A stretch of 44,111 nucleotides of DNA from a virus. The notes beneath the pieces were generated by a model. It saw nothing but the letters and a program-made list of their open reading frames with translations. It was not told the DNA's origin and ran no database searches. Positions within the stretch are counted from its first letter, which is position 1; every line of letters starts with the position of its first letter. The translations under genes and the position numbers were made by a program. Shown piece by piece: positions 1 through 44,111 of this stretch. Location of the stretch: positions 1 through 44,111 of the IMG/VR virus record IMGVR_UViG_3300045988_019654. One strand, given 5' to 3'.

Positions 1-99
1 CCAATAAATCAGCTAAAAGAAAAATGGTGACTAAATGGGACTTATAACAACACTAAAAAGGTGGTTTAACATGATATTCAAAAAACAAGCCGAAGAGGA
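1..99. repeat. Terminal direct repeat copy 1, identical to 44013..44111 (circular assembly overlap)
   Basis: The first 99 nt (ccaataaatcagc...gccgaagagga) recur verbatim as the last 99 nt. The repeat cuts through the 3' end of CDS 43713..44042 and the 5' end of the portal gene. Confidence 0.9.
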
Positions 100-1480
100 C
101 TTTAACATCCAGGCGGCAGAGTTCCCAGAAATGGAATCACTGATTAACCGGTGCGCGAACATTTACAGGGGAGTTCCGGAATGGTTGGATGATAAGAATA
201 ACATCAAGACGATTAATTTTGCTAAATCTGTGTGTTCAGAAACAGCCCGGCTCGCAACATTGGCAATCGGCATTCAGATAGATGGTTCCGCAAGGGCTAC
301 GTGGCTACAGGAACAGATTGACAAGGTATATTTCCAGATTCGCCATTGGGTAGAATATGGCTGTGCTTACGGAACGGTATTCATCAAGCCGAACGGTGAG
401 AGCCTTGACATATTTACTCCAGCAGATGTGATGATTGTGGAATACGACAATCAGGAAATCAAAGGGATTATATTTAAGGATTCGTATACTGTTGGACGGA
501 AATACTACACAAGGCTCGAATATCACAGGTTTATTGAGACAACAGTGAACGGCGTAACAGCCTACCCGTACTACGTTTCTAACAGAGCCTATGTATCAAA
601 ATCCCCTCAGTCAATCGGAGACAAGATTGACCTTAAACAGACCAAATGGGCTGACCTAATGGCAGATACGCCACCGATACTCAAGGCAAACGGGGAGAAG
701 CTGGACGGACCGTTGTATGGAGTTCTACGGACGCCACAGGCTAACAACGTGGACATTAGTACACCACTTGGACTTCCAATATTTGCGGAAGCTATAGAAG
801 AATTAAAAGACCTCGATATTGCATACAGCAGAAACGCCGGAGAGATTTTTGATTCACAGAAGATTGTTCTGGCAGATGATAGACTGCTGATGCCAAGCGG
901 TACACCTGTATCAGCCATGTCACCACAGGGTATGGAGAACAGACGTAATGAGATGAACTTACCACACTTTGTCAAGAATGTATTCGGACAGCTCGAGAAA
1001 GAGTTTTACCAAGAAATCAATCCACAGCTCAACACGGATACCCGTATAAGCGGTATAAACGCCCTTTTAAGCCAGTTAGGATACAAGATTGGATTCTCTA
1101 ACGGATACTTTGTTTTCAACGAATCTAGCGGCATACAGACGGCTACAGGAGTGGAAGCGGAACAGCAGAGGACAGTACAGTTCATTAAAGACGTTCGAGA
1201 CAAACTGGAATCTTGTCTGAATGAAGTAATCTACGCATTGAACGTTTACGCTGATCTGTACGGGCTTGCACCCGTCGGAGCTTATGAAGTCAATTATGAT
1301 TTTGGAGACATCCTATATGTGCGTGAAAACGACCGTGCAAGATGGTGGCAGTATGTGACCACTGGCAAAGTTCCGGCATGGATGTACTTCGTGAAGTTCG
1401 AAGGAATGACAGAGGATGAAGCGAAAGCAATGGTCAAAGAAGCTCAACCAGACGAACCGAAATTATTTGGAGAGGAGTAA
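35..1480 (+). CDS. Portal protein (SPP1 gp6-like)
   Basis: 481-aa ORF that follows the terminase large subunit across the circular junction. Size and position fit the terL / portal / gp7-like order of SPP1-type head modules. Confidence 0.8.
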   Translation: MGLITTLKRWFNMIFKKQAEEDFNIQAAEFPEMESLINRCANIYRGVPEWLDDKNNIKTINFAKSVCSETARLATLAIGIQIDGSARATWLQEQIDKVYFQIRHWVEYGCAYGTVFIKPNGESLDIFTPADVMIVEYDNQEIKGIIFKDSYTVGRKYYTRLEYHRFIETTVNGVTAYPYYVSNRAYVSKSPQSIGDKIDLKQTKWADLMADTPPILKANGEKLDGPLYGVLRTPQANNVDISTPLGLPIFAEAIEELKDLDIAYSRNAGEIFDSQKIVLADDRLLMPSGTPVSAMSPQGMENRRNEMNLPHFVKNVFGQLEKEFYQEINPQLNTDTRISGINALLSQLGYKIGFSNGYFVFNESSGIQTATGVEAEQQRTVQFIKDVRDKLESCLNEVIYALNVYADLYGLAPVGAYEVNYDFGDILYVRENDRARWWQYVTTGKVPAWMYFVKFEGMTEDEAKAMVKEAQPDEPKLFGEE

Positions 1481-1484
1481 AAAG

Positions 1485-1739
1485 ATGGCAGATAAACCAG
1501 TAACAAGGGAAGAAAAATATCTTGCGTACTTGACAGGTGATTATACAGGCGAAATTCCAAAGCCGATCACGAGAAAAGAAAAATACTTGTATAAACTCTG
1601 TGTAGACGGAATCGGAACCAGCAAAGAAGCTATAGCAGAAGCAGTCCAGACGTACCTGTCCGACAAGGATGTTGGACTTAACATGGATGCTGATGGCTAT
1701 GTGAGTTTAAAAGCAACGGAGGTAAATAATAATGGCTGA
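1485..1739 (+). CDS. Small protein with a tandem TRxEKYL motif, function unknown
   Basis: ATG at 1485 lies behind GAGAGGAG, whereas the track start at 1416 overlaps the portal gene. The motif TREEKYLAYL...TRKEKYLYKL is repeated about 20 aa apart. The gene overlaps the start of the next gene. Confidence 0.6.
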   Translation: MADKPVTREEKYLAYLTGDYTGEIPKPITRKEKYLYKLCVDGIGTSKEAIAEAVQTYLSDKDVGLNMDADGYVSLKATEVNNNG

Positions 1740-4041
1740 TACATTTAAAGGGATAATTACAGCGGATGGAAAGAAGAGACAGTTGCCTTATGAAAACGTT
1801 CTCAAAACGCCTATTTCCGATGAAACATTGTCTGTACAGGGCGGCTTCGCAGATGCTAAAGTAGCAGGGGATAAATTCAAAGAAATAAAGGCAGAAACTG
1901 ATTCACTAAAGGAAGATTTAGGTGGTTTAAACGAATCTATTTTTACTGTTAAGGGAAAAGAAAATCTTTCGTGGATAATTGGAGCAGTAAATAAAGCCGA
2001 CGGTATTTCTGTATCACATACAAAGCGAATTCGCAGTATTCTTTTTCAAGCGGACGGTGGCATTGTGGATATAAATGGCGATTACCAAATTGCCGTTGCT
2101 GTGTATAGCGGAAATAATTTGAATACATTTGAGAAGTATATTGACTTTTCGACTTTGGCATACCGCTTTGAAAAAGGGAAGTATTATGTAATTGTTATTA
2201 AAGCGAATCCAGAAGTAGATTTTTCTGATTCCGATATCAATGATGTGTTAACTCATATATCAATTAGATTTTGGAACGGAGATACAAAAATTGAATCGGT
2301 TGAAAAGAAGAATGACGACTTGAAAAAAAGTGTCGAGCTTGTTAAAAATGTAGGCTTGAATTCTGATGTTATATTTTCTATAGGTGGATTAAACCCTTCT
2401 GATGGAAGCATAAACGATAATATGGAACGACTTTATAGCAATATCATTTTTGCAAGAAAAGGTTCTTCTATTTGCTTGAAATCAAATAACAAATTGAAGT
2501 TTGCGGTATATAAATATTCTGACAAATTTGGGAACACATTTGTTTCTGCAAATGCGTTATCCCTTGATGATTATGAATTTACGGAAGATACCTATGCTAG
2601 AATTTTAATCGAAAGTGGAAACCAAAATGATTTAGAAAAGTTATCTTTTAACATTTTCCAGTTTGATTTAAAAGAATTGAATGACCGTGTTAAGTATACA
2701 GAACTAACACAATGGACTGATAAAGGATATATCTCAATATCGGCTGTCGGTGAGTACACTAAATTTGTAGTCACACTCACATCAGAATGGTCGTTTATGG
2801 TTTTACCAGTTAGTGAGGGAGATAAATTTATTATATCTGGATTTGGTGGAAACAACAGTAAATTATATGCGTTTACTGATAGATTTGGAAAAGTTTTGGA
2901 ACGAACTGAAAAAAGTAGCATAACTCAAAGCCTTGTAATACAAGCACCGGAAAATGGATATGTGATATTTAATGCTTTGAGAAAAAATGAACATTATGCT
3001 ATTAAATATAACGAAAACAATGATGATGCTATTGAAAATAGAAATCTCATTGTACCACCGTACATGCCAGATATAAACAAAGTGATTACATCAGTTCCAA
3101 ATAATAAAACGAGTGCAATGAGTTATGACGAAATAGTATCAGCGTGGGATTCTTTACAAAAGAAATATCCTAATTACATATCTAAAACGAATCTTGGGAA
3201 AGAAACCTCTGGGTCTTTGGATATGTATAGATATGATTTTGTTCCAGAAATTGTATCACTTGAGGCATCAGTTCAGGATGGGATAAACAAGATATACACC
3301 AAAAATGATTATCCTATTGTAATTATGGGTGCTTGTATTCATGGTGCAGAGCGTCCATGTGCAAAGTCGTTATTGAATCTTATGACTTTGATTGCTAATG
3401 CAAAAGATTATTCGATTTTAGGGTGGTTGAGAAACAATATTCACTTTGTGATTATCCCACTGGAAAATCCTTGGGGTTACAAAAATGATAAACGTACAAA
3501 TGTGAATCAAGTTGACTTAAACCGTAATTTTGAACCATTTTGGGAAAAGGGAGAAAATACAACTGAAAACCAACGGTATCGTGGTACAGCTCCTTTATCC
3601 GAAAAAGAAACACAGTATATTGACTCAGTATTAAAAGAATGTGCGGATAAAGCGGTCTGCTATTATAGTTTTCATACACATGGTGTGTTTACGGCTTATA
3701 ATATGATGACTAATTTTTCCAGTCCAGCATTATATCTGTTAAATGAGATGCAGAATATTGGAATGAGTGTAACCAAAATGATAACGTCATCTGGATGGAT
3801 AAATCACAATCTTCCAGAAGATAGCGGGTATATTGGTTGTATGGAAATGGAATATGGAGCCGCAATGGCTTCGTATCAAGCTGCAAAATACAAAATTCCA
3901 TCCGCTTGTCCAGAAGTGATGTATCGTTATTATGATGGTGGCACTGGTGAGGTTTACAATACAGATTTAGACTGTATGAACACGGAATATATGTTATATT
4001 CAGTTACTAATGCTTGTGCAAAATTTTTGTATGGTAATTAA
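1732..4041 (+). CDS. 769-aa protein with a C-terminal zinc carboxypeptidase (peptidase M14) domain
   Basis: RBS GGAGGT. M14 signatures are visible in order: IHGAERP (HxxE zinc ligands), DLNRNF (substrate-binding NR), SFHTHG (third zinc ligand) and MEMEYG (candidate catalytic Glu). The first ~500 aa have no motif I recognise. Confidence 0.75.
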   Translation: MADTFKGIITADGKKRQLPYENVLKTPISDETLSVQGGFADAKVAGDKFKEIKAETDSLKEDLGGLNESIFTVKGKENLSWIIGAVNKADGISVSHTKRIRSILFQADGGIVDINGDYQIAVAVYSGNNLNTFEKYIDFSTLAYRFEKGKYYVIVIKANPEVDFSDSDINDVLTHISIRFWNGDTKIESVEKKNDDLKKSVELVKNVGLNSDVIFSIGGLNPSDGSINDNMERLYSNIIFARKGSSICLKSNNKLKFAVYKYSDKFGNTFVSANALSLDDYEFTEDTYARILIESGNQNDLEKLSFNIFQFDLKELNDRVKYTELTQWTDKGYISISAVGEYTKFVVTLTSEWSFMVLPVSEGDKFIISGFGGNNSKLYAFTDRFGKVLERTEKSSITQSLVIQAPENGYVIFNALRKNEHYAIKYNENNDDAIENRNLIVPPYMPDINKVITSVPNNKTSAMSYDEIVSAWDSLQKKYPNYISKTNLGKETSGSLDMYRYDFVPEIVSLEASVQDGINKIYTKNDYPIVIMGACIHGAERPCAKSLLNLMTLIANAKDYSILGWLRNNIHFVIIPLENPWGYKNDKRTNVNQVDLNRNFEPFWEKGENTTENQRYRGTAPLSEKETQYIDSVLKECADKAVCYYSFHTHGVFTAYNMMTNFSSPALYLLNEMQNIGMSVTKMITSSGWINHNLPEDSGYIGCMEMEYGAAMASYQAAKYKIPSACPEVMYRYYDGGTGEVYNTDLDCMNTEYMLYSVTNACAKFLYGN

Positions 4042-4115
4042 CTAAAGGATACTAAAGTTAAGCATTTCGGTATTACTAATACATATTAATACATACTAAA
4101 ACACACCAAAAAGAA

Positions 4116-4137
4116 GAGAGGAATTAAATCTCCTCTC
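4116..4137 (-). terminator. Rho-independent terminator of the antisense RHH gene
   Basis: On the minus strand, stem GAGAGGA / TCCTCTC (4131..4137 pairs with 4116..4122) with an 8-nt loop is followed by TTCTTTTTGG. It overlaps the stop codon of 4124..4297. Confidence 0.65.
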
Positions 4138-4297
4138 CTCGCTTATCAAAATATTCATTTAAAGCTTGTCCAACAATGTCAGAGATACCCTTATCTTCCT
4201 TCCGACATTGTGACAGCAAGCGAACGTATTGCACTGGCGCTATATTTACTTTTATATCAATGCAAACTTCGCCTTTGCGCTTATTTCTTCCAAACAT
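4124..4297 (-). CDS. 57-aa ribbon-helix-helix (CopG/Arc/MetJ-like) DNA-binding protein
   Basis: Not in the ORF track because it is under 60 aa. Hand translation gives MFGRNKRKGEVCIDIKVNIAPVQYVRLLSQCRKEDKGISDIVGQALNEYFDKRGEEI. RBS AGGGAGGA sits 7 nt upstream. The sequence has a beta-strand then helix-helix layout. It has its own promoter and terminator. Confidence 0.7.
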   Translation of the reverse strand: MFGRNKRKGEVCIDIKVNIAPVQYVRLLSQCRKEDKGISDIVGQALNEYFDKRGEEI

Positions 4298-4325
4298 TGC
4301 ATTATCCTCCCTATTTGATTATTAC

Positions 4326-4354
4326 ATTGTATCAGATGGGGAGAATAATAACAA
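4326..4354 (-). promoter_or_regulatory. Sigma-A type promoter for the RHH gene
   Basis: On the minus strand, TTGTTA (4349..4354), an exact 17-nt spacer, then TACAAT (4326..4331), about 28 nt upstream of the ATG. Confidence 0.6.
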
Positions 4355-4372
4355 GAAAAGAGGTGATACACT

Positions 4373-5602
4373 ATACTTAGTCCAGAATATTTGCGAAGAA
4401 TTACAGAGGGCAGTGAACAGATAGCAGAAGAGCTGCACCAGTATATCATCTCTGAGATCGTGTCAAGGATGATGGCAAGAATCGGCAGAGGTGAAGATTA
4501 TATTCTGACCAATGCCGATGCGTGGAGAATCAGAACGCTACAGGAATCGGGTGAGCTGCTAGAGGACATTCTGGCAGAATTATCCAAATACACCAAACGT
4601 GAACAGCAGGAACTTCTTGAAGCGTTTGAAGATGCCGGAATCACTGCAATGAACTATGACGATAAGGTATACAAGGCGGCAGGATTAAGCCCTGTACCAC
4701 TCGAACAATCGCCGGCTATGATAAGACTCATGGAGCGAAATATGCTTGCGACTATGGGAGAGTGGAAGAACTTCACAAGAACGACTGCAAGTGCCGCTCA
4801 AAGGCTCTATATTGAGCAGTGCGACCTTGCGTATAACCATGTAATGACTGGGGCGGTTGGGTATACGCAAGCCATCAAAGAGGCGGTTAATAACGTTGTG
4901 AGTGATGGTGTTACTGTCACATATCCATCTGGCAGAAAAGACACGATTGAAACAGCAGTCGCACGTTCTGTCAGAACTGGCGTGGCTCAGGCTACTGGAG
5001 AGATATCCCTAAAACGCATGGAAGAAATGGACTGGGATTTGATCCTGGTCAGTGCTCACATGGGAGCCAGAACAGGTGACGGCGGTGAGAATCCGGGAAA
5101 CCACTCATGGTGGCAAGGCAAGATATACTCTCGTTCTGGCAAGAGCAAGAAATTTCCACCGTTCTCATTGACCGGATATGGAACGGCAAGTGGACTGTCA
5201 GGGGTCAACTGTCGGCATAGCTTTGGGGCAAGTGACGGGGAATTTAATCCCTATGCAGAACTATCGACACAGGATAAAGCCGGCAAAGGTAAACAGTACG
5301 AAAAGGAACAGCGGCAACGTACTTATGAGCGAAGAATCCGCAAAACGAAGAGAGAGGTTCTTGGACTGCAAGCAGGAGTTGACAATGCACCGAACGAAAA
5401 GGCGAAATTCGCATTACAACAAGACCTTGACCGGAAATCTTATCTTTTACAGAAACAAAATGCTGCATACAAGGCTTACTGCAAGCAGAATGATTTAAGA
5501 GAGCTGCAAGACCGACTTATGATTGCTAAGTGGAGCCGTCAGAACGCCGCAAAAGCCAGAGGAGCGGCAAAACGATATAAGACAGTAAAGGGGATTGACT
5601 GA
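4373..5602 (+). CDS. Minor head / head morphogenesis protein (SPP1 gp7, Mu F-like)
   Basis: Family-typical motifs are present: SPEYLRRITEGSEQIAEELH at the N-terminus and HMGARTGDGG...HSWWQGKIYS...GVNCRHSF. The reading frame opens only at 4367. RBS AAAGAGGTGA (4357..4366) is optimally spaced to an ATA codon at 4373. The nearest canonical start, TTG at 4391, is 24 nt from the RBS. Confidence 0.75.
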   Translation: MLSPEYLRRITEGSEQIAEELHQYIISEIVSRMMARIGRGEDYILTNADAWRIRTLQESGELLEDILAELSKYTKREQQELLEAFEDAGITAMNYDDKVYKAAGLSPVPLEQSPAMIRLMERNMLATMGEWKNFTRTTASAAQRLYIEQCDLAYNHVMTGAVGYTQAIKEAVNNVVSDGVTVTYPSGRKDTIETAVARSVRTGVAQATGEISLKRMEEMDWDLILVSAHMGARTGDGGENPGNHSWWQGKIYSRSGKSKKFPPFSLTGYGTASGLSGVNCRHSFGASDGEFNPYAELSTQDKAGKGKQYEKEQRQRTYERRIRKTKREVLGLQAGVDNAPNEKAKFALQQDLDRKSYLLQKQNAAYKAYCKQNDLRELQDRLMIAKWSRQNAAKARGAAKRYKTVKGID

Positions 5603-5982
5603 TGGACAGATGGGAATATTATAATCCGAATCCTGCCGGTAATCGAGTCGGAGATTGTGCTGTCCGGGCAATATGCAAGGCGACCGGTTTTGACTGGGAA
5701 ACGGTATTCGCTGGATTAATGGTACAGGCATGCGCTCTGTCAGATATGCCATCAGCTAATTACGTTTGGGGAGCGTACCTCTATAAACGTGGGTACAGGC
5801 GCAAACTGATTGAACAATCAGAGCGATATATCTATACAGTCAATGATTTTTGCACAGACCATCCGACAGGTACGTATATCCTCTGCATAGATGGTCATGT
5901 AGTGACAGTACAAGAGGGCAAATATTTCGATACATGGGATAGTGGTAATGAGATCCCGGTATATTACTGGGAAAAGGAGTAG
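5602..5982 (+). CDS. 126-aa putative papain-fold (Cys-His) peptidase-like protein
   Basis: ATGA overlap with the upstream gene. There is a conserved-looking GDCAVRA (candidate nucleophile Cys) and a later IDGHVVTV (candidate His). The assignment rests on motifs only. Confidence 0.4.
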   Translation: MDRWEYYNPNPAGNRVGDCAVRAICKATGFDWETVFAGLMVQACALSDMPSANYVWGAYLYKRGYRRKLIEQSERYIYTVNDFCTDHPTGTYILCIDGHVVTVQEGKYFDTWDSGNEIPVYYWEKE

Positions 5983-5986
5983 CTAA

Positions 5987-6292
5987 ATGAGCATACAGGA
6001 ATTTATTCAGTGTTTTCTTTCAATCTGTGGAGGAGTGTCAATCATTGGAGGGGCAGCAGCTGTTATTTTTAAATGGATTACTCCGGCATTCCGACTCAAC
6101 AAGCGAGTTGAGACACTGGAAGAACATGATAAGCGAGATTACGAGAGTCTTCAGAGGATCGCGGAGCGTGATTCATTGATTCTGGAAGTGCTATCAACCA
6201 TGCTGGATAGTCAGATTAGTGGGAATAATGTGGAAGAGTTAAAAAAAACAAAACAGAAGCTTACAAATTATCTTGCGCAGAATCAGCGTTAG
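5987..6292 (+). CDS. Membrane-anchored coiled-coil protein
   Basis: RBS AAAGGAG. One N-terminal hydrophobic helix (FLSICGGVSIIGGAAAVIF) is followed by a charged helical region. Confidence 0.55.
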   Translation: MSIQEFIQCFLSICGGVSIIGGAAAVIFKWITPAFRLNKRVETLEEHDKRDYESLQRIAERDSLILEVLSTMLDSQISGNNVEELKKTKQKLTNYLAQNQR

Positions 6293-6312
6293 CATTAGTA
6301 AGGGGTATGCTC

Positions 6313-6513
6313 ATGAAATTATATGTGTTCACAAAGAAAGATATAGACAGGTTCTTGATAGAGTGTAATTTCACACCGGACGAAGAAAGATTGTTTCGAC
6401 TGAGATGCAAGGAATATACACTCGAATACTGCGCTGAACAGATGAATGTGAGTATATCCACGGCGAAACGATTAAGCCGGAGGGTGAACAATAAAATAAT
6501 TAAAGTGTGCTGA
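6313..6513 (+). CDS. Small HTH protein (sigma-70 region 4 / LuxR-like)
   Basis: The ATG at 6313 is better spaced from AAGGGG than the one at 6307. The C-terminal part, YTLEYCAEQMNVSISTAKRLSRRV, looks like a helix-turn-helix. Confidence 0.5.
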   Translation: MKLYVFTKKDIDRFLIECNFTPDEERLFRLRCKEYTLEYCAEQMNVSISTAKRLSRRVNNKIIKVC

Positions 6514-6536
6514 TACTTTTTGGATACTAATTAGAG

Positions 6537-6567
6537 CCAGAAACGACCTGTTTCCGGTTCTTTTTTT
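6537..6567 (+). terminator. Rho-independent terminator
   Basis: Stem CCAGAAAC / GTTTCCGG (one mismatch) with a 5-nt loop, followed by TTCTTTTTTT. Confidence 0.65.
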
Positions 6568-6601
6568 ATGTAAAAATATAATCAGAAAGGCGGTGTATAA
6601 G

Positions 6602-7072
6602 ATGGCATTATATAATAATCCTTATCAATATAGCTTTGGCGTCCCTGGGCAAATGAACCAGTTCCAGCAACAGCCTGTCCAGATTCCAGCTCAACCAGTA
6701 CAGCAACCACAGCAGAATAATAGCGGTATCCTGTGGGTATCCGGCGAAGTCGGCGCAAAATCCTATCTGGTAGCACCCGGGACAAGCGTTTTACTGATGG
6801 ATTCAGAATCAGAGAAATTCTTTATAAAATCCACAGATGCTTCTGGTATGCCACAGCCGTTACGGACGTTTGAGTATCATGAAGTAGGTACTCAGATGCC
6901 ACCTAAACAGCTTGTTCAGAATATGGACAGTAAATACGTCACACGACAGGAATATGACGATTTAAAAGGCAAATACGAAGCTATCATAAACCGATTAAAT
7001 TCATTTTCTGAACCTGTTAGGGCTAATACCGTACAGGAATCAGCAAGCAAGGGAGGAAACACAGATGAGTAA
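6602..7072 (+). CDS. Q/P-rich protein with a C-terminal beta-rich domain, function unknown
   Basis: ATG at 6602 follows AGAAAGGCGG. The N-terminus is low-complexity (QFQQQPVQIPAQPVQQPQQ), followed by GILWVSGEVGAKSYLVAPGTSVLLMDSE. Confidence 0.6.
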   Translation: MALYNNPYQYSFGVPGQMNQFQQQPVQIPAQPVQQPQQNNSGILWVSGEVGAKSYLVAPGTSVLLMDSESEKFFIKSTDASGMPQPLRTFEYHEVGTQMPPKQLVQNMDSKYVTRQEYDDLKGKYEAIINRLNSFSEPVRANTVQESASKGGNTDE

Positions 7073-7286
7073 TCCATTATTTAATGTGCTTGGTGGTGGG
7101 ATGCCACAGGGAAACGGACCAATGCAGATGGTACAGCAGTTTATGCAGTTTAAACAGAATTTTAAGGGAGATCCGAAAGCGGAAGTTGAGAAGATGTTAC
7201 AGTCTGGGAAGATTTCCCAACAGCAACTTAATCAGGTTCAGCAGATGGCAGGGCAATTCCAGCACATGTTGAAAGGAATGAAATAA
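7065..7286 (+). CDS. 73-aa Q/M-rich protein, function unknown
   Basis: RBS AGGGAGGA. The gene overlaps the upstream stop codon. Confidence 0.55.
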   Translation: MSNPLFNVLGGGMPQGNGPMQMVQQFMQFKQNFKGDPKAEVEKMLQSGKISQQQLNQVQQMAGQFQHMLKGMK

Positions 7287-7339
7287 TACATTACAATCTG
7301 GCCAGATTGATGTAAATACACAAAAAGGAGATTATAACT

Positions 7340-8119
7340 ATGGATGGAAATTATAGCTTAGCAGATATTGCCGCTGCTACTGGAAACGGTAGAAATAATG
7401 ACGGCATGTTTGGTGGAGATGGTAGCTGGTGGATTATTGTTTTATTCATTTTTGCTTTCTTCGGATGGGGAAACAACGGATGGGGCAATAACGGCAACGG
7501 CGGCGGATATGCAGCCACAGCAGCTACTCAGGCAGACATTCAGAGAGGATTTGACAATTCCGCAGTAATCAGCAAACTTGACGGAATCAACAACGGTCTC
7601 TGTGATGGATTCTATGCGGTGAACAACGGTATGCTTACCGGATTTAATGGAATCAACACCAACATCATGCAGACTGGCTTCGGCATCCAGCAGGCAATCA
7701 ATGCTGACACTGTAGCAAATATGCAGAATACCAATGCACTTCAGGCACAGCTTGCGAACTGTTGCTGCGAAACCAGAGAAGCAATTCAGGGCGTAAACTA
7801 CAATATGGCGCAGAACACCTGTGCATTACAGAACACCATGAACAGCAACACAAGAGATATCATTGACAGCCAGAACGCTGGGACAAGAGCCATTCTTGAT
7901 TATCTTTGCAATGAAAAGATTTCTAACCTTCAGGCTGAAAACAATGACCTCAGACGCGCTGCTTCTCAGGATCGCCAGAGCGCATTGCTCACAACCGCAA
8001 TGGCTTCACAGACACAGCAGCTCATTAATGCGATTAATCCGGCACCGATTCCGGCATATCAGGTTCCTAACCCGAACACATATTACGGATGCGGATGTAA
8101 CGCTGGATGTAATTGCTGA
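7340..8119 (+). CDS. 259-aa single-pass membrane protein, N/G/Q-rich with a Cys-rich C-terminus
   Basis: RBS AAAGGAG. TM segment WWIIVLFIFAFFGW, then a GWGNNGWGNNGNGGG tract, a CCC triplet and the C-terminal YYGCGCNAGCNC. Confidence 0.65.
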   Translation: MDGNYSLADIAAATGNGRNNDGMFGGDGSWWIIVLFIFAFFGWGNNGWGNNGNGGGYAATAATQADIQRGFDNSAVISKLDGINNGLCDGFYAVNNGMLTGFNGINTNIMQTGFGIQQAINADTVANMQNTNALQAQLANCCCETREAIQGVNYNMAQNTCALQNTMNSNTRDIIDSQNAGTRAILDYLCNEKISNLQAENNDLRRAASQDRQSALLTTAMASQTQQLINAINPAPIPAYQVPNPNTYYGCGCNAGCNC

Positions 8120-8183
8120 TAACTTCATATCGAGAGTATCTTTCGATCGATTCGGATGTCGGCTTATGCCGTATTACACAGAG

Positions 8184-8207
8184 GGGCAGGCTGAGACCTG
8201 TCCTTTT
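8184..8207 (+). terminator. Intra-cluster terminator or attenuator
   Basis: Stem GGGCAGG / CCTGTCC (one G.U pair), loop CTGAGA, then TTTTGTG. Confidence 0.5.
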
Positions 8208-8229
8208 GTGATATGAAAGGAGTATTTTT

Positions 8230-8652
8230 ATGGCAGAATTTACAAATGTAGCTGCTCAGACTGTAGCAGCAAATGGAAACGTAGTATTTTCAAACACAGC
8301 AGTTAAAGGTTCTAACTGCATTCAACACAGGGAGGGAAGTGGAATCATTACGCTGAGAGGACTTACTAACCAGTGCAAGGCTAGATTTTTCGTGGACTTC
8401 TCTGGTAATATTGCAATTCCAACAGGTGGTACTGTCGAGGCTATCTCTCTGGCTATTGCAATATCTGGTGAGCCGGTTCTTTCTTCTCAGATGATTTCCA
8501 CACCGGCAGCAGTAGACCAGTACAACAATGTGTCCTCTGGAATCTATATTGATGTACCTCGCGGATGTTGCGTTAATATCGCAGTAGAGAATACAAGCGA
8601 TCAGGCTGTTTCTGTTGCGAACGCAAACATTGTTGTGACCAGAGAAGCATAG
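8230..8652 (+). CDS. 140-aa beta-rich protein with a TNF/C1q-like (BclA C-terminal domain-like) sequence pattern
   Basis: RBS GAAAGGAG. The alternating beta-strand pattern ends in NANIVVTREA, as in C1q/TNF jelly-roll exosporium and fibre tips. The fold assignment is by eye. Confidence 0.55.
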   Translation: MAEFTNVAAQTVAANGNVVFSNTAVKGSNCIQHREGSGIITLRGLTNQCKARFFVDFSGNIAIPTGGTVEAISLAIAISGEPVLSSQMISTPAAVDQYNNVSSGIYIDVPRGCCVNIAVENTSDQAVSVANANIVVTREA

Positions 8653-8663
8653 GAGGTGTGATT

Positions 8664-9218
8664 ATGAGAGACATTAAAGACTTATGCGCAAGAATCGAAG
8701 ACGAGCTTTCCAAGATCGCTGACAATGGACTGACCACTGGAAATCTGGAAATGACATACAAGCTGATTGATATGTACAAAGATATAAAGAACACGCAGTA
8801 CTGGGATAAGAAAGCGGAGTATTACAACGCTGTCCTTGATGAGATGCGCGGCGGATACAATGACGATTACAGCGAACGTGGAAGAAAGCGCGATAGCATG
8901 GGGAGATACAGCTCAAATGATGGCAGAATGATGCCAGATTACGACAGGGGCAGTTCTTATGCCAGACGCGGTGAACATTATGTCAGAGGGCATTACAGTC
9001 GTTCTGACGGACGGGATGCTTATGACGACTATATGACACAGAAACAGAGTTATCGTTCCGGCAAGTCTGAGGACTGCAAGAGAAAGATGCTTGCCGCTCT
9101 GGAGGAACATCTGGACGAACTCACAACAGAAATGAGCGATATGTCCAAGGATGCAGAGTGCCGAGAGGAACGTGATCTTGTCAAGAGATACGTAGAAAAA
9201 CTCCGGGATATGCTCTGA
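8664..9218 (+). CDS. 185-aa protein with helical ends and an R/S/Y/D/G-rich disordered centre
   Basis: RBS AGGAGGTG sits 5 nt before the ATG at 8664. The central low-complexity tract reads SERGRKRDSMGRYSSNDGRMMPDYDRGSSYARRGEHYVRGHYSRSDGRD. Confidence 0.6.
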   Translation: MRDIKDLCARIEDELSKIADNGLTTGNLEMTYKLIDMYKDIKNTQYWDKKAEYYNAVLDEMRGGYNDDYSERGRKRDSMGRYSSNDGRMMPDYDRGSSYARRGEHYVRGHYSRSDGRDAYDDYMTQKQSYRSGKSEDCKRKMLAALEEHLDELTTEMSDMSKDAECREERDLVKRYVEKLRDML

Positions 9219-9256
9219 AAACGCAAAAAGTGGTAGAGAGGTAGTTAAAATAAATC

Positions 9257-9265
9257 TGTTATAAT
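9257..9265 (+). promoter_or_regulatory. Extended -10 promoter element (TGtTATAAT) at the start of the non-coding island
   Basis: TG-T-TATAAT read directly at 9257..9265. There is no good -35 element. Confidence 0.35.
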
Positions 9266-9338
9266 GTAATTGTGCAGCAGGAAGCACAACGGTTGTCTTA
9301 ACATTTTCGTTTTATCCTCCTTTCTTAAAGTAGCTGGT

Positions 9339-9389
9339 ACACACGCTTTAGTGGAAAGTTTTAAACAGGTTCGAATCCTGTCGTGTGTA
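9339..9389 (+). ncRNA. tRNA-like mini-element A (acceptor stem, D-like hairpin and T arm, no anticodon arm)
   Basis: ACACACG (9339..9345) pairs perfectly with CGTGTGT (9382..9388). The T arm is canonical, ACAGG-TTCGAAT-CCTGT (9365..9381). There is a hairpin CTTT-AGTGG-AAAG. Only 6 nt occupy the place where an anticodon arm belongs, giving 51 nt in total. Confidence 0.45.
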
Positions 9390-9538
9390 TTTGCCGTCTG
9401 GCACGCAAGATGGCACACCTCCTTGATTAAGGTTTTTGTTATTCATACTTTTCTTTAAAAAAAAGAAATAAATATCCGAAACAACTCGTGGCAGGCATGA
9501 CACGTTAAACACCTTGCTAACCCGGGAATCCGGGTTAA

Positions 9539-9612
9539 GGGAATGTAGCTCAGGCGGAAGAGCGGAGAGTGTATAGCTCTTGACGTCGCAGGTTCGAATC
9601 CTGCCTTTCCGA
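9539..9612 (+). tRNA. tRNA-like element B: 74-nt cloverleaf with UAU at positions 34-36 but non-canonical features (possible pseudo-tRNA or mimic)
   Basis: TA-GCTC-AGGCGGAA-GAGC D arm; stem GAGAG/CTCTT with loop TGTATAG; T arm GCAGG-TTCGAAT-CCTGC. The acceptor GGGAATG/CTTTCCG has only 5 of 7 pairs. Position 33 is G where U is invariant. The variable loop is 6 nt and no CCA is encoded. Confidence 0.45.
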
Positions 9613-9689
9613 TTACCCCGCCCGTGGTCCATCGGGCTTAATCCATTTACCTGCGGCGGCAGGTCAATAAACACGACCAGGAGGATGTT

Positions 9690-10322
9690 ATGCAGAAACT
9701 TATTGACACTTTAAAATCATTTGGAATTGAAATCCCGGAGGATAAACAGGCAGATGTAAAGAAAGCACTTTCTGAGAATTACAAGAACGCAAAGGAAGTA
9801 GCGAAAACTCTGTCAAAAGTTGAGGGAGAACGTGATAACTGGAAAGAACGTGCTGAGACAGCAGAAGAAACCTTAAAAGGTTTTGACGGTATCGACCCGG
9901 CAAATATTAAAAGCGAGTTAGAGACTTGGAAACAGAAAGCAGCAGATGCAGAGAAAGAATTCAATGCAAAAATCTACGACCGTGATTTCTCAGATGCTCT
10001 GAAAGCGGCACTCGATGATGTTAAGTTTTCTAGTGAAGCGGCAAAGAAGTCTGTTATGGCGGACATTAAAGAAGCAGGATTGAAGCTGAAAGACGGTAAA
10101 ATTCTCGGACTGAACGACCTGATTCAGCAGATGAAGCAGTCTGACGCATCCGCTTTTGTGGATGAATCTCAGCAGCAGGCTCAGCAGAATCAGGCAAGAT
10201 TTACCACTCATGTTGGACAGCAGCAGACGCCGGGAAGTATGACCAAAAAAGATATTGAAGCAATCAAAGACCCGTCCGAGAGACAGGCTGCAATTGCTCA
10301 GAATATCCAGTTGTTCCAGTGA
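9690..10322 (+). CDS. Scaffolding protein (Phage_GP20-like)
   Basis: RBS AGGAGGA. A 210-aa acidic, helical, coiled-coil protein lying directly upstream of the major capsid gene. Confidence 0.75.
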   Translation: MQKLIDTLKSFGIEIPEDKQADVKKALSENYKNAKEVAKTLSKVEGERDNWKERAETAEETLKGFDGIDPANIKSELETWKQKAADAEKEFNAKIYDRDFSDALKAALDDVKFSSEAAKKSVMADIKEAGLKLKDGKILGLNDLIQQMKQSDASAFVDESQQQAQQNQARFTTHVGQQQTPGSMTKKDIEAIKDPSERQAAIAQNIQLFQ

Positions 10323-10400
10323 TTTTTTACACCGACTATACGCCAGAGTATAGCCGCTAACCCAATACCTTAACAATTATGGGTAGAAAGGATTTTTTAT

Positions 10401-11570
10401 ATGGCAGCAAAAGCTAATCTTATTATGACTAATGATATTCAGGTAACGGCACGTGAGATTGACTTCGTAACCAGATTTGAAAGAAACTGGCAGCACTTAC
10501 GTGATATTCTGGGTATCATGAGACCTATCAAAAAACAGCCGGGTGCTGTACTCAAGTCCAAATACGCAGAGGGTACTTTACAGAGTGGAAAAGTAGCAGA
10601 GGGTGAGGAAATCCCTTACAGCAAATTCGTTGTAAAAGAAAAGACCTATGCGGAAATGACTATTGAGAAGTACGCAAAGGCTGTATCTATCGAAGCAATC
10701 AAGGATCACGGTTATGAGAACGCTGTTCAGATGACTGACGATGAATTCCTTTTCCAGCTTCAGACTGATGTTACCGACAGATTTTACGACTATCTGAAAA
10801 CTGGTACACTTACTTCCACAGAAACTACATTCCAGATGGCTCTGGCAATGGCTAAAGGCCGTGTAGAAAACAAATTCAAGCAAATGCACAGAAATGTGAC
10901 TGGCGTTGTTGGATTTGTGAATATTCTTGACGTATATGAATACCTCGGAGCAGCTGAGATCACTATTCAGAACCAGTTCGGATTCCAGTACATGAAGGAC
11001 TTTATGGGATTCAATACAATCTTCTTGCTGTCCGACAGCGAGATTCCGAGAGGACAGGTTATCGCAACTCCTGTTGAGAACATCGTCCTGTACTATGTAG
11101 ATCCGAACGAATCTGACTTCGCAAGAGCAGGACTTGTATACACCGTATCTGGCGAGACAAACCTGATCGGATTCCATACGCAGGGCAACTACCACACCGC
11201 AGTGTCCGAAGCGTTCGCAGTTATGGGGCTTACTCTTTTTGCGGAGTACATTGACGCAATCGCAGTAATCACCATTGATGAGACACCAACCCTTGGCACT
11301 CTGACAGTAAATTCCGTGGCTGGAACAGCAAGCGGTGATACAAAAATCACTGTAAATCCAGCTAAAGAAAATGCCAACAACGTATATAAATACAAAGTTG
11401 CAGCAGGTGCAGTAACTGTTGGATATGGACAGAACCTCAGAAACTGGACTACATGGGACGGAAAAGCTGACATTAAGGCAGCAACCGGACAGAAGATCAC
11501 AGTGGTTGAGTGTGATGGAACATACAAGGCACTGAATTCCGGAAGCGCAAGCGTAACAGCGAAATCATAA
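10401..11570 (+). CDS. Major capsid protein with a C-terminal Ig-like extension
   Basis: 389 aa, positioned after the scaffold gene. The last ~95 aa (TLGTLTVNSVAGTASGDTKITV...ITVVECDG) look like a bacterial Ig-like domain. Confidence 0.8.
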   Translation: MAAKANLIMTNDIQVTAREIDFVTRFERNWQHLRDILGIMRPIKKQPGAVLKSKYAEGTLQSGKVAEGEEIPYSKFVVKEKTYAEMTIEKYAKAVSIEAIKDHGYENAVQMTDDEFLFQLQTDVTDRFYDYLKTGTLTSTETTFQMALAMAKGRVENKFKQMHRNVTGVVGFVNILDVYEYLGAAEITIQNQFGFQYMKDFMGFNTIFLLSDSEIPRGQVIATPVENIVLYYVDPNESDFARAGLVYTVSGETNLIGFHTQGNYHTAVSEAFAVMGLTLFAEYIDAIAVITIDETPTLGTLTVNSVAGTASGDTKITVNPAKENANNVYKYKVAAGAVTVGYGQNLRNWTTWDGKADIKAATGQKITVVECDGTYKALNSGSASVTAKS

Positions 11571-11589
11571 ACGTAGGGGGGTGACTGAC

Positions 11590-12231
11590 ATGGCTTATGC
11601 AGATTATGAATTTTATAAAACTTCATATTTTGGTTCAGTCGTGCCAGAAACCGACTTTCCACGAATGGCAGAAAGAGCCAGTGATTTTGTGGACATGATG
11701 ACGTTTGACAGGCTGGTGGATGGACTGCCGGAAAATGAACGTTCGAAGAAGCGCATCAAAAAGGCGGTCTGTTCATTGATTGAATTAATGTATCAGCTGG
11801 AACTTGCCGAGAAAAATGCAACTTCTTACGCCACCATGAACGGCTCCTCTGTATCGACCAGACCCGGTGAATACGGTTTAGTAACAGATGGTGATGGAAA
11901 CATTCAGCTAGTAAGAGGAGCATCAGCAGAAAACAGCAAGGTAAATGCTCGACTTGTATCAGACGCAAGTGGCAATGTTCAGCTGATAAACAGCAAGGAA
12001 GATTCTGGTGATAAGAACACCGGAATCGTAACTTCTATAAGCTCTGGCAGTGAATCCATCTCTTACGCCACACCACAGCAGATTGGAGCGAGCGCAAAGG
12101 AATGGAGTGCGGTATATGCCACCGCCGGGGATGCGCAGAAAACGAACGACTTACTTCTTAAGACAGCGTTACCGCTTCTGATGGGAGTAAAGACAGATGA
12201 AGGGATACCGATTTTATATGCAGGATTTTAA
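11590..12231 (+). CDS. Head-tail connector / DNA-packaging adaptor with an extended C-terminus
   Basis: The N-terminus AYADYEFYKTSYFGSVVPETDFPRMAERASDFVD is typical of gp15/gp6-like adaptors. The C-terminal half carries the repeat DGDGNIQLV...DASGNVQLI. Confidence 0.6.
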   Translation: MAYADYEFYKTSYFGSVVPETDFPRMAERASDFVDMMTFDRLVDGLPENERSKKRIKKAVCSLIELMYQLELAEKNATSYATMNGSSVSTRPGEYGLVTDGDGNIQLVRGASAENSKVNARLVSDASGNVQLINSKEDSGDKNTGIVTSISSGSESISYATPQQIGASAKEWSAVYATAGDAQKTNDLLLKTALPLLMGVKTDEGIPILYAGF

Positions 12232-12571
12232 GGTTAATATTTTAGGCTCTGAATGGAGCGTGAAATTCGGGAACGAGAAAGAATATCCGAATCTGACAAA
12301 TGTAGATGGCTATACTGATTTATCAATACGGGAAATTGTGGTTGATGATATGGAGGCATCGCAGGGACAGATTGGAGCAAAAGCAGACCTTGAAAGCTAT
12401 CAGAAACAGGTTGTTAGGCACGAAATCATTCATGCATTTTTACTTGAATCTGGACTTGATTCCAATTCAAACAGTGCTGACAGTTGGGCTGTGAATGAAG
12501 AAATGGTTGACTGGTTTGCTATTCAGTCACCGAAGATTTTTAAAGTATTCAATGAACTTAAATTGATGTGA
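12218..12571 (+). CDS. Putative zinc metallopeptidase (HExxH)
   Basis: The ATG at 12218 overlaps the upstream gene. An HEIIH motif sits within VVRHEIIHAFLLESG. Confidence 0.5.
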   Translation: MQDFKVNILGSEWSVKFGNEKEYPNLTNVDGYTDLSIREIVVDDMEASQGQIGAKADLESYQKQVVRHEIIHAFLLESGLDSNSNSADSWAVNEEMVDWFAIQSPKIFKVFNELKLM

Positions 12572-12581
12572 GGTGATAATA

Positions 12582-12851
12582 ATGGATATTTCAACATTAG
12601 GCTCATGCATCGCAATCGTTATGATATGCTACATCGTAGGAATGGGCTGTAAAGCATCAAAAAGAATCTCTGATGAATGGATTCCAGTAATCATGGCGGT
12701 TATTGGTGGGATTCTTGGAGCTGTCGGGATGGGAGTTATCCCGGATTTCCCGGCAACGGACTATATAACAGCAGTTGCGGTCGGTATGTTTAACGGATTG
12801 TCAGCTACTGGTGTGAATCAGGTTATTAAGCAGACAGTGCAGAAAGAATAA
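12582..12851 (+). CDS. Putative holin (Hol44 / phiLC3-like, 2-3 TM segments)
   Basis: RBS GAGGTGA. The protein is 89 aa with hydrophobic segments LGSCIAIVMICYIVGMG, WIPVIMAVIGGILGAVGMGVI and ITAVAVGMFNGLSATG, plus a polar C-terminus. Confidence 0.5.
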   Translation: MDISTLGSCIAIVMICYIVGMGCKASKRISDEWIPVIMAVIGGILGAVGMGVIPDFPATDYITAVAVGMFNGLSATGVNQVIKQTVQKE

Positions 12852-12867
12852 TTAAGGAGAGGGTATC

Positions 12868-13329
12868 ATGTACGAAAAAACGGTGACGATTTTTGACTAT
12901 TACGAATCAGCCACGACAGGAGATGCGTACTGGTATCCTCATGTTTTATTCGGCGTTGACCTCATTACGGACAAGGGAGCAATCCTCAAAAAGTATGGAC
13001 CAGACGCAACTGACAACGCACAGTTACACGTTCGATACACTGTCCAGAACGGAGATGCAACCATCACTGACAAGGATGGTAAAATTCTTCCGTGGATTCC
13101 GCCTAAAGAGTGGAAACAGCAGATTAACAATGCTCTGGAAGATACTATCACATTTTCAGATGAATCGTTCTTCTGGGAGGGTGAGTGGACTGGTGGAACG
13201 GTAATTGACAGTGATTATCGGAGTGGATTCTATCAGTACATGAATGAGAACAAGGATAATGTGTTTAAGATTACCAGTGTAGGCGGTCCGTATACACTGA
13301 TTCCGCATTTTGAGATTCTGGGTAAGTAA
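12868..13329 (+). CDS. Head-tail joining protein (head closure candidate)
   Basis: RBS AAGGAGAGGG. The call rests on its position in the connector module. Confidence 0.45.
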   Translation: MYEKTVTIFDYYESATTGDAYWYPHVLFGVDLITDKGAILKKYGPDATDNAQLHVRYTVQNGDATITDKDGKILPWIPPKEWKQQINNALEDTITFSDESFFWEGEWTGGTVIDSDYRSGFYQYMNENKDNVFKITSVGGPYTLIPHFEILGK

Positions 13330-13330
13330 T

Positions 13331-13822
13331 ATGAGCAAAATTCATCATTTCAAAGGATTTTCCGTAGTTGACGGAGATATGAAAATCAAACTGAATATGG
13401 ACAGATTCTCCAGACAGTATCAAGAAGCTCAGTATCTCCTTGACGGAATGGTTATGGATAGTATGGTGCCGTTTATGCCGATGATTACAGGAGACTTCAT
13501 TAACCGAACAAGAGTTGAGAGTACATCCTTGCAAGGAACCGGGAAAGTATGTGCGGCGGCGGCCCCTTATGGGCGTTTCCTGTACGAAGGAAAAGGAATG
13601 GTTGACGAAGCAACTGGAAGTCCCTACGCAAGACGTGGAGCGAAGAAAGTCCTTGTCAGCCAGTTTTCTGGTCAGACAGCCGCAAAAGAGAATCTTGAAT
13701 ATACCAAGCAGGCTCACCCACAGGCACAGGCAAAGTGGTTTGATGCTGCTAAACGACAATACGGCAGTACATGGCTTCGCAAGGTAAAAGCACAGGCAGG
13801 AGGTGGCAGACATGGCGGATAA
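13331..13822 (+). CDS. Minor capsid / tail-completion family protein
   Basis: The ATG at 13331 comes right after the upstream stop codon. The call rests on its position in the connector module. Confidence 0.45.
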   Translation: MSKIHHFKGFSVVDGDMKIKLNMDRFSRQYQEAQYLLDGMVMDSMVPFMPMITGDFINRTRVESTSLQGTGKVCAAAAPYGRFLYEGKGMVDEATGSPYARRGAKKVLVSQFSGQTAAKENLEYTKQAHPQAQAKWFDAAKRQYGSTWLRKVKAQAGGGRHGG

Positions 13823-14312
13823 ACCTATCGGTAAAGACGCAACTGGATACGAGATTCTGACAGATGCCATGAAAGCACTTCTGAACCAGTATCCGGGGCT
13901 ATACGAAAATGAAACAATCAAGTTTGAAGAACTTGGCAAGGAATCAGGAATTGCATTTTCGGCAGACAACGGGGCGTTGGTCTATACAGAAAAAGAAGAT
14001 GTCTGTGGAACGATGCATCAGGTATGCCAGTACCCATTTTATGTGGTATACCGAACAGCATCCGACAAGGAGAGGCAGAAGCTATCTGTTCAGAAGTTCC
14101 TTGACAATCTCGGTAAATGGATATGCCGAGAACCAGTTATCATAAACGGCTCTGAGACACGCTTAAATGCGTTTCCCGAGCTTTCGCAGGGGCGAGTGAT
14201 AAAACGTATCACCCGTGATAACTCCTATGGTTTAGAGCCACAGGAAAGTGGCGTACAGGATTGGCTATTGCCATTATCGGTACGCTACGAAAACACTTAT
14301 GAAGTAATATAA
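13812..14312 (+). CDS. Head-tail joining / tail terminator candidate
   Basis: RBS GCAGGAGGTGG sits before the ATG at 13812. This is the last gene before the major tail protein. Confidence 0.45.
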   Translation: MADKPIGKDATGYEILTDAMKALLNQYPGLYENETIKFEELGKESGIAFSADNGALVYTEKEDVCGTMHQVCQYPFYVVYRTASDKERQKLSVQKFLDNLGKWICREPVIINGSETRLNAFPELSQGRVIKRITRDNSYGLEPQESGVQDWLLPLSVRYENTYEVI

Positions 14313-14393
14313 CAAGTAACAACCGGCTATCAATTAGAGAATAGTCGCTAACCTACACAGCCTTTAAAAATGATAGGCAGAAAGGACATTTCT

Positions 14394-14894
14394 ATGCCAG
14401 TAACAGGAAAAATTGATCGTAAATATATGGCTCATTACATTGATGCCGGTTCTCTTTGCGGAGGACTGACACCAAAATATGAGCGTCTTGGAAAAGATCT
14501 GGAAGAGTACAATGTAGAACTCAATCCAGATACTGAAACATCTAAAAACATTCTTGGAGAATCCACATTCAAACACAATGGCTATGAAGTTTCTTCTGAC
14601 GCTGATCCGTTCTATGCAGACACTACTTCTGACCTGTTCACAGCATTGCAGAAGATCGTAGACAACAGATACAAAGACGATAACCTCAAAACAAAAGCAG
14701 TTGAAGTTCATCTCTGGACAGAAGCCACAGCAGGCAAGTATGAAGCATATCAGCAGGATTGTTATGTTGTGCCGACCTCCTACGGCGGCGATACATCCGG
14801 CTATCAGATTCCGTTTACCGTTAACTATGTTGGCGAGCGTGTAAAAGGAAAATTTGATATCAGTTCCGGTACATTCACGGCTGACAGCGAATAA
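14394..14894 (+). CDS. Major tail protein
   Basis: 166 aa, directly upstream of the chaperone/Gp15/tape-measure block. ATG at 14394 follows AGAAAGGA. Confidence 0.65.
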   Translation: MPVTGKIDRKYMAHYIDAGSLCGGLTPKYERLGKDLEEYNVELNPDTETSKNILGESTFKHNGYEVSSDADPFYADTTSDLFTALQKIVDNRYKDDNLKTKAVEVHLWTEATAGKYEAYQQDCYVVPTSYGGDTSGYQIPFTVNYVGERVKGKFDISSGTFTADSE

Positions 14895-14920
14895 GCACAT
14901 ATACAAGGAGGACACCCTAA

Positions 14921-15346
14921 ATGGCAAAAATAATTAACACCAAAATTGATGATGGAATTTTCATTTTCACATTCACAAATAACGAAGATGAAGTTTTTTC
15001 TTCTTTCAAGCTGAACCCAACAGACATTAATGTGGCAGCACGTGCAGAAGAACTGACAGAGTACTTCGAACAGTTCGAAGATTCTATTCGGAAAGTCACT
15101 TCCGGAAAAGAAATAGCTGAACTCAATAAACAGATCGAGGACAAAATCAACTACCTGCTCGGATATGAAGCATCAAAAGACCTGTTCAAGGAGCCAATCA
15201 CGGCAACCACTGTATTCGGTAATGGTCAGGTATTTGCTTATATCGTTCTGGATAAAATCAGTGATGCAATAAAGCCGGAAATCGAAAAGAGAAAAAAGAA
15301 AATGCAGGCAGCAGTCAATAAGTATACGGAGAAGTATACAAAATGA
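14921..15346 (+). CDS. Tail assembly chaperone
   Basis: RBS AAGGAGGA. An acidic 141-aa protein lying between the major tail gene and the tape measure gene. Confidence 0.55.
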   Translation: MAKIINTKIDDGIFIFTFTNNEDEVFSSFKLNPTDINVAARAEELTEYFEQFEDSIRKVTSGKEIAELNKQIEDKINYLLGYEASKDLFKEPITATTVFGNGQVFAYIVLDKISDAIKPEIEKRKKKMQAAVNKYTEKYTK

Positions 15347-15915
15347 CCGCCTATGAGCTTCCCACCTCACTAAACATCAGTGGGGTGGATTTTTCTATCA
15401 GGACAGATTTTCGAGCAATCATTGATATTCTTATAGCTATGAACGACCCGGAACTGGACGAGCAGGCGAAAGCAGTTGTTATGTTGCAGATTCTGTTTGA
15501 GGACTGGCAGAGCATACCGCCTGAGTGTCTGGACGAAGCTTGTCAGAAAGCATCGGAGTTCATCGACTGTGGACAATCTAACGATAATCCGAACCACCCT
15601 AAACCCTGCTTGATGGACTGGGAGCAAGACGGAGACATGATCGTACCGGCTGTGAATAAAGTTGCCGGTAAAGAAATCAGAGCCGTACCGTACATGCACT
15701 GGTGGACATTTTTTGGATATTTCATGGAATCCGGTGAATGCCTGTTCAACACGGTTGTTGGAATCCGCAGTAAAAAAGCGAAGGGCGAAAAGCTCGATAA
15801 ATGGGAAAAGAAATTCTATCAGGAAAATAAGAGCATTATTGATATAAAAACACGTCTCAGCGACGAAGAGCAAGCTTATAAAGATAAGTTGAATGAGATG
15901 TTGAACCTCAAATAG
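15343..15915 (+). CDS. Gp15-family tail assembly protein
   Basis: ATGA overlap with the upstream gene. The N-terminus YELPTSLNISGVDFSIRTDFRAIIDILIAMNDPEL resembles the bacteriophage Gp15 family. Confidence 0.6.
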   Translation: MTAYELPTSLNISGVDFSIRTDFRAIIDILIAMNDPELDEQAKAVVMLQILFEDWQSIPPECLDEACQKASEFIDCGQSNDNPNHPKPCLMDWEQDGDMIVPAVNKVAGKEIRAVPYMHWWTFFGYFMESGECLFNTVVGIRSKKAKGEKLDKWEKKFYQENKSIIDIKTRLSDEEQAYKDKLNEMLNLK

Positions 15916-15930
15916 TTAGGAGGTGGACAC

Positions 15931-18639
15931 ATGGCTGCTGATGGCTCAGTCATTATTGATACCAGAATGGATACAACCGGTGTCCAAAATGGCGTATCAG
16001 CTATAAAACAGTCATTTAACGGCCTTGGAAGTGCTGTAAAAAAAATCGGTCTGCTGATTGGCGGGGCTTTTGCAGTTGGTAAATTAGTACAGTTCGGCAA
16101 AGAGTGCGTGGAACTCGGCTCCGACCTCGCAGAAGTTCAGAACGTGGTTGATGTTACATTTACCACCATGTCGGACAAAGTTAATGAATTCGCAAAGAAT
16201 GCCATGACCTCTGCCGGACTATCGGAGACAATGGCAAAAAGGTATGTCGGAACATTCGGAGCAATGTCCAAGTCGTTCGGATTCTCAGAAGCACAGGCTT
16301 ATGATATGTCAACGGCTCTGACGCAGCTTACTGGTGATGTGGCATCGTTCTATAACATTAGTCAGGATTTGGCGTATATCAAACTGAAATCAGTGTTTAC
16401 GGGTGAAACAGAAACGCTCAAAGATCTCGGCGTGGTAATGAGCCAGTCGGCGCTAGACCAGTACGCACTGGCGAATGGTTATGGTAAAACCACATCCGCC
16501 ATGACAGAGCAGGAGAAAGTAGCCCTCCGCTTGGCTTTTGTACAGAAACAGTTATCGGCTGCATCTGGGGACTTTATCCGGACTTCTGATTCATGGGCGA
16601 ATCAGGTCAGAGTTATGCAGTTACAGCTGCAATCTCTCAAGGCAACAGTCGGACAAGGACTGATTAATATTTTCACACCTGTTCTGAAAGTTATTAATAT
16701 CTTGCTTGGTAAATTGGCAACACTGGCAAATGCATTTAAAAGCTTCACAGAACTGATTACTGGTAAGAAATCATCAGGTCAAACAAGTGGAAGTGGAGCA
16801 GGGCTTACTGGAACAGATGCAATCGCAGATACAGCAGATCAGTATGGACAGGCGGCAGACAATGCAGAGAAATTAGCGAATGCCAATAAAGATAATACAA
16901 CAGCTACGAAAAAAGCAAATAAAGAAACAAAAAACTATCTTTCTACATTGGATGAAATCTCCAAGGTGTCAGCCACATCCGATGGAAACACATCCACTCC
17001 TTCCACATCTGGTGGTAGCGGAACAGGCTCCGGTCTTTCTGGCGCAGCTGCTAATGTGGATTATGGCAGTCTGGCAGATGGAGAAAATGCACTGGACAAA
17101 ATCAGCGATTCCGCCAAGAAACTTGCTAATCTGCTCAAGAAGCTCTGGAAACCATTTCAGGACGCATGGAAAAAAGAGGGCAAGAATACCATTGACGCGG
17201 CAAACATTGCCTTGTCGGGAATTGCAAAGCTCGCCAAGAGCGTAGGTAAAAGCCTTGTAGAGGTCTGGACAAATGGAACAGGTACGACAATGCTTACGAC
17301 CATGCTTAGAATTGCTCAGAATGTGCTTAAAACTATTGGTAACATTGCATCCGGTTTCGCAGATGCTTGGAACAAAAACAGTGTAGGGACGCAGATTATA
17401 CAGAACATTGCAGATGCTCTTGTGATAGTCATGCAGTTTGTTGAAAAAATCGCAGAGGATACAGCAACATGGGCGGCGAACTTGGACTTCTATCCATTAC
17501 TGGAATCTATCAGTAATCTGACAGCGACTTTTGCTCCAATTCTGGAATCCATTGGAAATGTTCTTGAATGGATCTACAAAAACATTGTTCTTCCGATGTT
17601 GACATGGATTATTGAAACGGGAATCCCGACAGTGATTAACCTAGTGTCTGATTTGGCAGGATTCTTTGCAGACCATCAATCAATTATTGAAGCATTCGGT
17701 GCGGCTTTGATTGGGGCATTTGCCGCTGCAAAAATAGCAGAATTAGCTTCGAGCATTGGTGGAAGTATCAGCACGATCATGTTATATGGAAAAGGCCTTA
17801 TAGCTTTAATGACTGGGTCGGGTGGCATTATTGGTGGAATTAAAGCTATCGCAACAGCTCTTGGAACTGGTGGAATATTTGCTGTCGCAATTGGAGCGGC
17901 TATCGCGGTCGGCGTGCTGTTATACAAAAACTGGGACAAAATCAAAGAAGTTGCGGGGGAGGTATGGGATTGGATTAAAAGCAAAACAATAACGTTTGTT
18001 AACACTATAAGCTCTAGCCTTAAAAATCTTGCATCTAAAATTGTGACGATTTGGGATAACATCAAATCCAGTGCGCATCAGAAATGGGCTGCAATTTGGT
18101 CGACAGTGGGAGATCTTGTTGGAAGAATCAAAGATGGGATTGTGGAAAAATTTACATCTGCTAAAGATAAAGTTGTAGAAATCTTTGGAGGAATTAAAGA
18201 TGCAATTCGCGACATTCTAAATAGGGTCATTGGCATTGTAAATAGTGCGATCGGAACTGTCAACAGCGCGATTGGTGGAATTGAATCCGCATTTTCTTTT
18301 GGCCCGTGGGAAGTGCCTACACCGTTCGGCAAGAAAACAATCGGATTTAGCGCAACATTTCCAAGAGTGCCAACAGTGCCTTATCTCGCAAAAGGTGCAG
18401 TTATTCCACCTAGAAGTGAATTCCTGGCTGTACTTGGTGACCAGAAGCAAGGAAATAACATCGAAGCACCCGAGGGTCTTATCCGGCAGATAATCCGGGA
18501 TGAACTTGGAAATCAGCAAGGAAATAGGGACATTCATATCACGGCTCAGATTAACAGGAGAGTGCTGTTTGATGAATTTATCAAAGAAGCAAAAGCAAGA
18601 CAGGAATACAGTGGAAAGAATCCACTTGAGTTGGCATAG
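15931..18639 (+). CDS. Tape measure protein
   Basis: 902 aa, with a G/S/T-rich linker, multiple hydrophobic glycine-zipper segments and the expected position. Confidence 0.9.
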   Translation: MAADGSVIIDTRMDTTGVQNGVSAIKQSFNGLGSAVKKIGLLIGGAFAVGKLVQFGKECVELGSDLAEVQNVVDVTFTTMSDKVNEFAKNAMTSAGLSETMAKRYVGTFGAMSKSFGFSEAQAYDMSTALTQLTGDVASFYNISQDLAYIKLKSVFTGETETLKDLGVVMSQSALDQYALANGYGKTTSAMTEQEKVALRLAFVQKQLSAASGDFIRTSDSWANQVRVMQLQLQSLKATVGQGLINIFTPVLKVINILLGKLATLANAFKSFTELITGKKSSGQTSGSGAGLTGTDAIADTADQYGQAADNAEKLANANKDNTTATKKANKETKNYLSTLDEISKVSATSDGNTSTPSTSGGSGTGSGLSGAAANVDYGSLADGENALDKISDSAKKLANLLKKLWKPFQDAWKKEGKNTIDAANIALSGIAKLAKSVGKSLVEVWTNGTGTTMLTTMLRIAQNVLKTIGNIASGFADAWNKNSVGTQIIQNIADALVIVMQFVEKIAEDTATWAANLDFYPLLESISNLTATFAPILESIGNVLEWIYKNIVLPMLTWIIETGIPTVINLVSDLAGFFADHQSIIEAFGAALIGAFAAAKIAELASSIGGSISTIMLYGKGLIALMTGSGGIIGGIKAIATALGTGGIFAVAIGAAIAVGVLLYKNWDKIKEVAGEVWDWIKSKTITFVNTISSSLKNLASKIVTIWDNIKSSAHQKWAAIWSTVGDLVGRIKDGIVEKFTSAKDKVVEIFGGIKDAIRDILNRVIGIVNSAIGTVNSAIGGIESAFSFGPWEVPTPFGKKTIGFSATFPRVPTVPYLAKGAVIPPRSEFLAVLGDQKQGNNIEAPEGLIRQIIRDELGNQQGNRDIHITAQINRRVLFDEFIKEAKARQEYSGKNPLELA

Positions 18640-18651
18640 GAGGTGACAGTA

Positions 18652-19035
18652 TTGGCAAAAGAAATGATAAAAATGAACGGTACTGTCATCTGGCAGCCCG
18701 ACAAAGATATGCCTTATTCATTTGCGACAACTTATTCAGAAGGAAGTAACCGAACACAATACGGTGACGGGCGGTTTACACCGCTTTTTACCGTAGAACA
18801 ATATGGATACACTGCAAAGAACATTCCGGCAGGCAAAGTCACGGAAATTTTGCGGATTATTGCAAAAGGGAAAACATTCACATTACATCATTATTCGCTT
18901 TATCATGCGTCATGGCGCGACGATCCGTTTTACGTAGGAAAATCTGGAAACATAACAATTGGCGAATTATCTGAAGACGGCAAAATAGTATCCGAGCTAT
19001 CTTTCAACATGACGGGGGTGAATCATCTTGATTAA
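18652..19035 (+). CDS. Distal tail protein candidate
   Basis: TTG at 18652 is correctly spaced from TAGGAGGTGA, whereas the track start at 18643 lies inside the RBS. The gene follows the tape measure gene. Confidence 0.5.
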   Translation: MAKEMIKMNGTVIWQPDKDMPYSFATTYSEGSNRTQYGDGRFTPLFTVEQYGYTAKNIPAGKVTEILRIIAKGKTFTLHHYSLYHASWRDDPFYVGKSGNITIGELSEDGKIVSELSFNMTGVNHLD

Positions 19036-22000
19036 TGTAAGTAATGCATTTAAGAAGAAAATAGCAGAAGGGTATCCAGTCATTGAAGAGGTAGACATTA
19101 CATTTCCTGATGGAACAGTCAAAACAGTCAATAAAGAGATCTTAAATTCCGGGAACGACATTGTAGATGGCGTAGACGGGTCTTCCTTTCCTATTGGACA
19201 AACTGTATGTAAATCTCTGCAGCTGTTTTTGGATAATTCGCAAGAGCAGTGGAAGAATTATTACTTCTATGGTGCGAAACTCCGAGTAAAACTTAAAATG
19301 GAATTGGATGATGGCACTACTGAGACTATTAATAAAGGAAGCTTTACCGTCACCACACCAGAGGAATACGGCGAAGATGTTGAGCTAACTGCATTAGATG
19401 ATATGTACAAGGCAAACAAAACATATACTACCAGTCTTGCGTTTCCTCAAGACGCTTATGTAGTTTTGCGAGACGCTTGCCAACGATGTGGTATATCATT
19501 GGGGATTGGATCCGGTGCGATGGAACATGCCACATTTCAAATTCAGTCTGTGCCTGACGGCATGACATTCAGAGACGTTATCGGATGCATCGCGATGATA
19601 GAATCTGCCAACGCCAGAATTGACAATGGCGGGTATTTACAGCTTGTGAAATGGGATTTTTCGGGCGTGAATGTTGATAATGCCCCGACTGTAGATTCTG
19701 AAGGATTCCTTAAATTTGGTGGCGGTTCTGTTATTGATTCAAGTGGCTACATATCTCCGGTAGGAGACTGGATGATAGATCCAGATGGATTTCTGTATCT
19801 TAACGAGGGGGTTAATGCCCCGCAGAGATTAAGAGACTATCTGTCAGCACCTACACTTTCAACGGATAACATTGTTATTACAGGTATACAAGTAAAAAGT
19901 GGTGATACATCTTATCAATATGGATCGAATGAATACGTTTTGCAAATAGAAAACACTCTGTTACAGGCAAATCAGCTGCCGGTTGTAGCAGAATGGATAG
20001 GGGCTTCACTGGTTGGTAAGCAATTCCGAAGCATGGAAGGAGATCTTTTATATAATCCGCTCATTGAATTCGGAGATATGGCAAGGACTTATGATCGTAA
20101 AGAAAACGTATATATAACTCCTATTACTTATGTTGCAAGTGGATTAAATGGTGCAACAACGGTAAGAACGCAGGCTGAAAGCCCTATCAGAGGTAGCAGC
20201 ACGTATAATTCTGACGCCCTTAAAACGCTCATCCAAGCCAAAAAGCTTGTTGAAGCAGAGAAAAATGCAAGGGAATTGGCTGTCGGGAAGCTGGAAGAAG
20301 CCATGAAAGGTGCATCAGGTCTGTATGAAACATCTGTGCTTCAAGAGGACGGGAGTACAATAACTTATTTACACGATAAACCGACACTAGAAGAATCTAA
20401 GACTATCATTAAATTTACCGCTGAAGCCATCGGAGTGTCGAATGACGGCGGCAAGACGTATCCCTACGGTTTCATACTGACAGGTGATTTGATCACAAAA
20501 ATCTTGTATGCAGAGGGCATTAATGCAGATTACATCAATGCCGGAAAACTCCTTGGAAAGTTCATTGATGCGAAAAATCTCAGGGTTTCAACAGAGGATG
20601 GCGCCGTAACGTTTTACATAAACGAAAAAGGACAAGTGTTTATCCAGCCGACAGCTTTTTTTCTGTCAGACAATAAAACGCTCGATGAAGCCATAGCAGA
20701 TAAAACAATAGAAGAAGCTCAGAAACTGACCACATTGAATGTAATACTGTCAAATGAATATCAGGCCATAGTGACAGACGCTAATGGAAACTACACAACA
20801 TTTCCTGAATGTAGCACAACCGTACAGGTTATGTATGGTGCTAAAAATGTAACTAATGATGCATCGTATACAATAACCGAAGAGAACATTACTGGAACCT
20901 GGGATGAAAAGAACCATAAATATACCGTCGCAGGACTATCAGCTGATACCGGACATGTGAACTTTGTCGTAAGTTATAAGACATTTTCTATTACAAAACA
21001 GTTTTCAATTGCAAAACAAAAACAAGGGAAGCAAGGAGATAAAGGAGATTCAGCTACAACTTATGTTATTGAAACGGATACAACCGTAATAATGAGAACC
21101 GCAGATGGAACTTATGTGCCGGAAACTGTGCTTTTCAAAAATTATGTTGTTTCGGGAAGTAATAAAACATTGCGAAAGTCTAACATCCTTGTCCAGACAA
21201 CAACAGACGGCTCTACGTTCAGCACTATAAAAAACATGAATGTAGATGATGGACAGTATACCTTGTATCTTTCTACAATTGCATCGGATGTAACAGCGAT
21301 TAGGTATATCTTCAGAAGCATTAATCTGGGTAATCCTCAACTCGCAACGGTAACAATTCCAATAATCAATGACACAGAACTGACAGAAAAGCAGATTTTC
21401 AACCTTTTGACGCATAACGGAACTCGTGATTTGCTGACTTATGTAGATGGTAAACTATATCTTAATGGTACATACATCAAAGGAAAAACTGTAGCAGCAG
21501 ACAAGCTGAATGTAGATGACTTATATGCGGTTGCGGCATCAATTGCACAGTGGACTATTAAAGAAAATTACATACAGTCAAAGAGTGGTAATATACGGCT
21601 TTATTCGGATGGACGGATAAAGATTGGAAATGCAGTGTTTTCGCAAAGCGAAGATGGAGATACGGCTTGTAACATTAAATATGGACTGCATTTGTTCTGT
21701 AAAAATATTACAGATAGCTCGGGATTTATTGACCCAAGCGGAATGTTTGCTATTTCTGGATTGGCAAGTAACGCATCGGGATCAACACTTATTTTGTACA
21801 ACAATTATGTTTATAAATTAAGTTCATCATCAAAAAGATACAAGAAACATGTTAAAAACATGACCTCAAGTGAAGCCGAAAGACTTTTAGACATTCCGGT
21901 CGTGTGGTTCGAGTATAATGAAGGGTATCTGGCACCGGGTGACCGTTTTGAAGGAAAACCGCTTCCAGGATTCTACGCAGAAGATGTGTACGAAGCATTT

Positions 22001-22150
22001 CCGGAAGGTGCAATGCTCAACGAATCCGGTCAGGTAGAAGACTGGAACTACAGAACTATGATTCCGGCAATGATGAAATTAATCCAAGACCAGCAAGAAA
22101 CTATTAATAGCCTTAATAAAAGAATAGAAAGATTAGAAAGAGGTGAGTGA
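19028..22150 (+). CDS. Tail-associated / receptor-binding fibre protein with a C-terminal S74 intramolecular chaperone domain
   Basis: 1040 aa. The C-terminus (SSSKRYKKHV...DIPVVWFEYNEG...EDWNYRTMIPAMMKLIQDQQETINSLNKRIERLE) matches the self-cleaving chaperone domain of tail fibres and endosialidases. Confidence 0.75.
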   Translation: MINVSNAFKKKIAEGYPVIEEVDITFPDGTVKTVNKEILNSGNDIVDGVDGSSFPIGQTVCKSLQLFLDNSQEQWKNYYFYGAKLRVKLKMELDDGTTETINKGSFTVTTPEEYGEDVELTALDDMYKANKTYTTSLAFPQDAYVVLRDACQRCGISLGIGSGAMEHATFQIQSVPDGMTFRDVIGCIAMIESANARIDNGGYLQLVKWDFSGVNVDNAPTVDSEGFLKFGGGSVIDSSGYISPVGDWMIDPDGFLYLNEGVNAPQRLRDYLSAPTLSTDNIVITGIQVKSGDTSYQYGSNEYVLQIENTLLQANQLPVVAEWIGASLVGKQFRSMEGDLLYNPLIEFGDMARTYDRKENVYITPITYVASGLNGATTVRTQAESPIRGSSTYNSDALKTLIQAKKLVEAEKNARELAVGKLEEAMKGASGLYETSVLQEDGSTITYLHDKPTLEESKTIIKFTAEAIGVSNDGGKTYPYGFILTGDLITKILYAEGINADYINAGKLLGKFIDAKNLRVSTEDGAVTFYINEKGQVFIQPTAFFLSDNKTLDEAIADKTIEEAQKLTTLNVILSNEYQAIVTDANGNYTTFPECSTTVQVMYGAKNVTNDASYTITEENITGTWDEKNHKYTVAGLSADTGHVNFVVSYKTFSITKQFSIAKQKQGKQGDKGDSATTYVIETDTTVIMRTADGTYVPETVLFKNYVVSGSNKTLRKSNILVQTTTDGSTFSTIKNMNVDDGQYTLYLSTIASDVTAIRYIFRSINLGNPQLATVTIPIINDTELTEKQIFNLLTHNGTRDLLTYVDGKLYLNGTYIKGKTVAADKLNVDDLYAVAASIAQWTIKENYIQSKSGNIRLYSDGRIKIGNAVFSQSEDGDTACNIKYGLHLFCKNITDSSGFIDPSGMFAISGLASNASGSTLILYNNYVYKLSSSSKRYKKHVKNMTSSEAERLLDIPVVWFEYNEGYLAPGDRFEGKPLPGFYAEDVYEAFPEGAMLNESGQVEDWNYRTMIPAMMKLIQDQQETINSLNKRIERLERGE

Positions 22151-22151
22151 A

Positions 22152-23588
22152 TTGGAGGTCAAAGGAATAGACGTCTCTGCTTGGCAGGGACAGATCGACT
22201 GGAAGACAGTGGCAGCCTACGGAATGGACTTTGCCATCCTTCGGATCACAGAAGCCGGAAACGTGATTGACAAACATTTTGAAAGAAATTACACGGAATG
22301 CCAGAAATATAACATCCCAACAGGCGTATATAAGTACTCATACGCAATGACCATCGCAGAGATCCAGAGTGAAGCCAGAAAAATAGTTTCTGTCCTGAAC
22401 GGAAGAAAGTTGCAGTATCCCGTATGGCTGGATCTGGAACACAACAACCAGAGAAGTCTGGGAGCAGAAAACATACATAAGATGGCAGAAGCCTTTGAAA
22501 AGATCATTACAGCAGCGGGATATAAGTTTGGCATCTACTGTAATGTAGACTGGTACATGAACGTGATCTGTAGCCATCTGAAAAAGTATGATTTCTGGAT
22601 CGCACGTTATCCGGCTAACGATGACGGATGGCTTCAGGAACGTCTCCGCCCAGACTTCGGCGTAGGTTGGCAGTACAGCTCAAAAGCCAAGATTCCTGGA
22701 ATCAATGGAACTGTAGACCGGAATGTATTTTACAAAGATTACAAGGATGAAGAAAAGAAAGGGGACGCAGAAATGGCAAAGACAAAAGAACAGATCATTC
22801 AGAATGTGCGAAATGATGCAGTTGAATTTGCGGTAAATATTGCAAATGACAATAATCATGGTTACAGTCAGAGAATCAGAAGTCTGTATGAGATTGATGA
22901 TCCTAAATCATTTGACTGCTCAAGTCTGGCGTGTACAGCATATTACTATGCATTCCTGAAAAATGGACTGACCACGCAGGCAAGATACTTGAAAGAACAT
23001 TGTAGTTATACGGGTAATATGCTGAATATGTGTAACTGCGGTTTTGAGATTGTGGCAAGAAACCAGACTGCACACAGTCAGATGCAGAAAGGTGATCTTG
23101 AACTGAATACATCATATCATGTGGCAATGGCTATAAATAAAGACAATATTGTACATGCCAGAAGTTCAGAAGGAACCACTGATACAAAAGACAACAGTGG
23201 TAATGAGATCAGAACTCAGCCGTGGTATCTGTATAGTCACGGATGGACTCACCGTTTGAGATTTACGGGTAACGGTATTGACTTTACTGTATTGACTGCT
23301 GATACCGACAAACCAGCAGTTAAACCGACAACACCTACAGGGGGTAAATATATGTTTGAACCAGAAACTGTAAAAGCAGGAGACAAAAACACATCCGTAT
23401 TATTGCTTCAGGAGATTTTAAGAGCTAGAGGATTTAAGGGAAAAACCGGAAAAGCCCTGAAACTCACCTGGACCGCAGATACCAACACTATCTACGCCCT
23501 GAAAGCCTACCAGGAATCCAGAAAAAAGGTTCTTGCCGTAGATGGTGTATGTGGTCCTGTGACCTGGAAAGATCTGATCGCGATCTAA
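22152..23588 (+). CDS. Three-domain endolysin: GH25 muramidase, NlpC/P60-like peptidase and a PG_binding_1 domain
   Basis: KGIDVSAWQGQIDW...DRNVF marks GH25. FDCSSLACTAYYYAF ... YHVAMAI..IVHA provides a Cys/His pair. The C-terminal SVLLLQEILRARGF...DGVCGPVTWKDL is a peptidoglycan-binding repeat. The TTG at 22152 is better spaced from the RBS than the GTG at 22143. Confidence 0.85.
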   Translation: MEVKGIDVSAWQGQIDWKTVAAYGMDFAILRITEAGNVIDKHFERNYTECQKYNIPTGVYKYSYAMTIAEIQSEARKIVSVLNGRKLQYPVWLDLEHNNQRSLGAENIHKMAEAFEKIITAAGYKFGIYCNVDWYMNVICSHLKKYDFWIARYPANDDGWLQERLRPDFGVGWQYSSKAKIPGINGTVDRNVFYKDYKDEEKKGDAEMAKTKEQIIQNVRNDAVEFAVNIANDNNHGYSQRIRSLYEIDDPKSFDCSSLACTAYYYAFLKNGLTTQARYLKEHCSYTGNMLNMCNCGFEIVARNQTAHSQMQKGDLELNTSYHVAMAINKDNIVHARSSEGTTDTKDNSGNEIRTQPWYLYSHGWTHRLRFTGNGIDFTVLTADTDKPAVKPTTPTGGKYMFEPETVKAGDKNTSVLLLQEILRARGFKGKTGKALKLTWTADTNTIYALKAYQESRKKVLAVDGVCGPVTWKDLIAI

Positions 23589-23602
23589 AAAAGCATAGAT
23601 TT

Positions 23603-23640
23603 AAGCCCCATGGAAACAAATTCCTTGGGGCTTTTAAGTT
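23603..23640 (+). terminator. Late-operon terminator
   Basis: Stem AAGCCCCA / TGGGGCTT with a 15-nt loop, followed by a T-rich tail. Confidence 0.7.
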
Positions 23641-23894
23641 ATATTGCATCAGATTCGGAATGATAAGAATATTCTGGTTAGTCACAAATTAGTCACAAGT
23701 GAAGACTGGAACACCGCATAAACAAAGGATTTTTTAAAAAATTCATTAAAATTAAATTATTGAAAATGCTTTTTCAGATTCTCCTGTAAAATGCGTAAAA
23801 TCCAGTAAAATAAAGGTTTTGCAGACTTTTGGTAGAATGATTAAGACGGTTTAAAAATGGTAAAAAGTGGAACGGTTAGTCACAGTTAGTCACA
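23641..23894. promoter_or_regulatory. attP region with candidate integrase arm-type repeats
   Basis: TTAGTCACA occurs at 23678, 23689, 23876 and 23886, all in the same orientation. GTAAAAT occurs three times, at 23786, 23795 and 23805. The region is AT-rich and lies immediately 3' of int. Confidence 0.55.
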
Positions 23895-25051
23895 AACGGA
23901 ACTTTTATTTTCTCTATTTCTTTCCGGAGTTCTTCCAGTGTCCTGTGACCGTACACAGCGTTCGTAACATCGTTTCCAAACGAATGTCCTAACATTCTCT
24001 TCCGGTCGTTCTCTCGTACGCCGTATCTTTCGCACAGGGTAGAAAAGGTATGCCGACAATCGTGCGGCGTGTGCTTCGGGTTGCCGACTATTCCTAAACG
24101 TTCCAGTGTAGGATAGAACAACGCTTTTCTGTGGTGCTGCTGAGTACACACGCATAATTTCCCACCTTGTGTCAGCACTTTCTGCTCAACAAAACGGTAC
24201 ACAGCTGGATGTATCGGAACGATTCTGTTCTTGCCCGCTTTTGTTTTAATGCCGCCCTGGAAGCACTTATCCTCTAGGTTGGTTGTAAGTTTTAGCACTT
24301 CGCCAATCCTCCATCCAGAATAACACATGATTAGTATGAGTTGCACTTCTGGATCATCAGCATTGTTCCACAAAATTTGCAGTTCCTGGTCAGAAAAAGG
24401 TGTGCCATGCTCCGTATCATTATTTGCGTTAACTTTTACGTATAAGGCCTTGTTTTCTGATACGATTTCTGAATAAATGGCATACTTATACATTTGCTTA
24501 AAGAGAGTTAAAATAATTGCTTTGCTCTGCTTTTTAAGAGTGCATTCATCTATTACGTCTTGCAAATCAGGGGCTTTTAAATCTTCAAATGTGTGATTGT
24601 ACAATGTTTTACAGTTTGAGTAAGCTGTTCTGTATGATTCCATCGAACTATAAGACGCTTTTGTTCCATCTGGAAATTTCCATGCGTAGAATTGTTCATA
24701 TACCTCTGAAAACGTCAATTTGTGCGTTTCTGGGTGCTTTTCCTCTGCACCCTTAAATGTATTGTAGTCTGACAGAATACGGCTTACAAGGGCGTCTGTG
24801 TCCGTTGTAGGGGTAATCTCAAGCTCTTTTTCCATCCCTGGCTTGTACGTCCCAGCTTTGTAAGCTGTCAGGACGGCGAATCCTTTCAGATAGTCGTCAA
24901 CGTAGCAGATCGCAGGTGGACGGATCGCTTTTCCTGTTGCATCAATCGTTGCCGGCGGGTGTACTGCATAGCAGTTTCTTCGACCCTTACCGAGATAACG
25001 GATAGACCCGAAACTATTCGGCAGTTTCGGATATTTCTTTCTTTTTGCCAT
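23876..25051 (-). CDS. int: Tyrosine recombinase / integrase
   Basis: ATG at 25051 follows AAGGAGGAAG. The C-terminal catalytic pattern reads GWRIGEVLKL ... HDCRHTF ... LGHS...VYGH. Confidence 0.9.
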   Translation of the reverse strand: MAKRKKYPKLPNSFGSIRYLGKGRRNCYAVHPPATIDATGKAIRPPAICYVDDYLKGFAVLTAYKAGTYKPGMEKELEITPTTDTDALVSRILSDYNTFKGAEEKHPETHKLTFSEVYEQFYAWKFPDGTKASYSSMESYRTAYSNCKTLYNHTFEDLKAPDLQDVIDECTLKKQSKAIILTLFKQMYKYAIYSEIVSENKALYVKVNANNDTEHGTPFSDQELQILWNNADDPEVQLILIMCYSGWRIGEVLKLTTNLEDKCFQGGIKTKAGKNRIVPIHPAVYRFVEQKVLTQGGKLCVCTQQHHRKALFYPTLERLGIVGNPKHTPHDCRHTFSTLCERYGVRENDRKRMLGHSFGNDVTNAVYGHRTLEELRKEIEKIKVPFVTNCD

Positions 25052-25068
25052 GATCTTCCTCCTTGTGC

Positions 25069-25098
25069 AAAAACAGCCCCTGCTGTTTAAGCAGGAGC
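25069..25098 (-). terminator. Terminator between the Mrr-like gene and int (hairpin is bidirectional)
   Basis: A 9-bp stem GCTCCTGCT / AGCAGGGGC (one G.U pair) is followed by TGTTTTT on the minus strand. A T-run is also present on the plus strand. Confidence 0.65.
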
Positions 25099-25106
25099 GG
25101 TTCTTT

Positions 25107-25835
25107 TTAACGTGAATTTTGTACAAATTTCTCTAGCTGATTTCTGTCCCACAAAAGAACCTGATTTACGGCAGCTAATTCCTGAGCAGATTTTGTAAAA
25201 AATCGGTTTGTCAGAACTGCAGCAACGTGGCAATGATAGAATGTCTTTCCAGCAAACGCCTCCTGTACTGCTTTGTTGCCAATGTCCTTAGAATAGCACT
25301 TACACTGTATTCCGTATTTTACGCCGCCTTTTTCAGCTAAAACATCAATTCCTTGATCTCCGCTACCCTGTGTTACGCTGACATTATAGAAACCATTGTT
25401 TTTAAGCAGGTCTGCACAGTAGTACTCAAAGTCGTGTCCTTCCATTGTGTCATAGACCGGAAGTTGTGGCTCCGGTACCGTGGGCGGATTAGGTATATCT
25501 TCTGATGTCCAATTAGGAGCAGGAGTGTAGTTATCATGGCTGTATGATTGTGGAATAATTGGTTCAACATCGTCAGAGTCAGTAGAATGTGCTCTGATAA
25601 TGCTTGAAAAAGTGCCGAATATAGTAGAAATAATGGCACACGCAACAGCTATTAGTATAGCACCGGGCACAAACATGACTATTCCCGCAAAGATTCCTGA
25701 ACCTATTTCAACAGCATCCCGAGTGCTGCTATTTGCCAAACCAGTTACAGTAATAAATGTCATAAATACAAGCCATAGGAATGTAAGAAATGCTGCAAGC
25801 TTGTGTTTTTTATAAAAATTAAGTACGTGCTTCAT
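25107..25835 (-). CDS. Membrane-anchored restriction-endonuclease-like protein (N-terminal TM helices plus an Mrr_cat PD-(D/E)xK domain)
   Basis: Two or three hydrophobic helices lie in aa 13-80, then a P-rich linker. The C-terminal region GHDFEYYCADLL...GDQGIDVLAEKGG.KYGIQCKCYS...VQEAF fits the Mrr catalytic-domain pattern (D ... QxK). Confidence 0.7.
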   Translation of the reverse strand: MKHVLNFYKKHKLAAFLTFLWLVFMTFITVTGLANSSTRDAVEIGSGIFAGIVMFVPGAILIAVACAIISTIFGTFSSIIRAHSTDSDDVEPIIPQSYSHDNYTPAPNWTSEDIPNPPTVPEPQLPVYDTMEGHDFEYYCADLLKNNGFYNVSVTQGSGDQGIDVLAEKGGVKYGIQCKCYSKDIGNKAVQEAFAGKTFYHCHVAAVLTNRFFTKSAQELAAVNQVLLWDRNQLEKFVQNSR

Positions 25836-25844
25836 ATAGTCCTC

Positions 25845-26033
25845 TTAAAGTTTTACTTCGAATACCCGTCCGCATTTCTTGCATCTGAATGTTTGTTTGC
25901 CCTTTGGCTTTGTGTTGACAAGAGTAAAAGGGTGTAATGGATTCAGGTTGAGAGTTGTTTTCTGGTTGCCCGACAGATATTCAACGTCAGTACTGCCGCA
26001 TCCAAAACGTGGGCATTTGATTTTTTTAGCCAT
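25845..26033 (-). CDS. 62-aa zinc-ribbon protein
   Basis: RBS GGAGGG. The Cys pairs are CPRFGC ... CKKCG. Confidence 0.6.
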   Translation of the reverse strand: MAKKIKCPRFGCGSTDVEYLSGNQKTTLNLNPLHPFTLVNTKPKGKQTFRCKKCGRVFEVKL

Positions 26034-26054
26034 ATTGTTAATCCCTCCGTTTGA

Positions 26055-26630
26055 TTATTCTTGTGTATCTTCGCTGTGCATGGTGAAAGAATCATTGAAG
26101 CTTTTCCAGTCAGCCTTATTTTCCGCATAAGTTGATACAGTCTCTTCACCGGTTGAGGAGTCTTTGACTGTGACTTTATAATCAACATCTTTTTCCTCTA
26201 CCCCATTCACCTGCTGATACACTGGAGCTGTAAACAGCGCGATGTATCCAATGAAGAGTTCAGATTGTGCTATATTGGTAGTAGCAAGATCAATTTCGAA
26301 CTCAGTCATATCATTATTGTATGTGATGTCCTCAACGTTTGGATAATTAGTATCGTCATCCAGGATATCTTTGATATAATCATCAAAATTGGATTTTACG
26401 GCCTTTTTCCATTCTTTTTGCTGCTTCTTTGTGAGAGTGTAGGTGGTAGAGCCATCCTCATTGACAACAGCTTCCTTTGCTTCTGGTACTGATGAAGTAT
26501 CATCATCTTCTTCAAATCCGTAGTTTGGGACAGTAACGGTAACACCCTTCCCGCCTGCCAGAACCGGAACAGAAGAAGTCAAAGTAAATGTAGCAGTCAG
26601 GAACATTGCGACAGCCTTTTTCTTATTCAT
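26055..26630 (-). CDS. Secreted acidic protein (signal peptide, no lipobox Cys)
   Basis: ATG at 26630 follows TGGGAGGA. The N-terminus MNKKKAVAMFLTATFTLTSSVPVLAGG looks like a signal peptide, and the mature part is D/E-rich. Confidence 0.65.
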   Translation of the reverse strand: MNKKKAVAMFLTATFTLTSSVPVLAGGKGVTVTVPNYGFEEDDDTSSVPEAKEAVVNEDGSTTYTLTKKQQKEWKKAVKSNFDDYIKDILDDDTNYPNVEDITYNNDMTEFEIDLATTNIAQSELFIGYIALFTAPVYQQVNGVEEKDVDYKVTVKDSSTGEETVSTYAENKADWKSFNDSFTMHSEDTQE

Positions 26631-27091
26631 AGAATTGTTCCTCCCAATAGCTTTATTCGCCACACTTCGCACTTTTCATGCGGATTATGTATTTTGTACC
26701 GCTGATTTTGCAATATTATGTAAAGTACGGTTATTCGTGGTATTTTTATTTTATCATTTTAAAAACATATTGTAAAGATTTAGAACGAAATAGAGTGATT
26801 TAGATGAAAAAGAAATGTTTTAAGTGCTTTGTACTTCTCTTGCTGATCTATAAGGTATTTAGTCTTGTACGTACCCCACAAAAGATAATTTCTAACAATA
26901 ATCAGAAAGATATGCAGATAGTTCATTCGTATATAGTATACCAGAACCATTCTGTCCAGAAGTATCCGCATACAGACGGTGGCGGTGGAAAAGTCTGTAA
27001 TCTCGCATTTTATTTCTGCGAAAGCGTATTTTCCTTTGTGATTGCGGAATTTGTCTTTATAGTATTAAAGGTGCATGCATATATCTGGCAG

Positions 27092-27120
27092 TTGCCAAGG
27101 GCAAACATTAGTGATATAAT
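27092..27120 (+). promoter_or_regulatory. Near-consensus sigma-A promoter
   Basis: TTGCCA (27092..27097), a 17-nt spacer, then TATAAT (27115..27120), about 90 nt upstream of the 38-aa ORF. Confidence 0.6.
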
Positions 27121-27209
27121 AGCAAAAACGAACTAATGTTCGGTTCTATTTCCCACAAGCCGGGCATATACTGTAGTGCAGGTGGTAGTTGCGACAGGGA
27201 GGGCTATTT

Positions 27210-27326
27210 ATGGATTATAAGAAGGAAATTATTGAGATGGTTGAAAAATGTGATAATGAGGGCAAGTTAAAATTTGTCTATACGATTCTTATCAAATATC
27301 TAAAATCAAAGAAGCAAGGGGATTAA
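27210..27326 (+). CDS. 38-aa helical microprotein, function unknown
   Basis: Not in the ORF track. RBS AGGGAGGG sits 7 nt upstream. Translation: MDYKKEIIEMVEKCDNEGKLKFVYTILIKYLKSKKQGD. The gene ends inside a terminator hairpin. Confidence 0.5.
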   Translation: MDYKKEIIEMVEKCDNEGKLKFVYTILIKYLKSKKQGD

Positions 27327-27343
27327 CCCTTGCTCTTTTTGTT
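27314..27343. terminator. Bidirectional terminator shared by the 38-aa ORF and the repressor gene
   Basis: Stem GCAAGGG / CCCTTGC with a 6-nt loop. TCTTTTTGTTT follows on the plus strand and a T-rich run follows on the minus strand. Confidence 0.65.
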
Positions 27344-27667
27344 TAATGATGAAACTATTTGTTTTATTGCTTTCTTATCTTCTTTATCGAGTGCTTTATA
27401 TTCCTCGATAAAGTCTAAGACGTCAGGTTCTGACATAAGGTTTCCAATTATGGTTGCATAATCGTCATCGCTTTTAGAACCCACGAGATATGTCGGTGTT
27501 ACTTCCAGAGCGCCGCATAGAAGTTCGATAGTGTCCATATCTGGTTTGCACTTATCTTTTTCCCAGTCACTAATTGAATTGTGTTTTACATTGATTTTTT
27601 CTGCGAGTTGTTTCTGAGTTAATTTCTTTGCTGTTCTGGCTTGCTTGATTTTCTCGCCAAATGTCAT
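27323..27667 (-). CDS. CI-like repressor (XRE-family HTH)
   Basis: ATG at 27667 follows AAGGAGGAAATCG. The HTH reads KIKQARTAKKLTQKQLAEKINVKHNSISDWEKDK. The gene is divergent from a cro-like gene. Confidence 0.85.
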   Translation of the reverse strand: MTFGEKIKQARTAKKLTQKQLAEKINVKHNSISDWEKDKCKPDMDTIELLCGALEVTPTYLVGSKSDDDYATIIGNLMSEPDVLDFIEEYKALDKEDKKAIKQIVSSLNKKSKG

Positions 27668-27829
27668 TATCGATTTCCTCCTTTCATGATTAATAATAAT
27701 ATAGAAATTTCGAACTGTCAATAAAATAATTTCGATTTTCTCGAAATTTATTCTTGACATTCGAACATTTCGAAGTTATACTGTAATTGTTCGATAGGAA
27801 CGAAACTTAAATAGAAAGGAGAATTGAAA
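27668..27829. promoter_or_regulatory. Immunity switch: divergent promoters and TTCGAA-core operators
   Basis: Plus strand: TTGACA 27754..27759, 17 nt, TATACT 27777..27782. Minus strand: TTGACA (27716..27721), 17 nt, TATTAT (27693..27698). A TTCGA(A) core occurs seven times, including the inverted repeat AATTTCGA-ttttc-TCGAAATT. Confidence 0.75.
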
Positions 27830-28054
27830 ATGTGTGTTGGTAAGAAAATCAAGTCATACCTTGAGAATAACGGCATAACACAGACATTCGTTGCCAACAA
27901 AACTGGTATTCCTGTTCAGAAGCTCAATCTTTCTCTCAATGGAAATCGCAAATTAGATTTCGATGAATACGAATTAATTTGTGGAGCATTATCTGTTGGA
28001 ACCGATAAGTTTCTTGAACCAAGGTTGCCAGAACGGAAGGGAGTAAATAATTGA
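27830..28054 (+). CDS. Cro-like XRE-family HTH regulator
   Basis: ATG at 27830 follows GAAAGGAG. The HTH reads ITQTFVANKTGIPVQKLNLSLNGN. Confidence 0.75.
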   Translation: MCVGKKIKSYLENNGITQTFVANKTGIPVQKLNLSLNGNRKLDFDEYELICGALSVGTDKFLEPRLPERKGVNN

Positions 28055-28599
28055 AGCGTAAAGTATATGTCATGGATTGTGGCGATTTCGTAAAAATCGG
28101 CGTATCTGGAAATGTCGAACAGAGGGCAACACAGATTCCGTACAAGGTAAATCGAATCTATTCAACAGACGAAATGGAAGATGCTTTTAAATTAGAACGT
28201 GAGATGCACATGTTATTTGATGGAAATAGGGTTCCAGAAGCGCAGGGAAGAGAGTATTTTAATATCTCTTTTGAAATTGCTGCATTTGAATTAAAGAAAA
28301 GAGCGGATGAGCAAAAAAATGTAGAATCTGCAAAGCTAATACCTAGAAAGCCGCTTTCTATCAGTGAAAAGCAGAAAGCCATACTCAAATTGATTCCGCT
28401 GCTTAAATTTGTTGATGATTTCGACCTCGGATACATGCTCGGCGTAGCAGAGGAGAAAAGTAAAGCAAAAAGCATGGAAGAATCTGAATATGATTCCCTG
28501 CAAGATGGTATCTCCTCTCTGTTATCCCTCAATGAGGATGATTTACGGATGACTTTGGGTTACGCAATCGCATTGAGGGATAAAGAACAAAGGAGGTGA
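28051..28599 (+). CDS. T5orf172 / MUG113 (GIY-YIG-like) domain protein
   Basis: TTG start follows GGAAGGGAG. The N-terminal pattern is VYVMDCGDFVKIGVSGNVEQR...EMH..F...R...GREYF. Confidence 0.55.
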   Translation: MKRKVYVMDCGDFVKIGVSGNVEQRATQIPYKVNRIYSTDEMEDAFKLEREMHMLFDGNRVPEAQGREYFNISFEIAAFELKKRADEQKNVESAKLIPRKPLSISEKQKAILKLIPLLKFVDDFDLGYMLGVAEEKSKAKSMEESEYDSLQDGISSLLSLNEDDLRMTLGYAIALRDKEQRR

Positions 28600-28621
28600 A
28601 GAAAAATGTTAGACTGCACCG

Positions 28622-29140
28622 TCAGTGAAAATATTCTCGGTCAGGTTTCAGTTCAGCTCGAAATGACGAGCCACGACTGGTCGAAATTAAAAATGTCCGG
28701 TGTGTGGAGTCAGATGGAGCAGATTCTAATGGAATCTGAAACACAAAGTAGCCGCTGCTTCCACCATATCCAGACAAACAAACCGGAAGAGACATATTGT
28801 ACAAGCTGTCGGAAGAAACGGTTTTTCCACCGATTTTCCGGTCTGAAGAAGCAACGATAGTTGGTAACTTATTGCATGGATATGTAATTCCGTTAATAAC
28901 AATGGAGACATCTGTAATTGATACGGCAGAATTTGAAAGGTTATCAAATTGGATATAAGCCAGAGCTAATTGCTTCTCTGCACTATATCCGAAATAAGGT
29001 AAACTTAAACGAATTTTTCGCCGTGATTGAATCACTTGCCAAGCAGTACCAACGGAGCCTATTAGTCCAAGCAGAAAAGTGATGTTTTCAAAAGTAACAA
29101 TTTCTTTAACAGAATTCAGAATTGAAATAATTGGATTCAT
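28622..29140 (-). CDS. 172-aa N-terminally membrane-anchored protein, function unknown
   Basis: RBS AGGGAGGT. TM segment ITFLLGLIGSVGTAWQVI is followed by a beta-rich domain. The gene has its own extended -10 promoter and is antisense to the early operon. Confidence 0.65.
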   Translation of the reverse strand: MNPIISILNSVKEIVTFENITFLLGLIGSVGTAWQVIQSRRKIRLSLPYFGYSAEKQLALAYIQFDNLSNSAVSITDVSIVINGITYPCNKLPTIVASSDRKIGGKTVSSDSLYNMSLPVCLSGYGGSSGYFVFQIPLESAPSDSTHRTFLISTSRGSSFRAELKPDREYFH

Positions 29141-29274
29141 TTTAATACCTCCCTTGAAGGAGAGTATATCACAAGAAAGGAGTAAATATATGAGTAGATC
29201 ACTTGAAAAAAGGATTCGTTCATTGGAAAGAAGAGCTGCCAGTCTTGAATCGCAACTTCAAGACCAGCAACAAA

Positions 29275-29577
29275 TTATTTTTTCTCAGCGTCCGAACGTC
29301 CGCCATGAATCACTCTTAAATCAGGCGGCTCATGATGCTCAGTCAGGTGCTCATATTCCAGCATTCCGAATGAATCTAGGTAATCGAACATTATTTGAAC
29401 AGAAGACTGAATAGATGTATTTACGGCATTTCTGATGATTTGGAATTGCTCTTTTGATATGCAAGGTTCGTCTTCTGGCAGACCTTGTAACAGGCTCTGA
29501 GCAATATTGGCAGAATTTTCAGCCAGGATTCTTTCAACATCAGAGTTAATAACCGACATAAATTCATCGTAAGTCAT
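29275..29577 (-). CDS. 100-aa protein, function unknown
   Basis: ATG at 29577 lies 7 nt after GGAGGTG. The gene has its own extended -10 promoter, TGcTATACT. Confidence 0.55.
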   Translation of the reverse strand: MTYDEFMSVINSDVERILAENSANIAQSLLQGLPEDEPCISKEQFQIIRNAVNTSIQSSVQIMFDYLDSFGMLEYEHLTEHHEPPDLRVIHGGRSDAEKK

Positions 29578-29631
29578 TTTTAGCACCTCCTTTCATAGGA
29601 GAGTATAGCACGAATTAACAAGGAGGGGAAC

Positions 29632-29961
29632 ATGAGCGAAGTTAACACTTACATCAAAGAAAATGCACAGGTTCATCAGTTTGCCGCAGAAGTGGCAAGA
29701 ATTATATCTGGTATCCCACAGATGCCGGAGTTTTCGTCAGAGAACATGACGGTATCCGATGCAAGTCAGCTGATCGGACTTCCGGCAGCGTCAATCCGAG
29801 CCGGGATTGTGTATGGATGGCTTCCGATCGGAACCGCTATCCAGAATAACAAGCCGGCAAAAAGCCTTTCCGGTGGACGAATCACATACATCATAAGCCC
29901 TAGGAAAGTCTATGAAGTAACTGGTCATGTCTGGAAAGGCAAAGAGGCTCTCAATAAGTGA
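29632..29961 (+). CDS. HTH DNA-binding protein (excisionase / early-regulator candidate)
   Basis: RBS AAGGAGGGG. MTVSDASQLIGLPAASIRAGIVYGWLPIG resembles MerR/excisionase-type HTH proteins. Confidence 0.45.
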   Translation: MSEVNTYIKENAQVHQFAAEVARIISGIPQMPEFSSENMTVSDASQLIGLPAASIRAGIVYGWLPIGTAIQNNKPAKSLSGGRITYIISPRKVYEVTGHVWKGKEALNK

Positions 29962-30098
29962 GTGCCCCGGAGGGAGCCGAAACCTCCGCCCCGGAGCTTT
30001 GCACCCACTAAAGTACCTTAGTGGATAGATACATTATAGTTCTCTATCTGCTAATTGTAAAGACAAAAAAAGAATAAATAAGGAGAAATTAGCTAGAT

Positions 30099-30275
30099 AT
30101 GAGTGAAATTAGAAACGAAAATCAGCCAACATGGACTGACATCGAAGTAGCACTTGCGACTGAAATTGTCGAAAAAAGTAAGAGGAAGTCAAGAAAATGG
30201 TTCACGGCATGGATTGTGACGGTTGCCGCGCTGGTAGTCAGCAACCTTGCATGGATTATGGGAGAAATGAAATGA
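30099..30275 (+). CDS. 58-aa single-TM microprotein
   Basis: Not in the ORF track. Translation: MSEIRNENQPTWTDIEVALATEIVEKSKRKSRKWFTAWIVTVAALVVSNLAWIMGEMK. AAGGAGA lies upstream. Confidence 0.5.
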   Translation: MSEIRNENQPTWTDIEVALATEIVEKSKRKSRKWFTAWIVTVAALVVSNLAWIMGEMK

Positions 30276-30403
30276 AAGAGTATACGCTAATTGCTGTTTG
30301 TATGCTTGCCGGGAAATATGTGGACATACCTATTTGGCTGAACATCTTTTTTGGCATCTCGGCAGCATGGGCGGTGCGCCAGATGAAAGCAGACTGGCAG
30401 TAG
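30272..30403 (+). CDS. 43-aa TM microprotein
   Basis: ATGA overlap with the previous ORF. Translation: MKEYTLIAVCMLAGKYVDIPIWLNIFFGISAAWAVRQMKADWQ. The track start at 30197 would overlap the upstream gene. Confidence 0.45.
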   Translation: MKEYTLIAVCMLAGKYVDIPIWLNIFFGISAAWAVRQMKADWQ

Positions 30404-30423
30404 GAAATAAGGAGGATAAGAAG

Positions 30424-30705
30424 ATGTTCAAGAAAGAGATTGATGAAATTTACGAACTCTGTAAAAGAGTTGTGAACGAAGTTCCGACAGCAAGCGTTAC
30501 ATTCGATTTTTCAGGCTACGGCTTGGAAGTAAGAGGGCTTAAAAGAAAAGAGGATGTTCTCCTTCCTGAAGACATTTTTAAATGGGATTTATATCAGAAT
30601 GTATCTCTTGACCCATTTTACGAGAAAGAAAGCCGTGAAAAGCTCAATAAAATCAAAGCATTCTTGCTAGAACTTCTGATAGATAGGAAGTGCCCAAATG
30701 AGTAA
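30424..30705 (+). CDS. Hypothetical early protein
   Basis: ATG at 30424 follows AAGGAGGA. The track start at 30298 is upstream and has no RBS. Confidence 0.55.
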   Translation: MFKKEIDEIYELCKRVVNEVPTASVTFDFSGYGLEVRGLKRKEDVLLPEDIFKWDLYQNVSLDPFYEKESREKLNKIKAFLLELLIDRKCPNE

Positions 30706-30922
30706 GCAGATAGCAATTATGAAACTTCTTCCCAGTCTGGAGATAGCAGGATGCATTAATGAACTGCTCAGAGAGCTTCAGTCCAGAGGGGATCACATTT
30801 TGGATTATGAAAACTGCGATATGTCTCTTGACCATGTGGAATACCACAAAGCCGAAGATATCGACGGAGAGAAGTTCGGAGATGCATCAGATAACCTTTA
30901 TTGCTTCTTTAAGGCGGTGTAA
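30698..30922 (+). CDS. Hypothetical acidic early protein
   Basis: 74-aa ORF with RBS AGGAAGTG, co-oriented and tightly packed with its neighbours. Confidence 0.5.
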   Translation: MSKQIAIMKLLPSLEIAGCINELLRELQSRGDHILDYENCDMSLDHVEYHKAEDIDGEKFGDASDNLYCFFKAV

Positions 30923-30924
30923 GT

Positions 30925-31092
30925 ATGGATGAACGCATTCAGGAAGTATTGAGATTAATCGACATACAGCTTGCTACAGTGCCGGATAATCCGATTGAAG
31001 AATCATATAAGGCAAGAACACTGGCGAACTATATACAGGCTTTAAATGGGCTTTTAGCGGCTCAGAAATCATATAAGGAGGAACAAAAATGA
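30925..31092 (+). CDS. 55-aa helical microprotein
   Basis: Not in the ORF track. Translation: MDERIQEVLRLIDIQLATVPDNPIEESYKARTLANYIQALNGLLAAQKSYKEEQK. It fills the gap exactly and its stop overlaps the next ATG. Confidence 0.5.
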   Translation: MDERIQEVLRLIDIQLATVPDNPIEESYKARTLANYIQALNGLLAAQKSYKEEQK

Positions 31093-31289
31093 CTGAATTT
31101 GAAATCCATATACCGGCACGTAAAAAGGCAGTAGTGTCAGAACGAGACATGGCGGTAAAAGTGACCGAGGAAGCGTATAACGCGTTGACAGAAATTTACA
31201 ATGAAAGCACTTTATCAATGCGCCAGATCGCAAGTCTTCTGATTGTAGAAGGTAGCAAACATATCGTATACGACAAAGCGGAGGTGTGA
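31089..31289 (+). CDS. Hypothetical protein (possibly ribbon-helix-helix-like)
   Basis: RBS AAGGAGGAA. The MAVKVTEEAYNALTEIYNES...MRQIASLLI pattern is suggestive only. Confidence 0.45.
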   Translation: MTEFEIHIPARKKAVVSERDMAVKVTEEAYNALTEIYNESTLSMRQIASLLIVEGSKHIVYDKAEV

Positions 31290-31292
31290 GCT

Positions 31293-31934
31293 ATGGCAAA
31301 CTTAATTGGAATCATGGGTGAACCCGGAAGTGGTAAAAGTACATCCCTTCGCAATCTCAATCCAGAAGAAACTTATTACTGTGATTGCGATGGAAAAGGT
31401 CTGAATTGGAAAGGGTGGAGAGATCAGTATTCCACTGATAAGAACAATTATGTAAAGACCAGTTTTCCGCAGACTATAGTCAAATATCTTTTAAACATTG
31501 CAGAAAAAGCACCACATATCCATTATTTCGTTGTTGATACCGTAAATAACTTAATGGTATCAGACGAAATGAGAAGATGCAAAGAGAAAGGCTATGACAA
31601 GTGGATGGACCTCGCCTCGAGCATCTGGGACTTGGTAGATATTCCGTCAAAGCTTAGAGATGATCTGACAGTGATCCTGCTGTTCCACACGCAAACAGAA
31701 ATGACTGACGCAGGCTATGAGTTTACCAGAATCAAAACCAATGGAAGAAAGACTGAGAAAAACAACATTGACAGTAAATTCAACTGGTTGCTCAGATCAA
31801 TGAAGCAGGAGAACACTTATTGTTTTTCAACCACTTCTCATAATGACACTGCAAGAACGCCGCTGGGAGCATTTGAAGAGGAATATATTCCGAATGATAT
31901 TGTGAAGGTCATTGAAGTTATGAAGGAGTTTTGA
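31293..31934 (+). CDS. Sak4-like / AAA_24 RecA-fold ATPase
   Basis: Walker A GEPGSGKST sits at the N-terminus and Walker B-like HYFVVDTV follows. The gene lies next to the SSB-like and nuclease genes. Confidence 0.7.
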   Translation: MANLIGIMGEPGSGKSTSLRNLNPEETYYCDCDGKGLNWKGWRDQYSTDKNNYVKTSFPQTIVKYLLNIAEKAPHIHYFVVDTVNNLMVSDEMRRCKEKGYDKWMDLASSIWDLVDIPSKLRDDLTVILLFHTQTEMTDAGYEFTRIKTNGRKTEKNNIDSKFNWLLRSMKQENTYCFSTTSHNDTARTPLGAFEEEYIPNDIVKVIEVMKEF

Positions 31935-32131
31935 TGAGAGAACAAAACTGGTATGTATTTTTAATAGGCCGGTACGCCTATCGGATAAGATGCGAATCGC
32001 ATTATATCCGTCAATTATACCGTGATAAAGCAATTCGTGAGTACAGGAAATGTGCGAGCAAAGAAGAAGCTATTTCTATGTGCTATGACTATAACAAATA
32101 TTTAAAAGGAGATAAAAAACATGGCAATTAA
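31934..32131 (+). CDS. Hypothetical protein
   Basis: ATG at 31934 follows GAAGGAG and overlaps the upstream stop codon. Confidence 0.45.
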   Translation: MREQNWYVFLIGRYAYRIRCESHYIRQLYRDKAIREYRKCASKEEAISMCYDYNKYLKGDKKHGN

Positions 32132-32711
32132 AAGATTTGGAGATTATGAAAAAACACAGGCTTATGGAGATTACGATGTACTTCCAAAAGGTGGTTACGT
32201 TGTAAAGATTCTTGGAGCTGAAGTTTGTAACAATAGTGTAGGCCAGTATGTAAAAATCAGTTGCGATATCGCAGAAGGTGAATATGCAGGCTTCTACGCA
32301 AAAGAATATAAAGCTCAGCAGAACGAAGATAAGAAATGGCACTGCAATTACCTTCTGAACATTCCGAATGATGACGGATCAGAGAAAGATAACTGGACAA
32401 AGAGACACTTTAAAACATTTACAGAAGCTCTTGAAGAATCCAATCCGGGATACCACTTTGACTGGGATGAGCAGAAATTCAAAGGTAAGATTGCCGGCGG
32501 TCTTTTTAATGAAAGAGAATATGAAAAGAATGACGGAAGCATTGGAAGAGCTACCAATCTGGCGTCCTTCTGCAAAGTTGATAAAATCCGTTCTGGTGAT
32601 TACAAGCTCCCAAAAGACAGAGTTTTGAACAGTAATAATTCTTCACGCACTAGTTCGGATGGCTTTATGAGTATTCCCGACGGTACAGATGAGGAGATGC
32701 CATTCAACTAA
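32121..32711 (+). CDS. DUF669-type ssDNA-binding-like protein with an acidic C-terminal tip
   Basis: RBS AAAGGAG. The N-terminus FGDYEKTQAYGDYDVLPKGGY and the C-terminal DGTDEEMPF resemble phage DUF669 proteins and the SSB tail motif. Confidence 0.6.
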   Translation: MAIKRFGDYEKTQAYGDYDVLPKGGYVVKILGAEVCNNSVGQYVKISCDIAEGEYAGFYAKEYKAQQNEDKKWHCNYLLNIPNDDGSEKDNWTKRHFKTFTEALEESNPGYHFDWDEQKFKGKIAGGLFNEREYEKNDGSIGRATNLASFCKVDKIRSGDYKLPKDRVLNSNNSSRTSSDGFMSIPDGTDEEMPFN

Positions 32712-33274
32712 TGGATATTTTTGATCAAAAAGAAGTCTTAAAGTCTTTCCAGGTTCTTGTTGATTCCAGAGAACAAGCGACTGAGCGAGCGGAGAAACGG
32801 TACAAATCCTTTTCCGCTCCATATAGTCGAGCAACATTGGATTATGGTGACTACACCTATAATGCAGTATTGCCGAGTGGTGAGTTGCTGTTTGATACCA
32901 ATAGCACAATTAAGCCATTCTGCGTGGTAGAACGAAAAATGAATTTAGATGAATTAGCTGCATGTTTTACCAGAGGACGCGAAAGATTCAAAAGAGAGTT
33001 TGAACGGGCATTAGATCAGAAGTGTAGGATTTATCTCATTTGCGAAAATTCGAGTTGGGAAAACCTTCTAAACAGTAAATATCGAAGCAAATTCAACTCC
33101 AATGCATTCCTGGCTTCCAGTGTTGCATGGATGGTCCGATACAACATGAATGTGGTTTTTTGCAAGGAAGAAACATCTGGGAGACTGATAAAAGAAATTT
33201 TATACAGAGATTTAAAAGAAAGACTTGAAAGGGGTGAGTTTGATGGTTGTAAATTCGATTCAACTCACAGGTGA
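32711..33274 (+). CDS. ERCC4 / XPF-family nuclease (structure-specific, resolvase-like)
   Basis: The motifs VDSREQ ... GDYTY ... VVERKMNLDELA match the ERCC4 GDxn-ERK-xxxD signature. Confidence 0.65.
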   Translation: MDIFDQKEVLKSFQVLVDSREQATERAEKRYKSFSAPYSRATLDYGDYTYNAVLPSGELLFDTNSTIKPFCVVERKMNLDELAACFTRGRERFKREFERALDQKCRIYLICENSSWENLLNSKYRSKFNSNAFLASSVAWMVRYNMNVVFCKEETSGRLIKEILYRDLKERLERGEFDGCKFDSTHR

Positions 33275-33279
33275 TAGCA

Positions 33280-35379
33280 ATGAGTGAATATCCGAGTATG
33301 TATGATGCGGCTATCGAATATGCCAAAAAAGGATTTGCTGTCTTCCCGTTAAAGTACCGCGATAAAGTTCCGCTTACCAGGAATGGATGTAAGGATGCAA
33401 CTACAGACGCAGCTCAGATAAAAGCTTGGTGGCAGAAATATCCAAATGCAAACATAGGTCTTGCGACTGGTTCAGTTAGCCAGAATGTATTTGTAATTGA
33501 TTTAGACATTGACGAAGATCGCGGAATAGATGGGTACCATTCACTTGAAGATTGGCAGCGTGAACACGGTGATTTCCCAGAAACATGGACAGCTATCACA
33601 GGGCGTGGCGGATACCATTTGTACTATCGTGGAAATGGTAAAATAAAGAACCGAGCCGGAATTATTGATGGTGTAGATATTCGTGGAAATGGCGGGTATG
33701 TAGTAGCTCCTCCATCAATACATAAGAATGGCAATCGGTATGAATGGGAATATTCACCGGATGAATTTGAGATCGCAAAGGCCGATAACAATGTAGAATA
33801 CTTCTTGAACCATGACGATCAGAAGCAGAGCACAACTTTTACCATGCCAAATATCGTGGCAGCAGGACAAAGAAATCAGATGCTTTTTCGTTTTGCGTGT
33901 ATGATGCAGGCGAAAGGAGCGTCGGATCAATCAGTGTTCGCTGCTACCATGGCTGAGAATGAAAGTTCCTGCTCGCCTCCATTAACTGAACAGGAAGTCA
34001 AAGTCATTGTATCAAGTGCGACTAGATATGATAAAGGAAAGCCCATTCACATTGACTCAGATGGGGTTGCAACGCAAGGGTGGAGGGAGCCGGAGTTTGA
34101 TTTTACAGAAAAAGGAACAATGATTCAGAGCATTAAGAACATGTGTGAAGCCATTGAGTATGACCCTGACTTGTATGGACATATCAAATATAACGAGTTA
34201 TCATACGCGCCCTTTGTTTGCGGAAGTCTCCCGTGGGAACATGTAAACATGTATAGGGAATGGAGCAATAGTGATGACAGCAATTTGAAGTCGTACATTG
34301 AATCAAAATACGGGCTAAAGAGTCTGGAGAAGATCATGGAAGCACTCAATATCGTGGCAAATAGAAACAGATTCAACCCTGTTGTTGATATGCTTACTGA
34401 CATTCATAAGAATAAGTGGAATAAAAAGACCGGATATATCAACAAACTACTTCCAGAGTATCTGGGAGTGGAAGACACAGAGTATTCCAGGGAATGTATG
34501 AAACTGTTTATGTTAGGTGCAATCAGCAGAGCGTTCCATCCGGGATGTAAGTTTGACTACATGCCAGTATTATACGGCTCACAGGGAATTGGAAAATCTA
34601 CCTTCCTGAGACTTTTATCACTCAATAACGCATGGTATAACGACAACTTCAATACAATCGAGGGCGACAAAGCCCCGGAAAAGCTGCGAGGTATGTGGAT
34701 GGTGGAACTGGCAGAACTGTTGGCTACTAAAAAAGCAAAAGAAGTTGAGAGCATCAAAGCATTTTTAACGTCCACAGTGGACACGTACAGACCTCCATAT
34801 GGGCGCAGAACAGAGCAGAGACCAAGAGTGTGTGTATTTGCCGGAACAACCAACAATGACCGTTTCCTGACTGATAGAACAGGCAATAGACGATTCCTTC
34901 CGATAGTCACGAGAAAAGAACACGTCCTGAAATCCATGTTTGATGATCCACAAGCCGTAGCGTCAGACTTTACAAACGCCTGGGGAGAAGCCATGGAGCT
35001 TTTTGAAAAGGCCGATAGAACACCTAAGTTAATTCTTCCGAAGAATTTACAGCAATATATAGAGGATAAACAAGAGGAATTTATGGAAGAGGATGTGAGA
35101 GTCGGAATTATTCAAGAATGGCTAGACCATACAACGGAACCTCGTGTTTGCGTCGCAATGCTATATGAACAGGCGATGGGCAACGAGGGCCGCAAGCCCA
35201 CAAGGTTCGAGTCCAACGAAATTCACTCCATCATGCAGAACTGCATTGACGGATGGGAAAGGGAAAATGGCGGGAAACGGGTGAGATGTGGAAAGTATGG
35301 TCCACAGATATGCTACCAAAAAGTCAGAAAATTAAGTGAATTTGAAAAAATGTGTGAGTGTGAGATACCATTTGACTAG
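33280..35379 (+). CDS. Bifunctional primase-polymerase plus VirE/D5-like helicase replication protein
   Basis: Prim-Pol motifs are FAVFPL, VIDLDID, GGYHLYY and DIRGNGGYVVAPPSIH. A later Walker A reads YGSQGIGKST. The GTG at 33271 is an alternative start. Confidence 0.85.
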   Translation: MSEYPSMYDAAIEYAKKGFAVFPLKYRDKVPLTRNGCKDATTDAAQIKAWWQKYPNANIGLATGSVSQNVFVIDLDIDEDRGIDGYHSLEDWQREHGDFPETWTAITGRGGYHLYYRGNGKIKNRAGIIDGVDIRGNGGYVVAPPSIHKNGNRYEWEYSPDEFEIAKADNNVEYFLNHDDQKQSTTFTMPNIVAAGQRNQMLFRFACMMQAKGASDQSVFAATMAENESSCSPPLTEQEVKVIVSSATRYDKGKPIHIDSDGVATQGWREPEFDFTEKGTMIQSIKNMCEAIEYDPDLYGHIKYNELSYAPFVCGSLPWEHVNMYREWSNSDDSNLKSYIESKYGLKSLEKIMEALNIVANRNRFNPVVDMLTDIHKNKWNKKTGYINKLLPEYLGVEDTEYSRECMKLFMLGAISRAFHPGCKFDYMPVLYGSQGIGKSTFLRLLSLNNAWYNDNFNTIEGDKAPEKLRGMWMVELAELLATKKAKEVESIKAFLTSTVDTYRPPYGRRTEQRPRVCVFAGTTNNDRFLTDRTGNRRFLPIVTRKEHVLKSMFDDPQAVASDFTNAWGEAMELFEKADRTPKLILPKNLQQYIEDKQEEFMEEDVRVGIIQEWLDHTTEPRVCVAMLYEQAMGNEGRKPTRFESNEIHSIMQNCIDGWERENGGKRVRCGKYGPQICYQKVRKLSEFEKMCECEIPFD

Positions 35380-35382
35380 AAC

Positions 35383-35558
35383 TAGTTACACTTAGTTACA
35401 TTTAGTTACACCCTAAGATACACCTCAAACCATTATAAATACTGTATTTTTTACTTAGTGTAACTAATGTAACTAATATTTTACTATAAAGTATATTTTA
35501 ATAATTATATAAAAAGGTAATTATAGGGAAAATTAAATACTTATGTTACACGTTACAC
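35383..35558. promoter_or_regulatory. Putative replication origin: GTTACA iterons flanking an AT-rich core
   Basis: TTAGTTACA occurs three times with 10-bp phasing (35383..35410). Inverted TGTAACTAA occurs twice (35458..35477). GTTACAC occurs twice (35544..35558). AT-rich sequence lies between these sets. Confidence 0.6.
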
Positions 35559-35574
35559 ATTCAAGGGAGAAGAA

Positions 35575-35814
35575 ATGGCAAGTGTAAAGAAAGAAGATAT
35601 TCCAATGATGGCAATGTTTATGCCTAAATTATGGGAATTAATAAAAGAGTTTTATCTGGTTGAACTCACAGATGAATATTCAAAAGCAGCTTATGACCGC
35701 TGTATGGAATTAATAGAAATATATTCAGATCCATTAGCAAAAGAATTTGTTTTAGCATTTTGCAAATTTATTGATTCTAAACAAAGGGAGTTGAGAAAGA
35801 ATGTACAACACTAA
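35575..35814 (+). CDS. Hypothetical protein
   Basis: 79-aa ORF with RBS AGGGAGAAG. Confidence 0.5.
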   Translation: MASVKKEDIPMMAMFMPKLWELIKEFYLVELTDEYSKAAYDRCMELIEIYSDPLAKEFVLAFCKFIDSKQRELRKNVQH

Positions 35815-36067
35815 GAATAAATGCGAACAGGGACAGGCTCTCAGAAAAGAAATCTATCTGTATATCGTCAGTTATATCAAATTGGTTGGATATGCACCGT
35901 CAATTACAGAGATTTCTGAAAAGGTAGATGCCGGGAGAGCTACGGTCTGGAAACATATCAATCAGTTGATTGATGATGACCTGCTCAGAACAAACCACCC
36001 TAGTACCGACAGAGCATATACTCCAGTTGGGTACGGAATAAGAAAGACAAGCAAGGAGACAAAATGA
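35801..36067 (+). CDS. Winged-helix DNA-binding protein (LexA N-terminal-domain-like)
   Basis: GYAPSITEISEKVDAGRATVWKHINQLIDDDLL resembles the LexA-type winged HTH. Confidence 0.5.
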   Translation: MYNTKNKCEQGQALRKEIYLYIVSYIKLVGYAPSITEISEKVDAGRATVWKHINQLIDDDLLRTNHPSTDRAYTPVGYGIRKTSKETK

Positions 36068-36321
36068 AACTTTATGACATTGTTGCAGCAGACGGTGAAT
36101 TTGTAGAGTCCTTGACGCAAAGAGAAATCATGAATAAATTCGGACTTACAAAATGCAGATTCCGTACATTCTTGGACAACAGCTATCTGATTGACGGCAA
36201 ATATTGGATAGATGACTCTGCTGAAGATATGCAGGTGACTAGAAACGGATGTCGGAAGATGTTAAAACAGTTTGATGCTTTAACAGAAGACATAAGGAGG
36301 TCTGTTGGATGGGAAGCCTAA
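36064..36321 (+). CDS. Hypothetical protein
   Basis: 85-aa ORF with RBS AAGGAGA and an ATGA overlap. Confidence 0.45.
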   Translation: MKLYDIVAADGEFVESLTQREIMNKFGLTKCRFRTFLDNSYLIDGKYWIDDSAEDMQVTRNGCRKMLKQFDALTEDIRRSVGWEA

Positions 36322-36689
36322 AAATCAAGCAGAAAAAGAAAGCATTTGTTCCATATGCAAATAATCAAGCTCATATGTTTGCACAGTCTATCCAGAACTG
36401 CCAGAAAGAGCTTAAGGAAATGGAAAAGAAAGCCTATGAAGATGGATTTACTGTTGGTGAAGATTGGAGCAATACGATCAACACCGTCACAACTATGATG
36501 GCTCTGAGACGTTTATATGGCTTTTCTACGAAGCGATTGCTGGATGTGGTAAGAACTGCCAATGGGTATGTTGAAATGGCAAACAGGGGCGAAATGAGCG
36601 TTCTGAGCATGATGCAGGACATTGAAGAGAACACAGATGTAAGATTTGACGAGATGAATAAGAATCTGGTTAAGAAGATGGGAGTTTAA
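36309..36689 (+). CDS. Hypothetical protein
   Basis: 126-aa ORF with RBS AAGGAGG. Confidence 0.5.
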   Translation: MGSLKIKQKKKAFVPYANNQAHMFAQSIQNCQKELKEMEKKAYEDGFTVGEDWSNTINTVTTMMALRRLYGFSTKRLLDVVRTANGYVEMANRGEMSVLSMMQDIEENTDVRFDEMNKNLVKKMGV

Positions 36690-36690
36690 A

Positions 36691-38145
36691 ATGAAATTTA
36701 TAGATTTTTTCGCAGGAATCGGAGGATTTCGTAGGGGAATGGAATTGGCGGGGCATGAATGCGTTGGTTTTTGCGAATTTGATAAATTTGCTACTGCGAG
36801 TTACATCTCAATGCACTTGCTGACAGACGAGCAGCGAAAGGCATTGGAAGATATTCCTATCAAGAAAAGACAGAAAGAAATATTAAAGGAGGAATACAGA
36901 AATGGAGAATGGTACGCAAATGACATTAGAAGAGTGTATGCCGGAGACATTCCAAAAGCCGACTGCTGGTGCTTCGGATTCCCTTGTCAGGACATATCCG
37001 TTGCAGGAAAGCAAGCCGGATTTCAAGGAAACCGTTCAAGCCTGTTTTTCAGAGTTATGTACCTTGTCGGACAACTCAAAGAAGAAGATAAACCCACTTA
37101 CCTTTTCATTGAGAACGTTAAAAATCTGCTTAGTGTTAATGGAGGATGGGATTTCGCCAGACTGCTCATTGAAATGGAGCAGTGGGGGTATGATGCAGAA
37201 TGGCAGGTGCTCAACTCCAAAGATTTCGGAGTACCGCAAAACCGGGAAAGATGTTTCATTATCGGACATCTTAGAGGGAGAAGTACCTCAAAAATATTTC
37301 CTATCGAAGGAACAGACGGAAAAAATAGTGTTTCGTTAAATCTTTTTGGTTGTCTTAATGGTAGAAATTCACAAAGAGAAAGGGTTTATGACAGTGGTGG
37401 ACTTTCACCAACAATAAGCACGGTACCCGGAGGAAATACAGAACCTAAAACAGCAATTCCAGTATTAACACCAGACAGAGCAGAGAAACGTCAAAACGGA
37501 AGAAGGTTCAAAGATGATGGAGAGCCGATGTTCACATTGACATCTCAAGACAGACATGGAGTTGCGATTGATCCACTTGGAGTTCTGCGCAATGTTCGCA
37601 CAGAATATGGGAAAGAAATTCGTAAAGATTACGAAAGTGGAAAACTTAATATTTCCAGACATGAATTTCTTGCTAATGAAATCAGAGAAGATGGAATTGC
37701 AAATACATTGTCTACAGTCCAGAAAGATAATCAGCTTGCAGTAAAAGTAGCAGAAGCAACTAAGCAAGGATATTCAGAGTGCAGAGTTGGTGTTGATACT
37801 GTGAATCTATCAGTTCCAGGTAGTAAGACAAGAAGAGGAAGAGTTGGGAAAGAGATTGCAAACACACTAGACACAAGCTGCAATCAAGGGATATTTGTTC
37901 AAGTGTCGGAAGAATTGGTTGTATATGCTGTCTGGTATGAAAAATATCAGTGTTACATAGCAATCCGGAAGCTAACACCGTGTGAATGCTTTAGACTGCA
38001 AGGTTGGTCTGATGATTATTTTGAGAAAGCACAGTTCGTAAATTCTGACAGTCAGTTATACAAGCAGGCAGGAAACGGAGTAACTGTATCAGTGATTAAA
38101 GCAATTGCAGAGAAATTGAAATTAGGAGATGAACCAAATGGCTAA
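36691..38145 (+). CDS. DNA (cytosine-5) methyltransferase with an unusually long target-recognition region
   Basis: Motif I FAGIGGF, motif IV GFPCQDIS, motif VI ENVKNL, motif VIII QNRERCFIIG, motif X YKQAGNGVTV. About 240 aa separate motif VIII from motifs IX and X. Confidence 0.9.
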   Translation: MKFIDFFAGIGGFRRGMELAGHECVGFCEFDKFATASYISMHLLTDEQRKALEDIPIKKRQKEILKEEYRNGEWYANDIRRVYAGDIPKADCWCFGFPCQDISVAGKQAGFQGNRSSLFFRVMYLVGQLKEEDKPTYLFIENVKNLLSVNGGWDFARLLIEMEQWGYDAEWQVLNSKDFGVPQNRERCFIIGHLRGRSTSKIFPIEGTDGKNSVSLNLFGCLNGRNSQRERVYDSGGLSPTISTVPGGNTEPKTAIPVLTPDRAEKRQNGRRFKDDGEPMFTLTSQDRHGVAIDPLGVLRNVRTEYGKEIRKDYESGKLNISRHEFLANEIREDGIANTLSTVQKDNQLAVKVAEATKQGYSECRVGVDTVNLSVPGSKTRRGRVGKEIANTLDTSCNQGIFVQVSEELVVYAVWYEKYQCYIAIRKLTPCECFRLQGWSDDYFEKAQFVNSDSQLYKQAGNGVTVSVIKAIAEKLKLGDEPNG

Positions 38146-38383
38146 ATGTACAGCATTTGAAATAAACAGTCTTGAAATGAGTGAGTTTAGGCAACTCATT
38201 AAAAAACATACACCACAAAAGCCGAAATTTATGCGTAACAGAAGCGACACTTGCTCAGTATGGGAATGCTGCGAATGTGGGAACGTATTTATAACTACCC
38301 ACAGACCAGGAATTCTTGCTGGAACAGACATTGATTACTGTTCAAAATGTGGGCAGAGATTTGATTGGAGTGGGGATGAATAA
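38138..38383 (+). CDS. Zinc-ribbon protein
   Basis: The Cys pairs are CCECG ... CSKCG. The ATG at 38138 is better spaced from TAGGAGAT than the one at 38129. Confidence 0.5.
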   Translation: MAKCTAFEINSLEMSEFRQLIKKHTPQKPKFMRNRSDTCSVWECCECGNVFITTHRPGILAGTDIDYCSKCGQRFDWSGDE

Positions 38384-38477
38384 TGGAAAATACAGGACAA
38401 TATCTACATTCAGAGAAATCATGGAGGACTGCACAATAGCGTGCCAGTTGCTTACATGGGGAAAGTGAGGATGAGAA

Positions 38478-38657
38478 ATGGATAAATTAAAACCTTGTCC
38501 GTTTTGTGGAGGGAAAGCAGAAGTGTTAATCAACGAATACAGTGATTCAAGTAAAGAATATCTTGTAGCTTGCACAGAATGTGACGGAATGGTGGAACAT
38601 TGGAGAAAAACGGAGAAAGAAGCGATAGAGCAGTGGAACAGGAGGGTGGAAGCATGA
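38478..38657 (+). CDS. lar: Lar-family restriction alleviation-like zinc-finger protein (59 aa)
   Basis: Not in the ORF track. Translation: MDKLKPCPFCGGKAEVLINEYSDSSKEYLVACTECDGMVEHWRKTEKEAIEQWNRRVEA. The CPFCGG ... C..C ... EAI..WNRR pattern is typical of the Lar family. Confidence 0.65.
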   Translation: MDKLKPCPFCGGKAEVLINEYSDSSKEYLVACTECDGMVEHWRKTEKEAIEQWNRRVEA

Positions 38658-38803
38658 GCGATGAAATGACGCTTGTTCAGAACGAAGATGGAACTTTTAG
38701 TACATATAATGATACTTATGACATTGTAATACACTGCGAGACAGAAGAGGAACAGAAGAAAGTTATTGAGCATTTAAGAGGGATAAAGCTTCAGGAGGAC
38801 TAA
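38654..38803 (+). CDS. 49-aa acidic microprotein
   Basis: ATGA overlap with the lar-like gene. The track start at 38600 would overlap it out of frame. Confidence 0.45.
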   Translation: MSDEMTLVQNEDGTFSTYNDTYDIVIHCETEEEQKKVIEHLRGIKLQED

Positions 38804-38956
38804 ATGGGAAGATGTAAATTAGAATGCCCGGACAACGAAACACAGTGTTGCATCTGCTGTACTAAGCAGGATTCTTGTCAGTGCAGATGTGATGATATGG
38901 ATAGTTATGAATATGCGGAGGAATGTGAAGATTATGTAAAGGAGGAAGAAACATGA
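38804..38956 (+). CDS. 50-aa protein with 10 cysteines
   Basis: Not in the ORF track. Translation: MGRCKLECPDNETQCCICCTKQDSCQCRCDDMDSYEYAEECEDYVKEEET. RBS CAGGAGGA. Confidence 0.45.
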   Translation: MGRCKLECPDNETQCCICCTKQDSCQCRCDDMDSYEYAEECEDYVKEEET

Positions 38957-39054
38957 TTACATTCTTGTTAGGATTCGCCCTTGGAACCATATTCGGAGTA
39001 GCTGGACTTGTATGCGTAGCGATCATGTACGACAAACACCATCCAGATGAATGA
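38953..39054 (+). CDS. 33-aa single-TM peptide
   Basis: Not in the ORF track. ATGA overlap, RBS AAGGAGGAAG. Translation: MITFLLGFALGTIFGVAGLVCVAIMYDKHHPDE. Confidence 0.4.
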   Translation: MITFLLGFALGTIFGVAGLVCVAIMYDKHHPDE

Positions 39055-39088
39055 AACAGTTGAAATTGCGAAAGGTGGTGGAAATTGA

Positions 39089-39349
39089 ATGGGTAGATTA
39101 ATAGATGCAGACGAATTAATCAAATACATCAAAATTTGGGAAATTGGCACAAGTATTAGCTCTGACCAGAAAGAGTTTATTGATTGCGTCAATGAACAGC
39201 CGACAGTTTTTGATGTGGACAAGGTTGTGGAGCAGTTGAAAACAAAAAAGGCAAGAACTGCTGCATTACAGAAAGCATCGGAGTATTTCGAGGGTGAAAC
39301 TGATGCGTTTGAAGTTGCAATCAAAATCGTGAAGGATGGGGAGAGTTGA
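39089..39349 (+). CDS. Hypothetical protein
   Basis: 86-aa ORF, co-oriented. The overlapping 163-aa antisense ORF is rejected. Confidence 0.5.
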   Translation: MGRLIDADELIKYIKIWEIGTSISSDQKEFIDCVNEQPTVFDVDKVVEQLKTKKARTAALQKASEYFEGETDAFEVAIKIVKDGES

Positions 39350-39592
39350 ATGAGCAGTGCAAGTACAATATTCGGAACAAAAGCGTATGTATGTGCAAGA
39401 TATTTTCTTAGGCCGGGAAAGTGCTTCAAATACATTGGCCAGCACGGCGAGGACGTCACAGAACACGTTTATGAAGTCATGGCATTATATCCGTACTGTG
39501 TCCTGCTAAGAGATACCAGAAACGGAGTCAGAACTTGTCCGGGATATAACACGCTGAGTCTGATGTTGAGAGGAAGTGAAGCGAGTGAGTAA
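39350..39592 (+). CDS. Hypothetical protein
   Basis: 80-aa ORF that starts 1 nt after the upstream stop codon. Confidence 0.5.
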   Translation: MSSASTIFGTKAYVCARYFLRPGKCFKYIGQHGEDVTEHVYEVMALYPYCVLLRDTRNGVRTCPGYNTLSLMLRGSEASE

Positions 39593-39776
39593 ATGGTATG
39601 TAAGTGTCGGAATGAGCTTATCAATTGATTATGACGATATTGAAGCCGATACAAAAGAAGAAGCTGAGGAAATAGCAAAAACACGGGCATCAGAAGATAT
39701 TGACTACAATAACTGCGATTGTGAAGTTGACAGTATGAGCGTGTGGTCTAGTTTTAAGGAGGAAGAAAATGAGTAA
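39576..39776 (+). CDS. Hypothetical acidic protein
   Basis: 66-aa ORF. The start is ambiguous (GTG at 39576 or 39585, or ATG at 39612). Confidence 0.4.
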   Translation: MKRVSKWYVSVGMSLSIDYDDIEADTKEEAEEIAKTRASEDIDYNNCDCEVDSMSVWSSFKEEENE

Positions 39777-40032
39777 ATCAGTATTAGTGATTGATACGCC
39801 AGAGAATTGCGGAAAATGCAAATTTATAAGCGGATTTTGGTGCAGAGCAATGAATGGTAGGAGAGTTCCAAACAATGATGTAATCCCTAATTGGTGTCCA
39901 TTGAAGCCATTGCCAGATAAAATGAAATTAACAGGAGTGTACGGAAGAGAGTATTTTCAAAGCAATGGGAAGATGCCTAGTTACAAGATTGGTTGGAACC
40001 AGTGTATTGATGAGATTACAGGAGGAGAATGA
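39769..40032 (+). CDS. Hypothetical Cys-containing protein
   Basis: RBS AAGGAGGAAG. Cysteines occur in CGKC...WC...WC. Confidence 0.5.
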   Translation: MSKSVLVIDTPENCGKCKFISGFWCRAMNGRRVPNNDVIPNWCPLKPLPDKMKLTGVYGREYFQSNGKMPSYKIGWNQCIDEITGGE

Positions 40033-40035
40033 TGC

Positions 40036-40212
40036 ATGGCAATAAATATAAGCGAAACTGTGAAAAAGTGTAGTGTTTGTGGCAAATGGAAAATCACAGC
40101 GTATGAACCGGATTATCCGATACTTAATGATAGCCGTTTTAGGTATCCGAAAGCAATTTTTATTTGCGAAGAATGCGCGAAAAAGCGCGAAGAAAAGAAT
40201 ATATTTTTGTGA
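40036..40212 (+). CDS. 58-aa zinc-ribbon microprotein
   Basis: Not in the ORF track. Translation: MAINISETVKKCSVCGKWKITAYEPDYPILNDSRFRYPKAIFICEECAKKREEKNIFL, with CxxC ... CxxC. GGAGGAG lies upstream. Confidence 0.5.
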   Translation: MAINISETVKKCSVCGKWKITAYEPDYPILNDSRFRYPKAIFICEECAKKREEKNIFL

Positions 40213-40222
40213 GGTGAAATAG

Positions 40223-40573
40223 ATGATTGATTTAAGAAACACATGTGTTCTGGTTAGAACAAAAGAAGAAAATGAAATGCTTCTCAAAGAAGCTGAGAAA
40301 CAGGAATTTCATTGGTATAGAAAAGACCATTGCGAGCCATTACAAACACAATATTTTCCAGACATTTTAAAATTTTATGAATATGATATAACTTATGCGG
40401 CAAGTGTCAGATCAGACTTTGCTTTCTATGAGGCATCAGAACTTCTCGGGACAAAAGAAATGACAGTAAGAGAGTTTATTGAGCGGATTGCAGATGTTTG
40501 TAAATGCATCGAATCTGGCGGTGGAGAAGTTGAAAGAGGTGAAGTAAATGGAGAGATTAACGGAAAGATATGA
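40223..40573 (+). CDS. Hypothetical protein
   Basis: 116-aa ORF with RBS GAGGTGA. Confidence 0.5.
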   Translation: MIDLRNTCVLVRTKEENEMLLKEAEKQEFHWYRKDHCEPLQTQYFPDILKFYEYDITYAASVRSDFAFYEASELLGTKEMTVREFIERIADVCKCIESGGGEVERGEVNGEINGKI

Positions 40574-40961
40574 TATTACGCCAGACGGAGAATCAGATGT
40601 CTGGGTTAAACAGCACGATTACATTTCAGCAGCGCGAAAGCTTTGCGATTATGAAGACTTAGAAGAGCATGGTTTGTTTGTAAGACTGCCGGTTAAAATC
40701 GGTGATGATATTTATAAGATTCCGAGCAAAGCAAATTATGATTTAAATGTCCTGAATGGGAATAAAGCAAATAACAGAGTGTATCATCAAAAAGCTTACA
40801 GCATTGTATTTTCACAAAGTGGTTGGTTCGTGCAGTGCGATAAAGACAGTATTCATGCCCCGAATGTAATTTGCGTTGACGTAGAATACGGGAAAACATG
40901 GTTTCTCACTCGTGAAGAAGCTGAGAAGAAGTTGGAGGAGATGAAGAATGACAAGGCCTGA
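40548..40961 (+). CDS. Hypothetical protein (common Firmicutes-phage MERLTER... N-terminus)
   Basis: 137-aa ORF with RBS AGAGGTGAAG. Confidence 0.5.
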   Translation: MERLTERYDITPDGESDVWVKQHDYISAARKLCDYEDLEEHGLFVRLPVKIGDDIYKIPSKANYDLNVLNGNKANNRVYHQKAYSIVFSQSGWFVQCDKDSIHAPNVICVDVEYGKTWFLTREEAEKKLEEMKNDKA

Positions 40962-41433
40962 GATTACGGCAGAATTATCAACCATGATTGAAAAGAAAAT
41001 CAATCCGAACAACGATCCTCGTATCTACTGGGCAAAAGAGGTGACGTTTGATTATTCTACAAACCATGCAGTTAGAGTGGACTATATGAAATTTGTTCCA
41101 GTGAACAATAGTGTTTCCGGGATAGAAAAAGGTGATTGCTATTGCTATGAAATCAAGTCATCTATTGAAGATTTCAAATCTGGCCATGGATTGAATTTCA
41201 TTGGAGATTACAATTATTTGGTTATGCCAGGGGAATTAGCTGCAACAGTATCTTTGAAAATTCCGTATCATGTAGGAATATATATCCCAGAAGGAAACGA
41301 ACTTATATGTGCCAAGAAAGCCAAACGAGCCAATAGAGCGAGGCCTGTATCTGAAATACTTCTGATGATGTTTCGGTCTGCAAACAGAGATTACAGGAAA
41401 ACGGTAAAGAAACTGGAGGAGATGAAGAAATGA
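40948..41433 (+). CDS. MmcB-like PD-(D/E)xK nuclease-fold protein
   Basis: The pattern EVTF...VRVDYM ... CYCYEIKSSIEDFKSGHGLNFIGDYNYLVMP fits a D ... ExK core. Confidence 0.5.
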   Translation: MTRPEITAELSTMIEKKINPNNDPRIYWAKEVTFDYSTNHAVRVDYMKFVPVNNSVSGIEKGDCYCYEIKSSIEDFKSGHGLNFIGDYNYLVMPGELAATVSLKIPYHVGIYIPEGNELICAKKAKRANRARPVSEILLMMFRSANRDYRKTVKKLEEMKK

Positions 41434-41621
41434 ATAGCAAACTTACACCAGACATAACGCCAAACCTTGCTATATCAGCATACCACGTACTACAGCAATA
41501 TTGTACTGGACAGCCAGCGGATTGCAAAGGCTGCGGATTCTACGAACACTGTCCAGAATGTTTTCAAGGCATACCATGTGACTGGAGTTTGAATGAAGAA
41601 GGTGAAGTAAATGAATCTTAG
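41430..41621 (+). CDS. Hypothetical Cys-rich protein
   Basis: 63-aa ORF with an ATGA overlap. Cysteines occur in CTGQPADCKGCGFYEHCPEC. Confidence 0.45.
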   Translation: MNSKLTPDITPNLAISAYHVLQQYCTGQPADCKGCGFYEHCPECFQGIPCDWSLNEEGEVNES

Positions 41622-41907
41622 AAAAGCTACACTAACCGACTATGGAGTGCCGCCGGACGATATACCGGCGCTTCAAAGTCATTTCAGACACCTTGATGAG
41701 AATGACAAGTATAATCTTCTGCAAGTGTCAATCAAATATGCACCAGGCATAGAATCACAAATCTATGACAGTATAGTGAACTGCATAGGATACCGGACAA
41801 TGGAGCAATTCCGGGATATACCGGTATCTGAAAATGATTTCTACGGATACAAGCGCAGGACTATGGCAGAATATTATCACTTGGCAAAATTGACCGGAAG
41901 ATTATAA
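41611..41907 (+). CDS. Hypothetical protein (late-regulator candidate by position only)
   Basis: 98-aa ORF, the last gene before the terS upstream region. Confidence 0.4.
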   Translation: MNLRKATLTDYGVPPDDIPALQSHFRHLDENDKYNLLQVSIKYAPGIESQIYDSIVNCIGYRTMEQFRDIPVSENDFYGYKRRTMAEYYHLAKLTGRL

Positions 41908-42020
41908 AATTGATAAAAACTAAAAGTGGTGTAGAGGTACATAGCCCCTAGTGTGGTATTATAGTGTATATAACTATAGCTATGCTAGGGGATTTTATGT
42001 CTGGAGGTGAGAACGTGGGA

Positions 42021-42464
42021 ATGCCAATGGGGAAACCGCCCATGTATAAAACAGTAGATGAAATTGAAGAAAAAATTGAAAAATATTTTGAAGATTGTAA
42101 AGGACATCCTTTGACTGATAGCAAAGGCAAGCAGGTATTTAATAAATTTGGTTCACCAGTTTTTGTAGACGTTCATCCTCCAACAATTACAGGACTGGCA
42201 TTGGCACTTGGATTTGCAAGTAGGCAGGCACTTTTAAATTATCAAACAAAACCAGAGTTTAATGACACGATTACGCGCGCGAAAGCCAGAGTGGAACAGT
42301 ACGCAGAGGAAAGGCTATTTGATCGTGATGGTTCAAATGGTGCTCAGTTCAGTTTGAGAAATAATTTTAAGGGATGGGATGCTGACAAGAAAAATGATGA
42401 TTCTGGAGATGGAAAGATTACGATTGTAAATAATATTCCAAGGCCGGAGAAACAGAATGAATGA
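42021..42464 (+). CDS. terS: Terminase small subunit
   Basis: PPTITGLALALGFASRQALLNY...ITRAKARVEQYAEERLF...GAQFSLRNNFKGW is typical of HTH-type TerS. The gene overlaps terL. The ATG at 42021 follows GGAGGTGA. Confidence 0.8.
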   Translation: MPMGKPPMYKTVDEIEEKIEKYFEDCKGHPLTDSKGKQVFNKFGSPVFVDVHPPTITGLALALGFASRQALLNYQTKPEFNDTITRAKARVEQYAEERLFDRDGSNGAQFSLRNNFKGWDADKKNDDSGDGKITIVNNIPRPEKQNE

Positions 42465-43713
42465 GAATCCGATTAATCTGAATGAAATTATAGCTCCTGC
42501 CTTTTACAATGTGTTCTGGGACATTTTGGACGGAAAACACACCTATTATGATTTGTATGGTGGGCGTGGATCTACTAAATCATCTTTTGTGGGTGTCATG
42601 ATTCCTTTCCTGATGATGCAGGACGCAGAGAACGGCATAATGTCAAATACCGTTATTTTCCGTAAAGTTGGAAACACACTTCGAGAATCCGTTTATGAAC
42701 AGATAGCATGGGGAATTGACGCGCTCGGAGCCAATGAACTATGGGGCACCAGCGTGAGCCCTATGCAGTACACTTATAAAACTACTGGACAGAAAATCAT
42801 ATTCAGAGGGCTGGACAAGGCAAAAAAGACTAAATCTATTAAAGCAAGCAAGGGATATTTCAAGTATCTCTGGTTCGAGGAACTTGACGAATTTTCGGGC
42901 ATTGAAGAAATTCGTACAGTGCAACAGTCAGTCCTTCGAGGTGGCAGTAAGTTTGTTGTATTTAAGACATTCAATCCGCCAATTAGCCGGAGCAACTGGG
43001 CGAATGTGTATGTAGAAGAACCACGAGACGACAGTTACAGACATAAGAGTGATTACAGATCAGTTCCTGTTGAATGGCTTGGTCAACAATTCCTTGATGA
43101 TGCGGAGCATTTAAGAAAGACAAATCAGAGAGCTTACGACCATGAATATTTAGGACTTCCGGTTGGACTTGGAACAAATATTTTTGAGCTGTTGGAGATT
43201 CGGACAATAACAGATGAAGAGATTCAGAAGTATCAAAGCATTTACCAGGGACAGGACTGGGGGTGGTATCCAGATCCTAAAGCATTTCTCCGTGTAGCTT
43301 ATGTTTCTAATCAGGAAAAAGTTTTTTTATTAGACGAGCTTGGAGGTTCCAAGATAAGAAACAAGGAAATGGCTAACCAGATAAAGAAAAAAGGATATGA
43401 TGATTATTCAATATCTTGCGGAGTTGATGAAGAAGAAAGTATTATTGACTTCCGAGATGCAGGGCTTCCAGCACGTAGGGCCATTGTTACACCGGGAAGC
43501 CGTAAATATACGTTTGAGTGGCTACAGTGTCGAACGTTGGTTATTGATCCGGCACGAACGCCTAGAGCATACAAAGAAATTATCAATTATGAGCATGAAG
43601 TAGATAGCAATGGAGAAGTGGTTGCAGATTATCCAGATGGCAACGATCACTGGATAGATTCTCTCAGATACGCAACCAGTCCATTGTCCATGAGAAGAGG
43701 GCATAGTGCATAA
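42457..43713 (+). CDS. terL: Terminase large subunit (PBSX / Terminase_3-type)
   Basis: Walker A-like YGGRGSTKSSF and Walker B-like LWFEELDE are present. The C-terminal nuclease region contains DGNDHWIDSLRY. Confidence 0.9.
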   Translation: MNENPINLNEIIAPAFYNVFWDILDGKHTYYDLYGGRGSTKSSFVGVMIPFLMMQDAENGIMSNTVIFRKVGNTLRESVYEQIAWGIDALGANELWGTSVSPMQYTYKTTGQKIIFRGLDKAKKTKSIKASKGYFKYLWFEELDEFSGIEEIRTVQQSVLRGGSKFVVFKTFNPPISRSNWANVYVEEPRDDSYRHKSDYRSVPVEWLGQQFLDDAEHLRKTNQRAYDHEYLGLPVGLGTNIFELLEIRTITDEEIQKYQSIYQGQDWGWYPDPKAFLRVAYVSNQEKVFLLDELGGSKIRNKEMANQIKKKGYDDYSISCGVDEEESIIDFRDAGLPARRAIVTPGSRKYTFEWLQCRTLVIDPARTPRAYKEIINYEHEVDSNGEVVADYPDGNDHWIDSLRYATSPLSMRRGHSA

Positions 43714-44042
43714 TGAGTAAAATAGGAATAGAACTACCGAAAGAGTATTCGGACAGATTTGACAAATTACGACAGAATCGAGTAGAAGTCAGCTTTTATA
43801 AATATGGCACAGCAGCAGACAACTTTGGAATGAAATTAGTAGATGCACTTGAATCACACGATATGTGCATTAAAAAATATAAAGAAACTGGAAACACAGA
43901 ATATCTTTGCGATGCAGCAAATTATCTCATGTTTGAGTTTATGTATCCACAGATTCCAAATGCATTTTTTAAAGCAACAGACAGTGGAGAGAGTGCCGGA
44001 GTTGCCGGAACACCAATAAATCAGCTAAAAGAAAAATGGTGA
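43713..44042 (+). CDS. Hypothetical protein between terL and the portal gene
   Basis: 109-aa ORF with a TAATG overlap onto terL. Its last 30 nt lie in the terminal repeat. Confidence 0.5.
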   Translation: MSKIGIELPKEYSDRFDKLRQNRVEVSFYKYGTAADNFGMKLVDALESHDMCIKKYKETGNTEYLCDAANYLMFEFMYPQIPNAFFKATDSGESAGVAGTPINQLKEKW

Positions 44043-44111
44043 CTAAATGGGACTTATAACAACACTAAAAAGGTGGTTTAACATGATATTCAAAAAACAA
44101 GCCGAAGAGGA
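44013..44111. repeat. Terminal direct repeat copy 2, duplicating 1..99 including the portal start at 44047
   Basis: Exact 99-nt identity with the window start, which gives a unit genome length of 44012 bp. Confidence 0.9.

What the first reader, a model, noticed from the sequence alone, without database searches (positions are those of the whole stretch)
6602..9218. Five-gene cluster of low-complexity, Cys-rich and TNF/C1q-like proteins inserted in the head module
The cluster lies between a terminator (6537..6567) and the tRNA-like island. In SPP1-type modules only small genes separate gp7 from the scaffold at this position. The five consecutive genes have unusual composition:

- a Q/P-rich protein with a beta domain (6602..7072);
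- a Q/M-rich 73-aa protein;
- a single-pass membrane protein with GWGNNGWGNNGNGGG, a CCC triplet and the C-terminal YYGCGCNAGCNC (7340..8119);
- after an internal terminator or attenuator (8184..8207), a 140-aa protein whose strand pattern resembles BclA-type C1q/TNF jelly rolls;
- a protein with an R/S/Y/D/G-rich disordered core (8664..9218).

The composition recalls spore-coat, exosporium or condensate-forming proteins rather than capsid components. A membrane protein is not expected among head genes.
Basis: partly seen in the sequence, partly recalled or inferred. Interest (0 to 1): 0.65.

Follow-up and report, generated by a model that had tools for sequence, protein, structure and literature searches.

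The report
Mobile accessory gene cassette of gut phages
The five odd genes are real and form the core of a previously undescribed cassette of six to eight genes that moves as a block between thousands of gut phages. It is dispensable for building the virus particle, and its function is still unknown.

Summary
All five ORFs exist at the stated coordinates, have the stated compositions, and are under strong purifying selection (dN/dS 0.02-0.08).

They are not capsid parts. They are the core of a mobile operon with a fixed gene order:
- a small HTH protein resembling sigma-70 region 4;
- a papain-like Cys-His-Asp protein;
- g1, g2 and g3;
- g4, or an alternative beta protein in its place;
- g5.

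Linkage across 88 loci from clostridial, lachnospiral and bacillus-class phages and prophages:
- g1 lies next to g3 in 73 of 73 scorable loci.
- A g2-like ORF is present in 77 of 80.
- g4 or its alternative is present in 76 of 76.
- g5 is present in 59 of 71.

Only 19 of the 88 loci lie in a head module. Others lie between endolysin and integrase, after tail genes, or among early genes. Near-identical C. perfringens phages differ only by the presence or absence of the cassette.

g4 is a confident BclA-CTD/ExsFA-type C1q/TNF jelly roll. g3 belongs to a very large family (2129 clusters at 50% identity) with an invariant CCC motif. That family also occurs in crAss-like phages and in predicted viruses of methanogens.

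My best inference is a moron-type module anchored in the membrane of the infected cell. Its function is unproven. I found no description of it in the literature.

The parts
5602..5982 (+). g0a: 126-aa papain-like Cys-His-Asp protein (phrog_3754). It accompanies the cassette in most loci.
   Evidence: Invariant D18, C19, R22, H99 and D110 in 24 diverse members. The AF2 model has pLDDT 94.1, with Cys at the N-terminus of a helix and His and Asp on beta strands. Foldseek found nothing significant; the best hit is Josephin-2 at E 0.21. It lies upstream of g3 in 36/64 loci and downstream in 10/71.
5987..6292 (+). g0b: 101-aa protein with an N-terminal hydrophobic segment and a coiled-coil tail (holin-like architecture). 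It is only loosely associated with the cassette.
   Evidence: Maximum 19-residue Kyte-Doolittle hydropathy is 2.13 at residues 10-28. No Pfam hit. jackhmmer finds it in only 6 loci.
6307..6513 (+). g0c: 68-aa HTH protein resembling sigma-70 region 4. It is the probable regulator of the cassette.
   Evidence: Sub-threshold Sigma70_r4 (E 0.007), TIGR02937 (E 9e-5) and phrog_1190 sigma factor (E 1.8e-6). A homologue lies within 3.5 kb upstream of g3 in 55/64 loci. The equivalent genes carry weak Sigma70_r4 or GerE marks in independent contigs.
6534..6567 (+). Intrinsic terminator hairpin (11-bp stem, T7 run) just before g1.
   Evidence: Sequence read. A second allele, GGGTCTTAGAC...GTCTAAGGCTC, keeps the stem through double substitutions and keeps the T run.
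6602..7072 (+). g1: 156 aa. It has a Y/P/Q-rich N-terminus with a PDxLxQL motif, a beta domain of about 55 aa, a C-terminal helix and a K/E-rich tail.
   Evidence: phrog_21718 at E 6e-39. Alignment A5. It lies directly upstream of g3 in 73/73 scorable loci. No PDB or Pfam relative was found. No export signal.
7065..7286 (+). g2: 73-aa Q/M-rich helical protein. Its start overlaps the end of g1.
   Evidence: phrog_22984 at E 8e-26. A 55-110-aa ORF with more than 25% Q+M+N lies between g1 and g3 in 77/80 loci.
7340..8119 (+). g3: 259-aa single-pass membrane protein. After the hydrophobic segment come a G/N/W-rich linker, an N/Q/A-rich helical region with an invariant CCC, a PxPIPAY motif and a Cys-rich C-terminus. 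It is the hallmark gene of the cassette.
   Evidence: phrog_16490 at E 2e-58. CCC is present in 88/88 members, and 84/88 have at least 2 Cys in the last 12 aa. Alignment A1. The family has 2129 clusters at 50% identity. dN/dS is 0.020.
8184..8207 (+). Conserved hairpin plus TTTT in the g3-g4 spacer. It may be an internal terminator or attenuator.
   Evidence: Sequence read. The whole spacer 8120-8229 is nearly invariant among relatives whose coding dS is about 0.4. Function was not tested.
8230..8652 (+). g4: 140-aa stand-alone C1q/TNF jelly roll of the BclA-CTD/ExsFA type.
   Evidence: AF2 model with pLDDT 93.4 and pTM 0.86. Foldseek against PDB: 9h38 F-BclA E 3e-7, TM 0.75; 1wck BclA; 7r1m/8d02/9h3d ExsFA/BxpB, TM 0.75-0.77. 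Five of 19 family members hit PF18573. BFVD holds stand-alone homologues of about 135-143 aa in uncultured phages named Siphoviridae, Myoviridae and Podoviridae.
8664..9218 (+). g5: a helical hairpin, an R/G/Y/D/S-rich disordered core with conserved (R/K)RDSxGRYS and SYxRRG motifs, then a second helical hairpin.
   Evidence: phrog_28802 at E 4e-64. Alignment A9. It lies downstream of g4 in 59/71 loci.
9539..9612 (+). tRNA-Ile(TAT). It marks the downstream boundary and is not part of the cassette.
   Evidence: ARAGORN and Rfam at 38.4 bits.

Best explanation
The five genes are the core of a self-contained, horizontally mobile accessory operon of phages of gut anaerobes. In this phage it has landed in a variable slot of the head module.

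Shown:
- The gene order is fixed and linkage is essentially obligatory: (HTH g0c) - (papain-like g0a) - g1 - g2 - g3 - g4 or an alternative beta protein - g5.
- The block sits at many different genome positions.
- It is present or absent among near-identical phages.
- g4 is a BclA-CTD/ExsFA-like TNF jelly roll.
- g3 is a single-pass membrane protein with an invariant CCC and a Cys-rich tail.
- None of g1, g2, g4, g5 or g0a has a TM- or signal-peptide-like hydrophobic segment on the hydropathy scan.

Inferred:
- The products assemble in the infected or lysogenic cell, not on the capsid, into a complex anchored to the membrane by g3.
- The g4 jelly roll, probably a trimer, serves as the folded binding or capping module.
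- g1, g2 and g5 act as low-complexity adaptors.
- g0a processes or cross-links one or more of these proteins.
- g0c, together with the flanking terminator, sets expression.
- The pay-off is a moron-type benefit at the cell envelope. The most plausible benefits are exclusion of competing phages, or control of lysis and release.

The biological role is the weakest step.
For: - Linkage over 88 loci: g1 73/73, g2-like 77/80, g4 or g4alt 76/76, g5 59/71, g0c 55/64.
- Contexts are varied. The head module accounts for only 19/88 loci. An endolysin lies 1.3-4.5 kb upstream in at least 14 loci, and an integrase 1.2-1.8 kb downstream in at least 10.
- In L171 the cassette holds the last phage genes before the host DNA.
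- In L173-L175 it follows the tail genes and precedes the replication genes.
- In C. perfringens phages it lies among the antirepressor, Gam and Erf genes.
- In crAss-like phages it lies next to holin and LysB-like genes.
- It is dispensable. phiCP39-O, 26F, 9O, 13O and 34O share the downstream flank at 97% identity but lack g1-g2-g3-g4alt-h66. Related head modules of DO134P1 and Chenonceau lack it.
- Within one MCP lineage the cassette sits in different places: Dulem 33, Ceridwen and MT835551.
- g4-type proteins occur in uncultured phages named Siphoviridae, Myoviridae and Podoviridae.
- The terminator before g1 is kept by compensatory changes.
- None of the partner families has a TM- or signal-like hydrophobic segment, apart from 7 of 55 g4 ORFs that pass the hydropathy cut-off.
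- Purifying selection is strong.
- This phage also keeps another non-structural membrane gene, its Hol44 holin, in the structural operon.
Against: - There is no direct evidence that the proteins interact. Timing of expression and location in the cell are also unknown.
- All genes are co-oriented with the late genes, and 22% of loci are inside head modules.
- TNF-like jelly rolls are commonly the tips of virion fibres.
- The topology of g3 could not be decided: K+R counts are 0.49 before and 0.40 after the hydrophobic segment.
- No promoter was demonstrated.
- The cassette also occurs in phages that look virulent, where a role in lysogenic conversion cannot apply.
- No PADLOC match.
Confidence: 0.45

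Rival explanations
1. Accessory virion proteins. The TNF-like trimer g4 and the beta-plus-coiled-coil protein g1 would decorate the capsid or form head or neck fibres. g3 and g5 would be packaged and ejected, with the g3 hydrophobic segment inserting into the membrane of the next host.
For: - The cassette lies in the head module here and in 19/88 loci.
- It is co-oriented with the late genes.
- The absence of export signals fits assembly in the cytoplasm.
- Jelly rolls of this fold sit at the ends of phage and giant-virus fibres.
- crAss-like homologues of g3 were annotated 'spike' or 'viral fiber' by their depositors.
- It is present in phages that look virulent.
Against: - It sits among early or recombination genes in C. 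perfringens phages.
- Plaque-forming relatives about 97% identical in the flank lack it.
- It is uncoupled from any capsid lineage or morphotype.
- It carries its own HTH regulator and terminator.
- g1, g2 and g5 have Q/M/N-rich or R/G/Y/D/S-rich low-complexity regions, which in my experience is unusual for structural proteins (the comparison is from knowledge, not tested here).
Confidence: 0.22
2. A lysis-associated module. g3 would act with the holin, as an antiholin or as a spanin-like membrane disruptor. The cytoplasmic partners would tune lysis timing, or would be released through holin lesions to act on the envelope or on cell debris.
For: - In crAss-like phages the g3-like gene directly follows holin and LysB/FtsL-like genes and lies near the endolysin.
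- In at least 14 Firmicutes loci an endolysin lies immediately upstream.
- The architecture of g3 resembles an i-spanin: an N-terminal TM segment followed by a helical domain with conserved Cys. This resemblance is from knowledge, not a test.
- g0b and h66 have a holin-like build.
- The papain-like g0a could be a wall peptidase.
Against: - No match to any holin, spanin or endolysin family was found for g1-g5, g0a or g0b in Pfam or NCBIfam.
- This phage already has a complete endolysin and a Hol44 holin elsewhere.
- Spanins have no obvious role in Gram-positive or archaeal hosts.
- The slot after the lysis genes is also the generic moron slot, so adjacency is ambiguous.
- The cassette is dispensable in C. 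perfringens phages.
Confidence: 0.15
3. A module that hijacks the spore surface or exosporium. Phage-made BclA/ExsFA-like, Cys-rich and CotC/CotG-like proteins would be incorporated into, or would remodel, the host spore coat.
For: - The closest structural matches of g4 are Bacillus exosporium proteins.
- g3, g4 and g4alt carry conserved Cys.
- The R/Y/D/S-rich core of g5 recalls CotC/CotG composition. This is from knowledge, not tested.
- Most loci come from clostridial and lachnospiral genomes; that many of these hosts form spores is from knowledge.
Against: - The g3 family and cassette-like neighbourhoods occur in phages of Butyrivibrio, in Bacteroides and crAss-like phages, and in predicted methanogen viruses. 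None of these hosts sporulates.
- No ExsY/CotY/CotZ or collagen-like partner was found.
- g4 has no exosporium-targeting leader or collagen stalk.
Confidence: 0.05

Closest known systems
BclA C-terminal domain and ExsFA/BxpB of the Bacillus exosporium (C1q/TNF jelly-roll superfamily, Pfam PF18573)
   Same: g4 has the same ten-strand jelly roll: TM 0.75-0.77 and Foldseek E 3e-7 to 2e-5. Some family members reach Pfam BclA_C. Like ExsFA, it is a stand-alone protein of about 140 aa.
   Different: Sequence identity is only 11-16%. The window protein itself has no Pfam hit. It has no collagen-like stalk and no exosporium leader. It is phage-encoded, always sits next to a membrane protein, and also occurs where no spores are made. 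Trimerisation was not tested.
Phage morons and lysogenic-conversion cassettes (accessory genes inserted in late operons or between the lysis genes and the integrase)
   Same: It is dispensable and mobile. It is found in the classic slots. It is bounded by a terminator, is co-oriented with late genes, and carries its own small regulator.
   Different: Morons are usually one or two genes. This is a co-inherited set of six to eight genes in a fixed order. It is also present in virulent-looking, crAss-like and predicted archaeal viruses.
Membrane-anchored superinfection-exclusion proteins (for example lactococcal Sie2009 and streptococcal Ltp); comparison from knowledge
   Same: A phage-encoded protein anchored in the membrane by a single segment, with a helical domain. 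It is accessory and often lies near the integrase.
   Different: No sequence relationship was detected. Those systems are single genes expressed from the prophage. Here there are four to seven obligate partners, none of which shows a TM- or signal-like hydrophobic segment.
i-spanins (Rz/LysB type); comparison from knowledge
   Same: An N-terminal TM segment, a helical domain with conserved cysteines, and adjacency to holin genes in crAss-like phages.
   Different: No family match. No lipoprotein partner. It is present in phages of Gram-positive hosts and predicted archaeal viruses, which have no outer membrane to fuse.
Clostridial sigma-factor and holin-dependent export loci (UviA/UviB-bcn, TcdR/TcdE); comparison from knowledge
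   Same: A small sigma-like regulator, a small TM protein built like a holin (g0b, h66), and cargo proteins without signal peptides.
   Different: This is an analogy of layout only. No homology was shown. g0b and h66 are present in few loci.

Membership tests
C1q/TNF jelly roll, BclA_C type (g4) | Compact ten-strand jelly-roll fold superposable on BclA-CTD, ExsFA or C1q | tested here: met
   AF2 pLDDT 93.4. Foldseek gave 101 PDB hits at E<=1e-3, led by 9h38, 1rj7, 1wck, 7r1m and 8d02 at TM 0.67-0.77.
C1q/TNF jelly roll, BclA_C type (g4) | Sequence match to Pfam PF18573 | tested here: inconclusive
   The window g4 has no hit. Five of 19 diverse family members hit, with best E 1.6e-5.
C1q/TNF jelly roll, BclA_C type (g4) | Homotrimer | not testable with these tools
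   Only monomer prediction was available.
BclA-type exosporium glycoprotein | N-terminal exosporium-targeting leader and collagen-like GXX stalk | tested here: not met
   g4 is 140 aa, and the jelly roll starts at residue 2.
Spore-coat or exosporium assembly module | Restricted to spore-forming hosts, with ExsY/CotY-type Cys-rich lattice partners | tested here: not met
   Present in phages of Butyrivibrio and Bacteroides, in crAss-like phages and in predicted methanogen viruses. No CotZ/ExsY Pfam hits.
Phage moron or accessory cassette | Dispensable: close relatives lack it | tested here: met
   The phiCP39-O group versus the XP41-N3 group. The head modules of DO134P1 and Chenonceau lack it.
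Phage moron or accessory cassette | Variable genomic position, independent of neighbouring modules | tested here: met
   Five kinds of context were seen.
Phage moron or accessory cassette | Own transcription signals | tested here: inconclusive
   The upstream terminator is supported by covariation. No convincing promoter was found. Expression was not measurable.
Capsid decoration or head-fibre proteins | Co-inheritance with a particular capsid lineage or position in the head module | tested here: not met
   19/88 loci are in head modules. The same MCP lineage carries the cassette elsewhere or not at all.
Capsid decoration or head-fibre proteins | Presence in purified virions | not testable with these tools
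   No proteome of a phage carrying the cassette was found in the literature searches.
Holin, spanin or endolysin | Match to a known lysis-protein family | tested here: not met
   No Pfam or NCBIfam hits for g1-g5, g0a or g0b. The phage's real holin and endolysin are elsewhere.
Papain-like cysteine peptidase or transglutaminase fold (g0a) | Invariant Cys-His-Asp, with Cys at the N-terminus of a helix and His and Asp on a beta sheet | tested here: met
   Alignment A6. AF2 secondary structure.
Papain-like cysteine peptidase or transglutaminase fold (g0a) | Significant structural or sequence match to a known member | tested here: not met
   The best Foldseek hit is Josephin-2 at E 0.21, TM 0.44. 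No Pfam or PDB sequence hit.
Sigma-70 region 4 HTH (g0c) | Pfam or TIGRFAM match above the curated cut-off | tested here: inconclusive
   PF04545 scores 16.3 bits against a cut-off of 24.1. TIGR02937 scores 22.1 against 42.9.
Known anti-phage defence systems | Match to a PADLOC model | tested here: not met
   No hits at E<=1.

The most novel reading that the evidence does not exclude
The cassette encodes a new kind of virus-made, membrane-anchored, self-assembling protein layer. It would work on an 'exosporium-like' principle: a Cys-rich anchor (g3), a TNF-like capping trimer (g4), low-complexity adaptors (g1, g2, g5) and a papain- or transglutaminase-like cross-linker (g0a). It would be shared by viruses of gut Firmicutes, Bacteroidota and methanogenic archaea, and would remodel the infected cell's envelope independently of wall type.
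Probability: 0.15. Interest if true: 0.85.

Novelty: categorically new. Interest (0 to 1): 0.62.

Why it matters
The hallmark protein g3 defines a very large family with no assigned function:
- 2129 clusters at 50% identity;
- relatives in 235 species genomes;
- at least 564 IMG/VR stretches.

The window's phage appears abundant in human gut metagenomes. A multi-gene module that is strongly conserved, obligately linked and yet dispensable is likely to confer an important fitness function in the gut. The module crosses phage morphotypes and host phyla.

Its parts are unusual for phages: an exosporium-type jelly roll, an invariant CCC membrane protein and FUS-like low-complexity proteins. They offer concrete handles for experiments.

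Natural pairs of C. perfringens phages with and without the cassette, and the cultivable Butyrivibrio phage Ceridwen, make the question directly testable.

Tried and rejected
- Pfam, NCBIfam and PADLOC gave nothing above E 0.05 for g1-g5.
- PDB sequence and profile searches were run for g3, g4, g1, the g1 beta domain and g0a. The best results were 5e3e_B for g4 (E 0.017) and a lectin for the g1 beta domain (E 0.007). I do not regard either as meaningful.
- I tested whether g4 and the alternative slot-filler g4alt are homologous. hhalign P 0.099, so not shown. g4alt against the crAss 'crB' protein gave P 0.003 over 88 columns, which is only suggestive.
- I tested whether g1 equals the crAss beta-plus-coiled-coil protein. 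Only the coiled coil aligns.
- I tested whether g2 corresponds to the N-terminal extension of crAss and archaeal g3, which would indicate a domain fusion. hhalign P 0.2, so rejected.
- g5 against y108 showed no relation.
- The positive-inside rule does not decide g3 topology.
- Foldseek does not decide the identity of g0a.
- The IMG/VR scan returned only near-identical copies and added no diversity. The first genome scan failed and was repeated with a tighter alignment.
- Literature searches found no description of the cassette and no virion proteome of a phage that carries it.
- dN/dS against distant loci was saturated, so close relatives were used instead.
- g1, g2, g3 and g5 were not folded. 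Both structure-prediction jobs went to g4 and g0a.

Full report
**1. What the window is.**
The 44.1-kb window is a complete temperate siphophage genome. Its main genes are:
- small and large terminase subunits (41964-43713);
- portal (35-1480);
- a 769-aa protein with a Peptidase_M14 domain (1732-4041);
- SPP1-gp7-like minor capsid protein 2 (4391-5602);
- scaffold (9690-10322) and major capsid protein (10401-11570);
- tail genes;
- a GH25/NlpC-P60/PG_binding endolysin (22143-23588);
- integrase, an Mrr-type nuclease and a repressor on the minus strand;
- primase and a C5 methylase.
The closest cellular copy of the cassette's hallmark gene is in Lachnospira intestinalis, at 80% identity on a 486-kb contig. 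The IMG/VR scan kept the 80 best loci, and all were 98-100% identical in protein.

**2. The observation.**
All five ORFs exist as described. Details are in the observation check. Each matches a PHROG family of unknown function at E 1e-26 to 1e-64. None matches Pfam, NCBIfam or PADLOC.
- The related contigs are about 90% identical in DNA, with dS 0.36-0.58. Against them dN/dS is 0.02-0.08 for g1-g5. That is as low as, or lower than, the capsid protein and the scaffold. These are functional genes.
- The hairpin and T7 run before g1 keeps its 11-bp stem in a second allele through double substitutions. It is very probably a real terminator.
- The 110-nt g3-g4 spacer, with its hairpin, is almost invariant.

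**3. The cluster is a cassette, and it is bigger than five genes.**
I collected 10 annotated phage loci and 80 loci from one genome per GTDB species. I then mapped each family onto them with jackhmmer. The recurrent order is:
- g0c, an HTH protein resembling sigma region 4;
- optionally g0a, a Cys-His-Asp protein;
- g1, g2, g3;
- optionally a 66-80-aa protein with a hydrophobic N-terminal segment and a coiled coil (h66);
- g4, or an unrelated beta protein with a Cys-rich N-terminus (g4alt);
- g5;
- optionally y108;
- sometimes g0a at the end instead.

Where the flank is long enough to score, linkage is as follows:

| Gene | Loci with the gene / loci scorable |
|---|---|
| g1 | 73/73 |
| g2-like Q/M/N-rich ORF | 77/80 |
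| g4 or g4alt | 76/76 (50 g4, 26 g4alt) |
| g5 | 59/71 |
| g0c | 55/64 |
| g0a upstream of g3 | 36/64 |
| g0a downstream of g3 | 10/71 |

**4. It is mobile and dispensable.**
Only 19 of 88 loci are flanked by head genes of the window's type. Other contexts are:
- immediately after an endolysin (at least 14 loci) and/or immediately before an integrase (at least 10 loci) (examples);
- as the last phage genes before host DNA;
- after the tail genes and before the replication genes, including DNA pol III alpha, in virulent-looking phages;
- among the antirepressor, Gam and Erf genes in C. perfringens phages.

Phages with homologous capsid proteins carry the cassette in different places (Dulem 33, Ceridwen, MT835551) or not at all. 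Dorea phage DO134P1 and Flavonifractor phage Chenonceau have only small genes between the minor head protein and the scaffold.

The clearest case is in C. perfringens phages.
- XP41-N3, CPQ4, CPD1, 17DYC, HMD-PC1 and PMQ04 carry g1-g2-g3-g4alt-h66.
- phiCP39-O, 26F, 9O, 13O and 34O match the downstream flank at 97% identity but lack the block. The antirepressor gene on the upstream side is present in both groups.

The cassette is therefore not needed to make infectious particles.

**5. The proteins.**
- g4. An alignment of 67 homologues gave an AF2 model with pLDDT 93.4. Its best PDB matches are the Bacillus exosporium proteins F-BclA, BclA-CTD and ExsFA/BxpB (TM 0.75-0.77), followed by EDA, C1q and 4-1BBL. 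Five of 19 divergent family members reach Pfam BclA_C. BFVD holds stand-alone homologues of about 135-143 aa in uncultured phages named sipho-, myo- and podoviruses.
- g3. It has one hydrophobic segment, a Gly/Asn/Trp-rich linker and a long N/Q/A-rich helical region. The CCC motif is present in 88/88 members, and 84/88 have a Cys-rich C-terminus. The family has 2129 clusters at 50% identity (E<=1e-3). The best 150 members are mostly 220-300 residues long, the longest being 399, so no large fusions were seen.
- g1. It combines a Y/P/Q-rich N-terminus, a beta domain of about 55 aa with no detectable relatives, a helix and a K/E-rich tail.
- g5. It is two helical hairpins separated by an R/G/Y/D/S-rich core with conserved RRDSxGRYS and SYxRRG motifs.
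- g0a. It has invariant Asp-Cys, His and Asp residues and a confident model (pLDDT 94.1). The topology is papain-like, but there is no significant structural neighbour.
- Export. None of the g1, g2, g5, g4alt, g0a or y108 families shows a TM- or signal-like segment. Seven of 55 g4 ORFs pass the hydropathy cut-off, which I take to be internal strands or over-long ORF calls.

**6. Reach beyond Firmicutes.**
g3-family proteins occur in many crAss-like phages of the Steigviridae and Suoliviridae, in Bacteroides phage C3_41T2LP, and in two viruses assigned to Methanomassiliicoccales. In crAss-like phages the gene follows holin and LysB-like genes. It also follows a 200-247-aa protein with a g5-like R/G/Y/D/E tail. 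After it come a beta protein of about 140 aa and a beta-plus-coiled-coil protein of about 170 aa. Homology of these neighbours to g4alt or g1 is at best weak. A function tied to spores or to one wall type is therefore unlikely.

**7. Interpretation.**
The shown facts are obligate linkage, mobility, dispensability, a membrane anchor, a jelly roll, no export signals, and a regulator with a terminator. They fit best with an autonomous accessory (moron-type) operon whose products act together at the membrane of the infected or lysogenic cell.

I infer an anchor (g3), a cap (g4) and adaptors (g1, g2, g5), with g0a as a processing or cross-linking enzyme. The pay-off would be at the envelope, either exclusion of other phages or control of lysis and release.

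My confidence is 0.45, and the biological role is the weakest part. The rivals are accessory virion proteins (0.22), a lysis module (0.15) and spore-surface hijack (0.05). The remainder is unassigned.

**8. Novelty.**
The fold of g4 is known. The cassette as a system matches nothing I could test. All its families are annotated 'unknown function', and the literature searches returned no description.

I rate the cassette categorically new as a system. The caveat is that its function is unproven, and it may turn out to be a variant of a known functional class such as exclusion or lysis control.

Noticed in passing
window 12573-12851: A Hol44-type holin (PF16079, E 1.7e-23) sits among the head-tail connector genes, about 10 kb from the endolysin at 22143-23588. 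The lysis genes of this phage are scattered within the structural operon.
   Followed up: partly
window 1732-4041: A 769-aa protein with a zinc carboxypeptidase domain (Peptidase_M14, E 7e-15, residues 469-662) is encoded between the portal and the minor capsid protein. This is unusual for that position.
   Followed up: no
window 9335-9388 and 9539-9612: tRNA-Ile(TAT) is preceded by a degenerate tRNA-like remnant with acceptor halves TACACACG/CGTGTGTA and the T-arm CAGGTTCGAATCCTG. ARAGORN and Rfam do not call the remnant.
   Followed up: partly
window 8120-8229: The g3-g4 intergenic spacer is almost invariant among about 80 relatives whose coding regions have dS about 0.4. It may hold a regulatory RNA structure beyond the 8184-8207 hairpin. 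No Rfam match.
   Followed up: partly
window 25107-25835 (-): An Mrr-type restriction endonuclease gene (PF04471, E 3e-27) lies next to the integrase. It is a likely defence moron of the prophage.
   Followed up: no
window 12197-12571: A 124-aa HExxH protein with no Pfam hit follows the connector genes. Small HExxH proteins also flank the cassette in Dulem virus 39 (L008 9213-9530) and cr116_1 (L004 4414-4761 and 6994-7389).
   Followed up: no
L002 7237-8155; L186 4536-5292: In C. perfringens phages the cassette is followed by 132-aa and 175-aa proteins. The depositors describe the 175-aa protein as 'contains ferritin domain'. These two persist in relatives that lack the cassette, which marks the right-hand edge of the indel.
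   Followed up: partly
L178, L180, L182 (crAss-like cr52_1, cr53_1, cr109_1); L176 (vir215): In these viruses the g3-like gene lies a few genes downstream of a diversity-generating retroelement (a reverse transcriptase plus an Mtd-like tail protein). In L183 (vir335) the same kind of tail protein is adjacent, but no reverse transcriptase is annotated in the stretch read. This is probably positional coincidence at the end of the tail module.
   Followed up: no
L178 and L181 (crAss-like): Several ORFs contain in-frame stop codons under translation table 11. This is consistent with stop-codon reassignment in these crAss-like genomes.
   Followed up: no

What the first reader, a model, noticed from the sequence alone, without database searches (positions are those of the whole stretch)
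9219..9689. Structured 471-nt non-coding island with two aberrant tRNA-like elements inside the head-morphogenesis operon
There is no credible ORF between the 185-aa gene and the scaffold gene. The only track ORF here (9348..9674, minus strand) is built out of tRNA-like sequence.

The island opens with an extended -10 element, TGtTATAAT (9257..9265), and is packed with helices.

- Element A (9339..9389): a perfect acceptor-type stem ACACACG/CGTGTGT, a textbook T arm (ACAGG-TTCGAAT-CCTGT) and a small D-like hairpin. It has no anticodon arm and is 51 nt long.
- Element B (9539..9612): cloverleaf-sized with good D and T arms. Its acceptor stem has G1.G72 and U6.U67 mismatches. It has G at the invariant U33, UAU at the anticodon position, a 6-nt variable loop and no CCA.
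- Additional perfect hairpins lie at 9393..9414, 9519..9536, 9620..9637 and 9649..9664.

Two degenerate-but-structured tRNA mimics under a phage promoter are not ordinary phage tRNA genes. Candidate roles are decoys or substrate mimics for host tRNA-targeting defences (anticodon nucleases, tRNA-sensing systems), a Y-RNA/YrlA-like tRNA-mimic module, or part of a large ornate phage RNA of the kind found next to tRNAs in Firmicutes prophages.
Basis: partly seen in the sequence, partly recalled or inferred. Interest (0 to 1): 0.8.

Follow-up and report, generated by a model that had tools for sequence, protein, structure and literature searches.

The report
Swappable tRNA-like RNA island before capsid genes
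The gap between two head genes of this temperate gut phage is a real, conserved non-coding RNA island: a miniature tRNA without an anticodon arm, plus an odd tRNA sitting in a slot that sister phages fill with other tRNAs, the RAGATH-21 motif or the giant ROOL RNA; what the island does has not been shown.

Summary
Every coordinate checks, no ORF is credible, and the two identical T-arm 14-mers are far beyond chance.

Element B (9539-9612) is called tRNA-Ile(UAU) by ARAGORN. It passes Rfam tRNA weakly (38.4 bits; cut-off 29). It has G33, G1.G72 and U6.U67.

Element A (9339-9389) is not a tRNA gene (21.1 bits). It is an acceptor/D/T "mini-tRNA".

About 360 related loci add three things:
1. The interval is the leader of the scaffold/major-capsid genes in temperate gut phages whose relatives lie in Lachnospiraceae assemblies.
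2. Element A is conserved with compensatory changes. RAGATH-21 takes its exact place in sister phages. A model of Element A detects some RAGATH-21 copies.
3. Element B occupies a slot with near-invariant flanks. Sister phages fill it with at least 12 tRNA or tRNA-like types, and in three relatives with ROOL. One tRNA body carries many anticodon arms. The non-U33 loop (consensus CGCAUAG) recurs on four bodies.

Best reading (inferred, about 0.4): a co-transcribed RNA island whose tRNA-shaped modules are cut out by RNase P and RNase Z, leaving a hairpin-led scaffold mRNA. The decoy idea is neither excluded nor supported. YrlA, tmRNA and ROOL membership fail for this window.

The parts
9257..9265 (+). 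Extended -10 promoter-like element TGtTATAAT
   Evidence: Read directly. TCTGTTATAATG is kept in all Element-A-type leaders (one has TGCTATAAT). An equivalent TGgTAAAAT or TACTATAAT sits at the same distance from the upstream stop codon in two leader types that otherwise cannot be aligned. The two-hexamer scan found no -35/-10 pair. Transcription was not tested.
9270..9289 (+). Leader hairpin starting about 5 nt after the -10 element
   Evidence: Folds at -6.7 kcal/mol, z = -3.06. Conserved in Element-A-type loci. Flagged as weakly terminator-like by the consensus scan.
9314..9324 (+). Box 1, ATCCTCCTTTC, resembling the anti-Shine-Dalgarno 3' end of 16S rRNA
   Evidence: A CCTCC box precedes the tRNA-like or RAGATH-21 element in every lineage examined. 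The minimum-energy and centroid folds pair 9313-9321 with the scaffold gene's Shine-Dalgarno sequence. That is a prediction only, without covariation.
9339..9389 (+). Element A: tRNA-like minihelix lacking an anticodon arm (7-bp acceptor stem, 4-bp D stem with GG loop, 5-bp T arm with UUCGAAU loop, discriminator A, no CCA)
   Evidence: RF00005 scores 21.1 bits, below threshold. Across 29 distinct homologues, 98.6% of cells are paired, with compensatory changes at acceptor pair 3 and T-stem pair 1. Model R1 finds relatives in distant lineages: L218 at 34.3 bits, L089/L090 at 33.5 bits. RAGATH-21 occupies the same slot in sister phages.
9393..9414 (+). 7-bp hairpin GCCGUCU/AGAUGGC
   Evidence: z = -3.05. 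99% of cells paired. Changes are one-sided only, to G.U. The loop is inverted in L052/L061.
9416..9425 (+). Box 2, CACCTCCTTG, the second anti-Shine-Dalgarno-like box
   Evidence: Conserved in both the Element-A-type and the RAGATH-21-type leaders.
9476..9538 (+). Conserved 5' flank of the tRNA slot, including hairpin CCCGG-GAAU-CCGGG (9519-9536)
   Evidence: Recognisable in 309 loci as 90 variants. The core ACCTTGCTAACCCGGGAATCCGGGTT is almost invariant and shows no covariation. blastn against GenBank phages matches only from about 9476 onwards.
9539..9612 (+). Element B: 74-nt tRNA, anticodon UAU (9572-9574), loop UGUAUAG with G33 (9571), G1.G72 and U6.U67 mismatches, 6-nt variable loop, no CCA
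   Evidence: ARAGORN calls tRNA-Ile(tat). RF00005 scores 38.4 bits against 29. It belongs to a set of 42 distinct elements that share one acceptor/D/T body, with variation concentrated in the anticodon arm. Exactly the same 74 nt occur in L369 and L370, which are only 92-94% identical overall.
9613..9689 (+). Conserved 3' flank, the proximal 5' UTR of the scaffold gene: UUACC junction, hairpin 1 (9620-9637), hairpin 2 (9649-9664), Shine-Dalgarno AGGAGGA (9679-9685)
   Evidence: 63 variants in about 380 loci, nearly invariant even where the scaffold protein is only 56-72% identical. Hairpin 1 is 100% paired with two covarying pairs. Hairpin 2 is 96% paired.
9690..10322 (+). Scaffold protein gene (context)
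   Evidence: PF06810 Phage_scaffold, 80.9 bits; phrog_194. The next gene is the major head protein, phrog_544.

Best explanation
The interval is this phage's allele of a modular non-coding RNA island. The island forms the long leader of the scaffold/major-capsid late transcript in a large family of temperate human-gut phages, whose more distant relatives lie in Lachnospiraceae genome assemblies.

Order of parts (shown): extended -10 element; leader hairpin; CCUCC box 1; a mini-tRNA (Element A, or RAGATH-21 in sister phages); hairpin; CCUCC box 2; an invariant 5' flank; a slot for one or more exchangeable tRNAs or tRNA-likes (Element B here); an invariant two-hairpin 3' flank that ends in the scaffold gene's Shine-Dalgarno sequence.

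Proposed mechanism (inferred):
1. The island is transcribed together with the scaffold and capsid genes.
2. Host RNase P cuts at the 5' end of each tRNA-shaped module. RNase Z cuts at the 3' end, because CCA is never encoded and U follows the discriminator base.
3. This releases small stable RNAs (Element A and Element B; ROOL and further tRNAs in relatives).
4. The scaffold-capsid mRNA is left beginning at the conserved UUACC two-hairpin leader, freed from the upstream anti-Shine-Dalgarno boxes.

On this reading, selection acts first on tRNA shape (acceptor stem, T arm, elbow) and on the flanks. That would explain why the anticodon arm can be swapped, deformed or absent.

Whether the released Element B also decodes AUA, or resists or absorbs a tRNA nuclease, is left open.
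For: Position and orientation:
- The island is always on the sense strand between the upstream gene and the scaffold Shine-Dalgarno sequence.
- No terminator-like hairpin with a T run lies between the last tRNA and the gene.

The junction is fixed and the occupant is not:
- 73 distinct 'last elements' all abut U/C-UACC plus hairpin 1.
- They include Tyr, Met/CAU, Thr, Gln, Val, Ile, Asn, Cys, Ser and Lys tRNAs, 68-nt deformed forms, and forms that ARAGORN does not call because the anticodon arm is truncated.
- Three more tRNAs with a C in the first flank position end the same way but were not in that set.

What is conserved is what RNase P and RNase Z recognise (the recognition rules are established knowledge, recalled from memory):
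- In 42 body-1 elements the acceptor stem, D loop GG and T arm are near-invariant or covary (GCAGG/CCUGC to GGUGG/CCACC).
- Entropy sits in the anticodon arm.
- Element A keeps the acceptor stem, D stem/GG loop and T arm with compensatory changes.

CCA is never encoded, and U follows the discriminator in Element A (AUUUG), in Element C and in the slot tRNAs.

The flanks are more conserved than the coding sequence:
- The 3' flank is unchanged in lineages with 56-72% scaffold protein identity.
- Hairpin 1 shows three covarying versions.

The arrangement recurs in other lineages and contexts:
- A CCUCC box followed by a mini-tRNA, then tRNA(s) or GP20-b, then the scaffold gene is seen in L089, L210-217, L218-222 and L290-292.
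- A tRNA-like with the CGCAUAG loop ends 4 nt before the Shine-Dalgarno sequence of an unrelated gene in L391, L394, L397 and L419.

The fold of 9270-9700 pairs box 1 with the Shine-Dalgarno sequence.
Against: - There are no transcript data. The promoter, co-transcription and every cleavage step are inferred.
- The box 1 to Shine-Dalgarno pairing is only a thermodynamic prediction, with no covariation beyond the CCUCC/GGAGG core. The whole-region z-score is only -1.94.
- If only shape mattered, anticodon loops would decay. Many alleles instead keep canonical 7-nt loops with U33 and R37.
- The odd loop YRYAUAG is kept on four different bodies with covarying stems. This points to selection on the anticodon loop itself, which this model does not explain.
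- After an RNase Z cut, 7 unpaired nt would precede hairpin 1. That may be too many for 5' protection.
- L174 lacks Element A and RAGATH-21 altogether, so that module is dispensable.
Confidence: 0.4

Rival explanations
1. Counter-defence RNAs. Element B and its relatives would be phage tRNAs, or tRNA mimics, whose anticodon loops are altered. They would either escape host tRNA-cleaving defences and so replace depleted host tRNAs, or act as decoys that soak up those nucleases. Examples of such defences are anticodon nucleases, retron or PARIS-type effectors, HEPN RNases and VapC-like toxins. Element A and RAGATH-21 would be further mimics. The CCUCC boxes could mimic the 16S rRNA 3' end for toxins that cleave rRNA.
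For: - The anticodon arm turns over very fast on a constant body among phages with 96-100% identical scaffold proteins. This is the pattern expected of an arms-race locus.
- The non-U33 loop CGCAUAG (variants CACAUAG, CGUAUAG, UGUAUAG) is kept on four unrelated bodies with covarying stems.
- In the one capped metagenome scan, that loop appeared on tRNA-like sequences only in human-gut contigs up to 61 kb. The other 108 of 120 pattern hits were not tRNAs.
- The window's exact allele is 100% identical in two genomes that are 6-8% diverged elsewhere.
- There is precedent for phage tRNAs that escape tRNA-targeting defences through anticodon-loop changes or by supplying a specific tRNA (PMC10264068, PMC11555353; titles and abstracts only).
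Against: - No target nuclease is known for these hosts.
- No anti-defence or tRNA-repair gene lies nearby.
- The island sits in the late structural operon, so it would be expressed late, whereas counter-defence is usually needed early. This objection falls if the extended -10 promoter is constitutive.
- G33 should cripple decoding, which argues against the 'replacement tRNA' version.
- A decoy role does not explain the invariant flanks or the fixed junction with the Shine-Dalgarno leader.
Confidence: 0.25
2. An ordinary phage tRNA gene plus a relic. Element B would be a working AUA-decoding tRNA-Ile that supplements host supply. The CAU alleles would be read as AUA after lysidine modification. 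Element A would be a decayed tRNA gene without function.
For: - ARAGORN and Rfam both call Element B a tRNA.
- AUA makes up 20% of the Ile codons in the phage's + strand ORFs.
- C34 to U34 changes (CGCAUAG to CGUAUAG or UGUAUAG) would keep AUA reading if C34 is lysidinylated. A canonical Ile-UAU allele (CUUAUAA) also exists in the slot.
- Many slot tRNAs read A-ending codons (UGU, UUG, UAC, UAU, UUU), as is usual for phage tRNAs.
Against: - Element B has G33 in place of the universal U33, a G1.G72 mismatch, a U6.U67 mismatch and a 6-nt variable loop. Its 38.4 bits compare with 51-74 bits for canonical tRNAs in these loci.
- Near-identical phages carry different isotypes, so the tRNA's identity does not track codon usage.
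- Element A is not decaying. It is 98.6% paired, shows compensatory changes, keeps an invariant elbow, and has relatives in lineages with about 56-66% scaffold identity.
Confidence: 0.15
3. A purely cis-acting 5' UTR switch. The anti-Shine-Dalgarno boxes and the tRNA-like folds would control scaffold and capsid translation or transcript elongation without being excised. The mechanism could be Shine-Dalgarno sequestration relieved by a factor that binds the tRNA-like elbow, or one responding to temperature or a ligand, as proposed for the GP20-b motif found upstream of the same gene family.
For: - Box 1 pairs with the Shine-Dalgarno sequence in the predicted fold.
- The candidate cis-regulatory motif GP20-b (RF03003) occupies the equivalent place in related lineages.
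- In the 3' flank, hairpin 2 and an alternative helix GGUC/GACC that abuts the Shine-Dalgarno sequence share bases (9659-9663). This would allow a switch (seen in the sequences).
Against: - Bona fide tRNAs and a 560-nt ROOL lie in the same leader. These are gene products, not switches.
- The distance from box 1 to the Shine-Dalgarno sequence follows the island length, which ranges from 335 to 1150 nt.
- No covariation supports the long-range helix.
Confidence: 0.1
4. A fragment or reduced form of a large ornate RNA of the ROOL or GOLLD type, acting as part of an RNA assembly.
For: ROOL lies in this very slot in L047, L075 and L080. ROOL and GOLLD are known to sit near phage tRNA islands (PMC5737381, PMC12286853).
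Against: The window has no ROOL or GOLLD match even at E <= 10. ROOL is present in only 2 of 162 distinct islands. The window's island is among the shortest alleles.
Confidence: 0.03

Closest known systems
RAGATH-21 RNA (Rfam RF03097; function unknown)
   Same: - It occupies exactly the slot of Element A in sister phages, between the same CCUCC box 1 and the hairpin plus box 2.
- It has the same overall topology: a long closing helix stacked directly on a short hairpin with a 7-nt loop.
- It shares the strings CUUAAU..AAA and GUUGAAAA.
- In L254/L265 the closing helix GCGCACG/CGUGCGU is identical to the Element A acceptor stem.
- The Element A model aligns full length to these copies at 24.4 bits, E about 1e-4.
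   Different: - The Rfam RAGATH-21 model does not hit Element A at E <= 10.
- Element A lacks the P2 hairpin and the GAAA mini-hairpin.
- Its loop is a canonical T loop, UUCGAAU, rather than UGCAAUU.
- It has a D loop with GG.
- It scores as a partial tRNA (21.1 bits), which RAGATH-21 does not.
- The L001-type RAGATH-21 is not detected by the Element A model.
Phage tRNA islands that accompany ROOL and GOLLD RNAs (PMC5737381, PMC12286853)
   Same: The setting is a temperate phage with a cluster of tRNAs and tRNA-likes on one strand. ROOL is present in the same slot in relatives.
   Different: - This window has no ROOL.
- The island sits in a defined position, the leader of the scaffold gene, with invariant flanks.
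- It behaves as an exchangeable cassette.

I found these last two features in neither of those papers, which I only searched for the terms tRNA, phage, ROOL and RAGATH.
tRNA-like processing signals in longer transcripts: the mitochondrial tRNA punctuation model, plant mitochondrial t-elements, and mascRNA from MALAT1 (recalled from memory)
   Same: These are acceptor/T-arm mimics, often lacking a proper anticodon arm. They lie inside a longer transcript next to an mRNA end and are cut by RNase P and RNase Z. The geometry of Element A (7 + 5 bp stack, elbow, no CCA, U after the discriminator) fits such substrates.
   Different: Those systems are organellar or eukaryotic. Processing has not been shown here.
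Phage tRNAs with anticodon-loop changes that evade tRNA-targeting defences (PMC10264068; also PMC11555353)
   Same: These are phage-encoded tRNAs whose anticodon loops deviate from the canonical pattern. The slot shows rapid variation between related phages.
   Different: - The loops here break the universal U33 rule and may close to a 5-nt loop (C32-G38).
- No cognate nuclease is known.
- The location is the late operon leader.
GP20-b RNA (Rfam RF03003; candidate cis-regulator upstream of the same scaffold gene family, PF06810)
   Same: It occupies the same place, directly before the scaffold gene's Shine-Dalgarno sequence, in related lineages. There too it is preceded by a tRNA or tRNA-like.
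   Different: The window's 3' flank gives no GP20-b hit and has different hairpins.
YrlA / bacterial Y RNA tRNA-like module
   Same: A tRNA mimic with acceptor, D and T arms but no anticodon loop.
   Different: It scores 17.5 bits against a gathering score of 69. There is no Ro-binding helix, and no Ro or RtcB gene was seen.

Membership tests
tRNA (RF00005) - Element B | Covariance-model score at or above the gathering threshold, and a call by a tRNA finder | tested here: met
   38.4 bits against 29. ARAGORN calls tRNA-Ile(tat), 74 nt.
tRNA (RF00005) - Element B | Canonical 7-nt anticodon loop with U33 and a purine at position 37 | tested here: not met
   The loop is UGUAUAG, with G33 at 9571. 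A37 is present. U32 and G38 could pair, leaving a 5-nt loop.
tRNA (RF00005) - Element B | Fully paired 7-bp acceptor stem | tested here: not met
   G1.G72 and U6.U67 are marked as non-standard pairs in the cmscan alignment. U6.U67 is shared by most body-1 relatives. G1 is specific to this allele.
tRNA (RF00005) - Element B | Aminoacylation and use in translation | not testable with these tools
   Needs charging assays or tRNA sequencing.
tRNA (RF00005) - Element A | Score at or above the gathering threshold, and presence of an anticodon arm | tested here: not met
   21.1 bits against 29. The 18 model positions of the anticodon arm are replaced by 2 bases. ARAGORN makes no call.
RAGATH-21 (RF03097) - Element A | Match to the Rfam covariance model | tested here: not met
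   No RAGATH-21 match in 9150-9750 at E <= 10. Sister loci score 67-94 bits.
RAGATH-21 (RF03097) - Element A | Same genomic slot and flanking elements as accepted members | tested here: met
   Both lie between CCUCCUUUC and the hairpin plus CACCUCCUUG, downstream of an extended -10 element and upstream of the same 5' flank. The recombinant L253 joins RAGATH-21 to the Element-A-type hairpin.
RAGATH-21 (RF03097) - Element A | Detectable sequence and structure relatedness in the reverse direction (Element A model against RAGATH-21 copies) | tested here: inconclusive
   R1 hits the RAGATH-21-like elements of L254/L265 at 24.3-24.4 bits (E about 1e-4 to 7e-4) and of L222 at 18.4 bits (E 0.004-0.03). 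It does not hit the L001, L296 or L097 copies.
ROOL (RF03087) | Match to the covariance model | tested here: not met
   None in the window. Present in L047 at 383.7 bits.
YrlA / Y RNA (RF02553) | Match to the covariance model; Ro-binding helix; linkage to rsr or rtcB | tested here: not met
   17.5 bits against 69. No TROVE or RtcB domain among the 26 ORFs scanned; the remaining ORFs were not scanned.
tmRNA | tRNA-like domain plus tag reading frame | tested here: not met
   ARAGORN finds no tmRNA in the window.
Anti-nuclease phage tRNAs or decoys | Anticodon-loop deviation that is conserved rather than random | tested here: met
   The YRYAUAG loop occurs on four bodies with covarying stems. The window allele is identical in L369 and L370.
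Anti-nuclease phage tRNAs or decoys | A cognate host tRNA-targeting nuclease, and resistance to it or titration of it | not testable with these tools
   The host is unknown beyond Lachnospiraceae. No biochemical data are available.
RNase P / RNase Z processing signal (tRNA punctuation) | Intact acceptor/T-arm stack and elbow, no encoded CCA, U after the discriminator | tested here: met
   Element A has a 7 + 5 bp stack, an invariant D-loop GG and a UUCGAAU T loop, and is followed by AUUUG. Element B has a conserved body and is followed by A-UUACC.
RNase P / RNase Z processing signal (tRNA punctuation) | Observed cleavage at the predicted ends | not testable with these tools
   Needs end mapping or in vitro cleavage.

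The most novel reading that the evidence does not exclude
Element A and RAGATH-21 are two forms of one family of tRNA-derived acceptor/T-arm modules. This would give RAGATH-21, an orphan motif, its first structural assignment as a tRNA mimic whose D loop carries an inserted hairpin.

Together with a phage-specific class of tRNAs built to lack U33 (loop CGCAUAG, on four bodies), they would form an exchangeable toolkit in the capsid-operon leader. The toolkit would act on host tRNA-handling enzymes, either as processing punctuation that licenses capsid translation or as bait for tRNA- and rRNA-cleaving defence nucleases.
Probability: 0.3. Interest if true: 0.75.

Novelty: new variant of a known kind. 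Interest (0 to 1): 0.6.

Why it matters
ROOL, GOLLD and the RAGATH motifs are conserved phage RNAs with no known function. This locus places ROOL, RAGATH-21, a mini-tRNA and a set of odd tRNAs in one defined, exchangeable slot. The slot lies in the leader of the most highly expressed late genes of a very common family of human-gut phages. Nature has therefore already made near-isogenic allelic series, with or without each module.

It matters for three reasons:
1. It gives a concrete structural hypothesis for RAGATH-21: that it is a tRNA mimic.
2. It defines a phage-specific tRNA class that breaks the universal U33 rule and is under selection.
3. It offers a testable model in which tRNA-processing enzymes punctuate a bacterial-virus mRNA, as they do in mitochondria.

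If the counter-defence reading is right instead, the slot would be a readable record of the tRNA-targeting immunity present in gut Clostridia.

Tried and rejected
- **Protein-coding readings.** The minus-strand ORFs 9348-9674 and 9245-9418 and the plus-strand ORF 9270-9458 have no Pfam match. Small minus-strand ORFs behind the two Shine-Dalgarno-like boxes were read by eye in three leader types. Frames are not conserved, because poly-A/T run lengths vary and there are 7-nt indels. Rejected.
- **attP or integration remnant.** Both elements keep both acceptor strands, and the integrase is 14 kb away at 23879-25126. Rejected.
- **tmRNA, YrlA, GOLLD or ROOL in the window.** No matches, or matches far below threshold.
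- **Initiator tRNA reading of the 1:72 mismatch.** The anticodon stem lacks the three G-C pairs, and the D stem has C11-G24. Rejected by inspection.
- **The CGCAUAG loop as a normal host tRNA feature.** In the metagenome scan with GGWAGAGC-N6-CGCATAG, 10 of 120 loci gave a CGCAUAG-loop tRNA-like and 2 gave ordinary tRNAs in which the pattern falls outside the anticodon loop. The six CGCAUAG loci whose surroundings I read lie on human-gut contigs of 4-61 kb. The other 108 are not tRNAs; the six printed lie in sequence with no tRNA features.
- **Covariation for the box 1 to Shine-Dalgarno helix and for the 5' flank stem CGUG/CACG.** None was found.
- **Literature.** No paper in the library names RAGATH-21. 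The supplement of the paper that reported ROOL among 224 candidate RNA motifs is not held.
- **Element B folded alone.** It does not give a cloverleaf as its minimum-energy structure. This was judged uninformative.
- **A regex count of RAGATH-21 was faulty** (one A short). The '-' class there is mostly RAGATH-21-type by inspection, so only approximate proportions are given.
Full report
**1. Checking the observation**

- TGtTATAAT lies at 9257-9265.
- Element A lies at 9339-9389 and Element B at 9539-9612.
- Perfect hairpins lie at 9393-9414, 9519-9536, 9620-9637 and 9649-9664.

ARAGORN finds a single tRNA in the whole 44-kb window, at 9539-9612, and calls it tRNA-Ile with anticodon UAU. Rfam's tRNA model scores it 38.4 bits against a gathering score of 29. 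Nothing else in the window reaches any Rfam threshold.

With relaxed thresholds, Element A matches the tRNA model end to end at 21.1 bits. The whole anticodon arm (18 model positions) is replaced by two bases. YrlA reaches only 17.5 bits against a gathering score of 69. ROOL, GOLLD and tmRNA do not appear.

The two elements share the 14-mer AGGTTCGAATCCTG. Two copies are found where 0.01 is expected.

No ORF in the interval has a Pfam match. The comparative data below rule out coding.

The downstream genes are a PF06810 scaffold protein and a major head protein. The window is a complete temperate phage with integrase, repressor, primase-polymerase, terminase and portal genes.

**2. Relatives show a modular island**

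blastn against GenBank phages found six human-gut phage scaffolds that match only the 3' half of the interval. Further searches raised the set of related loci to about 360. They used:
- the scaffold protein;
- the 3'-flank sequence;
- two more distant scaffold proteins from Lachnospiraceae assemblies.

Among phages whose scaffold proteins are 96-100% identical, the interval ranges from 335 to 1150 nt, with 162 distinct versions.

The order of parts is constant:
1. an extended -10 element;
2. a leader hairpin;
3. a CCUCCUUUC box;
4. a structured module;
5. a hairpin;
6. a CACCUCCUUG box;
7. a nearly invariant 63-nt 5' flank;
8. one or more tRNAs or tRNA-likes;
9. a nearly invariant 77-nt 3' flank that runs into the scaffold gene's Shine-Dalgarno sequence.

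**3. Element A**

Twenty-nine distinct homologues align without difficulty. The acceptor, D, T and downstream hairpin helices are 98.6% paired. Sliding the 3' partners by 1-3 columns drops pairing to 35-56%.

Two pairs change on both sides: acceptor pair 3 (G-C in 25 sequences, A-U in 4) and T-stem pair 1 (A-U in 17, G-C in 6). The D-loop GG and the T loop UUCGAAU are conserved.

Divergence is low (91% mean column identity), so the covariation signal is modest. It is consistent, though.

A covariance model built from 18 of these sequences (R1) finds full-length relatives in lineages whose scaffold proteins are only about 56-66% identical. These are L218 (34.3 bits), L089/L090 (33.5 bits), L217 and L291. 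In each case the element follows a CCUCC box and lies upstream of the scaffold gene.

Element A is therefore a conserved 'mini-tRNA': acceptor stem, elbow and discriminator, with no anticodon arm and no CCA. It is not a decaying gene.

**4. Element A is allelic with RAGATH-21**

In roughly one third of the islands, the place of Element A is taken by Rfam's RAGATH-21 motif at 75-94 bits against a gathering score of 70.3. The same boxes flank it.
- L253 is a recombinant that joins RAGATH-21 to the hairpin normally found after Element A.
- L174 has neither module.

The RAGATH-21-like elements of L254/L265 score 67-69 bits on the Rfam model. They have a closing helix identical to the Element A acceptor stem. 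R1 matches them full length at 24.4 bits, E about 1e-4. In that alignment:
- the Element A D stem CUUU/AAAG aligns with CCUU..GAGG of RAGATH-21, and the RAGATH-21 P2 hairpin falls in the 'D loop';
- the T arm aligns with the 7-nt-loop hairpin that stacks directly on P1.

L222's RAGATH-21 is matched weakly (18.4 bits). The L001-type copies are not matched. The Rfam RAGATH-21 model does not see Element A.

My reading is that the two are related forms of a tRNA-like module. The evidence is positional and partly model-based, and it is not conclusive.

**5. Element B and its slot**

The last element before the 3' flank differs among sister phages. ARAGORN calls Tyr, Met(CAU), Thr, Gln (two anticodons), Val, Ile, Asn, Cys, Ser and Lys. 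There are also forms it does not call. Three relatives hold a complete ROOL RNA between two tRNAs.

Forty-two distinct elements share one body: NGGAAUG-UA-GCUCAG...GCAGGUUCGAUUCCUGC-CUUUCCG-A. Sequence entropy is concentrated in the anticodon arm and the variable loop. The T stem covaries (GCAGG/CCUGC to GGUGG/CCACC).

On this one body sit:
- canonical loops for Val (CUUACAA), Ile (CUUAUAA) and Thr (AUUGUAA);
- a 68-nt Tyr/Cys form with overlapping D and anticodon stems;
- a form with a truncated arm;
- a 74-nt class with the loop C-G-C-A-U-A-G.

The window's Element B belongs to that last class, as the variant UGUAUAG with G1. The same CGCAUAG loop occurs on three other unrelated bodies, and the anticodon stem covaries (GAGAG/CUCUU, GAGGA/UCCUU, GAGAA/UUCUU). 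The non-U33 loop is therefore selected, not accidental.

The exact 74-nt window allele recurs unchanged in two viral contigs that are 92-94% identical overall. They carry different Element A variants, and one has a different 3' hairpin.

The capped metagenome scan found such loops on tRNA-like sequences only in human-gut contigs of 4-61 kb. One further family places the element 4 nt before the Shine-Dalgarno sequence of an unrelated gene.

**6. The flanks**

The 3' flank is almost unchanged in about 380 loci, including Lachnospiraceae prophages whose scaffold proteins are 56-72% identical.
- Hairpin 1 (9620-9637) is 100% paired and has three covarying versions: GCCAG/CUGGC, GCCCG/CGGGC (the window) and GGCAG/CUGCC.
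- Hairpin 2 is 96% paired.

Every tRNA or tRNA-like in the slot ends at its discriminator, followed by U(or C)-UACC. CCA is never encoded.

The 5' flank is conserved at the sequence level and shows no covariation.

In other lineages, Rfam's GP20-b motif sits directly before the scaffold gene's Shine-Dalgarno sequence. There too it is preceded by a tRNA or tRNA-like.

**7. How it most likely works**

Shown:
- the island is conserved, modular and on the sense strand;
- no intrinsic terminator lies before the scaffold gene;
- the conserved features are the acceptor/T-arm/elbow geometry and the junctions;
- the anticodon arm is free to vary.

Inferred:
- The island is transcribed with the scaffold and capsid genes.
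- The tRNA-shaped modules are excised by RNase P and by RNase Z. RNase Z is the enzyme that handles CCA-less precursors with U after the discriminator in Bacillus (established knowledge, recalled from memory).
- The mature scaffold mRNA begins at the conserved two-hairpin leader.

The fold of 9270-9700 pairs box 1 with the Shine-Dalgarno sequence. Processing would then also remove a translational block. This last step rests on a thermodynamic prediction alone.

I put this model at about 0.4. It does not explain why the odd CGCAUAG-type loop is kept. That is the best argument for the counter-defence rival (about 0.25), for which published precedent exists (PMC10264068, PMC11555353). A plain AUA-decoding tRNA plus a relic (about 0.15) is weakened by G33, by the acceptor mismatches and by the evident selection on Element A.

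**8. Comparison with known systems, and novelty**

The setting, a phage tRNA island that can carry ROOL, is known (PMC5737381, PMC12286853). RAGATH-21 and GP20-b are catalogued motifs of unknown function.

I found the following neither in Rfam nor in the paper library:
- the mini-tRNA family and its allelism with RAGATH-21;
- the fixed cassette slot with invariant flanks in the scaffold leader;
- the phage-specific non-U33 tRNA class.

I rate it a new variant of a known kind, with interest 0.6. It is a well-supported comparative finding with clear experiments attached, but no function has been demonstrated.

Noticed in passing
L047 2284-2843 (also L075 and L080 by sequence): A complete ROOL RNA (RF03087, 383.7 bits) lies inside the same intergenic slot, between a tRNA-Met and a tRNA-Ser. 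These phages are otherwise near-identical to the window.
   Followed up: partly
window 9314-9324 and 9416-9425: Two sense-strand boxes, ATCCTCCTTTC and CACCTCCTTG, resemble the anti-Shine-Dalgarno 3' end of 16S rRNA. They flank Element A, or RAGATH-21 in relatives. A CCTCC box precedes the tRNA-like element in every lineage looked at. Box 1 pairs with the scaffold Shine-Dalgarno sequence in the predicted fold. Their function is unexplained.
   Followed up: partly
L007 and many others, first about 70 nt after the 5' flank (e.g. TGGAATGTACGCTAGTGGAAAACTGACAGAGTCGCACTCTGGTCTCCGGTTCGATTCCGGGCGCTCCGC): A third tRNA-like ('Element C') has a 5-nt loop UCGCA where the anticodon loop should be, and ARAGORN does not call it. 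L210-214 carry a relative that lacks a T arm. It is absent from the window.
   Followed up: no
L052 and L061, the hairpin equivalent to window 9393-9414: The 8-nt loop is present as its reverse complement (GGCACGCA to TGCGTGCC) while the stem is unchanged. This is an inversion within a hairpin.
   Followed up: no
L174 (island of 335 nt) and L253: L174 lacks both Element A and RAGATH-21, so box 1 is joined directly to the 5' flank. L253 combines RAGATH-21 with the hairpin typical of Element A islands. The modules recombine independently.
   Followed up: partly
L391, L394, L397, L419 (human-gut metagenome contigs): A fourth tRNA body (CCATGCA...TGCATGG) carries the same CGCAUAG loop. It ends 4 nt before the Shine-Dalgarno sequence of an unrelated gene (GGGTTACGGAGGAATTTTGCATG), at the end of another island of tRNA-likes.
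   Followed up: no
L089 1718-1814 and L090 644-740; L089/L090 2359-2423; L210, L215, L217: A skipping-rope RNA (RF02924, 53.5 bits) lies upstream in the same region. GP20-b (RF03003, 40-46 bits) lies directly before the scaffold gene in more distant phage lineages.
   Followed up: no
window 25110-25835 (-): An Mrr-type restriction endonuclease domain protein (PF04471, 95 bits) sits next to the integrase (23879-25126). It may be a lysogeny-expressed defence gene carried by the prophage.
   Followed up: no
window 10401-11567 (+) and 1732-4038 (+): The major head protein carries a C-terminal S-layer SbsC_C domain (PF18316, 56 bits). A 769-aa protein in the head module carries a zinc carboxypeptidase M14 domain.
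   Followed up: no
window 9659-9678: In the 3' flank, hairpin 2 (ACCUGC/GCAGGU) and a possible helix GGUC/GACC that abuts the Shine-Dalgarno sequence share bases. They exclude each other, so they could form a switch. The A-to-G variant (GACC to GGCC) keeps the pairing as U.G.
   Followed up: no
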